A DNA stretch of 64,000 bases from Pseudomonadota bacterium (GCA_049321005.1 JBMOQL010000009.1:5455-69454); one strand, 5' to 3'. Shown: positions 1 through 64,000, counted from the first letter of the stretch. Notes: generated by a model not told the origin, from the sequence alone. Made by a program: numbers and translations.

Positions 1-1
1 G

Positions 2-535
2 TACCACGCCGGCACCTCGCCCGGCCGCAAGGAGGCGCTGGCTGGCACCGTCTGCCTGGCGCTGGAGATCCACGCCCAGCTGGAGGAAGAAATCTTCTAT
101 CCCGAGCTGCGTGCGCTTTCCACGCCGGTGAGCATCGTCGAGAAGAGCACGCCCGAGCACAACGAGATGCGCCGGCTGATCACGCAGCTGCGCAGCCTGC
201 GCGCCGACGACCCGGCCTTCGACCGCACCTTTGCCGAGCTCATGCGCGATGTGATGCACCACGTGGCTGACGAGGAGACCACCTTGCTGCCCGCCGCCGA
301 ACAGCTGCTGCCGCCCGAGCGCCTGGCCGAGCTGGGCGCGCAGATGACCCGCCGCCGCGCAGAGCTGCTCATCCCCCGCGCCGGCGAGCTGGCTCGCCAC
401 ACGCTGCGGGCGCTGCCGCACAGCGCCTTGGTCATGGGCGCCGGCGCCGTGGCCGCTGGCGCCTACCTGATCGGCCGCGTGTCGCCCTGGGATCGTGCGG
501 GTCGCCGGGGCCGTCCTGGCCATCCGTCTGCCTGA
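2..535 (+). CDS. hemerythrin/HHE cation-binding domain protein (5' end off window)
   Basis: The frame is open from nt 2. Translated LEIHAQLEEEIFYPEL and MRDVMHHVADEE resemble the His/Glu metal-ligand helices of hemerythrin-like domains. Codon usage is GC3-rich. Confidence 0.6.
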   Translation, partial: YHAGTSPGRKEALAGTVCLALEIHAQLEEEIFYPELRALSTPVSIVEKSTPEHNEMRRLITQLRSLRADDPAFDRTFAELMRDVMHHVADEETTLLPAAEQLLPPERLAELGAQMTRRRAELLIPRAGELARHTLRALPHSALVMGAGAVAAGAYLIGRVSPWDRAGRRGRPGHPSA

Positions 536-774
536 CAAGCGGCGCCCTTCATCGGCCGTTGCACGGGGGCCCCGACAAGCCGGCGTCGCGGCCCGGCATG
601 GGCCTTGTCTGGCGCTGGCACCGGCCATCTGCCCGGCGCGCACCCCCGGCACCTTGGTTTCTAGGGGGCAGCCATGGGCCGGTGTCCCTGACACGATGCG
701 CTTGCGGCCCTGCGCGCCACGCCAGTCGCCGCCGCCACCCACCCGCGCCGTCGGCCCACCAGCTGGGAGAGCCC

Positions 775-1194
775 ATGAACATCGAGCCCTATCTCTTCTT
801 TGAAGGCCGCTGCGAAGAAGCGCTGCGGTTCTACCGCGACACGCTGGGCGCGGAGATCCTGGCGCTGATGCGCTATGCCGAAAGCCCCGACGCGGCCAAT
901 TGCGCCACGCAAATGCCGCCGGACAAGGTGATGCACGCACTGCTGCGCATCGGGCAGAGCAAGGTGATGGCCTCGGACGGCATGTGCAGCGGCCAGCCGC
1001 AGTTCAAGGGCATGGCCCTCACCATCAATGCCGACACCGATGCCGACGCCCGGCGCCTCTTCGACGCGCTGGCCGCCGGTGGCCAGGTGAGCATGCCGAT
1101 GGGCCCCACCTTTTATGCCAGCAGCTTCGGCATGGTGAGCGACCGCTTCGGCGTGTCGTGGATGGTGATCAAGGCGCTGGACGCGCACGCCTAG
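775..1194 (+). CDS. VOC/PhnB-like (3-demethylubiquinone-9 3-methyltransferase domain) family protein
   Basis: ATG at 775 (MNIEPYLFFEGRCEEALRFYRDTLGAEI...FGVSWMV) is typical of the YjdN/PhnB glyoxalase-fold family. The upstream part of ORF 559..1194 is Arg/Pro-rich junk. Confidence 0.75.
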   Translation: MNIEPYLFFEGRCEEALRFYRDTLGAEILALMRYAESPDAANCATQMPPDKVMHALLRIGQSKVMASDGMCSGQPQFKGMALTINADTDADARRLFDALAAGGQVSMPMGPTFYASSFGMVSDRFGVSWMVIKALDAHA

Positions 1195-1222
1195 CAGCCT
1201 GCCGCTGCGGTATCTTGGGGGG

Positions 1223-2438
1223 ATGCGCTCCCCCGGTCCCTGCGCGCCGCCCCCTTTCGCTGCCCACGAGCCCGCACGCGACGGCGCACTGGCGGTCGCA
1301 CGCGCCTTCCTGCGCCTGGGCTTCACCTCGTTTGGCGGGCCTGTTGCCCATCTGGGCTACTTCAGGCAGGAGTTCGTGCAGCGCCGCCGCTGGCTGACAG
1401 ACGAGGCCTATGCCGATGTGGTGGCCCTCTGCCAGGTGCTGCCCGGCCCGGCCAGCAGCCAGGTCGGCATGGCGTTGGGGCTCATGCGTGCCGGACTGCC
1501 CGGTATGCTGGCCGCATGGGCGGCATTCACGCTGCCCTCGGCCTTGCTGATGATGGCGCTGGCCCAGGGCCTGGCCCATGCCAGTGCGCCCGCGGGGCTG
1601 CTGCAGGGCCTGCGCCTGGCCGCGGTCGCCGTGGTGGCGCTCGCGGTCTGGGGCATGACACGCCAGCTGTGCCCCGACCTGCCGCGCCGGGCGCTCGGGC
1701 TGGCCGCCGCCATGGCGGCGCTGGCTGCGCCGGCAGCAGGGGCCCAACTGGCTATCCTGGCTGCTGCCGCGCTGCTGGGCATGGCGCTCCTGCAGCCTCC
1801 GCCCTGGAGCGGACACGACAGCCTGCAGCTGCCGATGGGCCGCGTGGCCTCCACCGCCGCACTCGTGCTGTGGGGCGTGCTGCTCGTGTCACTGCCTGCC
1901 CTGGCGCTGCAGTGGGGCTGGCCTTGGGACACCGCCTCCGCGTTCTACCGCGCAGGCGCGCTGGTGTTCGGCGGCGGCCACGTCGTGCTGCCGCTGCTGC
2001 ATGCCGCCGTGGTGCCCGGCCAGGTGTCTGAAGAAGTGTTCATGGCCGGATATGGCGCGGCTCAGGCGGTGCCGGGCCCGTTGTTCACCTTTGCGGCCTT
2101 CCTGGGCGCCGCCACGCAGACCGGCCCCAGCGGCTGGCTGGCGGGCGGGCTGGCGCTGCTGGCGATCTTCCTGCCGGGTGCCCTCCTGGTGATCGGCGCC
2201 CTGCCCGTCTGGTCGCGCATGCGCCGCTGGCCACCAGCCCGCGCGGCCCTGGTGGCGCTCAATGCCGCCGTGGTGGGCCTGCTGGCCGCAGCGCTCGTCC
2301 AAGCCGGCATCCACGCCGTGCGGGGTTGGGCGGATGCCGGGGCGGTGGCGCTGGGTTGCCTGGCCTTGGCGGCCGGCCTGCCCCCCCTGGCTGCTGGTGC
2401 TGACCGCAGCCGGTCTGGGCTGGGCCGCGGGCGCCTGA
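1223..2438 (+). CDS. chrA: chromate transporter ChrA (CHR family); apparent frameshift at the C7 run 2381-2387
   Basis: The N-terminus FLRLGFTSFGGPVAHLGYFRQEFVQRRRWL and the internal repeat FYRAGALVFGGGHVVLPLL are CHR hallmarks. The listed ORF runs to 2602 with an Arg-rich tail overlapping the convergent gene. Removing one C gives a hydrophobic end PPWLLVLTAAGLGWAAGA and a stop at 2436-2438. Confidence 0.8.
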
Positions 2439-2493
2439 TCGGCGGGCCGCCGCGCTGCAGGCAAGCGACCGCCAAGGCCGCTCCCGCTTGGCC

Positions 2494-3081
2494 TCAGTCC
2501 ACCAGGGCACCGCTGGTGACGCCTGCCGGCGCGCCGGGACCACTGCCTCGCAGGGCCACCGGCGGGAAGTCCACCGGCACGTCGAAAGCGACGTTGACGT
2601 AGTTGGTGAACAGATTGAGCGCCACGTGGGCCAGGATCTCAACGATGGCTTCGTCGCTGTAGCCCGCCTGGCGCACGGCCTGCACGGCCGCAGCGTCAAC
2701 CTGGCCACGCTGCTCGACCAGCTGCAGGGCAAAGGTCAACGCTGCCTGGATGCGGGGGTCGGCGGAGCGCCCCGCCTGGGCCTCGTGCAGCTCGGCCTCG
2801 CTCACACCGGCCTTGCGGCCCAGCGCGGTGTGCGCAGCCAGGCAGTAGTGGCAGCGGTTGCGCTCGGCCACGGCCACGGCGATGCGCTCACCCAGGGCCG
2901 GGGGCAGGCTGCCGCCGCCCAAGGCGCCGAAGGCAGCCCACATCGATTGCAGCGCCGCGGGCGAGTGAGCCACGGCGCGGAACATGTTGGGCGTGGCGCC
3001 GAAGGCGGCGTGGATGCGATCCAGCAGTGCGCGGCTCTGGCCGCTGGCATGTTCAGGATCAACAAGGGGCATGCGGGTCAT
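2494..3081 (-). CDS. carboxymuconolactone decarboxylase / AhpD-like alkylhydroperoxidase family protein
   Basis: 195 aa with the CxxC motif (RNRCHYCLAAH) characteristic of AhpD-like proteins. It is divergent from an AraC regulator. Confidence 0.8.
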   Translation of the reverse strand: MTRMPLVDPEHASGQSRALLDRIHAAFGATPNMFRAVAHSPAALQSMWAAFGALGGGSLPPALGERIAVAVAERNRCHYCLAAHTALGRKAGVSEAELHEAQAGRSADPRIQAALTFALQLVEQRGQVDAAAVQAVRQAGYSDEAIVEILAHVALNLFTNYVNVAFDVPVDFPPVALRGSGPGAPAGVTSGALVD

Positions 3082-3177
3082 GTGGGCTCCTGGAGAGGTT
3101 GGTGAAAAACGCGGCTGTCCATCAGCCGCGCCGCCAGTGTCTTTCGCAGGCTTGTACGATGGGGCGCAAAACGTCCT

Positions 3178-4104
3178 TTGGATTTACCTTTTCGTCCAGT
3201 GTCGCCCCCACCTCTTCTGGATCGGCTGTCCGCGCTGATGGAGCGCTTCCGGGTGCGTGCGCGGCTCTTCCATGCCGGCCCGCTGTGCGGGGTGACGCAC
3301 TACGCCGCCGAGCCGGGACGCGGCTTCCTGCATGTGCTGCGCCGCGGTGAGATGGTGGTCACGCACCGCCCGCGGCAAGGCGCGCCGCGGCGCATCGTCG
3401 TCCAGGAGCCCACGCTGCTGTTCTATCCGCGGCCGCTGGAGCATGACTTCCACAACGCGCCCCGAGAGGGCGCGGACTTCGTCTGCGCCACGCTGGAGTT
3501 CGAAGGTGGCGCCCACCATCCCGTCGTGCGCGCCCTGCCGGCGGTGATCGTCCTGCCGCTGTCCCGTGCACCGGGCCTGCAGCAGACACTGGATCTGCTC
3601 TTCGCCGAGGCCGAACGCCTGCGCTGTGGGCAGCGGCTGCTGGCCGACCGGCTCTTCGAGGTGCTGCTGCTGCAGCTGCTGCGCTGGCTGCTGGACCACC
3701 CGGCGCAGGCAGGCCTGCCCAGCGGCCTGCTCACCGGCCTGGGGCACCCGCAACTGGCCCGCGCGTTGGTGGCCATGCATGAGCAACCCGGCCAGCCCTG
3801 GACGCTGGACACGCTGGCGGCGCAGGCGGGCATGTCGCGCAGCGCGTTTGCGGCGGCATTCAAGTCACAGGTGGGGCAGACACCGGGCGACTACCTGCTG
3901 CACTGGCGCATCAGCCTGGCCCAGGGGCTGCTGCGCCGGGGGCGTCCCTTGAAAGCCGCAGCCGACGAGCTGGGCTATGCCAGCGCCGCCTCCTTGTCAC
4001 GGGCCTTCAGCCAGGCGGTGGGCTGCTCGCCACGCATCTGGCTGGCACAGCAGTCCGCCACGGACGGCGCCCAGGGTCCGGCAGGCCAGCGCTCGCCGGC
4101 CTGA
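3178..4104 (+). CDS. AraC family transcriptional regulator (cupin N-terminus, HTH C-terminus)
   Basis: C-terminal WTLDTLAAQAGMSRSAFAAAFKSQVGQTPGDYLLHWRISLA...LGYASAASLSRAFSQAVGCSP is the AraC double-HTH signature. Confidence 0.8.
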   Translation: MDLPFRPVSPPPLLDRLSALMERFRVRARLFHAGPLCGVTHYAAEPGRGFLHVLRRGEMVVTHRPRQGAPRRIVVQEPTLLFYPRPLEHDFHNAPREGADFVCATLEFEGGAHHPVVRALPAVIVLPLSRAPGLQQTLDLLFAEAERLRCGQRLLADRLFEVLLLQLLRWLLDHPAQAGLPSGLLTGLGHPQLARALVAMHEQPGQPWTLDTLAAQAGMSRSAFAAAFKSQVGQTPGDYLLHWRISLAQGLLRRGRPLKAAADELGYASAASLSRAFSQAVGCSPRIWLAQQSATDGAQGPAGQRSPA

Positions 4105-4129
4105 GGGCCACCACGGCTCAGCCAGGCCG

Positions 4130-5716
<1,587 letters not shown>

Positions 5717-5797
5717 TGGCGAGCCTCAGGGGGTAGGCGCCCATGCGGAGCCGCAAGGGCCGCCACAATCTAACCGACCCCCTGCCAGCTGCCTGCT

Positions 5798-7552
5798 GTG
5801 GCCTGCCCGCAGTCCGTGCGCGCCGCCGCCCGGACCGCGGCCGCCCCCGTGCTCCTCATCCTGCCCGCCCCGGAGACCGCCTTGCCCGCACCCGCCACGC
5901 CCCTGCCCACCACGGTCGACGCCCTCATCGTCGGCGGCGGCATCAACGGTGCCGGCATCGCGCGTGACCTGGCCGGGCGCGGCTGGCGGGTGCTGCTGGT
6001 GGAGCAGGACGACCTGGCCGCGCACACCTCGTCGGCGTCGACCAAGCTCATCCACGGCGGCCTGCGCTACCTGGAGCACCGGGAGTTCGCGCTGGTGCGC
6101 AAGGCGCTGCGCGAGCGCGAGGTGCTGCTCAGGAGCGCGCCGCACATCATGCGGCCTATGCGCTTCGTCATGCCGCATGACCCTGGCATGCGCCCGGCGT
6201 GGCTGATCCGGCTGGGCCTGTTCCTGTATGACCACCTGGCCCGCCGCGAGGTGCTGCCCGGCTCGCACGGCGTGGACCTGCGCCACCACCCGGCCGGAGC
6301 GCCGCTGCAGGCGGGCTACACGCGGGGCTTCGTCTACTCCGACGGCTGGGTGGACGACGCGCGGCTGGTGGTGCTCAATGCACTGGATGCCCGCGACCGC
6401 GGCGCCACCCTCCTCACCCGCACCCGCTGCGTGTCGGCCGAGCGCGGCGCGCAGCACTGGACGGCCACGCTGCGGACCGAGCCCGGCGGCCCCCACGGCC
6501 TGGAGGCCCCCGAAGGCCATGACGGCCCGGACGGCGACACGCTGCACACCGTGCAGGCCCGCGCCCTGGTCAATGCCGCCGGCCCCTGGGCCGAGCGCTT
6601 CCTGCGCGACGTGGCGCGCCCGGCTGCATCCGAGCGGCTGGCCACGCGCAGCCTGCGTCTGGTGCAGGGCAGCCACATCGTCGTGCCCCGCAGCCTCACG
6701 CCCGAGTGGACGCACGACCACGCCTACATCTTCCAGAACCCGGACGGCCGCATCATCTTCGCCATCCCCTACGAGGGCCGCTACACCCTCATCGGCACCA
6801 CCGACTGTGAGCTGCACGGCGACCCGCGCGGCGCCCATGCCAGCCAGGCCGAGGTGGCCTATCTGTGCGAGCAGGCCAGCCGCTACCTGCGCCGGCCCAT
6901 CGGCCCGGCCGACGTGGTGTGGACCTACGCCGGCGTACGCCCACTGCTGGACGATGACAGCGCCAACCCGGCCGCCGTCACGCGCGACTACCTGCTGGAG
7001 CGCGACACCCACGCCGCCCCGCTGCTGACCGTCTGGGGCGGCAAGATCACCACCTTCCGCCAGCTGGCCGAGGACGCGGCCACCGACATCGGCCGCATGC
7101 TGGGCGAGCCGCGCCGCGCCTGGACCCGCAGCGCCGTTCTGCCCGGCGGTGATCTCAGCGGCTGGGTGCGCGTGACCGGCCGGCCCGATGAAGACTTCCG
7201 GCGCTTCGCCGCGGCGGTGCAGGCCCGCTGGCCTTGGCTGCCGCCCGACCTCGCCCTGCGCTGGGCCCGGGCTCATGGCAGCCGCATCGACCAGCTGGTC
7301 GGTGCGGCCACCAGCCTGGGCGATCTGGGCCGCGAGGTCGCACCCGGGCTCTTCGAGGCCGAGCTGCGGCACCTGATCGAGCAGGAGTGGGCCCGCACCG
7401 CCGATGACATCCTGTGGCGGCGCAGCAAGCTCGGCCTGCACCTGACGGCCGACCAGTGCCGGCAGGTGGCGGACTGGGTCAGCGCCTGGGCGCGCGGCCG
7501 CACGGCCGGCCACCTGGCCCCCACCACCCGTGCCCCGAGCGCCATGCCCTGA
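5798..7552 (+). CDS. glpD: glycerol-3-phosphate dehydrogenase (FAD-dependent)
   Basis: DALIVGGGINGAGIARDLAGRG (FAD dinucleotide fold) and SSASTKLIHGGLRYLEH are present. It is divergent from glpK. The true start may be an internal GTG/TTG near 5849-5880. Confidence 0.9.
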   Translation: MACPQSVRAAARTAAAPVLLILPAPETALPAPATPLPTTVDALIVGGGINGAGIARDLAGRGWRVLLVEQDDLAAHTSSASTKLIHGGLRYLEHREFALVRKALREREVLLRSAPHIMRPMRFVMPHDPGMRPAWLIRLGLFLYDHLARREVLPGSHGVDLRHHPAGAPLQAGYTRGFVYSDGWVDDARLVVLNALDARDRGATLLTRTRCVSAERGAQHWTATLRTEPGGPHGLEAPEGHDGPDGDTLHTVQARALVNAAGPWAERFLRDVARPAASERLATRSLRLVQGSHIVVPRSLTPEWTHDHAYIFQNPDGRIIFAIPYEGRYTLIGTTDCELHGDPRGAHASQAEVAYLCEQASRYLRRPIGPADVVWTYAGVRPLLDDDSANPAAVTRDYLLERDTHAAPLLTVWGGKITTFRQLAEDAATDIGRMLGEPRRAWTRSAVLPGGDLSGWVRVTGRPDEDFRRFAAAVQARWPWLPPDLALRWARAHGSRIDQLVGAATSLGDLGREVAPGLFEAELRHLIEQEWARTADDILWRRSKLGLHLTADQCRQVADWVSAWARGRTAGHLAPTTRAPSAMP

Positions 7553-7588
7553 CACCCGCGCCCGGCAGCCGGGCGCTGAGCCGCCCTG

Positions 7589-7866
7589 CTAGCCCCGGCG
7601 GGCCGCCACGATCGCCGCAATGTCGATCTTGCGCATGGTCATCATCGCCTTGAAGGCCCGCTTGGCCGCCGCCTGGTCCGGGTCGGTGATCGCCTCCATC
7701 AACACCCGCGGCGTGATCTGCCACGACACGCCCCAGCGATCCTTGCACCAGCCGCACTGGCTCTCCTGCCCGCCGTTGCCCACGATGGCATCCCACAGCC
7801 GGTCCGTCTGCGCCTGGTCCTCGGTCAGCACCTGGAAGGAGAACGCCTCCGTCTGCCGGAACTCTG
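7589..7866 (-). pseudogene. 3'-terminal fragment of a VOC/PhnB-like gene (paralog of 8728..9207)
   Basis: It encodes only the C-terminal half (..FRQTEAFSFQVLTEDQAQTDRLW..CGWCKDRWGVSWQITPRVLMEA..). Nucleotide homology to 8728-9005 stops abruptly at 7866/7867, and no N-terminal half is present. Confidence 0.75.
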
Positions 7867-7951
7867 GAGCAGGTCACTAATGGACTGCTGTCGACCCACA
7901 GCCGAACAGCGATCCGCGCACGTGGAAGATTGGGGAGCAATTCCCATGGAT

Positions 7952-8641
7952 CTAGCAAATTGGATTCGGGTCTTCGTCGTCTTCATCAGCGCGACATGAG
8001 CCGCATCCGCCGCCTTCTGCCAGCCCGGGGCGGACCAGGTGCCGATGCACGGGCTGCCCGTAGAGGACTCGCGGACGATAGCCCGCGCCGAGCCCGCCCC
8101 GTAACCAGCGCACGACGTCCTCTTTGATCCCGTCGTTCGCATGCACCTTGTGGCCCGATGTGGGATGGCAGATCGAGCGGAATTCGACCGGAAGTTCAAC
8201 ACCGAGGTCGCCGAAATAGAAGAAGTTCTCGGCCAGCAAGGCGTTCTCGCCGCGCAGGTCTTCAGCTTGGTTGCCTGGCCCATGAACGCCAGGTCGCTGC
8301 CGCCACCTGCCGTCGGCCTCCTGCCAGTACAGGCAGTCGCCCACTTGACGCTCAAACGGCGCACCGGGTCGCCAGACCGGCAGCTTCGCTTGCAGCGATG
8401 AACGGCAGTGTTCGTCGTAGTCAGCCAGTGACATCACCTGCGAAACCTCCATGGCATAGATGACGCAGTGGCTCATGTCGCGCCGTCCAGGCGCGGTCTT
8501 GGATCCCAGCCCAACAATCCAGTCGCCAACCTGCGCTTTGCGCCGGATGGCCGGCTTGCAGATCGTGAGCGTGCAGACGCCCCCATAGGGGTTGGGCGCT
8601 GCGCCAGCATCGCTTGCGACGGTGTAGCTATACAAATTCAA
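7952..8641 (-). CDS. Nmad2-like putative nucleotide-modification-associated protein (hypothetical)
   Basis: A TTG start at 8641 is preceded by GGAG. The N-terminus (M)NLYSYTVASDAGAAPNPYGGVCTLTICKPAIRRKAQVGDWIVGLGS resembles the conserved opening of Nmad2-type proteins as I remember them. The rest of ORF 7952..9301 is an alternative-frame shadow over the VOC gene. Confidence 0.5.
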   Translation of the reverse strand: MNLYSYTVASDAGAAPNPYGGVCTLTICKPAIRRKAQVGDWIVGLGSKTAPGRRDMSHCVIYAMEVSQVMSLADYDEHCRSSLQAKLPVWRPGAPFERQVGDCLYWQEADGRWRQRPGVHGPGNQAEDLRGENALLAENFFYFGDLGVELPVEFRSICHPTSGHKVHANDGIKEDVVRWLRGGLGAGYRPRVLYGQPVHRHLVRPGLAEGGGCGSCRADEDDEDPNPIC

Positions 8642-8727
8642 GCCAACTCCATAAGGAAGTCCCGGAAGTCTTCCAACGCCAAGACCGCGAGCGGGGTGCC
8701 GCGCCGTTCGGTACACCGCGCCGCGCC

Positions 8728-9207
8728 CTAGCCGCGCCGCGCGGCCTCGATGGTGGCGATGTCGATCTTGCGCATCGGCATCATGGCGTTGAACACCCGC
8801 CGAGCAACCGCCGGGTCCGGGTCGGCGATGCCTTCCATCAACACCCGCGGCGTGATCTGCCAGGACACGCCCCAGCGGTCCTTGCACCAGCCGCACTGGC
8901 TCTCGGCGCCACCGTGATCGACGATGGCCTGCCACAGCCGGTCCGTCTCGGCCTGGTCCTCGGTCAAGACCTGGAACGAGAACGCCTCCGTCTGCCGGAA
9001 CTCCGGCCCCCCGTTGAGCCCCATGCACGGCAGGCCCATCACCGTGAAGTCCACCGTCAGCACGTCCCCCGCCTTGCCCGCGGGATAGTCGTCCGGCGCG
9101 CGCAGCACCCGGCCCACGGCGCTGTCCGGGAAGGTGGCGGCATAGAACTGCGCCGCATCCAGCGCGGTGCCGTCGTACCAGAGGCAGATGATGGGCTTGC
9201 TGGGCAT
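8728..9207 (-). CDS. VOC/PhnB-like (3-demethylubiquinone-9 3-methyltransferase domain) family protein, full length
   Basis: ATG at 9207 (MPSKPIICLWYDGTALDAAQFYAATFPDS...CGWCKDRWGVSWQITPR). It belongs to the same family as 775..1194 and the fragment at 7589..7866. Confidence 0.8.
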   Translation of the reverse strand: MPSKPIICLWYDGTALDAAQFYAATFPDSAVGRVLRAPDDYPAGKAGDVLTVDFTVMGLPCMGLNGGPEFRQTEAFSFQVLTEDQAETDRLWQAIVDHGGAESQCGWCKDRWGVSWQITPRVLMEGIADPDPAVARRVFNAMMPMRKIDIATIEAARRG

Positions 9208-9349
9208 GCTGGGGCTCCTGTGGTTGAGAAAGAAGGCCATTCGCCCTTGCCGGCCATGCCGCGCAACAGGCAACGGTATCCAGCCGCGCAGCTTGCTCCA
9301 ACGCGCCCCGTCCCGACAGTGCCTCATCTCCCTAGAAGGCCCGGCAAAG

Positions 9350-9390
9350 GACATGTGCAGCCGACATGTGCAGCCCACGGGTGTGCAGCA
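9350..9390. repeat. tandem 13-bp direct repeat GACATGTGCAGCC x2 plus a degenerate third copy, about 100 bp upstream of hsdM
   Basis: Read directly: 9350-9362 and 9363-9375 are identical, and GTGTGCAGCA follows at 9381-9390. Each unit contains the palindrome ACATGT. Confidence 0.6.
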
Positions 9391-9488
9391 GGCTCTTCGA
9401 CGCGGCCCCGACGCGGCCTGATCGCCCTGGCACCGCGCGGCATACTCCCCCGCCTCCCGGGCAAGCCGCTGCCCCAGCCACCTGACCC

Positions 9489-11234
9489 ATGAACCAACAG
9501 GCCCTCTCCGCATTCATCTGGTCCGTCGCCGACCTGCTCCGCGGTGACTACAAGCAGTCCGACTACGGCAAGGTCATCCTGCCCTTCACCGTCCTGCGCC
9601 GCCTGGACTGCGTGCTGGCGCCTACCAAGCCGGCCGTGCTGGCCGAGCTCGACGCCAAGACGCGCCTGGGCGTCAATCCCGAGCCCTTCCTGTTCAAGAA
9701 GACCGGGCTGAAGTTCTTCAACCGCTCGCCGCTGGACCTGGCCACGCTGCTCGGTGACCCGGACCACATCGCCCACAACCTCCTCACCTATGAGCAGGGC
9801 TTCTCGGCCGACGTGCGGGACATCTTCGAGCACTTCAGCTTCACCGCGCAGATCGAGCGCCTGAACAAGGCCGGCCTGCTCTACCAGGTCACCGAGAAGT
9901 TCGCCGGCATCGACCTGCACCCCAGTCGCGTCAGCAACGCCCAGATGGGCCTGGTGTTCGAAGAGCTGATCCGCAAGTTCGCCGAGCTGTCCAACGAGAC
10001 CGCCGGGGAGCACTTCACCCCGCGCGAGGTCATCCGCCTCATGGTCAACCTCATCTTCGTGGAAGACGACGAGGTGCTGGCCAAACCTGGCGTCGTGCGC
10101 AGCGTGTACGACCCCACGGCGGGCACCGGCGGCATGCTCAGCGTGGCCGGCGAATACCTGGCCCAGCTCAACCCCCAGGCCCGGCTGACCGTCTATGGCC
10201 AGGAGCTCAACCCCGAGTCGCATGCCATCTGCAAGGCCGACATGCTGATCAAGGGGCAGGACGTGGCCAACATCGCCTTCGGCAACACGCTCAGCGACGA
10301 CGGCCACCCCCACATGAAGTTCGACTACATGCTGGCCAACCCGCCCTTCGGCGTGGAGTGGAAGAAGGTCGAAAAGGAAGTCCGCCGCGAGCACGAGCAG
10401 CAGGGCTACAGCGGCCGCTTCGGCCCCGGCCTGCCGCGCGTGTCTGACGGCTCCATGCTGTTCCTGCTGCACCTCATCAGCAAGATGCGCCCCGCGGCAG
10501 AGGGCGGCAGCCGCCTGGCCATCGTGCTCAACGGCTCACCGCTGTTCACCGGCGGCGCCGGCAGCGGCGAGAGCGAGATCCGCCGCTACGTGCTCGAGAA
10601 CGACCTGCTGGAGGCCATCGTCGGCCTGCCGGGCGACATGTTCTACAACACCGGCATCGGCACCTACATCTGGGTCCTCAGCAACCGCAAGCCCGCGCAC
10701 CGCAAAGGCAAGGTGCAGCTCATCGACGCCAGCAACATGGGCCAGAAGATGCGCAAGAGCCTGGGCAACAAGCGCAAGGAGCTCAGCGACGCCCACATCG
10801 CGCGCATCAGCCGCCTCTTCGGTGAGTTCGTGGAGGCGCGCGACGACGACGGCAAGCCCGTCAGCCGCATCTTTGCCAACGAGGCCTTCGGCTACCACAC
10901 CATCACCGTGGAGCGCCCGCTGCGCGATGCCGACGGCAAGGTCGTGTTGATCGAGAAGGGCAGGCAAAAAGGCAAGCCCCAGCCCGACCCCGCCCTGCGC
11001 GACACCGAGAACGTGCCGCTCAGCGACGACGTGCAGGCCTATTTCGAGCGCGAGGTGCGGCCCCATGCGCCCGACGCCTGGATCGACCCGGACAAGACCA
11101 AGGTCGGTTATGAGATCCCGTTCAACCGGCACTTCTACGTCTTCAAGCCCCCGCGCCCGCTGGCCGAGATTGATGCCGACTTGAAGCGCACCACCGACCG
11201 CATCCTGGAGATGATCAAGGGGCTGTCGGCATGA
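9489..11234 (+). CDS. hsdM: Type I restriction-modification system, DNA methyltransferase subunit M
   Basis: HsdM N-terminal domain ([32 protein letters not shown]), the AdoMet motif [10 protein letters not shown] and the catalytic NPPFG are present. The stop overlaps the hsdS start (ATGA). Confidence 0.95.
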
Positions 11235-12529
11235 GTTTTCGGAGGTATCCGGCGTACAAGGACAGTGGGGTGGAGTGGTTGGGGCCTATCCCGGCTGACT
11301 GGTCCATTAGCCGGTTGAAGAAGACGTTCCGCCTGCTGACGGAGAAAGCCGACAGCAGAGTCAACCCGGTTGCTTTGGAGAACATCGAAGGGTGGTCCGG
11401 GCGATACATCGAATCAAACAGCGAATTTGAGGGGGAGGGCGTCAAGTTTGAAGCCGGAGATATCCTGTTCGGCAAGCTTCGTCCCTACCTTGCAAAGGTA
11501 TTCTTGGCGCCCTACCCGGGAGAGGCGGTGGGTGACTTCCACGTGCTCAGAGCAAGGCCCGGCATGCTGCCGCGGTTTGCTCAATATCTGATGCGCAGCC
11601 GAAGCTTCATCGACATCGTCGATGGATCGACTTTCGGATCCAAGATGCCACGAGCCAGCCGGGATTTCGTCGGCAACATGGCGTTGCCCATTCCATCGGA
11701 CGATGAACAAGTGGACATAGCGGCATTTCTCGACCGAGAAACCGCCAAGATCGACGCGCTGGTGGCCGAGCAAGAACAGCTCATCGCCCTGCTTAAGGAA
11801 AAGCGCCAGGCCATCATCTCCCATGCCGTGACCAAGGGGCTGGACCCGTCGGTGCCGATGAAGGATTCGGGCGTCGAGTGGTTGGGGGAGGTGCCTGCGC
11901 ATTGGGAGGTCACAGCGCTTAAGCGCCACTGGACAGCGACGGACTGCAAGCATTTGACGGCCGAGTTTGTCGATGACGGTATTCCGTTAGCTAGCATTCG
12001 TGAGGTGCAAAGCCGATGGGTAGATCTGGCAGAGGCGAAACAGACTTCAGAGCATTTCTACGAGTTGCTGATCGAGGGAGGGCGTGACCCGCGCCCGGGT
12101 GACCTCATTTTTTCCAGAAATGCAACCGTGGGCGAGGTGGCACAGGTTCGTGTCGACCATCCGCCATTTGCTATGGGTCAGGATGTCGTTCTTCTTCGCA
12201 GGCTGGATCCCGCATCGTCCCCAGACTTCCTTCAGCTGGTGATCCGCTCCACCGTAGTCACAGAGCAGTTGGCCCTGTTCATGGTTGGATCAACGTTCAA
12301 GCGGATCAACGTCGAAGAGATCCGTTCTCTCTTAATTGCCTTCCCACCGACAGATGAGCAGCAAGAAATATCGAACTATCTGATCGCGCGGGCCGGTCAG
12401 TTTGACAAACTCGTTGAAGAAGCCGTTCTATCCATTAAACTACTGCGAGAACGCCGCTCCGCCCTCATCTCCGCCGCCGTCACCGGCCAGATCGACGTGC
12501 GTGCTTGGGCCGAAAGCGAAGCCGCATGA
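11231..12529 (+). CDS. hsdS: Type I restriction-modification system, specificity subunit S
   Basis: Two target-recognition halves are separated by the conserved coiled-coil spacers [29 protein letters not shown] and [30 protein letters not shown]. It is AT-richer than its neighbours. Confidence 0.9.
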
Positions 12530-13386
12530 GCCTTACGCCCAAGACCATCCAGATCTACCTGCCGGGCGGCGACCCGCGCGGCATCCGCGTGGCCGAGGTC
12601 ACCACGCGCATCGTGCAGGTCGTCGAGGTGCCGCGCAGCCTGCTCAGCGCCTTCCTGTCCATGCCGCAGAGCACGCAGGTGGCCGTCTACTTTCTGGTGG
12701 GCGAGTCTGACGACGGCACCGAGCGCCGCGTCTACGTGGGCCAGAGCGGTGACCTGCCGACCCGGCTGAGGCAGCACAACCAGGCCAAGCCGTTCTGGCA
12801 GCGGGCGCTGGTGCTGGTGTCGCGCACCCACAGCCTCACGCAGACCCATGCGCTGTTCCTGGAGTGGCACAGCCTGCAGGCCATCCGCGCGGCCGGCCGC
12901 TTCCGCGATGAGAACGGCACGGCCGGCTCGCGCCCGCACACGCCGCCGCCGCTGGAGGCCGACTGCCTGGAGATCTTCGACACCGGCCGCACCCTGCTGG
13001 CCACGCTGGGCTTCTCGCTCTTCGACCCGGTGGCCAGCGCCGGTGACGCCGGCCAGGCCGCCGAGGTGTTCGTCTGCGAGGCCTCCGGCGCCAGGGGGCG
13101 CGGCCAGTACACCGAAGAAGGCTTCGTCGTGCTGCAGGGCTCGGTGGGGCGGCTGCGCAGCGTGCCGTCCATCCAGGGCAGCTCGGAAGACACCGTCCGC
13201 CAGCGCCTGCTGGATCAGGGCGTCATGCGCGCCGAGGGCGACACCGTCATCTTCCAGCGCGACCACCTGTTCCGCTCGCCCAGCACCGCCGCCGTCGCCC
13301 TGCTGGGCCGCACCGCCAACGGCTGGATCGAGTGGAAGACCCCGGACGGGCGCACGCTGGACGAGGTGAAGCGGCAGGCGGGCTGA
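12526..13386 (+). CDS. GIY-YIG nuclease-like / DUF4357 domain protein embedded in the Type I R-M operon
   Basis: The start ATG overlaps the hsdS stop (ATGA). VYFLVGES..RRVYVGQSGDLPTRLRQH is GIY-YIG-like. The C-terminal FRSPSTAAVALLGRTANGWIEWK matches the DUF4357 signature. Confidence 0.7.
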   Translation: MSLTPKTIQIYLPGGDPRGIRVAEVTTRIVQVVEVPRSLLSAFLSMPQSTQVAVYFLVGESDDGTERRVYVGQSGDLPTRLRQHNQAKPFWQRALVLVSRTHSLTQTHALFLEWHSLQAIRAAGRFRDENGTAGSRPHTPPPLEADCLEIFDTGRTLLATLGFSLFDPVASAGDAGQAAEVFVCEASGARGRGQYTEEGFVVLQGSVGRLRSVPSIQGSSEDTVRQRLLDQGVMRAEGDTVIFQRDHLFRSPSTAAVALLGRTANGWIEWKTPDGRTLDEVKRQAG

Positions 13387-13407
13387 GCAGGCGGCTGAGC
13401 AGCCGGC

Positions 13408-13466
13408 CTGCCCTGCCCACCTCTGCCCTGCCCTGCCCTGCGCAGGCAACGGGCAACGGGCAACGG
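13408..13466. repeat. short tandem repeats: pentamer CTGCC tract (13408-13442) followed by heptamer GCAACGG x3 (13446-13466)
   Basis: Read directly in the intergenic region between the DUF4357 gene and the AAA ATPase gene. An AT-rich stretch (13495-13535) follows. Confidence 0.8.
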
Positions 13467-13570
13467 CACAATGCCCCGTATCGGCGTGGTTTTGAGCCAG
13501 ATTACAAGTTTTTTTGTAGATCCTGGCAAATAATCGCTTCCGCACGGCCTTTTGCTGCGCGGACAGGACC

Positions 13571-14764
13571 ATGCTGCACCGCTACGCCTTCTCCAACTTC
13601 CAGAGCTTTCGTGAGCGCACCGAGGTGAGCCTGCGGCTCAATGCCAAGGTGCCGCCCATCGGCTGGGAGGCGCGCTCGCCGGGTGGCCATCGGCTGAGCA
13701 CCGCGGCCGCCGTGATCGGTGCCAACGGCTCGGGCAAGACGGCCCTGCTCAAGCCGGTGGTCTTCCTCGCCTGGTTCATGCGGTCGTCCTTCATGGCACC
13801 GGCCGATGCACCCATTCCGCTCACGCCTCACTTCAGCGCGCCGCAGGAGCCGACCGAGATCGAGGCGGAGGCCGAGGACACCCACGGCCAGCTCTGGCGC
13901 TACGTGGTGCGCCTGACGCCGCAGCGGGTGCTGCATGAGGCGCTGTACCGGCAGAAGGTCAAGGGCTTCAGCTACGTCTTCGTACGCGATTGGGACGAGG
14001 CGGCCCAGGCCTACCAGATCAAGCAGCAGGACTTCGGCATGGCGCCGGCCGAGGCGCGCAAGGTGCGGCCCAACGCATCGCTGGTGTCGGCGGCCGCGCA
14101 GTACGGCGTGGCCAAGGCGCTGATGCTCACGCGCATCCATCTGCAGACCAATGTGGCGTCCACCGGCCGCCGGCCGTTCTGGGCGGGCAGCGACCTGCCG
14201 CTGGCCGCCGAGCACTTTGCGCTGAACGAAGCGCAGCAGGCGCAGATGGTGAACCTGCTCACGTCCTGGGACCTGGGCCTGAGCGGCGTGCAGCTGCGCC
14301 AGCTCAAAAGCGAGCTGCCAGGTGAAGACCCCCGCACGGTGTGGTTCCCCTTCGGTGTGCATGCAGACCGCGCGGGCCAGCCGCGTGAGTTGCCGTTCTT
14401 CGAGGAGTCCAGCGGCACGCAGAGCGCGTTTGTGCTGCTGTCGCGCCTGCTGCCCGCGCTGAGCCAGGGTGGCCTGGTGGTGATCGACGAGCTGGAGAAC
14501 GACCTGCACCCGCACATGCTGGAGCCCATCCTGGATCTCTTTGCCCACGAGCAGACCAACCCGCACAAGGCGCAGATCGTCTTCACCTGCCATGCGATGG
14601 AGGTGCTGAACCTGCTGCACAAGTCGCAGGTGATGCTGGTGGAGAAGGACGCCGCCTGCGAAAGCACCGCATGGCGCATGGACAGCGTGCAGGGCATCCG
14701 CAGCGACGACAACTTCTACGCCAAGTACATGGCGGGCGCCTACGGCGCCGTGCCGCAGCTGTGA
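13571..14764 (+). CDS. AAA family ATPase (AAA_15/AAA_21, RloA/OLD-like ABC ATPase)
   Basis: N-terminal FSNFQSFRERTEV, Walker A GANGSGKT and Walker B/D-loop VVIDELENDLHP are present. The stop overlaps the next start (TGATG). Confidence 0.85.
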   Translation: MLHRYAFSNFQSFRERTEVSLRLNAKVPPIGWEARSPGGHRLSTAAAVIGANGSGKTALLKPVVFLAWFMRSSFMAPADAPIPLTPHFSAPQEPTEIEAEAEDTHGQLWRYVVRLTPQRVLHEALYRQKVKGFSYVFVRDWDEAAQAYQIKQQDFGMAPAEARKVRPNASLVSAAAQYGVAKALMLTRIHLQTNVASTGRRPFWAGSDLPLAAEHFALNEAQQAQMVNLLTSWDLGLSGVQLRQLKSELPGEDPRTVWFPFGVHADRAGQPRELPFFEESSGTQSAFVLLSRLLPALSQGGLVVIDELENDLHPHMLEPILDLFAHEQTNPHKAQIVFTCHAMEVLNLLHKSQVMLVEKDAACESTAWRMDSVQGIRSDDNFYAKYMAGAYGAVPQL

Positions 14765-15285
14765 TGGCCCGCCGCTCGGGCGGCCCGACGCTGCGCACGC
14801 AGAAGCGCACGGCGCTGATGGTGGGTGAGGGGCTCGGCGATGAAACCTTCCTGCGGCACCTGAAGCTGCTGTACTTGCTTCGCCGTGACGGCGACATGCG
14901 GATCACCATCAAGAAGGCCAAGGGCAAGGCCGGCGCACACGTACTGGACTTCACGCGGCGCCAATGCAAGATGGCCGACTACGACTGCCGCTTGGCGTTG
15001 TTGGATACCGACACCGATTGGGACGACGCGCAGAGGCGCAACGCCACCCAGTGGGGCATGGAGGTCGTCGAGGCCACGCCCTGCCTGGAGGCCCTGTTGC
15101 TGCGTATTGCCGACATCAAGCCAGCCGCCACGTCGGCCGGGTGCAAGAAGGCCTTCACCAAGCGGTTCAACGCAGAGGCGCATACGCCCGGCGTGTATCA
15201 CCGCCATTTCCCTCAGGCGCTGCTGGACACCGCCCGGACCCGCGTGCCGGAGCTGGATCAATTGATCCGCTTCCTGCAGCAATGA
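14764..15285 (+). CDS. RloB-like protein (partner of the AAA ATPase)
   Basis: ATG at 14764. RTALMVGEGLGDETFLRHL resembles the RloB N-terminal (ilivcEGekTE.yF) motif. This is the typical ATPase+RloB pairing inside Type I R-M loci. Confidence 0.6.
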   Translation: MARRSGGPTLRTQKRTALMVGEGLGDETFLRHLKLLYLLRRDGDMRITIKKAKGKAGAHVLDFTRRQCKMADYDCRLALLDTDTDWDDAQRRNATQWGMEVVEATPCLEALLLRIADIKPAATSAGCKKAFTKRFNAEAHTPGVYHRHFPQALLDTARTRVPELDQLIRFLQQ

Positions 15286-15306
15286 GGGGCTGCCCCGGGG
15301 CGGCTT

Positions 15307-15380
15307 CTGAAGAAAAAATCGCGTCGGGCGCCGAAACTGAAGAAAAGATCGGGCGGCTGAAGATTTTTTCAGCTGAAGGA
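15307..15380. promoter_or_regulatory. repeat-rich AT-rich region upstream of hsdR (CTGAAG x4; A6/T6 dyad)
   Basis: CTGAAG occurs at 15307, 15337, 15357 and 15373. GAAAAAATC (15312-15320) is complementary to GATTTTTTC (15362-15370). The region lies between the RloB stop and the hsdR RBS (GGAGGGAGG). Confidence 0.4.
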
Positions 15381-15407
15381 CGCGCCAGCAGCTGGAGGGA
15401 GGCCGCC

Positions 15408-18400
15408 TTGGCACTGCACACGGAAATCGAATTCGAGAACGACATCTGCCGCCACCTGGCCGAGCACGGCTGGCTGCATGCACCCGGCGATGCTCAGGCC
15501 TACGACACGCCTCGCGCGCTGTTCCCGGCGGATGTGACGGCCTGGGTGCAGGCCAGCCAGCCGCAGGCCTGGGCCGCACTGAGCCAGGCGCATGGCGCGC
15601 ATGCCGAAGCCCTGCTGCTGGAGCGGCTGCGCAAGCAGCTGGATGACCGCGGCACGCTGGACGTGCTGCGCGTGGGCGTTGAGATGCTGGGCTTGAAGGC
15701 GCCGCTGAAGATGGCGCAGTTCAAGCCCGCGCTGGCCATGAACCCCGAGCTGCAGGCGCGCTATGCCGCCAACCGGCTGCGTGTGGTGCGCCAAGTGCGG
15801 ACCAACCATGACGATGTCATCGACCTGGTGCTCTTTCTCAACGGCATCCCGGTGGCCACGGCGGAGCTGAAGTCGGAGTTCACCCAGGGCATCAACGAGG
15901 CGGTGGAGCAGTACCGCTTCGAGCGCCTCCCCAGGCCCAAGGGGCGGGCTGCTGCCGAGCCGCTGCTGGACTTCCCGCGCGGGGCGCTGGTGCACTTCGC
16001 CGTCACCAACCGCACGGTGATGATGACCACCCGGCTGCAGGGCCCGGCCACCCACTTCCTGCCCTTCAACATGGGCGACCACGGCGCGGCCGGCAACCCG
16101 CCCAACAGCCGCGGGCACCGCACGGCGTACCTGTGGGAGCAGGTGTGGCAGCGCGACAGCTGGCTGGAGATCCTCGCCCGCTACCTCGTCACCAAGCGGG
16201 ACGACAAGAAGCGCATCACCAGCGTGCTGTTCCCGCGCTATCACCAGCTCGACGCCACGCGCAAGCTGGTGCAGGCGGTGCTGGCCGAAGGCGTCGGACA
16301 GAAGTACCTGATCCAGCACAGCGCCGGCAGCGGCAAGACCAACTCCATCGCCTGGGCGGCGCACTTCCTCGCCGACCTGCACGATGCCGACAACCGCAAG
16401 CTGTTCAGCACCGTGCTGGTGGTGAGCGACCGCACGGTGCTCGATACCCAGCTGCAGGAGGCCATCTTCGACTTCGAGCGCACCGCGGGCGTGGTGGCCA
16501 CCATCCGCGGCGAAAGCCAGAGCAAGAGCGGTGAGCTTGCCCAGGCGCTGGCCGACGGCAAGAAGATCGTGGTGTGCACGATCCAGACGTTTCCGTTCGC
16601 GCTGCAGGCGGTGCAGGAGCTGGCGGCCACCCAGGGCAAGCGCTTTGCGGTGATCGCCGATGAGGCCCACAGCTCGCAGACCGGTGAAGCCGCCGGCAAG
16701 CTCAAGCAACTGCTGAGCGCCCAGGAGCTGCAGGACCTGGCCGACGGCGGTGAGGTGGCCGCAGAAGACATCCTGGCCGCGCAGATGGCGGCCCGCGCCA
16801 ATGCAGGCCCTGGCGCGACGGGCGGCGCACCGGCCATCACCTACGTCGCCTTCACCGCCACGCCCAAGGCCAAGACGCTGGAGCTCTTCGGCCGCCGGCC
16901 CGACCCCAGTCGGCCCGCCGGGCCCGACAACCTGCCGGCGCCGTTCCACGTCTACTCCATGCGCCAGGCCATCGAGGAGGGCTTCATCCTCGACGTGCTG
17001 CAGAACTACACCTCGTACAAGCTGGCCTTCAGGCTGGCCCACAACGGCCGCGAGTGGGACGACCAGGAGGTCGAGCGCAGCGAGGCCCTGAAGGGCCTGA
17101 TGCGCTGGGTGCGCCTGCACCCGTACAACATCGCGCAGAAGGTCCAGGTGGTGGTGGAGCACTTCCTGGAGAACGTGCAGCCCCTGCTGGGCGGCCATGC
17201 CAAGGCCATGGTGGTCGTCGGCAGCCGCGTGGAGGCCGTGCGCTGGAAGCTGGCCGTGGACGCCTACATCAAGGCCCAGGGCTATGCACTGGGCACGCTG
17301 GTCGCGTACTCCGGCGAGGTGAGCGACCCCGGCTCGTTGCCCGAGGCGGTGAGCGAGAACAGCCCGCTGCTCAACCCCGGCCTGAAGAGCCGCGACATCC
17401 GCGAGGCCTTCGCCACCGACGCCTTCCAGATCCTGCTGGTGGCCAACAAATTCCAGACGGGGTTCGATCAGCCGCTGCTGTGCGGCATGTACGTCGACAA
17501 GAAGCTGGCCGGCATCCAGGCCGTGCAGACCTTGTCCCGCCTGAACCGGGCCTACAACGGCCCGCATGGGCTCAAGGACACCACCTACATCCTCGACTTC
17601 GTCAACGAGCCGCAGGACATCCTGGCCGCCTTCCAGACCTATTACGAAACGGCCGAGCTGGCCGGCGTGACCGACCCTCACCTCATCTTCGATCTGCGCG
17701 CCAAGCTCGACGCCACCGGCCACTACGACGACTTCGAGGTGGACCGCGTGGCGCGGGTGGAGCTCGACCCGCGGGCCACGCAGGCACAACTGGTGGCGGC
17801 CATCGAGCCAGTGGCCGACCGGCTGCTCAAGCGGTTCAAGGCGGCCCGCGCGGCGCTGCAGCCGAGCGCCGGCCAGCCGCCGGCCGGCGCGTCAACCCCG
17901 GCGGAGCAGGCCGCCAAGGACGAGATGGAGGCGCTGCAACTCTTCAAGCGCGACATCGGCACCTTCGTGCGCGTGTATGCCTTCCTGTCGCAGATGTTCG
18001 ACTACGGCAACACGGCCATCGAGAAGCGGGCGATCTTCTTCAAGCGCCTGCTGCCGCTGCTGGACTTCGGCCGCGAGCGCGAGGGGGTGGACCTGTCCAA
18101 GGTGATGCTCACCCATCACCGGCTCAAGGAGCGTGGCACCGCTGCGCTGGTGCTTGGCGAGCCGGGGGCCGACTACAAGCTCCAGCCGATGGAGGCCCCC
18201 GGTAGCGGCCAGATCCAGGACAAGGAAAAGACCCGGCTGTCGGAGATCGTGCAGAAGGTCAACGACCTGTTCGAGGGCGAGCTCACCAACGACGACAAGC
18301 TCATCTACGTCAACGACGTGCTCAAGGGCAAGCTGCTGGAGTCCGACCTGCTGGTGCAGCAGGCGCTGAACAACAGCAAGGAGCGCTTCGCCGATTCCCC

Positions 18401-18590
18401 GGACCTGTCCAGCGAGCTGATGAACGCCATCATCGACGCCTTCGAAGCCCACAGCACCATGAGCCGCCAGGCGCTCGATTCAGAAAAGGTTCGCCAGGGG
18501 CTCAAGCACATCCTGCTGGGCCCGGCCGAGCTGTGGGAGGCACTGCGCAGCCGCGGCACAGCGGCAGGCGGCCGCGCCACGGCGGGCTGA
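15408..18590 (+). CDS. hsdR: Type I restriction enzyme, endonuclease/helicase subunit R
   Basis: A TTG start at 15408 follows GGAGGGAGG. It has a PD-(D/E)xK N-domain (DLVLFLNGIPVATAELKSE), Walker A SAGSGKT and the DEAH box ADEAHSSQ. The upstream extension of ORF 14964..18590 overlaps RloB and is junk. Confidence 0.93.
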   Translation: MALHTEIEFENDICRHLAEHGWLHAPGDAQAYDTPRALFPADVTAWVQASQPQAWAALSQAHGAHAEALLLERLRKQLDDRGTLDVLRVGVEMLGLKAPLKMAQFKPALAMNPELQARYAANRLRVVRQVRTNHDDVIDLVLFLNGIPVATAELKSEFTQGINEAVEQYRFERLPRPKGRAAAEPLLDFPRGALVHFAVTNRTVMMTTRLQGPATHFLPFNMGDHGAAGNPPNSRGHRTAYLWEQVWQRDSWLEILARYLVTKRDDKKRITSVLFPRYHQLDATRKLVQAVLAEGVGQKYLIQHSAGSGKTNSIAWAAHFLADLHDADNRKLFSTVLVVSDRTVLDTQLQEAIFDFERTAGVVATIRGESQSKSGELAQALADGKKIVVCTIQTFPFALQAVQELAATQGKRFAVIADEAHSSQTGEAAGKLKQLLSAQELQDLADGGEVAAEDILAAQMAARANAGPGATGGAPAITYVAFTATPKAKTLELFGRRPDPSRPAGPDNLPAPFHVYSMRQAIEEGFILDVLQNYTSYKLAFRLAHNGREWDDQEVERSEALKGLMRWVRLHPYNIAQKVQVVVEHFLENVQPLLGGHAKAMVVVGSRVEAVRWKLAVDAYIKAQGYALGTLVAYSGEVSDPGSLPEAVSENSPLLNPGLKSRDIREAFATDAFQILLVANKFQTGFDQPLLCGMYVDKKLAGIQAVQTLSRLNRAYNGPHGLKDTTYILDFVNEPQDILAAFQTYYETAELAGVTDPHLIFDLRAKLDATGHYDDFEVDRVARVELDPRATQAQLVAAIEPVADRLLKRFKAARAALQPSAGQPPAGASTPAEQAAKDEMEALQLFKRDIGTFVRVYAFLSQMFDYGNTAIEKRAIFFKRLLPLLDFGREREGVDLSKVMLTHHRLKERGTAALVLGEPGADYKLQPMEAPGSGQIQDKEKTRLSEIVQKVNDLFEGELTNDDKLIYVNDVLKGKLLESDLLVQQALNNSKERFADSPDLSSELMNAIIDAFEAHSTMSRQALDSEKVRQGLKHILLGPAELWEALRSRGTAAGGRATAG

Positions 18591-20290
18591 CGAGCGCTAT
18601 CGGGCGGGTGGCCCCCATCGCGTCCCGCGCGGGCCACGCGATGCCCGCTGCGCCCACGCCTGGGGGCGGTGACGGCACGCGGCCCGCCGCTACGCGCTCG
18701 TCCGCGCCTCACCCGCGGTCTCACCCCCGCCTGATGCGCCCGCTTCAGCGCGGCGACGGCTGCTTCGTGCTGGTGCAGCTCGCCGTCCAGCAGCTCGGCC
18801 ATGCCGCGCCGCACGCCGGCGCGCAGCAGGCGGGGGCCGTGCTCGCCCAGCTCGTCGATGGAGCGCAGCTGTGCGAAGGCCTGCAGCGCGCCGCCCAGGG
18901 CGGCCTGCGCCATCTGGCGCGGTGGGATGGGCCAGTCGGCCTGGGGGCCCGGGTCCGGCCAGGGCAGGCGCGGGATCGGGATCACTTCATAGATGGGCGG
19001 CAGCGTGAACTCGATGACGCGGCAAGGCGGGAACAGCCGCACCGCGCGCTCCCAGGCATAGGCGCCCAGCGTCAGCGCCGAGCCGGTGTGCGTGTCCATC
19101 ACCTCGCGCACCAGGTGCGACATCGCCAGGCTGGCCACCATCGCCTCGAAGCGAGCAGACCGCCCCACGCCCGGCGACAGCCAGTGGGCGATGTTGCGGT
19201 AGTACTGGTCGATCTGCGCCAGCACCCGCTGGCCGTTGGCCGATGCGGTGAAGCCCTGCCGCCACAGCGGCGCGCGGGGATCGCTGAAGCCGGGGCGATT
19301 GGCCGCGTTGTCGCCGATCAGGTTGATGTCGAAGAAGTGGTGCCAGGTGGAGTGCACCACCACGCGGCCGACGCCGGCGCGGTGGCCGTCATAGGCGCCG
19401 ATGGTCCCGCTCCAGCGCGCATTCGACGGCTGGTCGTCACCGGTGTGGATGCCGTGCATCACTTCGGGGTCGGCCCGGCCGGTCGTCCAGCCCCAGGCCA
19501 CCACCTCCGGCGCGACACGCTGGCCGTCGGCGCCGGGCGGGTATTCATCGAACGTCATGCCGCCCAGCGTCATCTGCGCATCGAGCTTGTCCGGCACCCG
19601 CACCTCGCCCTCGTGCATGTGGTCCGGAAACTCGGTGATCGCGCCGGCGCTGCTGCACAGCAGCGGGTGCGGATACGTCTCGCGGTACCAGGTGTGACGC
19701 GCCCATTCGTACCACTTCAGGCGCAGCTTCTGCGGGATGTCGTCGGACTGGTTCTCGAACACCACCACGTCGTGCGCATCGGGCTGCGTGGTGTCGACCC
19801 GCGTGGGGCCCAGCGCCGGCGGCGGGCTGCTCCAGGCGCGCATGGAGCGCACCCGCGGCAGCTGCCCGGCCAGGGCGGAGCCCAGCCCGGCATGGTCACC
19901 CGTGGCGAACACGCCGCCGCCCTGGTTCATGAACCGGGCGATCGCGGCGCACTCGTGATCCGGCAGCACGCCGGTGTCATAGCCCAGCAGCCAGATCTGG
20001 TCGTAGGCGCTCAGGTCATGGGCGCTGAAGTCGAAATGCTGCAGCACCCCCGGCGCCCCCAGCGGATCCGTGCCGCGATGCGCCTTGGTGACCCGGCCGA
20101 TCTCCTGCAGCACGCCCATCAGATGGCTCATGCCGAAGTAGTCTTCGTTCAGATTGCGCGGATCGTGCTCAGGCCCGCAGGACACGATGGTGTCCGTGAC
20201 CACCAGGATGTCCAGCACCAGCCAGCGGCCGATCAGGTCCGACAGCCGCACACGCCGCTCGGGATCGAGCATCTCCTTCCAGATCGTCAT
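18305..20290 (-). CDS. hypothetical protein with GATase1-like/DUF4159-like N-terminal domain; 3' end uncertain
   Basis: ATG at 20290 is preceded by GGAGA. YDQIWLLGYDTGVLPDHECAAIARFMNQGGGVFATGDHAGLG resembles the class-I glutamine-amidotransferase-like fold. The last ~135 codons are Arg/Pro-rich and antisense to hsdR. A G5 run (18724-18728) would give a stop at 18721 if one base shorter. Confidence 0.6.
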   Translation of the reverse strand: MTIWKEMLDPERRVRLSDLIGRWLVLDILVVTDTIVSCGPEHDPRNLNEDYFGMSHLMGVLQEIGRVTKAHRGTDPLGAPGVLQHFDFSAHDLSAYDQIWLLGYDTGVLPDHECAAIARFMNQGGGVFATGDHAGLGSALAGQLPRVRSMRAWSSPPPALGPTRVDTTQPDAHDVVVFENQSDDIPQKLRLKWYEWARHTWYRETYPHPLLCSSAGAITEFPDHMHEGEVRVPDKLDAQMTLGGMTFDEYPPGADGQRVAPEVVAWGWTTGRADPEVMHGIHTGDDQPSNARWSGTIGAYDGHRAGVGRVVVHSTWHHFFDINLIGDNAANRPGFSDPRAPLWRQGFTASANGQRVLAQIDQYYRNIAHWLSPGVGRSARFEAMVASLAMSHLVREVMDTHTGSALTLGAYAWERAVRLFPPCRVIEFTLPPIYEVIPIPRLPWPDPGPQADWPIPPRQMAQAALGGALQAFAQLRSIDELGEHGPRLLRAGVRRGMAELLDGELHQHEAAVAALKRAHQAGVRPRVRRGRARSGGPRAVTAPRRGRSGHRVARAGRDGGHPPDSARQPAVARPPAAVPRLRSASHSSAGPSRMCLSPWRTFSESSAWRLMVLWASKASMMAFISSLDRSGESAKRSLLLFSACCTSRSDSSSLPLSTSLT

Positions 20291-20456
20291 CGCCGTCTCC
20301 AAGGCTGCCGGCATCACGGACCCACAGGGCGCAGGTCTCGGGCCGGTGCGCGAGGAGTGTCGTCACGGGGGCGGGGCGGCTATATCCCTAGGGAAGAGCA
20401 GTGCGACTTGAAGCTAGGGGTTGAGTGACCAGGCGGCCTGTGCGCGAGCAGTGAGA

Positions 20457-20643
20457 CATTCGCTGCGTCGCCATGCAGGGATGGCGATTCCAAGTCACCG
20501 CCTTTTGAGCCTCGAGCAGGCGGAACCACTGGCAGTAGCCACCTGGTGCGGCAGCTGTGAGCAAACCCCATTCCGCGCGGGCCACGGTCGAAGGCCCGCT
20601 TGAGTGCCAATAGTCCATCGCATTCGCTGCGTTGCCATTGAGG
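20457..20643. repeat. pair of 23-nt direct repeats (CATTCGCTGCGTYGCCATKSAGG) in a ~700-bp non-coding spacer
   Basis: The copies at 20457-20479 and 20621-20643 differ at 3 of 23 positions. The offset of 164 nt is not a multiple of 3, and no convincing ORF covers them. Confidence 0.6.
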
Positions 20644-21040
20644 AAGGGCACCTTCGGGAAACCGCCGGAAACGGAGCCGCACGTCGAGAGCCCGGGGCAT
20701 CGCTCTTGGCGGCCCTGCACAGCTGGCGATGTGGCCTTTAGCGCTGGCGCCGTCAAGGGTTGCGACGCGGAGCCGATGAGAGCCACCGCCATGCAGCGCT
20801 TGCGGTCGCTGGTTTCCGCCGGACGTAATCACACTGTCCGTCGTCAGGCAGCCATTGGGCACGAACGCGAAGCGCCAACTTCACCGGCTGCTATACGAAA
20901 TGCTGCAGCCGTATCGGTCTCGCGCCCGAGTCGGCATGTCGTCAACGACCATTTCCTCTCCGCCGCAACTGGAGGTCTCAAGCCTGAGCTACCTAGCAAG
21001 GGCCCCTCCATCCGGGATCCCTGGACTTCCTTACACTAAC

Positions 21041-21060
21041 GCGACTGCACAGATAGTCGC
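21041..21060. promoter_or_regulatory. candidate operator: inverted repeat GCGACT-N8-AGTCGC immediately upstream of the RHH gene
   Basis: Perfect 6-bp arms lie 11 nt upstream of the ATG at 21071. A -10-like TACACT sits at 21032-21037. The layout is reminiscent of C-protein boxes of R-M systems. Confidence 0.35.
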
Positions 21061-21070
21061 GGGGCAAGTC

Positions 21071-21292
21071 ATGACGTTCGATGAAATAAAAACCGACACA
21101 CTAAACCTTCGGGTCGCACCGTCTTTCAAGGCTACTTTGAAGGCCGTGGCCGATGCCGAGCATCGCAGCATGGTGAACATGCTTGAAGTGTTGCTGGCCA
21201 ATTACTGTTCGAACTCACACAGGGCACATCGTTCTGCGGTCAAGGCCCATACACCTTATCGAGCAGCGCCCAAGCACAAGCGCACCCCATGA
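21071..21292 (+). CDS. ribbon-helix-helix (CopG/Arc-like) DNA-binding protein, putative controller of the downstream operon
   Basis: ATG at 21071. TLNLRVAPSFKATLKAVADAEHRSMVNMLEVLLANY fits the beta-strand/helix/helix RHH pattern. The stop overlaps the methyltransferase start (ATGA at 21289-21292). Confidence 0.65.
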   Translation: MTFDEIKTDTLNLRVAPSFKATLKAVADAEHRSMVNMLEVLLANYCSNSHRAHRSAVKAHTPYRAAPKHKRTP

Positions 21293-22305
21293 GCCTGTGG
21301 GCACCTACAAGAACACTACTGCTCAGCCCGATTCCAGTGAAACTGAACGAATTTGACCTGTTGAAGCTCGCTTCAACAGCACACTACTTAAAAGCCAGCC
21401 AGTCTCAGGATGCCTCCGAGCTGCTGACGCACGACTACGCTCTCTGGCAAGGTAGGCTCGAAGGGCTGCTAAAGCTGCTTCCCAATGAGCCGCTCTTTGA
21501 CCTGATCGTGTCCTCCCCCCCGTACAACATCGGGAAAGAGTACGAGACTCGGCAAGCACTCGACAGCTATTTGGAGTGGCAAGAGCAGATCATTGATGCG
21601 CTGGTCCCTCGGCTCAAGCCGGGCGGTTCCTTGTGCTGGCAGGTGGGCACCTATGTCGATGACAACCAGATATGGCCTCTGGACATCGAGTTCGCTCCGA
21701 TCTTTAAGCGCCACGAATTGCAGCTACGCAATCGCGTGGTATGGCACTTTGGCCATGGCCTGCATGCTCAGAAGCGCTTCTCGGGCCGCTACGAGGTTGT
21801 GCTTTGGTACACCAAGACCAAGACCAACAAAGACAAATACACCTTCAATCTGGACATCGTTCGGGTGCCTGCAAAATACCCCGGAAAAAAGCACTTCAAG
21901 GGCCCCAACCAGGGCGAGTTCTCAGGCAATCCGTTGGGCAAGAACCCCGAAGACGTTTGGAACATCCCGAACGTCAAGGGCAACCACGTTGAAAAGACAG
22001 ATCACCCTTGCCAATTCCCCGTGGGCCTTATCGAGCGGCTGGTGCTCTCGCTCACGAACCCAGGGGACTTGGTGTTTGATCCGTTTGCAGGCGTTGCCTC
22101 TGCGGGCGTAGCAGCAGCTTTGCATGCCCGTCGCTTTTGGGGATGCGAGCTGAACGCCGGCTACGCCAAGACAGGCTTTAAACGATTGCAAGAAACCCTC
22201 AACGGCACGATCCGCTATCGCCCCCACAACAGGCCCGTGTTTGATCACACGAGAAGTAGCCTGTCGCGGGCCCCGGAGGGGTACAGAACTCGGGAGGAAG
22301 AGTGA
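21289..22305 (+). CDS. beta-class N4-cytosine/N6-adenine DNA methyltransferase (N6_N4_Mtase family)
   Basis: Motif IV IVSSPPYNIGKEY near the N-terminus and motif I VFDPFAGVASAG near the C-terminus give the beta-class permutation. SPPY is more typical of N4C enzymes. Confidence 0.9.
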   Translation: MSLWAPTRTLLLSPIPVKLNEFDLLKLASTAHYLKASQSQDASELLTHDYALWQGRLEGLLKLLPNEPLFDLIVSSPPYNIGKEYETRQALDSYLEWQEQIIDALVPRLKPGGSLCWQVGTYVDDNQIWPLDIEFAPIFKRHELQLRNRVVWHFGHGLHAQKRFSGRYEVVLWYTKTKTNKDKYTFNLDIVRVPAKYPGKKHFKGPNQGEFSGNPLGKNPEDVWNIPNVKGNHVEKTDHPCQFPVGLIERLVLSLTNPGDLVFDPFAGVASAGVAAALHARRFWGCELNAGYAKTGFKRLQETLNGTIRYRPHNRPVFDHTRSSLSRAPEGYRTREEE

Positions 22306-22757
22306 AGTTCTACAAGTACAGCCACTGTGCTGGGGACAAGTCAGTCCCCAAGAGCCATCAAAAAGACATTGAGGGAGCCATTGCTGCCATCACGATCAAG
22401 CCGGCAGAGGGTGCTGCCACCAAAATTCGTGATTCATTTTTGATCACGATGAAGTCCATGGGCTGGTCGGGCGAGGTTCAAGTCTCAAAGGACTCGGACA
22501 TGACCATCACGTCCAGCAAAGACAATGTGGGGCTGTGTCTGCAAACGGGCAACGTGGCCCGGATCTACGCGGACATCATCAAGCTGCAAGTGCTGTACTT
22601 CGACAACGCGATCAGCAGTGCTGCCATCGTTGTGCCCTCGCAAGAGGTCGCCAAAGCCATTGGTAAGAACATCGCACAAGCCAAACGCCTTGAACGTGAG
22701 TTGGAAATTTTCAAGAAGGCGTACCACGTCCCGACCCTTGTCTACGCCTTGGAGTGA
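22302..22757 (+). CDS. miniature BglII/BamHI-fold restriction-endonuclease-like protein (151 aa)
   Basis: The GTG start overlaps the MTase stop. DNVGLCLQTGNVARIYADIIKL aligns by eye with BglII RDTLVEVQFSNYPFLLNN. AAIVVPSQEVAKAIGKNIAQAKRLERELEIF..HVPTLVYAL aligns with VAIIITKGHMF..YEQAQNQLNSLAE..DVPIRLVGL. It lacks the ~70 C-terminal residues of BglII. Confidence 0.55.
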   Translation: MKFYKYSHCAGDKSVPKSHQKDIEGAIAAITIKPAEGAATKIRDSFLITMKSMGWSGEVQVSKDSDMTITSSKDNVGLCLQTGNVARIYADIIKLQVLYFDNAISSAAIVVPSQEVAKAIGKNIAQAKRLERELEIFKKAYHVPTLVYALE

Positions 22758-24082
22758 GCATGACCGATAACCAGAATGCCCAGATGGCAGCGAGCTCGCG
22801 CTTTGGCTGGCCCAAGCCCAAACGCACCGAAGAGTTTGCCAAGTTGCTGGCCAACCCGCCCGGTGCCACGGATCGCGTCGTGTTCCAAGGCAAGACCATC
22901 GACATTCCGATCATTCGCGTTCCTATTGATCTGCCCAAGTACCGTTTGGTGAACGGCCGAACCGCGTCCTTGCAGTCGGAGTACCTCGCCAAGAATCCCA
23001 AAGCACGAGCTGATCTTTTCAGCGGAGATCCGGAGCTATGGGATGCCCAGGAAGCGCAGCATAACTTACTGCTGCAACTGGCAAAACAAGCCGATCTTGC
23101 CGGCTACTTTGACGACACGACCAACCAACAGGTCAACCCGATCCTGCTCGATGAAAACGGCTTCGTCGTTAATGGCAATCGGCGCCTGGCGACCTGGCGT
23201 GAGCTCTTGCACAAGGAGCCTGGCACTTACAAGCACTTCCAGCACATCGACATTGCAGTGCTTCCACACTGCGAAGAGAAAGAGATTGATCGACTCGAAG
23301 CCAGGCTTCAAATCACCAAGGATATTCGCGCGAATTACAGCTGGGACGCGCAGGCCAACATGATGCTGGCCAAGCAAAAGCGCGACAACTTTTCCAACAA
23401 GGAGTTGGCTGAGCTGTACGACATGAAAGAGGCCGAAGTCCAGTTGCTCTTTGACATGCGTGCCTATGCCGAAGAATTCTTGAAGTCGCGTGCCAAGCCT
23501 AATCACTGGTCGATGGTTTCGGACTCCGAATTCGCCTTCAAGAAGATCGTGGCTGCTCGGGGGAAAATTTCCAGCGTAGGCAAGCAGCAGGTCTTCAAGG
23601 AGGCTGCATTCATCTTGATCGATAAGCCCGAGGAAGCTGGAAGCCGTCTGTACGAAGCAATTCCTGCCGTGCTCGATAGCATTGACGAAGTTCGTACCAA
23701 ACTGCTTGAAGCCTTCAAAGTTGAAGCTGCCAAGCCCGCTGATGATGCCCTGACAGATCTCTTTGGCGGTGTACCGACGGCTGCCGGCGAGGACCCCAGG
23801 GACTTGCCGCTGGCTCAGGAGATTCAGAAGCCCGAGAACGTCGATGCCGCTCGCAAGATCATTGTCGAGGTCATCGAGAGCCAGCGGCAGCTTCAAAAGG
23901 ACGCCAAGAGTGCAAACTATCTTCTGGATTGCTGTGCAAAGGCCCAGGCTGCTCTTGCCGCAGCCGTGAAGGAGGGTTTGCGTCCCGAGTCAAAGCTCGA
24001 TGGCGTGATCAAGCAGCTCGAAGCCATTCAAGCTCAGTCTGAAAAGATTCGAGCCTACGTGGAACAGCATGCTAAGCGTTGA
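22754..24082 (+). CDS. ParB/Srx-like N-terminal domain protein with long helical C-terminal region
   Basis: IPIIRVPIDLPKYRLVNGRT plus NPILLDENGFVVNGNRRLATW match the two conserved ParB N-domain boxes (including GxRR). The start overlaps the previous stop. The C-terminal half is Ala/Lys/Glu-rich and predicted helical. Confidence 0.6.
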   Translation: MSMTDNQNAQMAASSRFGWPKPKRTEEFAKLLANPPGATDRVVFQGKTIDIPIIRVPIDLPKYRLVNGRTASLQSEYLAKNPKARADLFSGDPELWDAQEAQHNLLLQLAKQADLAGYFDDTTNQQVNPILLDENGFVVNGNRRLATWRELLHKEPGTYKHFQHIDIAVLPHCEEKEIDRLEARLQITKDIRANYSWDAQANMMLAKQKRDNFSNKELAELYDMKEAEVQLLFDMRAYAEEFLKSRAKPNHWSMVSDSEFAFKKIVAARGKISSVGKQQVFKEAAFILIDKPEEAGSRLYEAIPAVLDSIDEVRTKLLEAFKVEAAKPADDALTDLFGGVPTAAGEDPRDLPLAQEIQKPENVDAARKIIVEVIESQRQLQKDAKSANYLLDCCAKAQAALAAAVKEGLRPESKLDGVIKQLEAIQAQSEKIRAYVEQHAKR

Positions 24083-25895
24083 CTATCGAGAGGTTGACCG
24101 ACGGGCGGTTTTGAGCTGGGCAGCCCCCGACGAGTCGGCTCCATGGTTCGATGTCATTAAACGCCTGATCCTCGATTCGACCGAAGACGCCAAGCAAGAA
24201 GCCGCGCTCACGATCTCGCTGCCGTGGTGGAACTTCATCGCCTTGCGCAATCGCTTCGGCGAGGTGTGTGCGGGATACAACCTGCTCCCTGGCAGCACCC
24301 TTGGAGTCAGCCCAAAAGCTGCTGACTTGCTTCGCCAATCGCGCCGAGCTACTGACGGCTATCAGCTTGCAATGCAAGCACAGGCAGTCGAGGAGCTGCA
24401 ACTGCGCGCCAAGCTGAAAGAGCTGGGCTTTGCTCGTAACCTCACCGAGAAGCAGGCTCGCAACGTTTGCCGCATTGCAGCACTGCCAGCAGGTGCTACG
24501 TTCTCGGTTCCAGGCGCTGGTAAGACTACCGAAGCACTTGCGACCTTCTTCTATCGGGCAAATGGCGATGAACGTCTACTGGTGATCGCACCGAAGAACG
24601 CCTTCGCCGCTTGGGATGAGCAGATTAAAGACTGCATGCCCCATCTGCAGACGCAGTTCACTCGACTGCGGGGCGGCAAGGAAAAGATTGCCAAACTGCT
24701 TGGTGAAGATCCGCGATGGCTGCTCATCACGTATCAGCAACTCGCTCGCGTCCCGGATTTGGTTGCTGCCCATGTTGCGCAACACAAGACGCACGTCTTT
24801 CTCGACGAAAGCCACCGCATCAAGAGCGGTGTGGGGAAGCAGACAGCGCGAGCCGCTCTGGGCCTTGCTCACTTGCCTGTTGGCAAGTTGATCATGTCAG
24901 GAACGCCCATGCCCCAGGATGCTGAGGATTTGATCCCTCAGTTTGCATTCCTCTATCCTGAAATTCCGAGCAACAAGGACACGGTGGTTGAGCTCATCAA
25001 GCCCGTGTACGTGCGCACCAACAAGACTGAATTGGGTCTGCCGCCTGTGACTCGGGTGATGGTGCCGCTTCCAATGGCCCCCATGCAAAGTGAGCTCTAC
25101 AAGCTCATGAAGTTTGAGGTATCCCGTGAAGCTGCCACGGCGCTCAATACGCGCAGCAAACAGGCGTTTCGGAGTCTAGGTCGCTCGGTCGCACGTCTCT
25201 TGCAGTTTGTCTCCAACCCGGCGCTCTTGTCGTCGGAGATCAGCTTCGCTCACGCCGATTTGTTGGCCGGGGTTTTGGCAGAAGGTGATGGCCCGAAGCT
25301 CAAATACGTCTTGAAGAAGGCCCGGCAACTTGCCCGTGAAGGGCACAAGGTGCTTATCTGGTCGTCGTTCGTTCGCAACGTCGAATACATCGCACAGCGG
25401 CTTGCTGACCTCGGTGCTGTTTACATCCACGGTGGTGTGGATGCCGGCGATGAGGACGACGATGAAACGCGCGAAGGCAAGATCAAGCTCTTTCACGACG
25501 ATCCAGATGTTCGGGTCATGGTAGCCAATCCAGCCGCCGCCAGTGAAGGCGTGAGCCTGCACCGCGTGTGCCACCATGCGCTGTATCTGGATCGGACCTT
25601 TAACGCTGCGCATTACTTGCAATCGGAAGATCGCATCCATCGCTTTGGATTGCCGCCCGAACAGGAGACCCGCATCGAAATTGTGGAGTGCTTAGATTCG
25701 GTGGATGAGACCGTTCGCCTGCGACTAGGCTTGAAGATCGGTGCGATGGCTGAGGCGTTGGACGACTCGTCCCTACGCCCCGACCCTATTGCCCTGGACC
25801 CGACCGACATTGACGACTACGAGGAGTACAGCACTGGATTGTCCTCCGATGACATTGAGGCGTTGCTCAAAGACTTCAACAGGGGGCAAGAGTGA
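24069..25895 (+). CDS. SNF2-family (SF2) helicase/translocase
   Basis: Motif I VPGAGKTTEA, motif II FLDESHRIKS, motif III MSGTPMPQ and motif VI QSEDRIHRFGL are present. It overlaps the upstream gene by 14 nt. Confidence 0.85.
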   Translation: MLSVDYREVDRRAVLSWAAPDESAPWFDVIKRLILDSTEDAKQEAALTISLPWWNFIALRNRFGEVCAGYNLLPGSTLGVSPKAADLLRQSRRATDGYQLAMQAQAVEELQLRAKLKELGFARNLTEKQARNVCRIAALPAGATFSVPGAGKTTEALATFFYRANGDERLLVIAPKNAFAAWDEQIKDCMPHLQTQFTRLRGGKEKIAKLLGEDPRWLLITYQQLARVPDLVAAHVAQHKTHVFLDESHRIKSGVGKQTARAALGLAHLPVGKLIMSGTPMPQDAEDLIPQFAFLYPEIPSNKDTVVELIKPVYVRTNKTELGLPPVTRVMVPLPMAPMQSELYKLMKFEVSREAATALNTRSKQAFRSLGRSVARLLQFVSNPALLSSEISFAHADLLAGVLAEGDGPKLKYVLKKARQLAREGHKVLIWSSFVRNVEYIAQRLADLGAVYIHGGVDAGDEDDDETREGKIKLFHDDPDVRVMVANPAAASEGVSLHRVCHHALYLDRTFNAAHYLQSEDRIHRFGLPPEQETRIEIVECLDSVDETVRLRLGLKIGAMAEALDDSSLRPDPIALDPTDIDDYEEYSTGLSSDDIEALLKDFNRGQE

Positions 25896-26782
25896 TCCCC
25901 TTCTCGCCAGGTCTTGCCCAGGGCTGTTTCGAGCTTCTCGCTATCACTGCGAGGCAACAGCTCACCTTCACAGAGATCAAGAGCTCATTTGCCTATCTTG
26001 GCAGTTTGCCTACTCAGATAGTCGTAGAAACAGCACAAGCACTCAACTGGCTGCAAGCCAGCGAACATGGGCGTGCAGAACACACCCCATCGGGATCACG
26101 GTTGTTTGCAATCCCGGGGTACGAAGCTCAACTGCGCCAAGCCCTGTTGGACTATATAGACATAGAGCACCCTAGTTGGGTGCAGAACGCGAGCTTTGGT
26201 CGCAGTCGCGTCCTTAGCTTTGCTGGAAGTCAAATTGCTCAGGTATTTGCAGAAGCAGGGCTAGCAGAGGGAACCAGTGAATCAATCGTTGCATTTTGGG
26301 ATGCACTTGCCGCTCGTGCTCGTGGTCAACGGGACGACAAGCTCTCCCGGATCGGCCGTTGGGGCGAGCGCCTGACCATCGACTATGAAGCCCAAAGAAC
26401 TGGAAGACATCCAACATGGGTTGCCATCGACAACAACGCCGATGGCTATGACGTGCTTTCGGTTGTTGGGCCGACAGACCCTCATCGACTGACCATCGAG
26501 GTAAAGACCTCGACGCAAGGCACTTCTGGATTTGCCATGCTCACCCGCAACGAGTGGGAAATGGCTGTGGAATCAGAGCGCCACGCCTTTTATCTTTGGA
26601 ATCTGCGAAACCTATTAGAACCCAAGCTTGCCATCGTCAGTCGCGAGACCATGCTCAATCACATGCCACAAGATCAGGGCATGGGGCAGTGGGATTGCAC
26701 CAAGGTTCCGTTTTCTGCGTTCACGGAACAGTTCGCCTCGCTTAACAGTAACAAAGAAACAAGTCGCCTATTTGAACACTAG
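25892..26782 (+). CDS. DUF3883 (NO VEIN C-terminal-like, PD-(D/E)xK fold) domain protein
   Basis: The GTG start overlaps the SNF2 stop. GRWGERLTIDYE..ADGYDVLSV..LTIEVKTST..FAMLTRNEWEMAV..AFYLWNL matches the DUF3883 D...E-x-K core. Confidence 0.7.
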   Translation: MIPFSPGLAQGCFELLAITARQQLTFTEIKSSFAYLGSLPTQIVVETAQALNWLQASEHGRAEHTPSGSRLFAIPGYEAQLRQALLDYIDIEHPSWVQNASFGRSRVLSFAGSQIAQVFAEAGLAEGTSESIVAFWDALAARARGQRDDKLSRIGRWGERLTIDYEAQRTGRHPTWVAIDNNADGYDVLSVVGPTDPHRLTIEVKTSTQGTSGFAMLTRNEWEMAVESERHAFYLWNLRNLLEPKLAIVSRETMLNHMPQDQGMGQWDCTKVPFSAFTEQFASLNSNKETSRLFEH

Positions 26783-26860
26783 AACCCTGCTGCGCGCTGT
26801 GACGACGATGCTGAGTATCGAGGCTGTCCATTGTCCCCTTTCGTCGGTATTGCGGGCGTA

Positions 26861-26886
26861 CCGGCCGTGACCCGTCGAACGGCCGG
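26861..26886. terminator. 8-bp perfect hairpin between convergent DUF3883 gene and glmS
   Basis: CCGGCCGT-N10-ACGGCCGG read directly. There is no U-tract on either strand, so terminator function is uncertain. Confidence 0.3.
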
Positions 26887-27041
26887 TGACGAGCGCCGCC
26901 GTCGCTCAGGATGTCAGCATCGAGTGACTCAGTTCAGTCTGAAGCGGTCATCGAGTGACGCCTTCAACTATGTCGCAAACTCTATTGCCGTGTCGCAGAG
27001 CCTACAGCCCGTGAACAGTTTGCCGCCTGATTTCTTAGGGC

Positions 27042-28925
<1,884 letters not shown>

Positions 28926-29057
28926 GGCTGAGCTCCGACAAAGGGATGCGGCATGCTAGGCGCGGGCACTGAAAGCGGCTATCGTTTTAAAGTCGTATTT
29001 GGATTATCTTTGCAGCGAGCATTCAGCACTGTTGATTCATCCACCTGGCGGTAGTCT

Positions 29058-29594
29058 ATGACCAGCTTTTCTCAATCCGTTGCGCTGGACGCGTCCGACC
29101 TGCGTCTGCTCGCCCTGCTTCAGGACGATGCCACGCTCACGCTGCAGGCCTTGGCGGATTCAGCGCACCTGTCGCCAGCCACGGCGCACCGCCGCGTGCG
29201 CCGTCTGCAAGAGGCAGGGCTGATCGAGAGGCAGGTGGCGGTGGTGTCGCGCGACAAGCTGGCCGCCGCGGTAGGCCGGTCGCTGTCCGCACTGGTGGAG
29301 GTGACGCTCGACGTGCAGGCGCACGAGCGGCTGGATGCGTTCGAGGCCCGTGCAGTCGCGTTCCCCGAGGTGCAGCAATGCTGGCGCGTCTCGCCGGGGC
29401 CGGACTTCGTGCTGGTGGTGGAGGTGGCCGACATGGAGGCCTACCAGGCGCTGGCCCGCGCCCTGCTCACCGCGGACGCCAACGTGCGGCAAGTCCGCGC
29501 CTACTTTGCGACCAAGCGGGCAAAGTTCACCACTGCATCGCCGCTGCTGGCGGCGATGGCGGGGGCGGAGCGCGCCGGGCGGTCGCCGTCATGA
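29058..29594 (+). CDS. Lrp/AsnC family transcriptional regulator
   Basis: LDASDLRLLALLQDDATLTLQALADSAHLSPATAHRRVRRLQEAGLI is the AsnC-type HTH, followed by an RAM-like domain. Confidence 0.85.
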   Translation: MTSFSQSVALDASDLRLLALLQDDATLTLQALADSAHLSPATAHRRVRRLQEAGLIERQVAVVSRDKLAAAVGRSLSALVEVTLDVQAHERLDAFEARAVAFPEVQQCWRVSPGPDFVLVVEVADMEAYQALARALLTADANVRQVRAYFATKRAKFTTASPLLAAMAGAERAGRSPS

Positions 29595-29855
29595 GCCGGC
29601 CCCGGGCCTCAGCGGTGTTCGGCCATGAGGCCGCGGCAGGCATAGCCGGTGAAGCCCATGGGGCGGTCCCGAGCAGGCCTGCTCCCGGCGCGGCGGATAC
29701 CAGGCCCGTGGATGGCCAGGCGGCCAGCGGCCGGCCGCTCGCCCCGCAGGCGCAACGGGCCCTGGCGCCATGACGAAGGGCCCCAGCGGGGCCCTTCTGC
29801 CTTGCGGATCAGCGGCATGACCCGGCGCCAAGCCGGGCAGCGCTGCAGCGATCGC

Positions 29856-30080
29856 TCACTTGCCGGTCTGGTGGCCGATGACGCCGCCCACCGCCGCGCC
29901 GCCGATGGTGCCGGCGGCACTGCCACCGGTCAGCACCGAGCCGGCCACGCCACCGATGGCGGCGCCGGCGGCGGTATTGCGTTGTTGACGGTTCATGTTT
30001 TCACAGCCGACGAGGCCGATGGCCGCGACCACCGCGACGGCGCCGGTGACGGAGCGGATGAGCGAAGACTTGGCGGACAT
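29856..30080 (-). CDS. glycine-zipper (OsmB/17-kDa antigen-like) lipoprotein
   Basis: ATG at 30080. It has a lipobox (IGLVGC) and Gly-zipper repeats (AGAAIGGVAGSVLTGGSAAGTIGGAAVGGVIG). Confidence 0.7.
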   Translation of the reverse strand: MSAKSSLIRSVTGAVAVVAAIGLVGCENMNRQQRNTAAGAAIGGVAGSVLTGGSAAGTIGGAAVGGVIGHQTGK

Positions 30081-30254
30081 GTGGTTCTCCTTTTGTGGGT
30101 GGGGCCGCCACGACGTCAGCGGCTGCCGGACTTCAGCATCGCCGGGGTGCAGCCGCAGCGGCATCGGAGCACGGCGCGGGCGCTTGTGTGACTGCGCCGA
30201 CAAGAATCGGCAGTTTCCCGCCTGTGGCCGGGATGCCGGCCCGCCGGCACCCGG

Positions 30255-31391
30255 CTACCGGGGCAGGCTCAAGCCAATGGCGCTGCGCAGCGGCAGGTAG
30301 GCATCCAGCGCAGGCGACACGGGCGCCGGCCGCGCCGGCAGAGGCGTCGCGGCGCGGCCGGCGCCCGGTGGGACAGCCTCGTTGGCCGGCGCCACCGGCT
30401 CGGCGCCGGCGGCCCTGGCATCGTCACCGGGCAGCTCCTGCGCGTCCGCCTGGGAGGCCGCAACAAGCGAGCCGGGTGGCCGCTCGTCTTCCAGCCGGCT
30501 CTTGCGCGACTGCGTGGATGGGCGCCCGGATGCCGCCGACGCGGCCGATGCCGGCGCCGCAGCGGGACGAGTCGGCTCACCCGCCTGCGCAAGCCGGTCG
30601 GCGCGGAGGGCTGGGGTTGGGCCGGGACTCGTCTCGGCAGACCCGCCGGCCTGCGCAGCGCGGGCGAAGGTGTCGGGCGTGGGCGGGCCCGCCGCGGTGG
30701 GCGCCGCAGCGAGATCGCCGGGGGATGGCATGGTGGCAGGCCGCGCTTCCTCCGCCGAGGCGGCCTGGGTGGCCACGGCTTCGGCCCCGCTGTCGGCGAG
30801 GTCGGCCCCGATGTCGACTACAGGCTCGGGCGCCGCACCACCCGAAGGCAGAAGGACGCCCCCGGCCCCGCTGGCGTGCGCCGCCGGGCGGCTGTCCGGC
30901 ACGACAGCGGCCGCCTGCCACGCGCGCAGCACAGCCTGCTCGGCCTGCGCCTGCTGATGCGCCCACCAGGCCCAAACCGATCCGGCCACCGTCACCAGGG
31001 CGGCCGAGCCGGCGCCCGCCGTCCAGCGCAGCGGGTGGCGCTCCATCCTGCGGCGTAAAGCGCGCAAGATACGCCGGCGGCGGGGCAGCAGCGGCAGCAG
31101 GGCCCGGCGCTGATCGGGCTCCGAGCGTGCAGCCGCATCGATGCGCAACTGGGCGTCATATGCGGCGCGGCCGGCCGGGTCGCTCAGGACGGCGTAGGCG
31201 GCATTGATGGCGGCCATGGCATCGCCGTCAGTGGGCTGGGCGCCCCGGCGGTCCGGGTGGTACAGCGAGGCCAGCGCCCGATAGGCCGCGCGGATGACCT
31301 CCGGCGGCGCCTCGGACGAGACCTGCAGCCGCTCGTAGTGCGTGGGCGTGCGCCCGCTGGCACGCAAGCCGGCTGGGCGCGGGGCGTCCAT
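30255..31391 (-). CDS. J-domain (DnaJ-like) membrane protein with Ala/Pro-rich C-terminal region
   Basis: HYERLQVSSEAPPEVIRAAYRALASLYHPDR..AINAAYAVLSDPAGRAAYD is a J domain with the HPD motif. A hydrophobic segment (GSAALVTVAGSVWAWW) follows. Confidence 0.7.
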   Translation of the reverse strand: MDAPRPAGLRASGRTPTHYERLQVSSEAPPEVIRAAYRALASLYHPDRRGAQPTDGDAMAAINAAYAVLSDPAGRAAYDAQLRIDAAARSEPDQRRALLPLLPRRRRILRALRRRMERHPLRWTAGAGSAALVTVAGSVWAWWAHQQAQAEQAVLRAWQAAAVVPDSRPAAHASGAGGVLLPSGGAAPEPVVDIGADLADSGAEAVATQAASAEEARPATMPSPGDLAAAPTAAGPPTPDTFARAAQAGGSAETSPGPTPALRADRLAQAGEPTRPAAAPASAASAASGRPSTQSRKSRLEDERPPGSLVAASQADAQELPGDDARAAGAEPVAPANEAVPPGAGRAATPLPARPAPVSPALDAYLPLRSAIGLSLPR

Positions 31392-32824
31392 CAGCTCGGC
31401 TTCTTCACCGGCCGCTTCCAGCCCGGCAGGCTGACCTGCCGCGCGCGGGCAACCGTCAGCTGCCCTGCCGGTGCGTCCTTGGCCAGGGTGCTGCCGCCGC
31501 CGATGGTGGCGCCGTCGCCCAGGGTGACGGGCGCGATCAGCACGCAGTTGCTGCCCACGTGCACGTCGGCGCCGATCACCGTGCGGTGCTTGTTGGCACC
31601 GTCGTAGTTGGCGGTGATGCTGCCGGCGCCGAAGTTGACGCGCTCACCCACCGTGGCATCGCCCAGATAGGCCAGGTGGTTGGCCTTGGCCCCGGCGGCC
31701 AGCGTGGAGTTCTTGACCTCGACGAAGTTGCCGATGTGCACGTCCGCGCCCAGCTTGGCGCCAGGGCGCAGGCGGGCATAGGGGCCCACGATGGCGCCGG
31801 GGCCGACTTCCACGCCGGCGGCATCGCCTTCGATGTGGCAATAGGCATGCAGCGTGGCGCCGGCTGCGATGCGCGCGTTGCGGATCACGCAGTAGGGCCC
31901 GATGCGCACGCCGTCGCCCAGCTCCACCCGGCCCTCGAAAACGCAGCCCACGTCCACCTCCACGTCGCGGCCCACCTGCAGCTCGCCGCGCAAGTCGAAC
32001 CGCGCTGGATCGGCCAGGCGCAGGCCCTGCTCCATCAGCCCTTCGGCCTGCTGGCGCTGCAGCCGGCGCTCCAGGTCGGCCAGCTGCGCCGGGCTGTTGA
32101 CACCCAGCACCTCGATCTCGCTGGCCGGGTGGGCGGCGCACACATGGGTGCGGTCGGCCTCGGCCTGGGCGACGACGTCGGTCAGGTAGTACTCGCCCTG
32201 GGCGTTGTCATTGGTCAGACGGCTCAGCCAGCGGCGCAACGCGGCGGTGGGTGCGGCCATCACGCCGGTGTAGACCTCGCGGATCGCGAGCTGCCGCGGG
32301 TGGGCGTCCTTCTGCTCGACGATGCCCAGGATGCGCCCGCCCTCGCCTTCACGCGCTGAATCCCCGCTGCGCACGATGCGCCCGTAGCCGGTCGGGTCGT
32401 CCAGGTGCACGGTGAGCAGGGCCAGGTTCTTGCCGGCGCAGGCCTCGATCAGCGCCTGCGCGGTCTCGGTGCGGATCAGCGGCGTGTCGCCGTTGAGGAT
32501 CAGCGTGATGCCACCGGCGTCGTCTGCCAGGTGCGGCGCGGCCTGCTGCACCGCATGGCCGGTGCCCAGCTGCGGCTCCTGGCGCACGAACTGCAGCGGC
32601 AGCGCAGCGGCCTGCGGCGCCATCGCGGCCTCCACCTGCTCGGCGCCGTGGCCGGTGATCACGTGGATGCGCCGCGCGCCCAGGCCGGCGCAGGCGTGGA
32701 TCACGTGGGCCAGCATCGGCCGGCCGGCCAGCGTGTGCAGCACCTTGGGCCAGGCGGACTTCATCCGCGTGCCCTTGCCGGCGGCCATGATGACGATGTC
32801 AAGCGGGTGGGCGGATGCGATCAA
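31391..32824 (-). CDS. glmU: bifunctional UDP-N-acetylglucosamine diphosphorylase / glucosamine-1-phosphate N-acetyltransferase
   Basis: [16 protein letters not shown] is followed by left-handed beta-helix hexapeptide repeats. The probable TTG start at 32824 follows GAGGGA. Confidence 0.93.
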
Positions 32825-32893
32825 GGCTTTCCCTCGGTGGTCGTTGTGCAGGGCGGCAGCCCGCAGGCTGCGGTGTGGGCGCAGTCTGCCCAA

Positions 32894-33478
32894 TCAGCGG
32901 GTGGCGGGCACCACCACGGTCACGGTGCGCGGGCTGATGGCCGGGCCGGGGAAGTCCTTGAGCGACGCCTCGAAGAGCGGCTGCATCAGCCCGCTGACGC
33001 TGCCCACGGTCTCCCAGCTGGCATGCGTCTCGTACAGCACGGCGTGGCTGCGCCGGTCGCGGATCAGCAGGTCCACCTGCAGCTCGGTCCAGGGCGGCTC
33101 GTAGGTCATGCCAAAGCCCCAGCCCGGGCCACCCCACACGCCGCCCAGGCCCCAGCCCCAACGGCCGCGCGGTCCGTAGTAATCGTTGTACGGTGAAGGC
33201 CGCACGCGCGTGGCCGCGCCCACCTGCACCAGCACGTCGGCCTGCTCGGCCGAGGCCGGCCTGAAGCCGGCGGCAGCCAGCGCCGGCACAGCCGCGGCCT
33301 CGATGGCGGACTGGTCGTCCGGGCGGCTCTGCTGCGACGGCAGCCGCTCGAAGGCATAGCTGCCCGGCGCACGGCCTGCCGGCCAGGTGCCGAAGCTGGA
33401 GACCTCCGCATTGACGGTGCGGATGCCGGAGCAGCCGGCCAGCAGCGCCGCGCCCATCGCCAGCGCGGCCAGCCGCAT
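32894..33478 (-). CDS. DUF4136-like lipoprotein
   Basis: MRLAALAMGAALLAGCSG contains a lipobox. An alternative upstream ATG lies at 33598. The long ORF 32894..34486 is a fusion artefact running out of frame through ttcA. Confidence 0.65.
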   Translation of the reverse strand: MRLAALAMGAALLAGCSGIRTVNAEVSSFGTWPAGRAPGSYAFERLPSQQSRPDDQSAIEAAAVPALAAAGFRPASAEQADVLVQVGAATRVRPSPYNDYYGPRGRWGWGLGGVWGGPGWGFGMTYEPPWTELQVDLLIRDRRSHAVLYETHASWETVGSVSGLMQPLFEASLKDFPGPAISPRTVTVVVPATR

Positions 33479-33600
33479 GCGGGCGGCGCCATACCGGGCG
33501 CGGGATGCAGCCGATGCGGCCTGCGCGCGCTGTTCAAGGCCCGCGCGGGCCGGACGCAAAAGCGCCGGCAGCCAGCCGGCAGTCGATGCGGTGCTCATGC

Positions 33601-34611
33601 CTAGTCCTCCTCGTCTGCCCAGGGGGCGCTGCGCGCCGCGCCGGGCCGGATGGTGATGGCCTGCACGCCGCCCGCAGCCGATGGCAAGGGGCTGGCGCAG
33701 GACTCGTCCTCGTCGAACGCAATGTCTCCATTGGCATCCGGCAGGCCCGTGGTGCGCAGGGTCTCGAAGGGGTAGAGGCTGCGGTCCATCAGGTGCGAGG
33801 GCACCACGTTGGCCAGCGCGTTGAAGACGTTGTCCACCCGGCCCGGGAAGCGCTTGTCCCAGTCGCGCAGCATGGCCTTCATCTGCTTGCGCTGCAGGTT
33901 CTCCTGGCTGCCGCACAGCGTGCACGGGATGATCGGGAACTGCCGGTGCGCGGCCCAGGCTTCCAGGTCGGGCTCGTTCACATAGGCCAGCGGGCGGATG
34001 ACCATGAACTCGCCGTTGTCGCTGACCAGCTTGGGCGGCATGCCCTTCAACTTGCCGCCGAAGAACAGGTTGAGGAACAGCGTCTGCAGCATGTCGTCGC
34101 GGTGGTGGCCCAGCGCGATCTTGGTCGCCCCCAGCTCCTTGGCCACGCGGTAGAGGATGCCCCGGCGCAGCCGCGAGCACAGGCTGCACATGGTCTTGCC
34201 CTCGGGGATCTTGCTCTTCACGATGGAGTAGGTGTCCTGCTCCTCGATGTGGAAGGGCACGCCGCGGCTCTGGAGGTACTCCGGCAGGATGTGCTCGGGA
34301 AACCCGGGCTGCTTCTGGTCCAGGTTGACGGCCACCAGCTCGAAGCGCACCGGCGCGCGGGCCTGCAGCTTCAGCAGGATGTCGAGCAGGCCGTAGCTGT
34401 CCTTGCCGCCGGACATGCACACCATCACCTTGTCGCCGGCTTCGATCATGTTGAAGTCGACGATGGCCTGGCCGACCAGGCGGCACAGGCGCTTTTCCAG
34501 CTTCTTGGCCTCGCGCTCGGCCTTGGCACGGCGGGCGGCATCGTCGGCTTGCGCAGGCGGGTTCGGCTGCGCGTCGGCGGCGGCCAGCGGCAGGGATTCG
34601 GGGGCGTTCAT
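33601..34611 (-). CDS. ttcA: tRNA 2-thiocytidine(32) synthetase
   Basis: The PP-loop [19 protein letters not shown] and CTLCGSQ cysteine clusters are present. Confidence 0.9.
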
Positions 34612-34662
34612 CGCAGGTCTCTTGCTCTCAATACGTCCGTCATGTCCGGTGCACCAGGCGGC

Positions 34663-35034
34663 TCACCACTGGCCGGTCTCCACGCGGATGGCCACTTCAC
34701 AGTCGTCGAAGATCTCCAGCTTGGCAATGCGCACCCGCACGCCGATCACGCCCGGCAGGTCCATCAGCCGCGCGGCCAGCTTGCCGATCAGGCTCTCCAG
34801 CAGGTTGACATGCTGGGCGGTGCATTCCTCGATGATGATGCTGCGCACGCGGCGGTAGTCCAGCACATGGGTGATGTCGTCGTCGCGCGGCATCAGCGGC
34901 TGCGTGCCCAGGTTCAGCTCCGCGTCCACCTCGATGGGCTGCGGCGCGTCCTTCTCGTGGTCCAGCACGCCCAGGTTGGCTGCAAAGCGCAGGCCGGTGA
35001 GCGTGAGGATCTGGTTGCCTTTGGTCAGGGACAT
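34663..35034 (-). CDS. folB: dihydroneopterin aldolase
   Basis: 123 aa. LRFAANLGVLDHEKDAPQPIEVDAEL is a typical FolB tunnelling-fold sequence. Confidence 0.85.
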   Translation of the reverse strand: MSLTKGNQILTLTGLRFAANLGVLDHEKDAPQPIEVDAELNLGTQPLMPRDDDITHVLDYRRVRSIIIEECTAQHVNLLESLIGKLAARLMDLPGVIGVRVRIAKLEIFDDCEVAIRVETGQW

Positions 35035-35049
35035 CGCGTCCGTCTTTCT

Positions 35050-35889
35050 TCACATCATCGAGAAATCACGCGCAAAGCGCGTGAGGTGCTGGCCGCCATC
35101 GACCAGCAGCGTCGTGCCGGTGATGGAGCGGTTGTCCAGCACGAAGCGCACGGTCGCCGCCACGTCGGCCGGTGTGGACGAGCGCTGCAGGGGCGACAGG
35201 CGGTGCGCCTGCTCGAAGCGCTCGCCGGTCAGCCACTCACTCGTCAGCGTCAGCCCCGGCGCCACGCCCGCCACCCGCACGCGGGGCGCCAGGGCCAGCG
35301 CCAGCAGCGTGGTGGCTGATTCCAGCGCCGCCTTCGACAGCGTGTAGCTCAGGAAGTCCGGGTTCGGGTTCCACAGCTTCTGGTCGAGCAGATTGACCAC
35401 GGCGCCCTCGCCCCCGCGCGCGGCCAGGTGCTCGGCCAGCGCTTGCGCCAGCACGATGGCCGGCGCGGTGTTGGCGCGCAGGTGCGTCTCCAGCATGGCG
35501 TAGCTGAACGTGGCCGCGTCGTCATATTCGAAGGTCGACGCGCTGTTGACCACCGCATCGACGCGGCCCAGGGCCCGCACGGCCTGCGGCAGCAGGGCGC
35601 GGCAGGCGGCTTCGTCGTCGAGCGCAGCCGGCAGCACCGCCGCGCGGGCCCCCAATGCTTGCAGCTGGGCAGCCGTGTGCTGCGCCTCGTCCAGCGAGCG
35701 GCGGCAATGCAGTGCCACGTCCCAGCCGTGGCGGGCCAGGTCCAGCGCGATCTCCCGGCCCAGCCGGCGGGCAGCGCCGGTCACCAGCACCACGCGGCGC
35801 GTGCCCTGCACCCCGCTGCCGGCAGCGGCGGATGCGTCCCCGCTGCCAGCGGCGGCGGATGGTTCATCCGGGCGGGGCAAGGCAGTCAT
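35050..35889 (-). CDS. SDR family oxidoreductase (pteridine-reductase-like)
   Basis: It has the VLVTGAARRLG Rossmann motif and sits adjacent to folB. The start at ATG 35889 is preferred over 35922. Confidence 0.8.
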   Translation of the reverse strand: MTALPRPDEPSAAAGSGDASAAAGSGVQGTRRVVLVTGAARRLGREIALDLARHGWDVALHCRRSLDEAQHTAAQLQALGARAAVLPAALDDEAACRALLPQAVRALGRVDAVVNSASTFEYDDAATFSYAMLETHLRANTAPAIVLAQALAEHLAARGGEGAVVNLLDQKLWNPNPDFLSYTLSKAALESATTLLALALAPRVRVAGVAPGLTLTSEWLTGERFEQAHRLSPLQRSSTPADVAATVRFVLDNRSITGTTLLVDGGQHLTRFARDFSMM

Positions 35890-35912
35890 GAGCGGCTTCC
35901 TACAATCGCGCG

Positions 35913-37085
35913 GTGAACGCAAAGCCGGACAGTGTAGCCAGCCCCTCCCCCCCCGATCCGGCGCAGGGGCAGCCGGCCGACGCCCTGCGCCGGCTCATCG
36001 CGCAGGCCATCACGCAGGCTGGCGGCTGGCTCCCCTTCGACCGCTACATGGCCCTGGTGCTCTACGCCCCCGGCCTGGGCTACTACAGCCGCGGCAGCCG
36101 GCAGTTCGGCCAGATGGCCAAGGACGGCAGCGACTTCGTCACGGCGCCTGAGCTGAGCCCGCTCTTCGGCCGCGCCCTGGCCCGCCAGGTCGAGCAGGCC
36201 CTGCAGGCCACCGGCACCGACGAGGTCTGGGAGTTCGGCGCCGGCACCGGTGCGCTGGCCGCGCAGATCCTGCAGGCGCTGGACGAGCGCGGCGCCCTGC
36301 CGCGCCGCTACACCATCGTCGACCTGTCCGGCACGCTGCGCGCACGCCAGCAGCGCACGCTGGCCCGCTGGGCCGACCGCGTGGGCCTTCATTGGGCCAG
36401 CGAGCTGCCCGCCGAGCTGCGCGGCGTGGTCGTCGGCAACGAGGTGCTGGACGCCATGCCGGTCAAGCTGCTGGCCTGGGACGGCGGCCAGTGGCTGGAG
36501 CGCGGCGTGGTGCTGGCCGATGATCGCCTGGCCTGGGCCGAGCACTCGACCGAGCTGCGCCCGCCGGTGGACGCGCCCTTCCCGCCCGGCAGCGTCACCG
36601 AGATCCATCCCCAGGCCGAGGCCTTCATGCGCACCCTGGCCGAGCGCCTGGCGCAGGGCGCCGCCTTCTTCATCGACTACGGCTTCCCCGAGGCCGAGTA
36701 CTACCTGCCCCAGCGCAGCGGCGGCACGCTGATGTGCCACCGCGGCCACCAGGCAGATGCGGACCCGCTGGCCGACCCGGGCGACAAGGACATCACCGCC
36801 CACGTCGATTTCACCGGCATCGCGTTGGCGGGGCAGAACGCCGGGTTGACGGTGCTCGGCTACACCACGCAGGCGCATTTCCTTCTCAACTGCGGCCTGC
36901 TCGACGACCTGGCCGCCGCCACCGCGGGCCTGCCCGAGCCGCAGGCGCTGGTCAAGCGCGCCGCCGCTCACCGCCTGGTGGCCGAGCACGAGATGGGCGA
37001 GCTGTTCAAGGTCATCGGCTTCGTGCGCGGCGCCGAGTTCGACGCCATCGGCTTTGCCCGCGGCGACCGCTGCCACACGCTCTGA
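35913..37085 (+). CDS. class I SAM-dependent methyltransferase (MidA/NDUFAF7-like, COG1565)
   Basis: LYAPGLGYYS..DFVTAPELSPLFGRALA..EFGAGTGALA are family hallmarks. The start codon is uncertain. Confidence 0.75.
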   Translation: MNAKPDSVASPSPPDPAQGQPADALRRLIAQAITQAGGWLPFDRYMALVLYAPGLGYYSRGSRQFGQMAKDGSDFVTAPELSPLFGRALARQVEQALQATGTDEVWEFGAGTGALAAQILQALDERGALPRRYTIVDLSGTLRARQQRTLARWADRVGLHWASELPAELRGVVVGNEVLDAMPVKLLAWDGGQWLERGVVLADDRLAWAEHSTELRPPVDAPFPPGSVTEIHPQAEAFMRTLAERLAQGAAFFIDYGFPEAEYYLPQRSGGTLMCHRGHQADADPLADPGDKDITAHVDFTGIALAGQNAGLTVLGYTTQAHFLLNCGLLDDLAAATAGLPEPQALVKRAAAHRLVAEHEMGELFKVIGFVRGAEFDAIGFARGDRCHTL

Positions 37086-37262
37086 CGACGCGCCCGGGCT
37101 GCGCCCCCTCACCCAGGCGCAACCCCCTCGAACACGCGGCCCGCCGGCCGGCTGCCAGCCCGGGTTTGGCCGGAACATTGCTTCCAGGCGTTCCGCGCGG
37201 CCGCACACACCCGAGCTGCGCCAACGCAGTGCATCGCTTCCACGTCATTCAAAGGTCTTTCC

Positions 37263-37775
37263 ATGAAGTACTCCCGACTTGCCCTCGCCTGCGCGCTTGC
37301 CGCGGGCGTCGCGCTTCCTGCCGCCGCGGCCAGCTCCGCCTCACGGAATCTCACGCTCTTCAATCCGTTCAACGTGGGCTTCTCCGCCTCCCAGACCTTC
37401 GGCGGCACGGTGACGGATACCTTCGAGTTCGACCTGAGCGGCGTGGTCGCCAGCGGCACCTACAGCTCCTTCACCTTCTCGATCCCCGGCTTTGGCGCAG
37501 GCGGCTTCCAGCCGCTGGCCATCAGCTTCGACGGCGTCGACTTCGTCGGTCAGACCTTCTCCGGCCCGCTGCAGAGCTACTACGCCTTCGCACTGCCGCC
37601 CACGCTGCTCAACCCGGGCAAGCACACGCTGACGGTCTCCGGCATCTATGGCGCCAGCGGCGGCTCCTACAGCGGCACGATCACCTCCGCCGTGCCAGAA
37701 CCCTCGACCTACGCCATGCTGCTCGCAGGCCTGCTGGCCATCGGTGGCATGGTGCTCACGCGCCGCAGCCACTGA
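37263..37775 (+). CDS. PEP-CTERM sorting-domain protein (FxDxF-type)
   Basis: It has a signal peptide, FEFDL, and the C-terminal VPEPSTYAMLLAGLLAIGGMVLTRRSH. Confidence 0.8.
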   Translation: MKYSRLALACALAAGVALPAAAASSASRNLTLFNPFNVGFSASQTFGGTVTDTFEFDLSGVVASGTYSSFTFSIPGFGAGGFQPLAISFDGVDFVGQTFSGPLQSYYAFALPPTLLNPGKHTLTVSGIYGASGGSYSGTITSAVPEPSTYAMLLAGLLAIGGMVLTRRSH

Positions 37776-37819
37776 ACGCGGCACCCGCCTGCAGTCACGG
37801 GCACAGGCGATGAACCTCA

Positions 37820-37843
37820 AAGGGGCGGCCACGGTCGCCCCTT
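37820..37843. terminator. hairpin between convergent PEP-CTERM gene and cca
   Basis: AAGGGGCG-N8-CGCCCCTT read directly, followed by T-rich sequence on the + strand. Confidence 0.5.
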
Positions 37844-37884
37844 GTGCTTTCAGCTTTGTGCTTTCAGCTTTGTGCTTTCAGCTT
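37843..37884. repeat. perfect 14-bp tandem repeat TGTGCTTTCAGCTT x3
   Basis: Read directly. The three copies are contiguous, with no spacers. Confidence 0.95.
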
Positions 37885-37926
37885 TGACATTGCGAGCGGG
37901 GCGCCGCGTGACCGGGCCGCTGTGCT

Positions 37927-39249
37927 CTAGGTCCCGCCCTGCTCGCCCTCGTCCCCGGCACTGGGCTGCCCGCCACACGCCACATCGGGTGCGGGCGACT
38001 GCGGCGTCGGCGCCCAGCGCGGTTCGCGGCTGAACAGCTCGGCCACCGCGGCCGCCCGCGCTTCATGGATCGCCTGGCCGATGCGCGGCCCCGTCCAGCC
38101 GCGGGCCAGCGCATCCGCCGAAACCGCCGCCGTGTCGCAGGCCCGTGCGGCGTCCAGTGCCGCCTGCAGCCGTTGGCGCTGCGGGTAGTCTGCCTCCTCG
38201 CGGCCCAACCGGCCGCGCGCATCGCACTCGCAGGCCAGCAGCAGCTCCGCAAAGCGCTGCGGCTTGCGCAGGGCGTCGCAGCGCTCCAGCAGCCGCACCA
38301 CGGCCGCCGCCTTGAGGCTGCCGCTGGCGTGGACGTTGCCGTGCTCGCGGGCCACCACGTCGGCCAGCTCTCGGCATTCCACCGGCACCCGCAGCCGCTC
38401 GCCCACGGCCTTGAGCAGCCGCGCGCTGCGGCCCTCGTGCCCGATGTGGCGGGGCAGCACATCGGCCGGCGTGGTGCCCTTGCCCAGGTCGTGACCCAGG
38501 CAGGCATAGCGCACCGGCAGGCTCGCACCCAGGCGCGCGGCCATGTCCAGCACCATCATCAGGTGCACGCCGGTGTCCACCTCAGGATGGTGCTCAGCGC
38601 GCTGCGGCACGCCCCACAGGCGGTCCACCTCCGGCAGCAGCCGCGCCAGCGCACCGCAGTCGCGCAGCACCTCGAACAGGCGCGAGGGCCGCTGCTCCAT
38701 CAGCCCGCGTGCGAGCTCCTGCCAGACGCGCTCGGCCACCAAGGCATCCACTTCGCCGGCGGCCACCATCTGGCGCATCAGCGCCAAGGTCTCGGGCGCG
38801 ACGCGGAAGTCCGGCCAGCGCGCGGCAAAGCGCGCCAGCCGCAGGATGCGCACCGGATCCTCGGCAAACGCCGGCGACACGTGGCGCAGCAGCCGGGCCT
38901 GCAGGTCGGCCCGCCCGCCATAGGGGTCGATGATCCGGCCGGCGTCGTCCTGGGCCATCGCGTTGATGGTCAGGTCACGCCGCAGCAGGTCCTCCTCCAA
39001 CGTCACCTGCGGCGCCGCGTAGAAGGCAAAGCCGTGGTAGCCCGGCGCCGTCTTGCGCTCGGTGCGCGCCAGGGCGTATTCCTCGTGCGTCTGCGGGTGC
39101 AGGAAGACCGGGAAGTCGCGCCCCACGGGCTGGAAGCCGGCGGCTTCCATCTCGGCCGGCGTGGCGCCCACCACCACCCAGTCCCGGTCGCTGGCCGCCA
39201 CGCCCATCAGCCCATCGCGCACGCAGCCGCCCACCTTGTATATCTGCAT
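37927..39249 (-). CDS. cca: multifunctional CCA-adding enzyme / tRNA nucleotidyltransferase
   Basis: MQIYKVGGCVRDGLMG..DRDWVVVG..FPVFLHP..EYALARTERK is present, with an HD domain in the C-terminal half. Confidence 0.93.
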   Translation of the reverse strand: MQIYKVGGCVRDGLMGVAASDRDWVVVGATPAEMEAAGFQPVGRDFPVFLHPQTHEEYALARTERKTAPGYHGFAFYAAPQVTLEEDLLRRDLTINAMAQDDAGRIIDPYGGRADLQARLLRHVSPAFAEDPVRILRLARFAARWPDFRVAPETLALMRQMVAAGEVDALVAERVWQELARGLMEQRPSRLFEVLRDCGALARLLPEVDRLWGVPQRAEHHPEVDTGVHLMMVLDMAARLGASLPVRYACLGHDLGKGTTPADVLPRHIGHEGRSARLLKAVGERLRVPVECRELADVVAREHGNVHASGSLKAAAVVRLLERCDALRKPQRFAELLLACECDARGRLGREEADYPQRQRLQAALDAARACDTAAVSADALARGWTGPRIGQAIHEARAAAVAELFSREPRWAPTPQSPAPDVACGGQPSAGDEGEQGGT

Positions 39250-39490
39250 CGGATCAGTTTAGGGCGACGGGCCGCCTGCCCCGGCCGGGGCGACCTGGGC
39301 TCCGTTTCTGCCTGACGGTTCCCTGCCCCCCCCTCAATTGCGCGGGGAGCGGGCGGCCATAGGGGGTTACGAGTCGTCATATCCGATTGCTATAACTCCG
39401 ACCACTGGGACGAGCGCTGGTCGGGAGGGGCAGCGCGCGCCAGACGTACCGGTGCTCCTCCCCCCAGAAATCCTCAAGAAAGGGATCAAC

Positions 39491-40039
39491 ATGAAACTCA
39501 AGCACATCGTTGCAGCCAGCGTTTTGGCTGTCGCTGCCATCGGCCAGGCCTCCGCCGCGCTGACGCTGCCCGCAGGCCAGGAACGCACGTTCGATACCGA
39601 ACAGGTCGCCCCGGGCGCCTTCACCGACGTCTACGAATTCGTCTTCGGCTTCCCCGCCCCCGGCGAAGTTCAAGGCAGCATCTCCGAGTTGCGCTTCCGC
39701 AATGCCAAGGACATCGTCTTCGGCGTCGGTGCGGTCAAGGTCTTCGACAGCAACAACAACCTGCTGCTGAGCCTGGACGGCCCGGGCACGGCCGGCAATA
39801 CCTCTTGGTTCGAGATCGCCATGGGTGCCAACCCGCTGTACGTTCCGACGCAGGAATTCCGCGTCGAGATCGCCGGTAACGCCGTGGGCACCGGCCAGGT
39901 CCTCGGCGGCCACTCGACCTACGGCAGCTACGATTTCAGCATCCAGGCTGCCCCGGTGCCGGAACCCGAGACCTACGCCCTGATGCTGGGTGGCCTGGGC
40001 GCCATCGGCTTCATGCTGCGTCGCCGCGCTGTCAAGTAA
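39491..40039 (+). CDS. PEP-CTERM sorting-domain protein (FxDxF-type)
   Basis: ATG at 39491. It has a signal peptide, YEFVF, and the C-terminal VPEPETYALMLGGLGAIGFMLRRR. Confidence 0.8.
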   Translation: MKLKHIVAASVLAVAAIGQASAALTLPAGQERTFDTEQVAPGAFTDVYEFVFGFPAPGEVQGSISELRFRNAKDIVFGVGAVKVFDSNNNLLLSLDGPGTAGNTSWFEIAMGANPLYVPTQEFRVEIAGNAVGTGQVLGGHSTYGSYDFSIQAAPVPEPETYALMLGGLGAIGFMLRRRAVK

Positions 40040-40088
40040 TCAGCCACCGGGAGCAGGCTGCCTCGGGCGGCCTGCGGCTTCCCAGTCA

Positions 40089-40122
40089 AGGCGAGCCCAT
40101 GGGCTCGCCTTGTTCGTTTCTG
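40089..40122 (+). terminator. rho-independent terminator after the second PEP-CTERM gene
   Basis: The palindrome AAGGCGAGCC-CATG-GGCTCGCCTT is followed by GTTCGTTTCT. Confidence 0.6.
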
Positions 40123-40406
40123 ACACCGACCCAGCTGAAGGCAACCAAGCCCGACCGAGGGTTGCCGGCAGGCGGCACAGTGACACGCACACAGAAGGAC
40201 ATCCCAACCGGCCAGGCGGCACCTTGGTGCGCGGGCCATGCAGCCATATCGTGCAGCGCTTGCCATCGAGCGACCGCGCGGCTCATGCGCTGGCGCCCGC
40301 GCACCGCTGAGCCGCGCTTCTGCGCCACCGCGGGGCGGGGATGCCTGCCGGCGCCTGGCCCGGAGATTGCGTGACGGGAGTCACGATGTTCTCTTTGGAG
40401 CCTGCC

Positions 40407-40874
40407 ATGAAGACCAAGCCCCTCGTCGTCGCGGTGCTCGCTCTCGGTGCCGCGTCGCTGTCGGTGCCTGCCTCAGCCGCCACGCAGCCCCTGCTGGCGC
40501 CACTGACAGGCGGCTTCCTTAAAGCCAGTGACAACACTGACTGGCTGAGCTTCAGCCTCGATGTGCCCACCGACGTGCTGATCACCGGTTTCACCGGCTA
40601 CGGCAGCTGGTTTACCTCTGTCAGCCTGTTCAGCTACACGGCCGGCGTCAGCATCACGCCGAGCGCACCGTCGTTCTCCTACCCGGCGGCCTTCGGCTAC
40701 AACTTCTCGCTGCTGGCGCCAGGCGAATACGCCCTCAAGCTCGTGGGCTATGGCGACTACAAGGTGTACCCGGCCCTCTCGCCGGTGCCGGAGCCCGAGA
40801 TGAGCGCGCTGATGCTCATTGGCCTGGGCACGCTGGGCTGGATGGTCAGCCGCCGCCGGCGCACCGGCGCTTGA
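40407..40874 (+). CDS. PEP-CTERM sorting-domain protein
   Basis: ATG at 40407. It has a signal peptide and the C-terminal VPEPEMSALMLIGLGTLGWMVSRRRR. Confidence 0.8.
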   Translation: MKTKPLVVAVLALGAASLSVPASAATQPLLAPLTGGFLKASDNTDWLSFSLDVPTDVLITGFTGYGSWFTSVSLFSYTAGVSITPSAPSFSYPAAFGYNFSLLAPGEYALKLVGYGDYKVYPALSPVPEPEMSALMLIGLGTLGWMVSRRRRTGA

Positions 40875-41076
40875 CCCGTTGGCCGGCCGGCGCGGCCGTT
40901 GCCTTCGGAATGCCGGCCGCCGCGCCGAAGGCCAACGCCCGCACGATCGGCCCCAGGGGGCCCGCGCGGGCTGCGCAGCGGACCGTCGCCGCGCCCTCTT
41001 GCCCTCTTGCCCAGCGGCCGGTCTGGCGTCTGCGCGTGCCGCTCGGGATGGACACCGGGGCGACGTGGGCTGCACT

Positions 41077-41871
41077 TTAGACAGCCGACTGCGCCGCCGC
41101 CCGCGTGGCCAGGGCCAGATACTCGTCCACCGGCACTTCCTCGGCCCGGCGCTGCAGGTCGAAGCCGGCGGCATCGACACCCCGCGACGCCAGCCAGGCG
41201 CCCAGCGTGTGGCGCAGGATCTTGCGGCGCTGTGAAAAAGCCGCGGTGACCATGTCGCTCAGCAGTTCCCCTGGCACCTCTGCCGGCCGGGGCAGCGGCT
41301 GCATGCGCACCACGGCCGAGTCGACCTTAGGCGGTGGGTCGAAGGCCTCGGGCGGCACGTCGAGCACCGATTCGATGTCGTAGCGCCACTGCAGCATCAC
41401 GGACAGGCGGCCGTAGTCCTTGCTGCCGGGCGCGGCGGCCATGCGGTCCACCACCTCCTTCTGCAGCATGAAATGCTGATCCTGCACGTGGTCGATGTGA
41501 TCCAGCAGATGGAAAAGGATGGGCGTGGAGATGTTGTAGGGCAGGTTGCCCACGACGCGCAGCTTGCGGCCCAGCTCCGCCGCGAGCGCGGTGAAGTCCA
41601 CCTTGAGCACGTCGGACTCGACCACCTTGAGCTCCGGCCGCTTGCGCAGCCGCGCGGCCAGGTCGCGGTCCAGCTCGATGACGGTGAGCTGCCGGCAGCG
41701 TTCGACCAGCGGATTGGTGAGCGCTCCCATGCCGGGGCCGATCTCCACCAGCGGCTCGTCCGGGCGGGGCGCGATGGCCCGCACGATGTCGTCGATGACG
41801 CCGCTGTCGGTGAGGAAGTGCTGGCCGAAACGCTTGCGCGGGATGTGGCCGCCGGAGGCGCGAGGGCTCAC
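41077..41871 (-). CDS. rsmA: 16S rRNA (adenine1518/1519-N6)-dimethyltransferase
   Basis: [10 protein letters not shown] and [11 protein letters not shown] are present. The GTG start at 41871 overlaps the surA stop (GTGA). Confidence 0.9.
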
Positions 41872-43370
41872 TGCGGCGGCTCGCGCATCTCGATGTAGGT
41901 CTGCGCGCGCACCTCGCGCGCCCACTCCTGATAGGCGGCGTCGAAGCGCTGCTCGCGCAGCATGTTGCGGGCGTTCTCGCGCAATTGGCGCGGGTCCACC
42001 GGTGCCTGGCGGCGCTCCATCAGCTGGATGAGGTGCAGGCCGAAGCGGCTGGTGACGGGCTCGGAGATCTCGCCGGCCTGCAGGCCGTCGAGCGCCTTCT
42101 GGAACTCAGGCACGAACATGCCGACGGTGGACCAGCCCAGGTCGCCCCCCCGCGTGGCCGTGCCGTCCTGCGAGTACTGGCGAGCCATCTGAGCAAAGCT
42201 GGCCTGGCCCGTGACGATCTTCTGGCGGATGTCCGCCAGCTGGGCACGTGCCGCGGCCGCCTGGGCCGGGCTGGCCGGGCGGATGAGGATGTGGCGGGCG
42301 CGGCTTTGCACGACCGAGTAGCCGGCCAGCGCGTCACGGCGGTCGAGCAGACGCAGGATGTGAAAGCCCGCGGGCGAGCGCAGCACCTGCGGAGCCACCT
42401 CGCCCGGCTTCAGCGCGGTGGTGGCGTTGACGAAGAGATCGGGCAGGCGGCTGGCCGCACGCCAGCCGATCTCGCCACCCTTGGCCCGCGTCTCGGCGTC
42501 ATCCGACACGTCCTGCGCCAGCTTGAAGAAGTCCTGCCCGGTGCGAGCCTGGGCCAGCACCTTGTCGGCCAGCTCCCGCTTGCTCTGCACCAGCGCCTCG
42601 CTGGCGCCTTCGGGCACTTTGATCAGGATCTGCGCCAGCGACAGCTCGCGCTCCACCGTCGGGCTGCCGAGCTGCTCCTTGATCAGCGCGTCGATCTCGG
42701 ACTCGGAGATGCGGATGCGCTGTGGCACCTCGCGGTCGCGCAGGCGCTCCAGCAGCATGCGCTCGCGGATGTTCTGGCGAAAGCGGGCGTAGTCGATGTT
42801 GTCGGTGCGCAGGCGGCGGCGCAGCTCGGTTGGCGTGATCTGGTTCTGCTCGGCGATGTTGGCGATCGCCTGGTCGATCTCCGCCTCGGTGGCGCGCACG
42901 CCGAGGTTGCGGGCCATGGCGAGCTGGGCGCGCTCGTCGATCAGCGCATCCAGTACCTGCTGGCGCAGCACCTCGCGGCTGGGCAGCGCCCCACCGTCGG
43001 GCGCACCTTCCTGCAGCACGCGGCTGACGCGCTGCTGGACTTCTGAATTGGTGATGGGCTCCTGGTCGACGACGGCCACGATGTAGTCCACCGCGCGCGC
43101 CTCGGCCTGGGGTACGCGCAGCGTGGGGCTCATCGTGGCGCGCAGTGAATCGGGCGCTTGCAGGCCGCTGCCCTGCAGCGACAGGCCCGGCGCAGCTGGG
43201 GCCACGCGGGGCGACTGCGCCTGCGCGACGGACGACAAGCCCAGCTGGAAGGCCAGGGCGAGCACCAGCGCCGAGCGGCCGCGGCGGCGCCACGGGATGC
43301 CGGCAGGCGCGATGCGCGCGGTCGCGCAGGCGGCAGGAGAAGCAGCGCAGCAGGGGCGGGATTCAGTCAT
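41868..43370 (-). CDS. surA: periplasmic chaperone / peptidyl-prolyl isomerase SurA
   Basis: It has SurA N-domain and parvulin-like segments (ARHILI.., GGDLGW) and sits in the conserved lptD-surA-rsmA order. The ATG at 43370 overlaps the lptD stop. Confidence 0.88.
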
Positions 43371-46104
43371 CGGAGGAGAAAGGTTCGGCGGGCTCGCGCG
43401 GGGCCGCGGGCGCGGCCTCGTCACGCAGGAGGCGGTAGCCCGGGATATTGTCCCGCAGGGCACCCAGCGGGCTGGAGCCCAGGCGAGACAGACCAACCAG
43501 CTCCAGCTGGAACATCAGCCGGGTGGTGGCATCGCTCTGGCCAGTGGAGACGCGCTCGGCAACGACGCGGCCGATCCAGCACCCAGCGTCGTATTCGAAC
43601 CCGAACAGCGAGTCGGTAATGCGGCTGTCCTGCAGGCTGTAGCTGACGCGGCCGACGCTGTAGAGCGTGCTGCGGCCGCACTGGCCGCCGCCACTGCGGC
43701 TGGCCATGGCACGGCCGAGCTGGCCGACCGGCGCATCGGCCAGCGGCGGCATGCGGCCCCACACCGGCCATTGCCAGCCGAGGTCCAGCTGCTCGCTGGC
43801 ATCGCGCGTAAGGCGGTAAGTGACGCCGATGGTGCGCCAGGCGCCGGGCGAGTAACGCACGCCCATCACCGATCGCTGGATCCGGTTGTCGTCACTGTTG
43901 AACTGGGCCGTGGCGTCCACCCACCAGTGCGGAATGACCGAGGTGGAGCCCAGCAGCAGCAAGTCCGACAGGCGCTGCGTGAGCGGCTGACCGTCCTGGG
44001 TGATGCGCTGGTCGCTGAGCAGATAGCGCTGCACGATGCCCAGCCGCAGTGCTTCGGCGCCGCTGGTCTGGTCGACCAGCCGGGTGGTGACGCCGGCGGT
44101 GACCTGGTGCAGGTCGGCCACGCGGTCGATGCCGGAGAAGGTGTTGTCGGCAAAGATGTTGTCGGCATTGAAGTCCAGCGCCGCGCTGTCGAACACCGGC
44201 AAGGCCGACTGGTCCTTGTACGGCGTGTGCACGTACTTGATGCGTGGCTCCAGCGTCTGCGTGTAGCTGCGGCCGAACCAGCTGGAGTCGCGCTCGAGCT
44301 GCCAGACGCTGTCGATGCTGGCCGTGGGGATCAGGCGGCTCGCCTGCGTGCGGCCGTCGCTCATCGCCTCATCGGTCTGGTAGCTGGCGGCATTGATCAG
44401 CAGCCGCGGCGTGATGACCCAGCCCGGGGTGTCAGCCAGCGGCTGCCACGGGCGGGCGATGCCGACCAGCGCATGCACGCGGGTACCGACCGGGCGGCCC
44501 TGGTCCTCGACGCGGTTGCTCAACGCGAAGCGGTTGATCTCGGTCTCGGCCGACCACTGCAGGCCCGCCCCGCCCAGCTCGCCGAGCGCGCGCAAGCCCA
44601 CCTGCGGCAGCCGGCGGTAGGGGGCGACCAGCCGGTCGGCCACGTCCACATCCTGCAGCACCTGCCAGGACTGCACGGCCGCATAGGTGGCGATGCTGGT
44701 GGCGCCCAGGCCGCCCAGTACGCCGTCGGCCAGGCGATGCTCGACGCGAGCATCGGAGCTGAGCAGCCGACGGGTGAGCGAGGGGATCTCGCGCGGGTAG
44801 TCCTTCCAGTAGTCGTCGTCGGAGACGCGCAGCAGGTTGATGCTGGCATCGGTGTGGGTGCCGAAGGCCGCGCTGTGCTTCCACTGCCCGAGCCAGCGCG
44901 AGCGGCCTGCCTCGGCGTCGTTGGGCAGGGTGTCGGCGCGCAGCTGGCCGGACCAGCCGGGCTGCAAGTAGCGGAACTCGGTGTTCAGGCCCACGCCGCG
45001 GCGGGCGGCGTAGGTCGGCGTGATCGTGGCGTCGTAGTTTGGCGCGATGTTCCAGTAATAGGGCACCGCCAGCTCGAAGCCGCTGCGCGAGTTGACGTCG
45101 AAGGTGGGCGGCAGCCAGCCGGACTTGCGGTCTTCGCTGAGCGGAAAGCTCAGCACGGGCACGCCGACGATGGGCACGCCCAGGAAGCGCACCACCGCGC
45201 CCTCGGCCACGCCGACCTTGTTCTCGAAGTCCATGCGCACGCGCCGGGCCGAAAGGATCCAGTCGGGGTCGGAGCCCTCGTCGGGCACGCAGCTGGTGTA
45301 GGTGGCGCCGGAGGCCACGGCATGGTCGGCATCGATGAAGTCGATGCGCTCGGCCTGCCCGCCCGCACCGGTCAGCGCGAAGCGGTAAGTGGGCGACTCG
45401 AAGTAGCCGGCATAGGTGTCGAGCTGCATCTGCAGCTTCGGGCCGCTGTAGATGTCGCCGGAGCGGTTGACGCGCACGTTGCCGAGGGCGCGGGCGGTGT
45501 TGTCGGCCTCGGTGTGCTCGAGCACGTCGGCGCGGATGCTCAGGTCGCCGCGCTTGAGCCGCGCCGTGCCTTCGGCGCGGGTGTGGCCGGCAGCCACGCC
45601 GCTCAGGCGGTCGGCCTCGAAGTAGATCGGCAGCTCGCGCGCAGCGGCACCACGCGGCGGCGGCACCAGGCGCGGGGCCAGACGCAGGCCGGGGCCCGCG
45701 ACGTCGGTGGACGCGGCGCCCGCTTCTGCGGCCGCTGCCTCGGCCGGGTCGTCACCTGCCTGGTAGACGTCGGAAGGCGGCGCGGCCGGCGCAGCGGTGG
45801 ACGCGGGTGGGGGAGAAGAAGCCGATGCAGCCGGCCGCGGCCGGTTGAGCGTGGTGTCGAGCTGCTGCGCCACGGCAGAGGCCATCCCGGCAAAGGAGGC
45901 CACACCGGCCGCGCAGGCCGCAGCCCAGGCCAGCGGGCGCAGCGCAGGGGCAGCGCTGCCGTAGCGGCGGGCGCGGCGGCCGCCATGAGGCGCGGAGAAG
46001 GCAGGCAGGTCAGCAGCAGGCGTCAGCACGGGTCGGGGCAGACGGGAGTCGGGCACGGCACGGGGTCGGACTCGACGCGTCGGCCCGGCGCTGGCACCGG
46101 TCAC
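43363..46104 (-). CDS. lptD: LPS-assembly outer-membrane protein LptD
   Basis: It is a large beta-barrel protein with an OstA-like N-domain, directly upstream of surA. The exact start is uncertain. Confidence 0.88.
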   Translation of the reverse strand: MTGASAGPTRRVRPRAVPDSRLPRPVLTPAADLPAFSAPHGGRRARRYGSAAPALRPLAWAAACAAGVASFAGMASAVAQQLDTTLNRPRPAASASSPPPASTAAPAAPPSDVYQAGDDPAEAAAAEAGAASTDVAGPGLRLAPRLVPPPRGAAARELPIYFEADRLSGVAAGHTRAEGTARLKRGDLSIRADVLEHTEADNTARALGNVRVNRSGDIYSGPKLQMQLDTYAGYFESPTYRFALTGAGGQAERIDFIDADHAVASGATYTSCVPDEGSDPDWILSARRVRMDFENKVGVAEGAVVRFLGVPIVGVPVLSFPLSEDRKSGWLPPTFDVNSRSGFELAVPYYWNIAPNYDATITPTYAARRGVGLNTEFRYLQPGWSGQLRADTLPNDAEAGRSRWLGQWKHSAAFGTHTDASINLLRVSDDDYWKDYPREIPSLTRRLLSSDARVEHRLADGVLGGLGATSIATYAAVQSWQVLQDVDVADRLVAPYRRLPQVGLRALGELGGAGLQWSAETEINRFALSNRVEDQGRPVGTRVHALVGIARPWQPLADTPGWVITPRLLINAASYQTDEAMSDGRTQASRLIPTASIDSVWQLERDSSWFGRSYTQTLEPRIKYVHTPYKDQSALPVFDSAALDFNADNIFADNTFSGIDRVADLHQVTAGVTTRLVDQTSGAEALRLGIVQRYLLSDQRITQDGQPLTQRLSDLLLLGSTSVIPHWWVDATAQFNSDDNRIQRSVMGVRYSPGAWRTIGVTYRLTRDASEQLDLGWQWPVWGRMPPLADAPVGQLGRAMASRSGGGQCGRSTLYSVGRVSYSLQDSRITDSLFGFEYDAGCWIGRVVAERVSTGQSDATTRLMFQLELVGLSRLGSSPLGALRDNIPGYRLLRDEAAPAAPREPAEPFSSDD

Positions 46105-46201
46105 GCGCCCAGGGGCGTCCAGGGGCGGTTCTTAGAATCGCGCGATTATCCACGCCGCACCGGCTTGACCGCCCGGTGCGCGCCCTGCCCCGCCCCTGCC
46201 G

Positions 46202-47290
46202 ATGAACCCGCCCGCCGCCCCCGCATTGCCGACCGATCCGACCGCGCACACCTCTGGGGTGAGCTGGGCCGACCCGGCCCGCCGGGAGGCTTTCGGGGCC
46301 TGGCTGGCCAGTGTGGCGCCGGCACACGGGCTGGACGCCGCCAGCGTGCGTGCCGCCAGCTCCGATGCGAGCTTTCGCCGCTACCTGCGCGTGGACGGCG
46401 AGCGCGGCTCGCGCATCGTGATGGACGCGCCGCCCGCCCACGAGGACTGCCGGCCCTTCGTCGCCGTGGCCCGGCTGCTCGGTGCCGGCGGCCTGCACGT
46501 GCCAGCGGTGCTGGAATGGGACGAAGCCCAGGGCTTCATGCTGCTGTCGGACCTGGGCGATGCAACCTACCTGTCACGCCTGCAGCCCGGGCAGCCGGCG
46601 GCCGGCATCAACCGCCAGCTCTACGGTGATGCGCTTGGCGCACTGGTGCGGCTGCAGGCCATCGATGCCGAAGCCGCCGTGCCCCCGTACGACGCCGCGC
46701 TGCTGCGGCGGGAGCTGGATCTCTTCCCCGAGTGGTATCTCAGCCGCCACCGCGGCCTGAGCCTGAGCGACGCGCAGCGCACGCAGCTGGAGCAGGTCTT
46801 CGCGCTCATCCTGGCCAACAACCTGGCCCAGCCGCGCGTGCTGGTGCACCGTGACTACCACTGCCGCAACCTGATGGTCAGCGAGCCCAACCCCGGGCTG
46901 CTGGACTTCCAGGACGCCGTCTTCGGCCCCATCACCTACGACCTCGCCTCGCTGCTGCGCGACGCCTACATCGAGTGGGACGAGGAGGCGCAGATCGACT
47001 GGGGTGTGGGCTACTGGGAGCGCGCGCGCAAGGCCGGGCTGCCGGTGGCGGCGGACTTCGGCGAGTTCTGGCGGGACTTCGAGTGGATGGGCCTGCAGCG
47101 CCAGCTCAAGGTGCTGGGCATCTTCGCCCGCCTGGCCCACCGCGATGGCAAGACCGGCTACCTGGGCGACATCCCGCGCGTGTGGCGCTATGCGCACCGC
47201 GTGTGCTGCCGCTACAACGGGCTGGGCCCGCTGGCGCGCATCCTGGAAGCGGCCGAGGGCGTCAGCGCCCAGGCAGGCTACACATTCTGA
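46202..47290 (+). CDS. aminoglycoside-phosphotransferase-fold kinase (AmgK-like anomeric MurNAc/GlcNAc kinase)
   Basis: SDASFRRYLRV and VLVHRDYHCRNLM (the catalytic HRD..N) are present. It occupies the conserved position divergent from lptD. Confidence 0.75.
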   Translation: MNPPAAPALPTDPTAHTSGVSWADPARREAFGAWLASVAPAHGLDAASVRAASSDASFRRYLRVDGERGSRIVMDAPPAHEDCRPFVAVARLLGAGGLHVPAVLEWDEAQGFMLLSDLGDATYLSRLQPGQPAAGINRQLYGDALGALVRLQAIDAEAAVPPYDAALLRRELDLFPEWYLSRHRGLSLSDAQRTQLEQVFALILANNLAQPRVLVHRDYHCRNLMVSEPNPGLLDFQDAVFGPITYDLASLLRDAYIEWDEEAQIDWGVGYWERARKAGLPVAADFGEFWRDFEWMGLQRQLKVLGIFARLAHRDGKTGYLGDIPRVWRYAHRVCCRYNGLGPLARILEAAEGVSAQAGYTF

Positions 47291-47307
47291 CCCCACACGC
47301 GGGCCGC

Positions 47308-48300
47308 TCAGGCCTGCTCGGGGCCGGCGGCCTCGTGGCTCGCCGGATCGTCGACCTGCGCCTGCGGCTGCCGCGCCCGGGCCTGCTGCTCCCGCCAGAC
47401 CGACGGCGAGCAGCCGTACTCGCGCTTGAAGGCCTGGCTGAACGCCGTCTCTGAGGCATAGCCCACGCTGTCGGCGATGCGGCTGATGGGCTGCAGCGTG
47501 CTGGCCAGCTGGCGCGCAGCCAGGCGCATGCGGTGCTGCGTGAGGTAGGCCAGCGGCGGTCGGCCCATGGCGATGGTGAAGCGCTCGGCAAAGGCCGAGC
47601 GCGACAGGCAGGCCAGCGCGGCCAGCTCGTGCACCGTCCAGTTGCGCGCCGGCTCGCGGTGCATCTGGCCCAGCGCCGTGGACAGCGCCTTGTCGCGCAG
47701 CGCCACCAGCCAGTTGCCCGAGCCCTCTGGCAGCGACTCGACATGGTCGCGGATGCACTCGATCAGCATGATGTCGCTGATGCGGTTGATGATGGCCTGC
47801 TGCGCCGGGCGCGGGGCGCTCACCTCCTGCGCCAGGAACTGCAGCCCGATGGCCAGCCACGGCGCGGGGGCGTCGCCGTCACTGCGCACATGCATCAGCG
47901 GCGGCAGCGCGGCCAGCAGCGGCGCGGCCATCGCGGCGTCGAAGCGGGTGTGGCCGCTGACCAGGGTGGTGGCCGAGCCTCCGCCGCCCAGGCGCAGTGG
48001 CTCATCGGGCCGGTTGGGGGCCGAGATCAGCGGCAGCAGGTCGGTGGCCGCCCCCCCGTGGCCTGGTCGGTCCTGCACCCGGTGGTCCTCGCCGCTGGGC
48101 AGGATCACCAGGTCGCCGGCCTGCAGGGCCAGCGGCTCACGGTCACGTCGCAGCAGCCAGGCGCTGCCACTGGTGACGATGTGAAAGGCCGCCACGCCGG
48201 GCGTGTGCAGGCGCAGCGACCACGGCGCGCTGGCATGGGTGTAGACGAACACGCTGCCCTGCAGGCGCATGTCGTCCAGGATCAGGCTGAGGGTGTCCAT
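47308..48300 (-). CDS. AraC family transcriptional regulator (cupin_6 N-terminus)
   Basis: ATG at 48300 (MDTLSLILDDMRLQGSVF). The C-terminal WTVHELAALACLSRSAFAERFT..VGYASETAFSQAFKREYGCSP is the AraC HTH. The upstream 206 codons of the listed ORF are junk. Confidence 0.8.
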   Translation of the reverse strand: MDTLSLILDDMRLQGSVFVYTHASAPWSLRLHTPGVAAFHIVTSGSAWLLRRDREPLALQAGDLVILPSGEDHRVQDRPGHGGAATDLLPLISAPNRPDEPLRLGGGGSATTLVSGHTRFDAAMAAPLLAALPPLMHVRSDGDAPAPWLAIGLQFLAQEVSAPRPAQQAIINRISDIMLIECIRDHVESLPEGSGNWLVALRDKALSTALGQMHREPARNWTVHELAALACLSRSAFAERFTIAMGRPPLAYLTQHRMRLAARQLASTLQPISRIADSVGYASETAFSQAFKREYGCSPSVWREQQARARQPQAQVDDPASHEAAGPEQA

Positions 48301-48455
48301 GGGCGGCAAGCATGCCACCACGCCCCGGCACCCGACCCGCCTGCTCCGGGGTCGTCCGGCGCTACGCGAGGCTGCGTCGGCGTCCCGCCACTTCCCGCCC
48401 GCGGGGCACGGCTCGACACTCCCGGGCTGTATCGACCTACGGAGACCACTCGGCC

Positions 48456-48668
48456 ATGGCCCGCTTCCGCTGCCCCAACTGCGGCTACGTCTACGACGAG
48501 ATGCAGGGCTGCCCCCGCGAGGGGCTGGCCGCGGGCACACGGTGGGCTCAGGTCCCGGATGCCTGGTCCTGCCCTGATTGCGCGGTGCGGGACAAGGTCG
48601 ATTTCGAGCCGCAGGACGCCAGCATGCGGGGCGCGCCGTCCGATACCGAGCTCGATCCGCGGGCCTGA
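48456..48668 (+). CDS. rubredoxin
   Basis: CPNCGYVYDE and WSCPDCAVRDK form the two CxxC knuckles. Confidence 0.8.
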   Translation: MARFRCPNCGYVYDEMQGCPREGLAAGTRWAQVPDAWSCPDCAVRDKVDFEPQDASMRGAPSDTELDPRA

Positions 48669-48823
48669 CACAGCCCCGGCGACGCCCCGCTTGCCCTCCC
48701 TGCTCCGGGCTTCCGCACCATTGCACCTCCTGAACAAGGCGTGGCCCGGAGCAGGTGCGGCGGCACCCCGGCCGGCCACGGCGTCCCTGCCCCGGATGGC
48801 CGCGGTGGGATAATCCCGCGTAC

Positions 48824-50266
48824 ATGAACGACACCCCCACTCCGGGCGCGCCCGAGACAGCGGCGCAGCCTGTGCGCTTCGATTCCCTCTCGCTGGACGC
48901 CAAGCTGCTGCGCGCCATCCAGGAGCAGGGCTACACCCAGACCACGCCCATCCAGGCCAAGGCCATCCCGATCGTCCTGTCCGGGCGGGACGTGATGGGC
49001 GCGGCGCAGACGGGCACCGGCAAGACGGCCGCCTTTTCGCTGCCGCTGTTGCAGAAGATGCTGCGCCACGAGAACGCGTCTGCCTCGCCGGCGCGGCACC
49101 CGGTGCGCGCCCTGGTACTGGCCCCCACGCGCGAGCTGGCCGACCAGGTGGCCAACAACGTCAAGGCCTATGCCAAGCACACGCAGCTGCGCGTGGCGGT
49201 GGTCTTCGGCGGCATCGACATGAAGCCGCAGACGGCCGAGCTGAAGAAGGGCGTGGAGGTGCTGATCGCCACGCCGGGCCGGCTGCTGGACCACATCGAG
49301 GCCAAGAACTGCTCGCTGGGCCAGGTGGAGTACGTGGTGCTGGATGAGGCCGACCGCATGCTGGACATCGGCTTCCTGCCCGATCTGCAGCGCATCCTGA
49401 GCTACCTGCCCAAGCAGCGGCAGACGCTGCTGTTCTCGGCCACCTTCTCGCCGGAGATCAAGCGCCTGGCGCAGAGCTATCTGCAGGAGCCGGTGTTGGT
49501 GGAAGTGGCGCGGCCGAATGCCACGGCGTCCACCGTGGAGCAGCGCTTCTACCGTGTGGAAGAGGACGACAAACGCCGCGCGGTGCGGCAGATCCTCAAG
49601 ACCCGCGGCATCACGCAGAGCATCGTCTTCGTCAACTCCAAGCTGGGCGCGGCACGCCTGGCCCGTGCCTTCGAGCGCGACGGCCTGAAGACCTCGGCCC
49701 TGCACGGGGACAAGTCGCAGGACGAGCGGCTGAAGGCGCTGGCCGCCTTCAAGGCCGGCGAGATCGAGCTGCTGGTGGCCACCGACGTGGCCGCGCGCGG
49801 CCTGGACATCGCGGACCTGCCGGCGGTCTTCAACTGGGACATCCCGTTCAACGCCGAGGACTACGTCCACCGCATCGGCCGCACCGGCCGCGCCGGCGCA
49901 TCGGGCATCGCGGTGTCCTTCGTCTCGCGCGACGACAGCCGGCTGGTGGCCGAGATCGAGAAGCTGCTGAAGAAGAAGCTCGACCTGGAGCCGCTGGAAC
50001 TGGAGGACGACCGTCCGCCGCGCCGCCGTCGCGAGCTCGACGACAGTGACGACGCCCGCCCGCCGCATCCGGTGCGCCGCGCGGCGCCGGCTGCGCCGGC
50101 CGACCCCTTCTTCGACAAGCCCTACGAGCCGGCTGCCGGTGCTGACCCGAGCTGGGAACAGGCCGACAAGCCGGCCGCAGCCCCCGCACCGGCCAGCGGG
50201 CTGTCACGCTACATCAAGCCCAAGCGCAAGGTGGCCGCGTTGCTGGGCGGCAAGCGCGGCGGCTGA
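48824..50266 (+). CDS. rhlE: ATP-dependent DEAD-box RNA helicase (RhlE-like)
   Basis: The Q-motif TPIQ, AQTGTGKT, the DEAD box (VLDEADRML), SAT and HRIGRTGRAG are present. Confidence 0.9.
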   Translation: MNDTPTPGAPETAAQPVRFDSLSLDAKLLRAIQEQGYTQTTPIQAKAIPIVLSGRDVMGAAQTGTGKTAAFSLPLLQKMLRHENASASPARHPVRALVLAPTRELADQVANNVKAYAKHTQLRVAVVFGGIDMKPQTAELKKGVEVLIATPGRLLDHIEAKNCSLGQVEYVVLDEADRMLDIGFLPDLQRILSYLPKQRQTLLFSATFSPEIKRLAQSYLQEPVLVEVARPNATASTVEQRFYRVEEDDKRRAVRQILKTRGITQSIVFVNSKLGAARLARAFERDGLKTSALHGDKSQDERLKALAAFKAGEIELLVATDVAARGLDIADLPAVFNWDIPFNAEDYVHRIGRTGRAGASGIAVSFVSRDDSRLVAEIEKLLKKKLDLEPLELEDDRPPRRRRELDDSDDARPPHPVRRAAPAAPADPFFDKPYEPAAGADPSWEQADKPAAAPAPASGLSRYIKPKRKVAALLGGKRGG

Positions 50267-50384
50267 CGACCGCGGGAGAGCCGAAGGCCGGGGGCGTCCG
50301 CCACCCGGCACCCGGCCACTCGGTTGCTGCGGCCTCGGACCGCCCGGGGCTGCCACCCCCTGCCCAATCTGCGCATCGGCGCGC

Positions 50385-51494
50385 TCAGCCGCCCGCCTCC
50401 ATCCGCCGCGCGTAGCGCCGCGCCAGCACCGCACAGACGAAGAGTTGCAGCTGGTGATAGAAGAGGATGGGCAGCACCAGCACGCCCATGGCCGGATGAC
50501 CGCCGAACAGCAGGCGGGCCATCGGCACGCCGGAGGCGAGCGTCTTCTTCGAGCCGCAGAACACGGCGACGATCTCCTCGTCCGGCGGCATGCCCAGCCG
50601 CCGCGCCGCCCAGCGGGTGGCCGCCAGCATCGGAAAGAGGAACAGCGCCACGCCGATCAGCGTGGTGGCGAGCAGCCCGGGTCCGTGGCGCGTCCACAGC
50701 CCGTCGGCCACCGAATCGCTGAACGAGGTCCACACCAGCATCACGATCACGCCGCGGTCCACCACGTTGGTGAACGGCTTGGCGCGCTTGAACCAACCGC
50801 CGACAAAAGGCCGCAGCGCCTGGCCGATGGCAAAAGGCAGCAGCAGCATCTGCGCAACCTTGAGCATGGTCTCGCCCACAGCCAGCGCCTGCCCGTCGGC
50901 GCCGGCGATCACCCAGCTCGCCAGCAGCGGTGTCAGGAACACGCCCAGCAGCGTGGATAGCGTGGCATTGAGCACCGCGGCCGCCACGTTGCCGCGCGCC
51001 AGCGCCGTCATGGCCACCGACGACGACACGGTCGACGGCAACGCGGCCAGGTAGAAGAAGCCCAGCCGCAGGTCCGGCGCGATCAAGCTGCCGAACACCG
51101 CATCCAGCAGCAGCCACCACAGCGGGAAGACCGCGAAGGTGGTGAGCTGCACCAGCAGATGCAGCCGCCAGCGCGACGCGCCCTGCAGCAAGCTCTCGGT
51201 GGACAGGCCCATGCCATGCAGAAAGAAGATGGCGAAGACGCCTGCGTCAGCCAGCCGCTCCAGGCGCAGCCAGCCGCCGGTGCGGCCGATGTCCGGCGCC
51301 AGCGACGCCGTGGCCACCACCGCCAGCAGGCCGAGCAGGAACCAGTCCACCGAGCCGCGTTGGCCGCGCCGCGGGAACGGGCAGTGGTCCGCGTACCGGC
51401 GAGAGGACCGGGGCCGCAGCGGCGCGGCGGGATGGCGGGTAGGCAGGTTCGGACGCGTCCCGCTGAGCGGCGCGCGAGCATAGGAAGACGGCAT
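50385..51494 (-). CDS. bile acid:sodium symporter (BASS) family transporter
   Basis: It is multi-TM, and VDWFLLGLLAVVATASLAP..GVFAIFFLHGMGLS is typical of the YfeH/BASS family. The start (ATG 51494) is uncertain. Confidence 0.75.
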   Translation of the reverse strand: MPSSYARAPLSGTRPNLPTRHPAAPLRPRSSRRYADHCPFPRRGQRGSVDWFLLGLLAVVATASLAPDIGRTGGWLRLERLADAGVFAIFFLHGMGLSTESLLQGASRWRLHLLVQLTTFAVFPLWWLLLDAVFGSLIAPDLRLGFFYLAALPSTVSSSVAMTALARGNVAAAVLNATLSTLLGVFLTPLLASWVIAGADGQALAVGETMLKVAQMLLLPFAIGQALRPFVGGWFKRAKPFTNVVDRGVIVMLVWTSFSDSVADGLWTRHGPGLLATTLIGVALFLFPMLAATRWAARRLGMPPDEEIVAVFCGSKKTLASGVPMARLLFGGHPAMGVLVLPILFYHQLQLFVCAVLARRYARRMEAGG

Positions 51495-51706
51495 GGCAGA
51501 CGGCGGCAAGCCCGCGAGCGTAGCCGCAAGCCGCATGCGCTGCATCGGCGCAGTCTGACAGCCGTGGACGCCCCGGGACGACACGCCTCGGCCGGGCGTC
51601 GCGCGATGCTGCGGACGCAGGCAGGCAGCCGGCACCCGTTCCGGCACGCCGCCTTTGCTGAGACCGAATCCCGGGGCGTCCGCCGCCCCCACAACCGGAG
51701 AGACAC

Positions 51707-52282
51707 ATGATCCAACACACCCGCCCGCTCGCCATCGCCGCTGCCCTGGCCGCCGCCTTCGCTTTTGCGCCGGCGCACGCCGCCAAGATGGACCGTGCCG
51801 CCTACAACGCCGAGAAGGACCAGATCGACGCCAACTACAAGTCGGCCAAGAACCAGTGCGATGCCCTCAAGGACAACGCCAAGGACATCTGCCAGAAGGA
51901 GGCCGAAGGCAAGCACGAGGTGGCCAAGGCTGAGCTTGAAGCCAAGCACGAGCCCAGCGCCCGCCACGACCGCAAGGTGCACGAAGCCCGCGCCAAGGCC
52001 GACTATGAAGTGGCCAAAGAAAAGTGCGACGACCAGAGCGGCAATGCCAAGGACGTCTGCGTGAAGGAAGCCAAGGCGGCCTATGAAAAGGCCAAGGCCG
52101 ACAGCAAGCTGGCCAAGAAGGGCAACGAGGCCCGCTCCGACATGGCCGAGGCGCGCAAGGACGCGACCGAGGACAAGAACAAGGCGGACTACAAGGTCGC
52201 CCGCGAGAAGTGCGATGCACTCAGCGGCAGCCAGAAGGACGCCTGCGTGACCGACGCGAAGAAGCGCTTCGGTCAGGACTGA
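51707..52282 (+). CDS. secreted Lys/Ala-rich protein with three Cys-pair repeats
   Basis: It has a signal peptide (AFAFAPAHAA) and three copies of the motif Y-x-x-A-K/R-x-x-C-D-x(7-8)-K-D-x-C. Confidence 0.6.
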   Translation: MIQHTRPLAIAAALAAAFAFAPAHAAKMDRAAYNAEKDQIDANYKSAKNQCDALKDNAKDICQKEAEGKHEVAKAELEAKHEPSARHDRKVHEARAKADYEVAKEKCDDQSGNAKDVCVKEAKAAYEKAKADSKLAKKGNEARSDMAEARKDATEDKNKADYKVAREKCDALSGSQKDACVTDAKKRFGQD

Positions 52283-52393
52283 GTCCGGTGAGGACCGGGG
52301 CCCCTGCGCGACGGGCCGGGGCCCGACTGGTGTGGAGACGGGAGAAGCCGGCAACGGCCCGCCCGACGACGCATCGGGAGACGAGGAAGGGAA

Positions 52394-52425
52394 AGGGGCG
52401 GCCTTCGGGTCGCCCCGTTTTTTTT
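52394..52425 (+). terminator. rho-independent terminator
   Basis: GGGGCG-GCCTTCGGGT-CGCCCC is followed by a T8 run. Confidence 0.65.
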
Positions 52426-52461
52426 GGCGGGGCACGCGGTCGGTGAAGCGCGGCCGCCTGC

Positions 52462-54105
52462 ATGCGGCGATGTGAGGCGCCGGCGGCTTGCTTTTCCGCG
52501 CCTGGCACGGCAGCGGGCGCTCCTATAACCGGAGCCTGGCGCCCACCCCGTGTGGGCAGGGCGCGTGGACGGGCCTGCACGCTGCGCGGGGCCCGGTGCA
52601 AGAGCAGCCTTCCCGTGTCCCTTCCTGCCGCCCCCCTCGCCCCCGCTGCCCCCCGACCGCCTGCCGATGCGGCCGCTGCTGCGGCGCCGGCCGCCTGCTG
52701 CCCGCTGGATGGCCGGCTGGCCTCGCATGCCTTGCACCTGCTGGGCGAGGTGATGGCCGCCCCGGGCGCCGACGAGGCGGCACAGGCACTGGCCCGGGCA
52801 CTGCAGCCGGCCTGGGGCGCCGACGCGGTAGCGGTGGGCTGGCGCGCCGCCCATGCCCCGGATGCGCCCACCCGGCTGGCCGCCTGCGAGCCGGCCGTGC
52901 CACAGGAGCGGCGGGATGCGCTGATCGCCGCCCTGGACGAGGCGATGGACCAGGGCTGCGTGCTCACCTCCGAACCGATGGAGCAGGCCGGCGCCGGGCC
53001 CGGCGGGCTGCCACCCATCAACCTGGCCCAGCGGCTGGCCGCAGCCGGCGGCGGCCATGTGCTGACCGTGCCCCTGCCTGGCGATGCGGGCGCCGACGAC
53101 CGCCCCGGGCGCGCGCACGGCGCCGTATGCCTGTGCCGGGCCGCGCCCTGGACGGCTGACGACGTGGAACGGCTGAGCCACCTGCTGGCCGCCGCCGCGC
53201 CCGTGCTGGCGCTGCGCGAGGCCGCCGGCCGCCCGGCCTGGCAGCGGCTACGCCAGGACGCCCGCCAGGCGTGGCGACGGTTGCGCAGCGGCCCGGCGCG
53301 CTGGCGCTGGACCATGGGCGCCAGCGGCGCGGCGCTGCTGGCCGCGCTGCTGCTGCCGGTGGATGCCGAGGTGACCGGCCGCGCGCGCATTGAGGGCTGG
53401 CAGCAGCGCGTCCTGGCTGCGCCGGCAGACGGCTTTCTGCAGGCCGTGCATGCCCAGCCCGGGCAGGCGGTGAAGGCCGGGCAGGTGCTGGTGGACCTGG
53501 CCGACCGCGACCTGCAGATCGAGCGCGCCCGCTGGGCCAGCGCCCTGGCCCAGCATGAGAACAGCTATGCCGCGGCCATGGCCCGTGCCGACCGCGGCGA
53601 GGCGGCCGTGGCCCTGGCCCGCGTGGCCGAGGCCGAGGCCCAGCTCGCCCTGGCCGATGCGCAGCTGCAGCGCGCGCAGCTCACCGCCCCGCTGGACGGC
53701 GTGGTGATCGAGGGCGACCTGAGCCAGCGCATCGGCGCACCGGTCAAGCAGGGCGATGCGCTGATGACCGTGGCCGACACGCGGCGGCACCGGGTGATCG
53801 TGGAGGTGGACGAGGCCGACATCGGCCGCGTGCAGCCCGGGCAGCGCGGCACGCTGGCTGTGTCGGCCCTGCCCTGGCGCACGCTGGACCTGCAGGTCCA
53901 GCGCATCACGCCGCTGGCGCGCGCGGTGGACGGGGCCAACGTCTACGAGGTGGAGGCCCGCCTGAGCGGCCCGCTGCCGCCCGAGCTGCGCCCGGGCCTG
54001 CTGGGCCGCGCCGAGGTGGTGACCGCCCGCGAGCCGCTGCTGTGGACGGCCGCGCGCGCCGGGGCCACCCGACTGCGCGTGCTGGCCTGGCGCTGGACGG
54101 GCTGA
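52462..54105 (+). CDS. GAF-like N-terminal domain fused to HlyD-family periplasmic adaptor
   Basis: The C-terminal half has a lipoyl-like hairpin (AGQVLVDLADRDL...LTAPLDGVVIEGD), a coiled coil and a beta-barrel (RHRVIVEVDEADIGRVQPGQ). The start codon is uncertain. Confidence 0.7.
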   Translation: MRRCEAPAACFSAPGTAAGAPITGAWRPPRVGRARGRACTLRGARCKSSLPVSLPAAPLAPAAPRPPADAAAAAAPAACCPLDGRLASHALHLLGEVMAAPGADEAAQALARALQPAWGADAVAVGWRAAHAPDAPTRLAACEPAVPQERRDALIAALDEAMDQGCVLTSEPMEQAGAGPGGLPPINLAQRLAAAGGGHVLTVPLPGDAGADDRPGRAHGAVCLCRAAPWTADDVERLSHLLAAAAPVLALREAAGRPAWQRLRQDARQAWRRLRSGPARWRWTMGASGAALLAALLLPVDAEVTGRARIEGWQQRVLAAPADGFLQAVHAQPGQAVKAGQVLVDLADRDLQIERARWASALAQHENSYAAAMARADRGEAAVALARVAEAEAQLALADAQLQRAQLTAPLDGVVIEGDLSQRIGAPVKQGDALMTVADTRRHRVIVEVDEADIGRVQPGQRGTLAVSALPWRTLDLQVQRITPLARAVDGANVYEVEARLSGPLPPELRPGLLGRAEVVTAREPLLWTAARAGATRLRVLAWRWTG

Positions 54106-54131
54106 GAAGCGGAGCAAGCGTGCAGGGGCCG

Positions 54132-56495
54132 ATGCCGCTCTACAGCAGCCAATGGTTCCGCGTCGCCCGGCTGGTGCCGTCGCTGCCGGCATCGGTGCGG
54201 CTGCACCGGCACCGCGTGCGCGGCCAGACCTGGCAGGTGCTCACCGACCCGCTGCACGGCCGGCAGGTGCGGCTCAACCCACCCGCCCATGCCCTGGCCG
54301 CGCGGCTGGACGGCCGGCGCACGGTGGACGAGCTGTGGCAGGCGCTGCAGGCCCTGGGCGACGACGCGCCGACGCAGGATGAGACGCTCGCCCTGCTGAT
54401 GACGCTGCACCGCGAGCGGCTGGTGCGCTTCGACCGCGAGCCGGACTTCGGCCTGGCCGGCGCGGTGGCGCCGCCCACGCATGCGGGCCCGTGGCGTGGC
54501 GCCAGCGGGCCGGCGGGCCGACTGCTGGCTTGGCGGCTGCGGCTGGGCGATCCGTCGTGGCTGCTTTCGCGGCTGGCCGGGCTGGGGCGGGCGCTGTTCT
54601 CACGGGCCGGCGCCGTGGCCTGGCTGGCGGCGATGGCGCTGCTGGTGGCCATCGTCGCCCTGCATGGCGGGCCCGCCGCAACGCAGGCGCAGGCCTGGCT
54701 GGGCGAGCCGCGGCATTGGCTGCTGGCCCTGGCCGTGTACCTGCCGATGAAGGCCGTGCACGAGCTGGCCCACGGCCTGGCCGCGCAGCGCTGGGGCGCG
54801 CCGGTGCGGGAGGCCGGCATCACGCTGATGCTGGGCCTGCCGCTGCCTTATGTGGACGCCAGCGCCGCCTCGGCCCTGCCACGCGCGGGCCAGCGGGCGC
54901 TGGTCAGCGGCGCGGGCATCGCCGCGGAGCTGTTGCTGGCCGCCGCCGGCTGGGCGCTGTGGGCGCTGCTGGACGACGGCCTGGCGCGCGATCTGGCGCT
55001 GGCCGTGGCCTTCATCGGCACGGCGTCCAGCCTGCTCTTCAATGGCAACCCGCTGCAGCGCTTTGACGGCTACCACCTGCTGTGCGACGCGCTGCAGTTG
55101 CCCAACCTGGCCACGCGCAGCCGCGCCTGGTGGGCCGCCCGGCTGCGCCAGGCGGTGCTGGGCCGCCACGCCGCGGCCGAGCCGCTGCAGGCCGCTCCGG
55201 GCGAGGCGCCGTGGCTGGTGCTGCACGCGCCCGCCGCGCTGCTGTGGATGGTGGGCGTGACCCTGGGCCTGGCCGCCTGGCTGGGCCGCGCCCACCCGCT
55301 GCTGGGCCTGCTGGCCGCCACGGTGCTGGGCGTGCATACGCTGCGCCCGCTGGCCGGCGGCGCCTGGCGGCTGTGGCGGGCGGCCTGCACCGGGATGGGT
55401 GGGACGGCAGGGACCGAGGGGGTGGGCGACGGTGGTGGCCGGCGTCTGGCGCGCGCCGCCGCGCTGCTGGGCGGGCCGCTGGTCGTGCTGGCGGCGCTAC
55501 CGCTGCCGCAGCAGGCGGTGCTGCCGGGGGTGGTCTGGGCCGATGAGCAGGCCGCACTGCGCACGCCGACCGCCGGCTTCGTCGAGACCGTGTGGGCACG
55601 CGATGGCCAGGCCGTGGCCGCCGGCCAGCCGGTGCTGCGGCTGGCCAACCCGGGCTTGCAGGCCCGGCGCGCCGCCGTGGCGGCCCGGCTGGAGCAGGCC
55701 CAGCACGCCCGGTATGGCGGCTGGGCGCTGGACGAAGGCGCTCCTGCCCAGCCCGCGGCCGCGCAGGCCGAGGAGGACCTCGCCCGCCTGAGCCAGGAGC
55801 TGCGCCAGCTCGATGACGAGCTGGACGGCCTGGTGATCCGTGCCCGCCGCGCCGGCCGCCTGGTGCTGCCCCGGGGAGCCGACCTGCCCGGGCGCCACCT
55901 GCCCCGCGGCCACCTGCTGGGGCAGGTGCTGGACGCCAACGCGCCCACCACACTGCGCGTGGCACTGCCGCAGTCGCAAGCTGTGGTGGTGCGCCAGGCG
56001 CTGGCTGAGGCCCTGGCCGAGGCACCGGCTGAGGAGCGAAGGCACCCGGCCCCGGCCACGCCTGGAACACGCCAGACCGGGGCCGCACCGCAGGGGCGCC
56101 CCACACCGGCCGCCACACCGGCCGCCACACCTGCCGCTGCACCGGACGCGACCTGGTCGCCCCGGCTGTCGGCCCGCGTGGCCGATGAGCCGGCCACGCC
56201 GCGGCGCGCCGCCCTGCTGGCCGATGCCGCCGGCGCCACCCCCGATCTGCCCAGCCCTGCCCTGGCCGAGCGCCACGGCGGCCCGCTGCGAACCGCCCCG
56301 TCAGACCCCGAGGGCCGGCGCGCCGCCGAGCCGCTGGTGGCCCTGGACGTGCGCATCGACCGGCCCGCCGGCGCCCTGCTGGGCCAGCGCGCCTGGCTGC
56401 GCGTGGACCTGGGCCACGCCCCGGCACTGGTGCAAGCCGGCCGCGCCGCGTGGCAGGCCTGGCGCCGAGCCTTCCGCGCGGAGGACGGGCGGTGA
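54132..56495 (+). CDS. PqqD-like / M50 (site-2 protease) / HlyD-like fusion membrane protein
   Basis: ATG at 54132. The N-terminal LDGRRTVDELWQAL..ETLALLMTLHRERLV is PqqD-like. HELAHGLAAQRWG (HExxH) and FNGNPLQRFDGYH are the two M50 motifs. The C-terminal AGQPVLRLANPGL...LVIRARRAG is adaptor-like. Confidence 0.72.
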   Translation: MPLYSSQWFRVARLVPSLPASVRLHRHRVRGQTWQVLTDPLHGRQVRLNPPAHALAARLDGRRTVDELWQALQALGDDAPTQDETLALLMTLHRERLVRFDREPDFGLAGAVAPPTHAGPWRGASGPAGRLLAWRLRLGDPSWLLSRLAGLGRALFSRAGAVAWLAAMALLVAIVALHGGPAATQAQAWLGEPRHWLLALAVYLPMKAVHELAHGLAAQRWGAPVREAGITLMLGLPLPYVDASAASALPRAGQRALVSGAGIAAELLLAAAGWALWALLDDGLARDLALAVAFIGTASSLLFNGNPLQRFDGYHLLCDALQLPNLATRSRAWWAARLRQAVLGRHAAAEPLQAAPGEAPWLVLHAPAALLWMVGVTLGLAAWLGRAHPLLGLLAATVLGVHTLRPLAGGAWRLWRAACTGMGGTAGTEGVGDGGGRRLARAAALLGGPLVVLAALPLPQQAVLPGVVWADEQAALRTPTAGFVETVWARDGQAVAAGQPVLRLANPGLQARRAAVAARLEQAQHARYGGWALDEGAPAQPAAAQAEEDLARLSQELRQLDDELDGLVIRARRAGRLVLPRGADLPGRHLPRGHLLGQVLDANAPTTLRVALPQSQAVVVRQALAEALAEAPAEERRHPAPATPGTRQTGAAPQGRPTPAATPAATPAAAPDATWSPRLSARVADEPATPRRAALLADAAGATPDLPSPALAERHGGPLRTAPSDPEGRRAAEPLVALDVRIDRPAGALLGQRAWLRVDLGHAPALVQAGRAAWQAWRRAFRAEDGR

Positions 56496-58999
56496 GCACG
56501 GCGGCGAGTGCGGATGTGAACTCGGCCGTGAGCGCGGCCATCAGCACGGCGGTGGACGCCGTGGAAAAGATCGCAGCGGATGCGGCGGAGCCCGCGTCCG
56601 GGCCGGACCGCGAGCCCGAGGCGCAGCGACAGCGGGCTCTGCCGCGCCTGCCCGCCCCGGGGCCGCTCTGGGGCCCTTATCCGATGCTTCCCATGCGGCC
56701 CCGGGGCGACCCGCCCCGCGCGCAGGCGCTGTGGCCGCGGCTGTCCGGCCGTGCGCTGCGCGCGGTCGTCGGCCACGCCCGGCGGCTGATCGAGGCGGGT
56801 GCCTGCGCAGCCGCGCGTCCGGCCGCCAGCCACCTGCCCGCGGAGCAGGCCGACCTCGCCGCCCGCCTGGCCCAGGCCGCCCGCGCGGCCGACGGCACGC
56901 TGGGCCTGCAGCCCTTCGACACCCAGCTCATGGCCGCCGCCGCCATGCTGGGCGGCCAGCTCGCCGAGATGGCCACCGGCGAGGGCAAGACCCTGGCCAT
57001 GGCCCTGGCCGCTGCCGTGGCCGCCCGCGCCGGCGCGCCGGTGCACGTGGTCACGGCCAACGCCTACCTGGCCGCCCGCGACGCCGCGTGGCTGACGCCC
57101 TTCTACGCCGCGCTCGGCCTGCGCGTGGCCGCGCTGCGCCCGGGCGAGGACGAGGCCCAGCGCCGCGCCGCGCACGGCCACCACGTGGTCTATGCCACCG
57201 CCAGCGAGCTGGCCTTCGACCACCTGCGCGACCACCTGGCCTGCCCGGCGCTGACCGGCGGGCCCGGCGACGCGCTGCGCCATCACCTGCGGGCGCTGGG
57301 CGCACGGGCCCCGCAAGGCACAGCGGAGGACGGGCAAGCGCCGCGTGGCCTGCTCGGCCGTGCGCAGGCCCCGCATGGAACGGCGGCCGGCACACCGGTC
57401 GGCACACCGGCAACACGCGGCCCGCGGGACGGCACGCCAGCGCCGCCCGGCGAGGCCCGGCCCCTGCTCCCCGGCCTGTGCGTGGCCCTGCTGGACGAGG
57501 CCGACAGCATCCTGCTGGACGAGGCGGGGGTGCCGCTGGTGCTCTCGCGCCAGCGCCCGCATGCGGCGCGGCGGGCCTTCCTGTGGCAGGCACTGGCGCT
57601 GGCCAGGCAGCTCGGCCCCGCGCACTACGGCCTGGATGCGACCGCGCGGCGGGCCTGGCTGACCGAGGCCGGGCAGCAGGCCGTGGCCGAGCTGAGCGCC
57701 GCCTGGGGCGGGCCCTGGCTGCGCCGCCGCTACCGCGAGGAGGCGCTGGCCACGGCGCTGACCGCGCTGCACCTGTGCCGGCGCGACGTGCATTACCTGG
57801 TGCGGCCGGCTGATCAGTCGGCTCACGGGTCTGCTGACGGCGCGGCTGACGCGCCTGCGGCCCCGCACCCGGCCGCACACCGGCAGGGGCCCGCTGCCCG
57901 CGGCCCGCGCATCGAGCTGCTGGACGAGCTGACGGGCCGCCCTGCCCCCGGCCGCGTCTGGCCGCGCGGGCTGCACACCGCGGTGGAGATCAAGGAAGGC
58001 TGCCCGCCCGGCGACGACAGCGAGACGGTGGCGCAGATCACCTACCCGCGCTTCTTCGGCCGCTACCTGCTGCTGGGCGGCATGAGCGGCACGCTGTGGG
58101 AGGCGCGCGGCGAACTGCGCCGCGTGCACGGGCTGCCGGTGGTGCGCATCCCGCTGCGGCGGCCCTCGCGCCTGCGCCGCCTGCCCACGCGCTGGGTGGA
58201 CGGCGAGCCCTGGGGCCTGCTGGCCCGGCATGTGCGCGCGCTGAGCGCCGCCGGCCGGCCGGTGCTGGTGGGCACCGACAGCGTGGCCGACTCCGAGGCG
58301 CTGTCGGCGGCGCTGCAGCGGCTGGGCCAACCGCACGCCGTGCTCAACGCCCGCCAGGACGCGCAGGAGGCAGCCATCGTTGCCGCCGCCGGCCGCGCCG
58401 GGCAGGTGACCGTCGCCACCCGCATGGCCGGGCGCGGCACCGACATCGCGCTGGACGAGCCCGCTCGCCAGGCCGGCGGCCTGCACGTCATCCACTGCCA
58501 GCGCAACCCCAACCGGCGCATGGACCGGCAGCTCATCGGCCGCGCCGCCCGCCAAGGCGCGCCGGGCAGCGCCGAGCGCTGGCTGTGGCGGCGGCCGGCC
58601 GTGGCCCCGGCCGGTGCCGCCCCCAGTGCGGCGTCACAAAGGACCGCCGCGCCGCCGGGACAGGGCCCGGCGCCCGCAGAGACGGCCTGCCCCGCCCACG
58701 GCGCCTCGCCCGGCGCGGCGCACGCGCGCAGCGCACCGGCCTTCATTTCCGCAGCCGGCTGCCGAAATCACGATCTGGATACGGATGGCGAGCGCGCCGG
58801 CCGGGGCGGCCCCTGGCTGGGTGCCTGGCAGCGCGCCTGGCAACGCTGGGCCGGCGCCTGGGCGCGCGTGCGCACCGCGCTGGCGCAGCGCTGGCAGGAG
58901 CAGCGCCAGGCCCTGCTGCGCCGCCATCTGCTCGAACAGGACAAAGAATGGGAACGGCAGCAAGCACGCGCCGGGCAGCGGACCGGCCCCCCGGCGTGA
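56492..58999 (+). CDS. SecA-like motor ATPase (NBD1-PPXD-NBD2, truncated after start of helical scaffold)
   Basis: The GTG start overlaps the previous stop (GTGA). MATGEGKTLA, VVTANAYLAARD, LLDEADSILLDEAGVPLVLS, ELLDELTGRPAPGRVWPRGLHTAVEIKEG, GGMSGT, ATRMAGRGTDI and RRMDRQLIGRAARQGAPGS all parallel SecA motifs. Confidence 0.75.
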   Translation: MSTAASADVNSAVSAAISTAVDAVEKIAADAAEPASGPDREPEAQRQRALPRLPAPGPLWGPYPMLPMRPRGDPPRAQALWPRLSGRALRAVVGHARRLIEAGACAAARPAASHLPAEQADLAARLAQAARAADGTLGLQPFDTQLMAAAAMLGGQLAEMATGEGKTLAMALAAAVAARAGAPVHVVTANAYLAARDAAWLTPFYAALGLRVAALRPGEDEAQRRAAHGHHVVYATASELAFDHLRDHLACPALTGGPGDALRHHLRALGARAPQGTAEDGQAPRGLLGRAQAPHGTAAGTPVGTPATRGPRDGTPAPPGEARPLLPGLCVALLDEADSILLDEAGVPLVLSRQRPHAARRAFLWQALALARQLGPAHYGLDATARRAWLTEAGQQAVAELSAAWGGPWLRRRYREEALATALTALHLCRRDVHYLVRPADQSAHGSADGAADAPAAPHPAAHRQGPAARGPRIELLDELTGRPAPGRVWPRGLHTAVEIKEGCPPGDDSETVAQITYPRFFGRYLLLGGMSGTLWEARGELRRVHGLPVVRIPLRRPSRLRRLPTRWVDGEPWGLLARHVRALSAAGRPVLVGTDSVADSEALSAALQRLGQPHAVLNARQDAQEAAIVAAAGRAGQVTVATRMAGRGTDIALDEPARQAGGLHVIHCQRNPNRRMDRQLIGRAARQGAPGSAERWLWRRPAVAPAGAAPSAASQRTAAPPGQGPAPAETACPAHGASPGAAHARSAPAFISAAGCRNHDLDTDGERAGRGGPWLGAWQRAWQRWAGAWARVRTALAQRWQEQRQALLRRHLLEQDKEWERQQARAGQRTGPPA

Positions 59000-59100
59000 C
59001 CGGTCCGAGCGGGGTGACCCGGGTGACCGGCAGGACCGACCTCGGCCACGCCCCGCCAGCCGCGCCAGCCAGCGGGGCCCGCACGCGCACGGCAGCCGCC

Positions 59101-60315
59101 ATGCTGCCCGCGCGCCCAACGGGCGCCGCCCCCCGGCAGCCCCTGCGCGCGGCCCTGCTGGCCCTGGCCTTGGCCGGCACCGCCGTGCCCGCGTCGGCCC
59201 AGGCCAGCCCCTCTGCGGCCGCCCCACCCGCTGCGGCTCAGCCCGCTCCCCGCCCCGCCGCCCGCGCCACCGCCCCGCGCCCGGCCGGCTGCCTGATCGA
59301 GCCCGACCAAGTGGCCGATGTCGGCTCGCCGGTCACCGGCGTGCTGGAGCACATCGGCGTGGACCGGGGCGATGCCGTCACCGCCGGCCAGACCCTGGCC
59401 GTGCTGCGCGGCGAAGTAGAGCGCGCCCAGGCCGGCGTGGCCGAGGCCCGTGCCCGCGTGGATGCCGACGTACGCGCCGCCGCCGCCAGCCTGGCGCTCG
59501 CACAGCAGAAGGTGGTGCGCGCCCGCCAGCTGCTGGCGCAGCAGTTCGTGTCGCAGCAGGCGCTGGACCAGGCCCAGGCCGAGGCCGACGTGGCCGCCGA
59601 GCGCCTGGCCCAGGCGCGCAGCCAGCAGGCCATCAGCCAGCGCGAGCGCGACGCCGCCCTGGCCCAGCTCGGCCAGCGCACGCTGCGCAGTCCGCTGAGC
59701 GGCATCGTCGTGGAGCGCTATGCCCACCCGGGCGAGCGGGTGGAAGACCGCCCGGTGCTGCGCGTGGCCCGCATCGACCCGCTGCGCGTGGAGCTGATGG
59801 TGCCGGTGGCGCAGTACGGCCTGCTGCGGCCCGGCGACCGCGTGGCCATCCGCCCCGAGCTGCCGGGCAACCCGGTGCTCAGCGCCACCGTGCGCCTGGT
59901 GGACAAGGTGGTGGACCCGGCCAGCAACACCTATCGCGTGCGCCTGGCCCTGCCCAACCCCGACCAGCGCCTGCCCGCCGGCCTGCGCTGCCGCGCCGAC
60001 CTGCCGCCCAGCGCGGCAGCCGCCGCGCCGGCCGGGGTGCAGCCGGCGGCGGCGTCTGCCTTTCAGCCGACCACCCAGCCGGCCCTCCAGCCCGCCGCCC
60101 GACGGGCCCTACCGCCTGCCATCCAGCCTGCCACCCAGCGCACCGCCCCACCCGCGGCAGGCCCGGCCACGCCCATCCCTGCGCCAGCCGCCGTGCCGCA
60201 CTCGGCCCAGCCGGGTGCCGCGCCGGTGCCCGGCGGGCCAGCCGGTCTGCGCATGAGCCCGCTGCTGCGCCTGCCCGGCGCGCGGCCGGCCACGCCCCAG
60301 GTGCCCCAGGTCTGA
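59101..60315 (+). CDS. HlyD/efflux-RND-type periplasmic adaptor with Ala/Pro-rich C-terminal tail
   Basis: It has a signal peptide, a lipoyl hairpin (AGQTLAVLRGE...LRSPLSGIVVERY), a coiled coil and a beta-barrel (RVELMVPVAQYGLLRPGDRV). Confidence 0.75.
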   Translation: MLPARPTGAAPRQPLRAALLALALAGTAVPASAQASPSAAAPPAAAQPAPRPAARATAPRPAGCLIEPDQVADVGSPVTGVLEHIGVDRGDAVTAGQTLAVLRGEVERAQAGVAEARARVDADVRAAAASLALAQQKVVRARQLLAQQFVSQQALDQAQAEADVAAERLAQARSQQAISQRERDAALAQLGQRTLRSPLSGIVVERYAHPGERVEDRPVLRVARIDPLRVELMVPVAQYGLLRPGDRVAIRPELPGNPVLSATVRLVDKVVDPASNTYRVRLALPNPDQRLPAGLRCRADLPPSAAAAAPAGVQPAAASAFQPTTQPALQPAARRALPPAIQPATQRTAPPAAGPATPIPAPAAVPHSAQPGAAPVPGGPAGLRMSPLLRLPGARPATPQVPQV

Positions 60316-60336
60316 GAAGGCGGGGACGAACCGGCC

Positions 60337-63300
60337 ATGCCCATCCCACCGGCGCCCACCCGCACGGCGCCCGCACCCCGCCTCTGCGCCGAGGCCCTGG
60401 AAGAGCGGCTGCTCTACGCCGCCGACCTGGCGCCAGCCGCGCTGGCCGCGGCCGCCGGTGCGCTGGGCAGCGCGCCCGACGAGGGCCCGGTGTTGCAGCG
60501 CGTGCTCGACGCGCCGGCCGCCGTCCCCAGCGACACCTCGACCCACCAGACCACCCAGGCCCGCGGCGCGGAGATCGTCTTCATCGACGCCGCCGTGCCG
60601 GAGGCCCAGTACCTGCTCGCCGACCTGCAGGCCCAGCGCGCCGCCGGGCGCGACGTGCAGGCCGTGTGGATCGCCGCCGACCAGGACGGCCTGGCCGTGA
60701 TCGGCAGCACGCTGGCCGCTCGTGCCGACCTGGCCGCCGTGCACATCGTCGCCCACGGCGAGCCCGGGGCGCTGCAGATCGGCAGCACGCGGCTGGACGG
60801 CGCCGCGCTGCTGCAGCGCGCGGCCGAGGTCGCCGCCTGGGGCGACGCGCTGGGCGCCGAGGCCGATCTGCTGCTCTACGGTTGCGAGCTGGCCGCCCAG
60901 TCCGCCGGCCAGGCTTTACTGGCCGACCTGGCCGCGCTGACCGGCGCCGACGTGGCCGCCAGCACCGACGCCACCGGCTCTGCCCTGCTCGGCGGCGACT
61001 GGACGCTGGAGGCCGCCACCGGCGCCATCCAGGCCGCGCGCGCCTTCAGCGCCGCAGCTGAAGGCCACTGGGCCGGCCTGCTGGCCAGCCCCACGCCCTC
61101 GTCCACCGGCACCGCCGTCTGGGCCGAGGCCGGCTACAGCAGCCCGCAGACCGGAGCCTGGGACGGCGTGTCGCTCTCCGCAGCACAGCAGGCCAGCGCG
61201 GTGACCGCCGGCTGGGTCAACCTGACCGGCGCCGCATCGGCCACGCGCGACGAGGTCATCCTGGCCGGCGTCGATGCCAACGGCGTCATCCGCGCCCAGA
61301 TGTGGAATGGCAGCGCCTGGGCCGAGATCGGTGGCGGCCCGCTGGGCACGGCCAGCGTGGGCGACCGCCTGAGCGTGGCCGTGGCCTACGAGAAGACCGG
61401 CGACGCCGTGCTGGTGTGGGACAACGGCAGCGGCCTGAGCTACCGGGTCTGGAACGGCAGCAGCTGGACGGCCACGCAGGCGGTGGCCGCCTATGCGGGC
61501 GCCGAGCCGCAGCGGCTGCAACTCGTCAGCAACCCGGTGCGCGACGAGATGATCCTGGTGGTCAGCGACGCCGCGGCCGACGACCGCGCGCTGGTGTGGA
61601 ACGGCAGCACCTGGGGCCACGGCGTGCTGCTGGACGCCAGCAACAGCTCGCGCCTGTACCAGACCGGCCTGGCCGTGGCCTACGAGTCGCTCAGTGGCCA
61701 CGCGCTGGTGGCCTGGGGCGAGTCGGGCGACCCCAACGTCTACTACAGCACCTGGAACGGCACGCAGTGGTCCTCGGCCAATGCGGCCAGCGACTTCGAC
61801 GACGACGCCAGCCTGGTGCCGCAGTACATCAAGCTGGCCAGCGACCCGCGCAGCGACCGCATCGCCCTGGCGGTGACCCTGACCGACGGCGCCAACGCGC
61901 AGCAGGCGGCCTTTGCCATCTGGAGCGGCAGCGGCTGGAGCGGCCTGGCGCTGCCCGCCTCGGGCAACGACATCGGCTCGGCTGCCGACGTGGCCTTCGA
62001 CAGCCGCAGCGGCACGCTGCTGGCCGTCTACCAGGGCGCCGACAACAAGCTGCAGTACCGCACACACACGGCAGCCGGCGGCTGGTCGGCCGAAGCGGCC
62101 GGGCCGGACGTGGGCAACAAGCCCATGGCCCTGGACCTGGTGGCCGATGAGGGCAGCTCGCGCATCATGCTGGCCGCCCAGCGCGTCAACGGCAGCATCG
62201 TCTACGTGGCCTGGGACGGCGGCGCCTGGGACAGCGCGTCGCTGCGCGATGTGGGCAGCACCTCGGGCAACACCTCCGGCGCCCAGCCCTTCGGCTTCAT
62301 CTGGTCGCGCTACACCGCGCCCAAGACGCACACGTTGTGGGTCTCGCCCGATGCCACCTCGTCCAGCCCCGGCTGGTCGGGCGTGAACCGCACGGCCGAC
62401 AGCGCGCTGCTGGAGCTGGGGCCCGCGGGGCTGCAATACGGCAGCAGCAGCGCCGGCACCCTGCGCCACCTGCTGGACCTGCGCGCGCTGGCCAGCGGCG
62501 GCAATGCCGCCGCCTTCGGCCTGGACGACGTGGTGCTGGTGTCACGCGACCTGACGCTGGCCGGCGGCGTGCAGCTCAGGCGCGGGGACATCCTCTTTTC
62601 CACCGACCTGTCCGTCACGTTGACCGGCAACAGCACGCTGGCCAGCAACAGCGCGTTGACGGCCGATGCCAACGACGTGCTCATCTACCGCCCGGACGTG
62701 GCGGGCGATCTGTCGCGCGGGCAGGTGGTCAAGCTCATCGATGCCATGGGCAGCGACCTGCTGGGCGGCGCGGTCGACATCCAGGGCCTGGCCCTGGTGG
62801 AGCAGACGACGACCATCGCCGGCCAGAGCGTGGCCGCTGGCACCCTGCTCTTCACCGTGGGCGACAGCCGCGTGCTGCGCTATGCGCCCTCCGGCGTGCT
62901 GCTGGGGCTGGTCACCGGCAACACCAGCGTGCTGCTGGATGCCTCGGCCGTGGGCGTGGACGCCGGCATCCGCGCGCTGGAGTTGGTGAGCGCGCCCCTG
63001 ACCCTGCCCGGCGGCGTGAGCCTGGCCGCCGGCAGCCTGCTGCTGGCGCTCAATGGCGCGGACGGCGCCATCGGCAGCAATGGCCTGGCCACGCGGCAGG
63101 AGGACGTCGTCGCCCTGCACGCCACCAGCGCCAGCGCGGCCACCGCGCAGATCGTGGTGGACGGCTCCGACCTGGGCGCCGGCAGCGTGGCCTTCGACGC
63201 CCTGGCCCTGAGCCTGGACGCCGCACCGGTGATCACCAGCCACGGCGGCGCGGCCAGCGTGGCGCTGTCGCAGGCCGAGGGCATGCAGCCGGTGCTGACC

Positions 63301-64000
63301 ACGGTGACGGCCACCGACGCCGAAGGCAGCCCGCTGAGCTGGACGCTCACCGGCGCGGATGCCGCCCGCTTCACGCTCGACAGCCAGGGCCGGCTGCGCT
63401 TTGCCAGCGCACCGGACCACGAGGCCCCGGCCGATGCCGACGGCGACAACGTCTACCAGGTCAGCGTGCGCGTGTCCGACGGCACCGAGGCGCGCGAGCA
63501 GGCCTTTGCGGTGACGGTGACGGATGCCAACGAGGCGCCGCAGATCACCTCGGCCGGCGGCGCGGCCTATGCCACGCTCGACCACCCCGCCGGCAGCACC
63601 GCGGTGACGACGGTGACGGCCAGCGACGCGGACGCCGGCTCGGTCCTCACGTGGCAGATCGTGGCCGGCCTGGGCGATGCGGCGCTCTTCAGCATCGACG
63701 CGGCCACCGGGGCGCTGAGCTTCAACAGCCCGCCGGCCGTGGTGCCCGGCGGCGACAACACCTACGACGTCACCGTGCGCGTGAGCGACGGCAGCCTCAG
63801 CGACGAGCAGCGCCTGTCCATCACCGTGACGCAGGGCAGCCCACCCATCGCCTTTGCCGATGGCGCGGCGGTCTCCCGCACCGTGGCCGAGGGCCAGCGC
63901 GACGTGACGGTGCTGCTGGCCAGCGGCGGCAGCGGCCCGCTCAGCTACATGCTCACCGGCGGCGATGCGGACCGCTTCGAGATCGTCACCGTGGGCAGCG
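60337..64000 (+). CDS. giant DUF4347 domain / cadherin-repeat surface protein (3' end off window)
   Basis: Frame 1 is open from ATG 60337 to the window end; it is absent from the ORF track because no stop is reached. LEERLLYAADL, EIVFIDAAVP, VHIVAHGEPGALQIG, LLLYGCELA and LTGADVAASTD form the DUF4347 signature. Cadherin-like repeats (..DGDNVYQVSVRVSDG..) appear from about 63.2 kb. Confidence 0.8.
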   Translation, partial: MPIPPAPTRTAPAPRLCAEALEERLLYAADLAPAALAAAAGALGSAPDEGPVLQRVLDAPAAVPSDTSTHQTTQARGAEIVFIDAAVPEAQYLLADLQAQRAAGRDVQAVWIAADQDGLAVIGSTLAARADLAAVHIVAHGEPGALQIGSTRLDGAALLQRAAEVAAWGDALGAEADLLLYGCELAAQSAGQALLADLAALTGADVAASTDATGSALLGGDWTLEAATGAIQAARAFSAAAEGHWAGLLASPTPSSTGTAVWAEAGYSSPQTGAWDGVSLSAAQQASAVTAGWVNLTGAASATRDEVILAGVDANGVIRAQMWNGSAWAEIGGGPLGTASVGDRLSVAVAYEKTGDAVLVWDNGSGLSYRVWNGSSWTATQAVAAYAGAEPQRLQLVSNPVRDEMILVVSDAAADDRALVWNGSTWGHGVLLDASNSSRLYQTGLAVAYESLSGHALVAWGESGDPNVYYSTWNGTQWSSANAASDFDDDASLVPQYIKLASDPRSDRIALAVTLTDGANAQQAAFAIWSGSGWSGLALPASGNDIGSAADVAFDSRSGTLLAVYQGADNKLQYRTHTAAGGWSAEAAGPDVGNKPMALDLVADEGSSRIMLAAQRVNGSIVYVAWDGGAWDSASLRDVGSTSGNTSGAQPFGFIWSRYTAPKTHTLWVSPDATSSSPGWSGVNRTADSALLELGPAGLQYGSSSAGTLRHLLDLRALASGGNAAAFGLDDVVLVSRDLTLAGGVQLRRGDILFSTDLSVTLTGNSTLASNSALTADANDVLIYRPDVAGDLSRGQVVKLIDAMGSDLLGGAVDIQGLALVEQTTTIAGQSVAAGTLLFTVGDSRVLRYAPSGVLLGLVTGNTSVLLDASAVGVDAGIRALELVSAPLTLPGGVSLAAGSLLLALNGADGAIGSNGLATRQEDVVALHATSASAATAQIVVDGSDLGAGSVAFDALALSLDAAPVITSHGGAASVALSQAEGMQPVLTTVTATDAEGSPLSWTLTGADAARFTLDSQGRLRFASAPDHEAPADADGDNVYQVSVRVSDGTEAREQAFAVTVTDANEAPQITSAGGAAYATLDHPAGSTAVTTVTASDADAGSVLTWQIVAGLGDAALFSIDAATGALSFNSPPAVVPGGDNTYDVTVRVSDGSLSDEQRLSITVTQGSPPIAFADGAAVSRTVAEGQRDVTVLLASGGSGPLSYMLTGGDADRFEIVTVGS

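Follow-up and report, generated by a model that had tools for sequence, protein, structure and literature searches.

The stretch of DNA analysed here (64,000 nucleotides from a Pseudomonadota bacterium, referred to as the window) carries a cassette of approximately 5.7 kb, at ~21-27 kb, in which reading of the ORFs revealed six genes on the + strand. These encode, in this order, a small putative regulator, a DNA methyltransferase, a protein of the BamHI/BglII family, a predicted ParB-fold protein, an SNF2-family ATPase and a DUF3883 protein. The gene order and the junction spacings recur in other bacteria and the cassette moves between unrelated flanks, in agreement with a preliminary description of this DNA that considered it a single unit. 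On balance, we lean to the reading that the cassette is a multi-subunit, ATP-dependent, methylation-blocked defence system of the restriction-modification (R-M) type, and it probably originated from a BamHI/BglII-type type II system with a controller-methyltransferase-endonuclease (C-M-R) layout. The preliminary description had proposed a 'modification-dependent' system; given that a linked methyltransferase is obligatory, methylation should instead block the system, as it does in R-M, and not be a requirement for it.

The cassette coincides with a block of low GC content (21024..26740, + strand) delimited from the blastn extent and the GC profile; the GC content is 55-57% across 21-27 kb and ~70% in the flanks, which bears out the earlier remark that the cluster is AT-richer than the genome. 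Positions 21135-26738 show 89.6% identity to a locus of Inhella crocodyli (L001), and positions 21024-26662 show 76.9% identity to a second locus (L002), while no homology between the flanks of the window cassette and those of these two loci was found by blastn. From the nucleotide identity of 77-90% within unrelated flanks and the low GC content we conclude that the cassette of the window is horizontally transferred. At 9.5-18.6 kb of the window lies a type I R-M island in which PDC-S14 and AbiLi-like genes are embedded, and glmS adjoins, as expected from the earlier placement of the cluster in a defence island next to this gene.

The six coupled ORFs had been delimited at 21041-26782. The ORFs are real, but the first gene starts at ATG 21071 (73 aa), as in the NCBI gene call, since position 21041 reads GCG, which is not a start codon. 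Four of the five junctions described as overlapping were confirmed: the ATGA at 21289-21292, where the stop of the small gene overlaps the start of the methyltransferase gene; the GTGA at 22302-22305 between the methyltransferase and BamHI-like genes, with GGGAGGAAGA just before; the 14-nt overlap at 24069-24082 between the ParB-like and SNF2 genes; and the GTGA at 25892-25895 between the SNF2 and DUF3883 genes. At the boundary of the BamHI-like and ParB-like genes a GTGA is present in the sequence (22754-22757), but the ParB-like gene almost certainly starts at ATG 22760, with a 2-nt spacer after the upstream stop, because its homologs of 439-440 aa begin with 'MT..' and the NCBI call is of 440 aa.

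Colinear genes for the methyltransferase, the endonuclease-like protein, the ParB-like protein, the SNF2 ATPase and the DUF3883 protein were found in ~30 loci of ~10 phyla, and the junction spacings (-4, +2 to +4, -14 and -4 nt) are constant across phyla; this recurrence of order and spacing is far beyond chance. The hosts belong to the Beta-, Gamma- and Alphaproteobacteria, Verrucomicrobiota, Acidobacteriota and Planctomycetota, together with Desulfobulbus, Peptococcaceae, Chloroflexia, Eremiobacterota and Fimbriimonadaceae, and a related subfamily of the cassette is present in Arthrobacter. The preliminary description had suggested a search for the co-occurrence of the ParB-like, SNF2 and DUF3883 genes; this trio is colinear in the ~30 loci and always accompanied by a methyltransferase gene, and comparison of the loci indicates that the genes are inherited as one unit. 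In loci L013-L020 no PF01555 gene is present, and a conserved, convergent C5-methyltransferase gene is found instead directly after the DUF3883 gene; this non-homologous replacement occurs in alphaproteobacteria and in the distant subfamily 2. Judged from these sequences, the feature that is kept is the methylation function and not any single methyltransferase lineage, because the methyltransferase has been displaced by a non-homologous one. In the subfamily 2 loci of Rhizobium, Achromobacter and Arthrobacter, the block is adjoined by a C5-methyltransferase gene and a Vsr gene. The C5-methyltransferase gene of the Achromobacter locus L040 sits beside candidate R genes of its own, and could thus be part of an adjacent R-M system.

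The methyltransferase of the window (338 aa; 21289..22305, + strand), the predicted self-marking component, matches PF01555 (N6_N4_Mtase, 2e-47) in Pfam and MTase_II (5e-75) in PADLOC, and its relatives in the PDB are M.RsrI, MboIIA and N4C methyltransferases. Motif IV (SPPY, ~residue 75) precedes motif I (FDPFAGVAS, ~residue 263), and this order, with motif IV N-terminal to the FxGxG of motif I, together with PF01555, places the protein among the beta-class N4/N6 amino-DNA methyltransferases. SPPY is invariant in 18 orthologs, and from this motif the specificity is predicted to be probably N4-cytosine. The small first gene (21071..21292, + strand), recognized from the ORF, the ATGA junction and the NCBI call, would encode a ribbon-helix-helix (RHH) regulator that acts as an accessory part. 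The domain assignments of the preliminary description all hold on profile, PDB and AF2/Foldseek evidence, that of the RHH protein being weakly backed, by a weak Arc match (0.048) and a sequence pattern. Homologs at the same position were found in L001, L002, L009, L011, L045 and the Pseudomonas protegens locus L044 (72% identity), and in L033 an excisionase-type HTH protein occupies this slot. A search upstream of the small gene detected neither an operator nor a promoter, so the candidate operator proposed earlier for this regulator was not retained.

The third gene (22302..22757, + strand) encodes a protein of 151 aa that sequence profiles and alignment place in the BamHI/BglII/BstYI/OkrAI family. 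It matches Endonuc-BglII (1e-5; 25.8 bits, cutoff 26) and BamHI (0.05) in Pfam, and REase_II (1.4e-6) in PADLOC; the family profile retrieved OkrAI (4.8e-4), BstYI (8e-4) and BamHI (0.03) from the PDB, and precomputed PF02923 and PF09195 matches exist for all listed homologs. In the residue-level alignment, 'GLCLQTGN' lies opposite 'GMEFETGN' and 'AIEVQFGK'. The catalytic residues, which we take to be D94, E111 and E113 in BamHI and D119, E128 and Q130 in BstYI, a numbering that agrees with the alignments, are replaced by T70 (for D), C79 (for E) and Q81 (for E/Q), and 25 sequences of the family show no variation at T70, C79, Q81 or N84. Since T70 and C79 replace the catalytic D and E, the protein is predicted to be unable to cut and is probably a reader of sequence and methylation, in contrast to the effector role previously given to it; alternatively, these two invariant residues could support a non-canonical chemistry where the active site used to be. 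The TGN loop, presumably a DNA-contact loop in this endonuclease family, is conserved.

These data bear on the possibility that the locus consists of two adjacent, independent systems, a C-M-R type II system (RHH protein, methyltransferase and BglII-like endonuclease) and an unrelated ParB-like/SNF2/DUF3883 trio, which we regard as unlikely. Genes 1-3 show the classic controller-methyltransferase-endonuclease layout, PADLOC labels their products MTase_II and REase_II, and NCBI names some homologs of the third protein 'BglII/BstYI family type II restriction endonuclease'. However, the catalytic D and E are absent from 25/25 sequences, and the solved relatives (194-213 aa) exceed the protein in length by 40-70 residues; nearly all of the 322 homolog clusters of the protein are of 151-155 aa, and the three homologs sampled for gene context all lie in this cassette. 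Likewise, the gap between the endonuclease-like and ParB-like genes is of 2-4 nt in every locus, and the endonuclease-like gene remains with the trio when the class of methyltransferase changes. The position before the ParB-like gene is taken by a type II endonuclease homolog that is BamHI/BglII-like in subfamily 1 and of a different family in subfamily 2 (PADLOC REase_II PDLC03501, 2.8e-19). The Firmicute locus L032, which carries the trio and a methyltransferase gene without an endonuclease-like gene, is compatible with two systems; in terms of a single system it implies that the core does not strictly require the putative reader.

The fourth protein (440 aa; 22760..24082, + strand) is predicted from an AF2 model, Foldseek and motifs to be an NTP-gated DNA clamp or adaptor of ParB fold. 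In the model (pLDDT 76), an N-terminal ParB/Srx-type domain precedes a helical domain resembling an HTH, and long helices make up the C-terminal part; strands 128-130 and 135-138 lead into helix 140-152, which begins with G139-N-R-R-L-A, so that in the model a beta-hairpin is followed by a helix opening with the GxxRxxA nucleotide-binding motif and then by the HTH, as in the canonical ParB fold. The top 29 Foldseek matches in the PDB are all ParB, Noc, Spo0J, KorB or pNOB8 ParB, with probabilities of 0.9-1.0 and E-values of only 2e-3 to 0.1, and cover the N-terminal domain plus the HTH. The ParB assignment is thus supported, at the level of a predicted structure, by one AF2 model and Foldseek; the protein of the window gave no ParB-family match in Pfam, no sequence match in the PDB and no match in PADLOC, and among family members 1/22 matches ddrB-ParB at 0.0098 and 3/39 match TIGR00180, at best at 0.008 and well short of its cutoff. 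The family comprises 1127 clusters at 50% identity. Its invariant motifs are N65-G-R67 and G139-N-R-R142, and N138-G-N-R-R142 is invariant across both subfamilies. By unaligned comparison, the catalytic Glu of GERR is presumably Asn here (GNRR), as is the Gln of QPR (NGR); the protein may bind nucleotide and hydrolyse it slowly.

The SNF2-family ATPase (608 aa; 24069..25895, + strand) is a predicted dsDNA translocase with both lobes of the family, PF00176 (SNF2-rel_dom, 2e-16) and PF00271 (Helicase_C, 3.7e-7), and with intact motifs in the translation (Walker A GAGKT, the DESH box and motif VI QSEDRIHRFG). Its relatives in the PDB are Sth1, Snf2, CHD1L and the Sso Rad54-like protein, and its matches in PADLOC are weak and partial (ZorD, DpdE, DrmD and HmaA). 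The last gene (25892..26782, + strand) encodes a PD-(D/E)xK protein of 296 aa, the predicted DNA-cutting effector, with a DUF3883/NOV_C domain (PF13020, 4e-11) at its C-terminal end. The domain search gave no assignment for the N-terminal ~140 aa of either protein. The D...ExK (+E) signature of NOV_C is present in the DUF3883 protein, and 21 orthologs all retain E159, D187, E203-V-K205 and E221. In HmaA, residues D1084, E1104, K1106 and E1121 are required for nicking and defence (PMC11232893); D187, E203, K205 and E221 correspond to them, and the predicted nuclease site is intact.

A nuclease of this kind could also serve in a guard or abortive infection system, in which the methyltransferase and the reader would form an epigenetic sensor and the trio, instead of restricting incoming DNA directly, would attack the host DNA in a suicidal response once a phage disturbs methylation or the occupancy of sites. 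The defence by the SNF2 and NOV_C domains of HmaA is described as abortive infection in a figure legend of the HmaA paper, and its NOV_C domain only nicks supercoiled DNA (PMC11232893); in addition, ParB/Srx domains act as NTP-regulated sensors or NTPases in other conflict systems (PMC12065111; PMC5512222). Against this reading, which we hold to be improbable and slightly less credible than that of two systems, an obligatory methyltransferase of exchangeable chemistry and an endonuclease-derived reader are hallmarks of self/non-self marking, and no protein of the cassette resembles a known sensor of phage proteins.

A function in mobile elements is very unlikely, whether in keeping a plasmid or island in the cell, through partition or addiction, or in anti-restriction, with ParB, methyltransferase and SNF2 combined as in the polyvalent proteins of phages and conjugative elements. 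Such proteins of invasive elements recurrently have ParB, N6A-methyltransferase and SWI2/SNF2 domains as hubs (PMC5512222), the cassette is mobile, and some copies are found on plasmids or chromids; nonetheless, most copies are chromosomal, that of the window lies beside a type I R-M island, and the proteins are separate and not polyvalent. In none of the loci does the cassette include a ParA-type gene; the ParB-like gene always has the SNF2 and endonuclease-like genes at its sides, and the family gave no match in 50,697 phage records, 4 among 72,556 plasmids, and one in IMG/VR, at a contig end. Least probable of all is methyl-directed repair or recombination, with the SNF2 protein, the nuclease and the ParB-like binder using the methyltransferase mark for the choice of strand or site, given that Vsr, which adjoins the subfamily 2 blocks, routinely accompanies C5-methyltransferases and does not occur in the N4/N6-type loci, and that, even though pairs of SNF2 proteins and nucleases are known in repair, a patchy, horizontally transferred spread and a low-GC island fit defence and not housekeeping repair.

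As a methylation-blocked R-M-type system, the cassette, inherited and translated as one unit in which a methyltransferase is always present, could operate as follows. The SPPY methyltransferase would mark a short site on the host DNA, probably as N4mC, and the non-cutting BamHI-fold protein would read this site in a methylation-sensitive manner. On unmethylated sites, the reader would license the NTP-dependent closure of the ParB-like protein on DNA, which would recruit the SNF2 protein; this would move along dsDNA, and the DUF3883 protein would nick or cleave the DNA, by analogy with the NOV_C nickase of HmaA. The RHH-like protein would time expression, like the C proteins of type II systems. 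Both the sequence of these steps and the part played by the ParB-like protein are purely conjectural. We advance only tentatively, as a possibility short of probable, the view that a degenerate type II endonuclease (BamHI-like in one branch and of another family in the second), turned into a non-cutting, methylation-sensitive site reader, licenses a CTP/NTP-gated ParB-type clamp by which the SNF2 motor and the NOV_C nuclease are loaded on foreign DNA, in what would be a new class of NTP-dependent R-M.

If this view is correct, a canonical ParB-like sliding clamp would for the first time be seen to act in immunity, and motor-driven restriction would have a clear evolutionary origin in simple type II enzymes. 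Should the cassette restrict phages or plasmids, a widespread system would prove to be hidden in current annotation behind hypothetical proteins and a 'type II R-M' pair. It would then open the questions of how an endonuclease fold is reused as a pure reader of DNA and methylation, whether a nucleotide-gated ParB-type clamp can act in immunity instead of chromosome segregation, and how SNF2 and NOV_C are coupled when they are not fused as in HmaA. The natural exchanges of methyltransferase class and endonuclease family around a constant ParB/SNF2/nuclease core constitute ready-made specificity variants.

No name for this gene set was found in the PADLOC 2.0 models, the NCBIfam 2026 models or the literature, as the preliminary description had anticipated. 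It shares with the BamHI, BglII, BstYI and OkrAI systems the C-M-R layout of genes 1-3 and the endonuclease family, and M.BamHI and M.BglII, which are N4C enzymes, likewise carry SPPY; it differs in that its endonuclease-like protein has T/C for the catalytic D/E and is shorter, its controller looks RHH and not HTH, and the ParB-like, SNF2 and nuclease genes are obligatorily attached. Like class 1 DISARM (DrmA, DrmB, DrmC, DrmD and DrmMI), it would be a multi-gene, methylation-based defence operon with a methyltransferase and an SNF2-family helicase, but it lacks the DUF1998 protein (DrmB), the DrmA helicase, the PLD nuclease (DrmC) and DrmE; the DrmD models match ~110 C-lobe residues of the SNF2 protein (3e-7 to 2e-3; NF038317 at 31 bits, cutoff 610), and the DrmA model gives a partial C-lobe match only. 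The absence from the operon of the signature genes of DISARM, Dnd and Dpd, as described earlier, was corroborated by Pfam, PADLOC and NCBIfam searches of the six proteins, among which DpdA (TGT), DndACDE, SspABCD and PglZ plus BrxC were not found; the DpdE matches of the SNF2 protein are generic to SNF2 (E-values of 4e-13 to 3e-3; NF041062 at 17.5 bits, cutoff 500).

ParB-superfamily domains are sensors or switches in DNA-targeting immune systems (PMC12065111; PMC10164549), and in the ParB/Srx NTPases GmrSD, SspE, Menshen NsnA, DndB and DpdB a nucleotide-binding domain likewise precedes one that binds DNA. The earlier comparison with the ParB-like theme of Dnd and Dpd is loose, applying to the superfamily and not to the type: those proteins are of the DUF262/DGQ(H/Q)R type, whereas that of the cassette has GNRR, a predicted fold nearest to the CTP-dependent ParB, Noc and KorB, and no DUF262 or DndB match in Pfam or PADLOC. 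None of those systems joins a ParB domain to SNF2 and DUF3883. By analogy with the ATP-dependent type I and III R-M enzymes, the methyltransferase would mark self, a specificity element would read unmethylated sites, an SF2 motor would provide communication along the DNA and a PD-(D/E)xK protein would cut; in the cassette these functions would lie on separate small proteins of other families, with an SNF2-type motor and an extra ParB-fold component, and without an HsdS/TRD subunit or the Mod/Res architecture.

Finally, the cassette resembles Hma, a system related to Type-1 BREX, in having SNF2 and DUF3883/NOV_C with D...ExK...E and a linked DNA methyltransferase; the defence of HmaA against T4 depends on the NOV_C nickase (PMC11232893; PMC12839542). 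The PADLOC HmaA model matches the SNF2 protein only in the helicase C-lobe (residues 423-527, 9e-9), and none of the six proteins is an HmaB-type DUF1156 methyltransferase or an HmaC-type DUF499 ATPase. HmaA is a fusion of SNF2 and NOV_C, whereas the cassette encodes them in separate, overlapping genes and adds to them an endonuclease-derived protein and a ParB-fold protein that are absent from Hma.

The six genes form a cassette that is real, strongly conserved and mobile. All six ORFs of the proposed operon were present on the + strand of the window: a small first gene (21071-21292, ATG start), the MTase gene (21289-22305), the gene for a 151-aa REase-like protein (22302-22757), the ParB-like gene (22754/22760-24082, with two candidate starts), the SNF2 gene (24069-25895) and the DUF3883 gene (25892-26782). 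The preliminary description had placed the start of the small gene at 21041, where the codon is GCG; the start is the ATG at 21071. It had also stated that all five junctions overlap, and four of them do: an ATGA was found at 21289, a GTGA at 22302 with GGGAGGAAGA directly before it, a 14-nt overlap at 24069-24082, and another GTGA at 25892. For the third junction, homologs of the ParB-like protein have 439-440 aa and begin with 'MT', and the NCBI product has 440 aa; on these grounds the most likely start is ATG 22760, which would leave a 2-nt spacer and no overlap. The cluster is indeed AT-rich, with a GC content of 55-57% over 21-27 kb vs ~70% on both sides. NCBI names the window's own proteins hypothetical, DNA-methyltransferase, DEAD/DEAH helicase and DUF3883.

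A pattern scan with one genome per species yielded 37 loci, and by tblastn the MTase, REase-like, ParB-like, SNF2 and DUF3883 genes were colinear in essentially all the sufficiently long ones; the co-occurrence raised in the preliminary description was therefore found, five genes together and in the same order, across many genomes. The hosts include Beta-, Gamma- and Alphaproteobacteria, Verrucomicrobiota, Acidobacteriota and Planctomycetota, as well as Desulfobulbus, Peptococcaceae, Chloroflexia, Eremiobacterota and Fimbriimonadaceae, and further copies were found in Pseudomonas protegens, a metagenome contig and a Paracoccus chromid. The spacing of the junctions is kept across host loci (-4, +2..4, -14 and -4 nt), and the cassette genes form a single unit of inheritance, with coupled translation. 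Nucleotide identity to the window cassette reaches 89.6% in Inhella crocodyli and 76.9% in a Burkholderiaceae genome. Since this homology is confined to window positions 21024/21135-26662/26738 and the flanks are unrelated, the cassette moves as a unit. Two loci carry only truncated remnants, which suggests decay after loss of function: L025 (9935-10822) keeps the 19 C-terminal aa of the BglII-like protein and the 274 N-terminal aa of the ParB-like protein, and L031 (10001-10450) an internal ParB-like fragment only.

The MTase belongs to PF01555 (Pfam, 2e-47), and its SPPY sequence (motif IV) precedes FDPFAGVAS (motif I), both being kept in 18 orthologs. In amino-MTases the serine of SPPY suggests N4C specificity. 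The closest solved relatives in the PDB include N6A enzymes (RsrI, MboIIA) as well as N4C enzymes, so it is this serine by itself that points to a putative N4C specificity. The small first protein gave a weak Arc-like match in Pfam (0.048) and has a beta-strand/helix/helix pattern that fits an RHH protein; its sole match in a PDB search, to hemerythrin, was spurious. The operator that had been proposed for this controller could not be substantiated, given that the search upstream of the small gene returned a single weak inverted repeat (20841-20898) and no sigma-70-like site. In several lineages the regulator in this position resembles an RHH protein. In the distant locus L033 the small gene that precedes the MTase (6834-7031, + strand) encodes instead an excisionase/AlpA-type HTH protein; the slot seems to accept different regulators.

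The Endonuc-BglII score of the 151-aa protein lies at the Pfam threshold, and a profile of 25 family sequences matched OkrAI (4.8e-4), BstYI (8e-4) and BamHI (0.03) in the PDB. The invariant 'GLCLQTGN' of the family aligns to 'GMEFETGN' of BamHI and 'AIEVQFGK' of BstYI, an alignment that places C79 at the position of the catalytic Glu and Q81 at the E/Q position, and the catalytic Asp (OkrAI 'LDAV', BstYI D119) aligns to the invariant T70. To judge from these alignments the catalytic acids have been lost, and the protein belongs to the BamHI/BglII family by fold, without the catalytic signature of the family. The TGN loop is conserved; we take it to be a DNA-contact loop seen in solved members of the BamHI/BglII family. 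The protein had been listed among the effectors; with T70 and C79 in place of the acids, it is more probably a non-cleaving DNA reader.

The partners of the last three genes vary among loci. For instance, eight alphaproteobacterial loci have no PF01555 MTase and carry a conserved, convergent C5-MTase (PF00145, 1e-41) directly after the DUF3883 gene. A distant subfamily (subfamily 2, at least 473 clusters), with hosts such as Rhizobium pRL11, Achromobacter and Arthrobacter, has an SNF2 protein 37-40% identical to that of the window. In its loci L038 (5039-10011), L040 (8195-13107) and L041 (8215-13141) a REase homolog of 260-288 aa is followed by the ParB-like, SNF2 and DUF3883 genes. This upstream protein corresponds to a different type II REase model, PADLOC REase_II (PDLC03501, 2.8e-19), the only match obtained in searches of PADLOC, PDB and Pfam, and a C5-MTase and Vsr are always near the block in the three genera. 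One Firmicute locus (L032) has the MTase and the trio without a REase-like gene; a 161-aa ORF upstream of its MTase was considered as a displaced BglII-like gene and proved unrelated. Taken together, the C5-MTase swaps, the other REase family of subfamily 2, L032 and the variation of the regulator indicate that the constant core is ParB-like/SNF2/DUF3883, and that its partners, a type II REase homolog and an MTase of whatever chemistry, can be exchanged. Such modularity is what one would expect of a restriction-modification system. The MTase, though exchangeable, is obligatory. A simple juxtaposition of an ordinary type II R-M system and an unrelated trio seems unlikely.

Profile searches with the ParB-like protein of this core gave no ParB-family match in Pfam, no significant sequence match in the PDB and no PADLOC match of any kind, PADLOC 2.0 having no model for it. 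An AF2 model built from 15 close homologs was unusable (N-domain pLDDT <50). Subfamily 2, found via a plasmid tblastn match, was used to diversify the alignment, and the model from the resulting 39 sequences had a mean pLDDT of 76. In a Foldseek search against the PDB its top 29 matches were all ParB-family structures (Noc, Spo0J, ParB-CTP complexes, KorB, pNOB8 ParB-N), with probabilities of 0.9-1.0 and E-values of only 2e-3 to 0.1. The model shows a beta-hairpin (128-138) leading into a helix that starts at G139-N-R-R-L-A, with N65-G-R67 upstream, then an HTH-like segment (195-243) and, towards the C-terminus, long helices; NGNRR is invariant in both subfamilies. A few members match TIGR00180 and ddrB-ParB weakly, and some are named ParB N-terminal or ParB/Srx domain proteins by NCBI and UniProt. 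With moderate confidence, the model supports a ParB fold, nearer to canonical ParB, Noc and KorB than to the DUF262/DGQHR type of GmrSD, SspE, NsnA, DndB and DpdB. No genuine ParB gene that could serve as a comparator was found in the window or the loci.

The SNF2 protein has both lobes, with its GAGKT, DESH and QSEDRIHRFG motifs. The last protein carries a NOV_C/DUF3883 domain (Pfam, 4e-11) in which E159, D187, E203-V-K205 and E221 are invariant in 21 orthologs, and its profile had no match in the PDB. The same catalytic pattern in HmaA is required for nicking and defence (PMC11232893). Judged by these residues, the active sites of both proteins are intact.

The mechanism we favour, with somewhat better than even confidence, is one in which the MTase marks, the reader licenses the ParB-like protein, SNF2 moves and DUF3883 cuts. 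The MTase would mark host sites, and the REase-derived reader would bind those same sites when they are unmethylated; its binding would license the ParB-fold protein for nucleotide-dependent DNA engagement and SNF2 recruitment, SNF2 would translocate, and DUF3883 would nick or cleave the DNA. The small regulator may time expression upon entry into a new host. Methylation should thus block the system, and not be required by it as the term "modification-dependent" had implied. The anatomy proposed at the outset largely held, and its interpretation is refined in the role of the reader, the logic of methylation and the trio as core. Abortive infection or guard logic is distinctly unlikely.

The ParB-like family comprises 1127 clusters at 50% identity (E <= 1e-3), 318 of them at E <= 1e-30; it was absent from 50,697 phage genomes, and it had one match in IMG/VR, at a contig end, and only 4 records among plasmids. 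Beside this distribution, a role in mobile-element maintenance or anti-restriction is very improbable. Methyl-directed repair is likewise very improbable.

In the window, the upstream part of the defence island is a type I R-M locus (9489-18590, + strand) with hsdM (9489-11234), hsdS (11231-12529) and hsdR (~15285-18590), all on the + strand. Between hsdS and hsdR lie genes for a DUF4357 protein (PADLOC candidate PDC-S14, 7e-101) and an AAA_21 ATPase (AbiLi, 5e-71). A 670-aa ORF between hsdR and the cassette (18305-20317, - strand), with coding-like GC3 (0.90) and no Pfam or PADLOC match, overlaps the 3' end of hsdR, as listed, with its own low-coordinate 3' end. In the stretch 26783-32893, the 3' end of glmS (27042-28925, - strand) lies 260 nt from the cassette end, and glmU occupies 31391-32893 (- strand). 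The 3' end of glmS is the classic attTn7-type insertion spot; a Tn7-type insertion was considered, and no transposase or integrase was noticed among the annotated genes near the cassette. The region 53000-61000 has a GC content of 78-80% vs ~70-73% elsewhere in the window. Two genes lie before the cassette in Aurantimonas (L017, 3929-8101, + strand, and 8273-8911, - strand). One is serine recombinase/invertase-like, so called by eye from its translation; the other encodes a 1390-aa protein with no Pfam match and with HNH-like Cys/His motifs at its C-terminus.

With regard to known systems, Pfam, PADLOC and NCBIfam searches found none of the signature genes of DISARM, Dpd, Dnd/Ssp, BREX or Zorya in the six proteins, in agreement with the absence claimed for DISARM, Dnd and Dpd, and the SNF2 models of these systems gave only generic partial matches. 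None of the six has a specific model in NCBIfam 20.0 (June 2026). No description of the gene set was found in full-text searches of the open-access literature, and published descriptions of ARMADA, Druantia, Menshen, BREX-related, Dnd-related and plasmid-immunity systems differ from it; within PADLOC 2.0, NCBIfam 20.0 and those searches, it is not a named system. The PADLOC HmaA model matches only the C-lobe of the cassette SNF2. Membership in Hma is excluded, given that the cassette has no SNF2-NOV_C fusion, DUF1156 MTase or DUF499 ATPase. Among systems with experimental support, the one closest in function is still Hma/HmaA, where an SNF2-NOV_C fusion is accompanied by an MTase, and the cassette is best classed as a putative variant of restriction-modification or ATP-dependent restriction.
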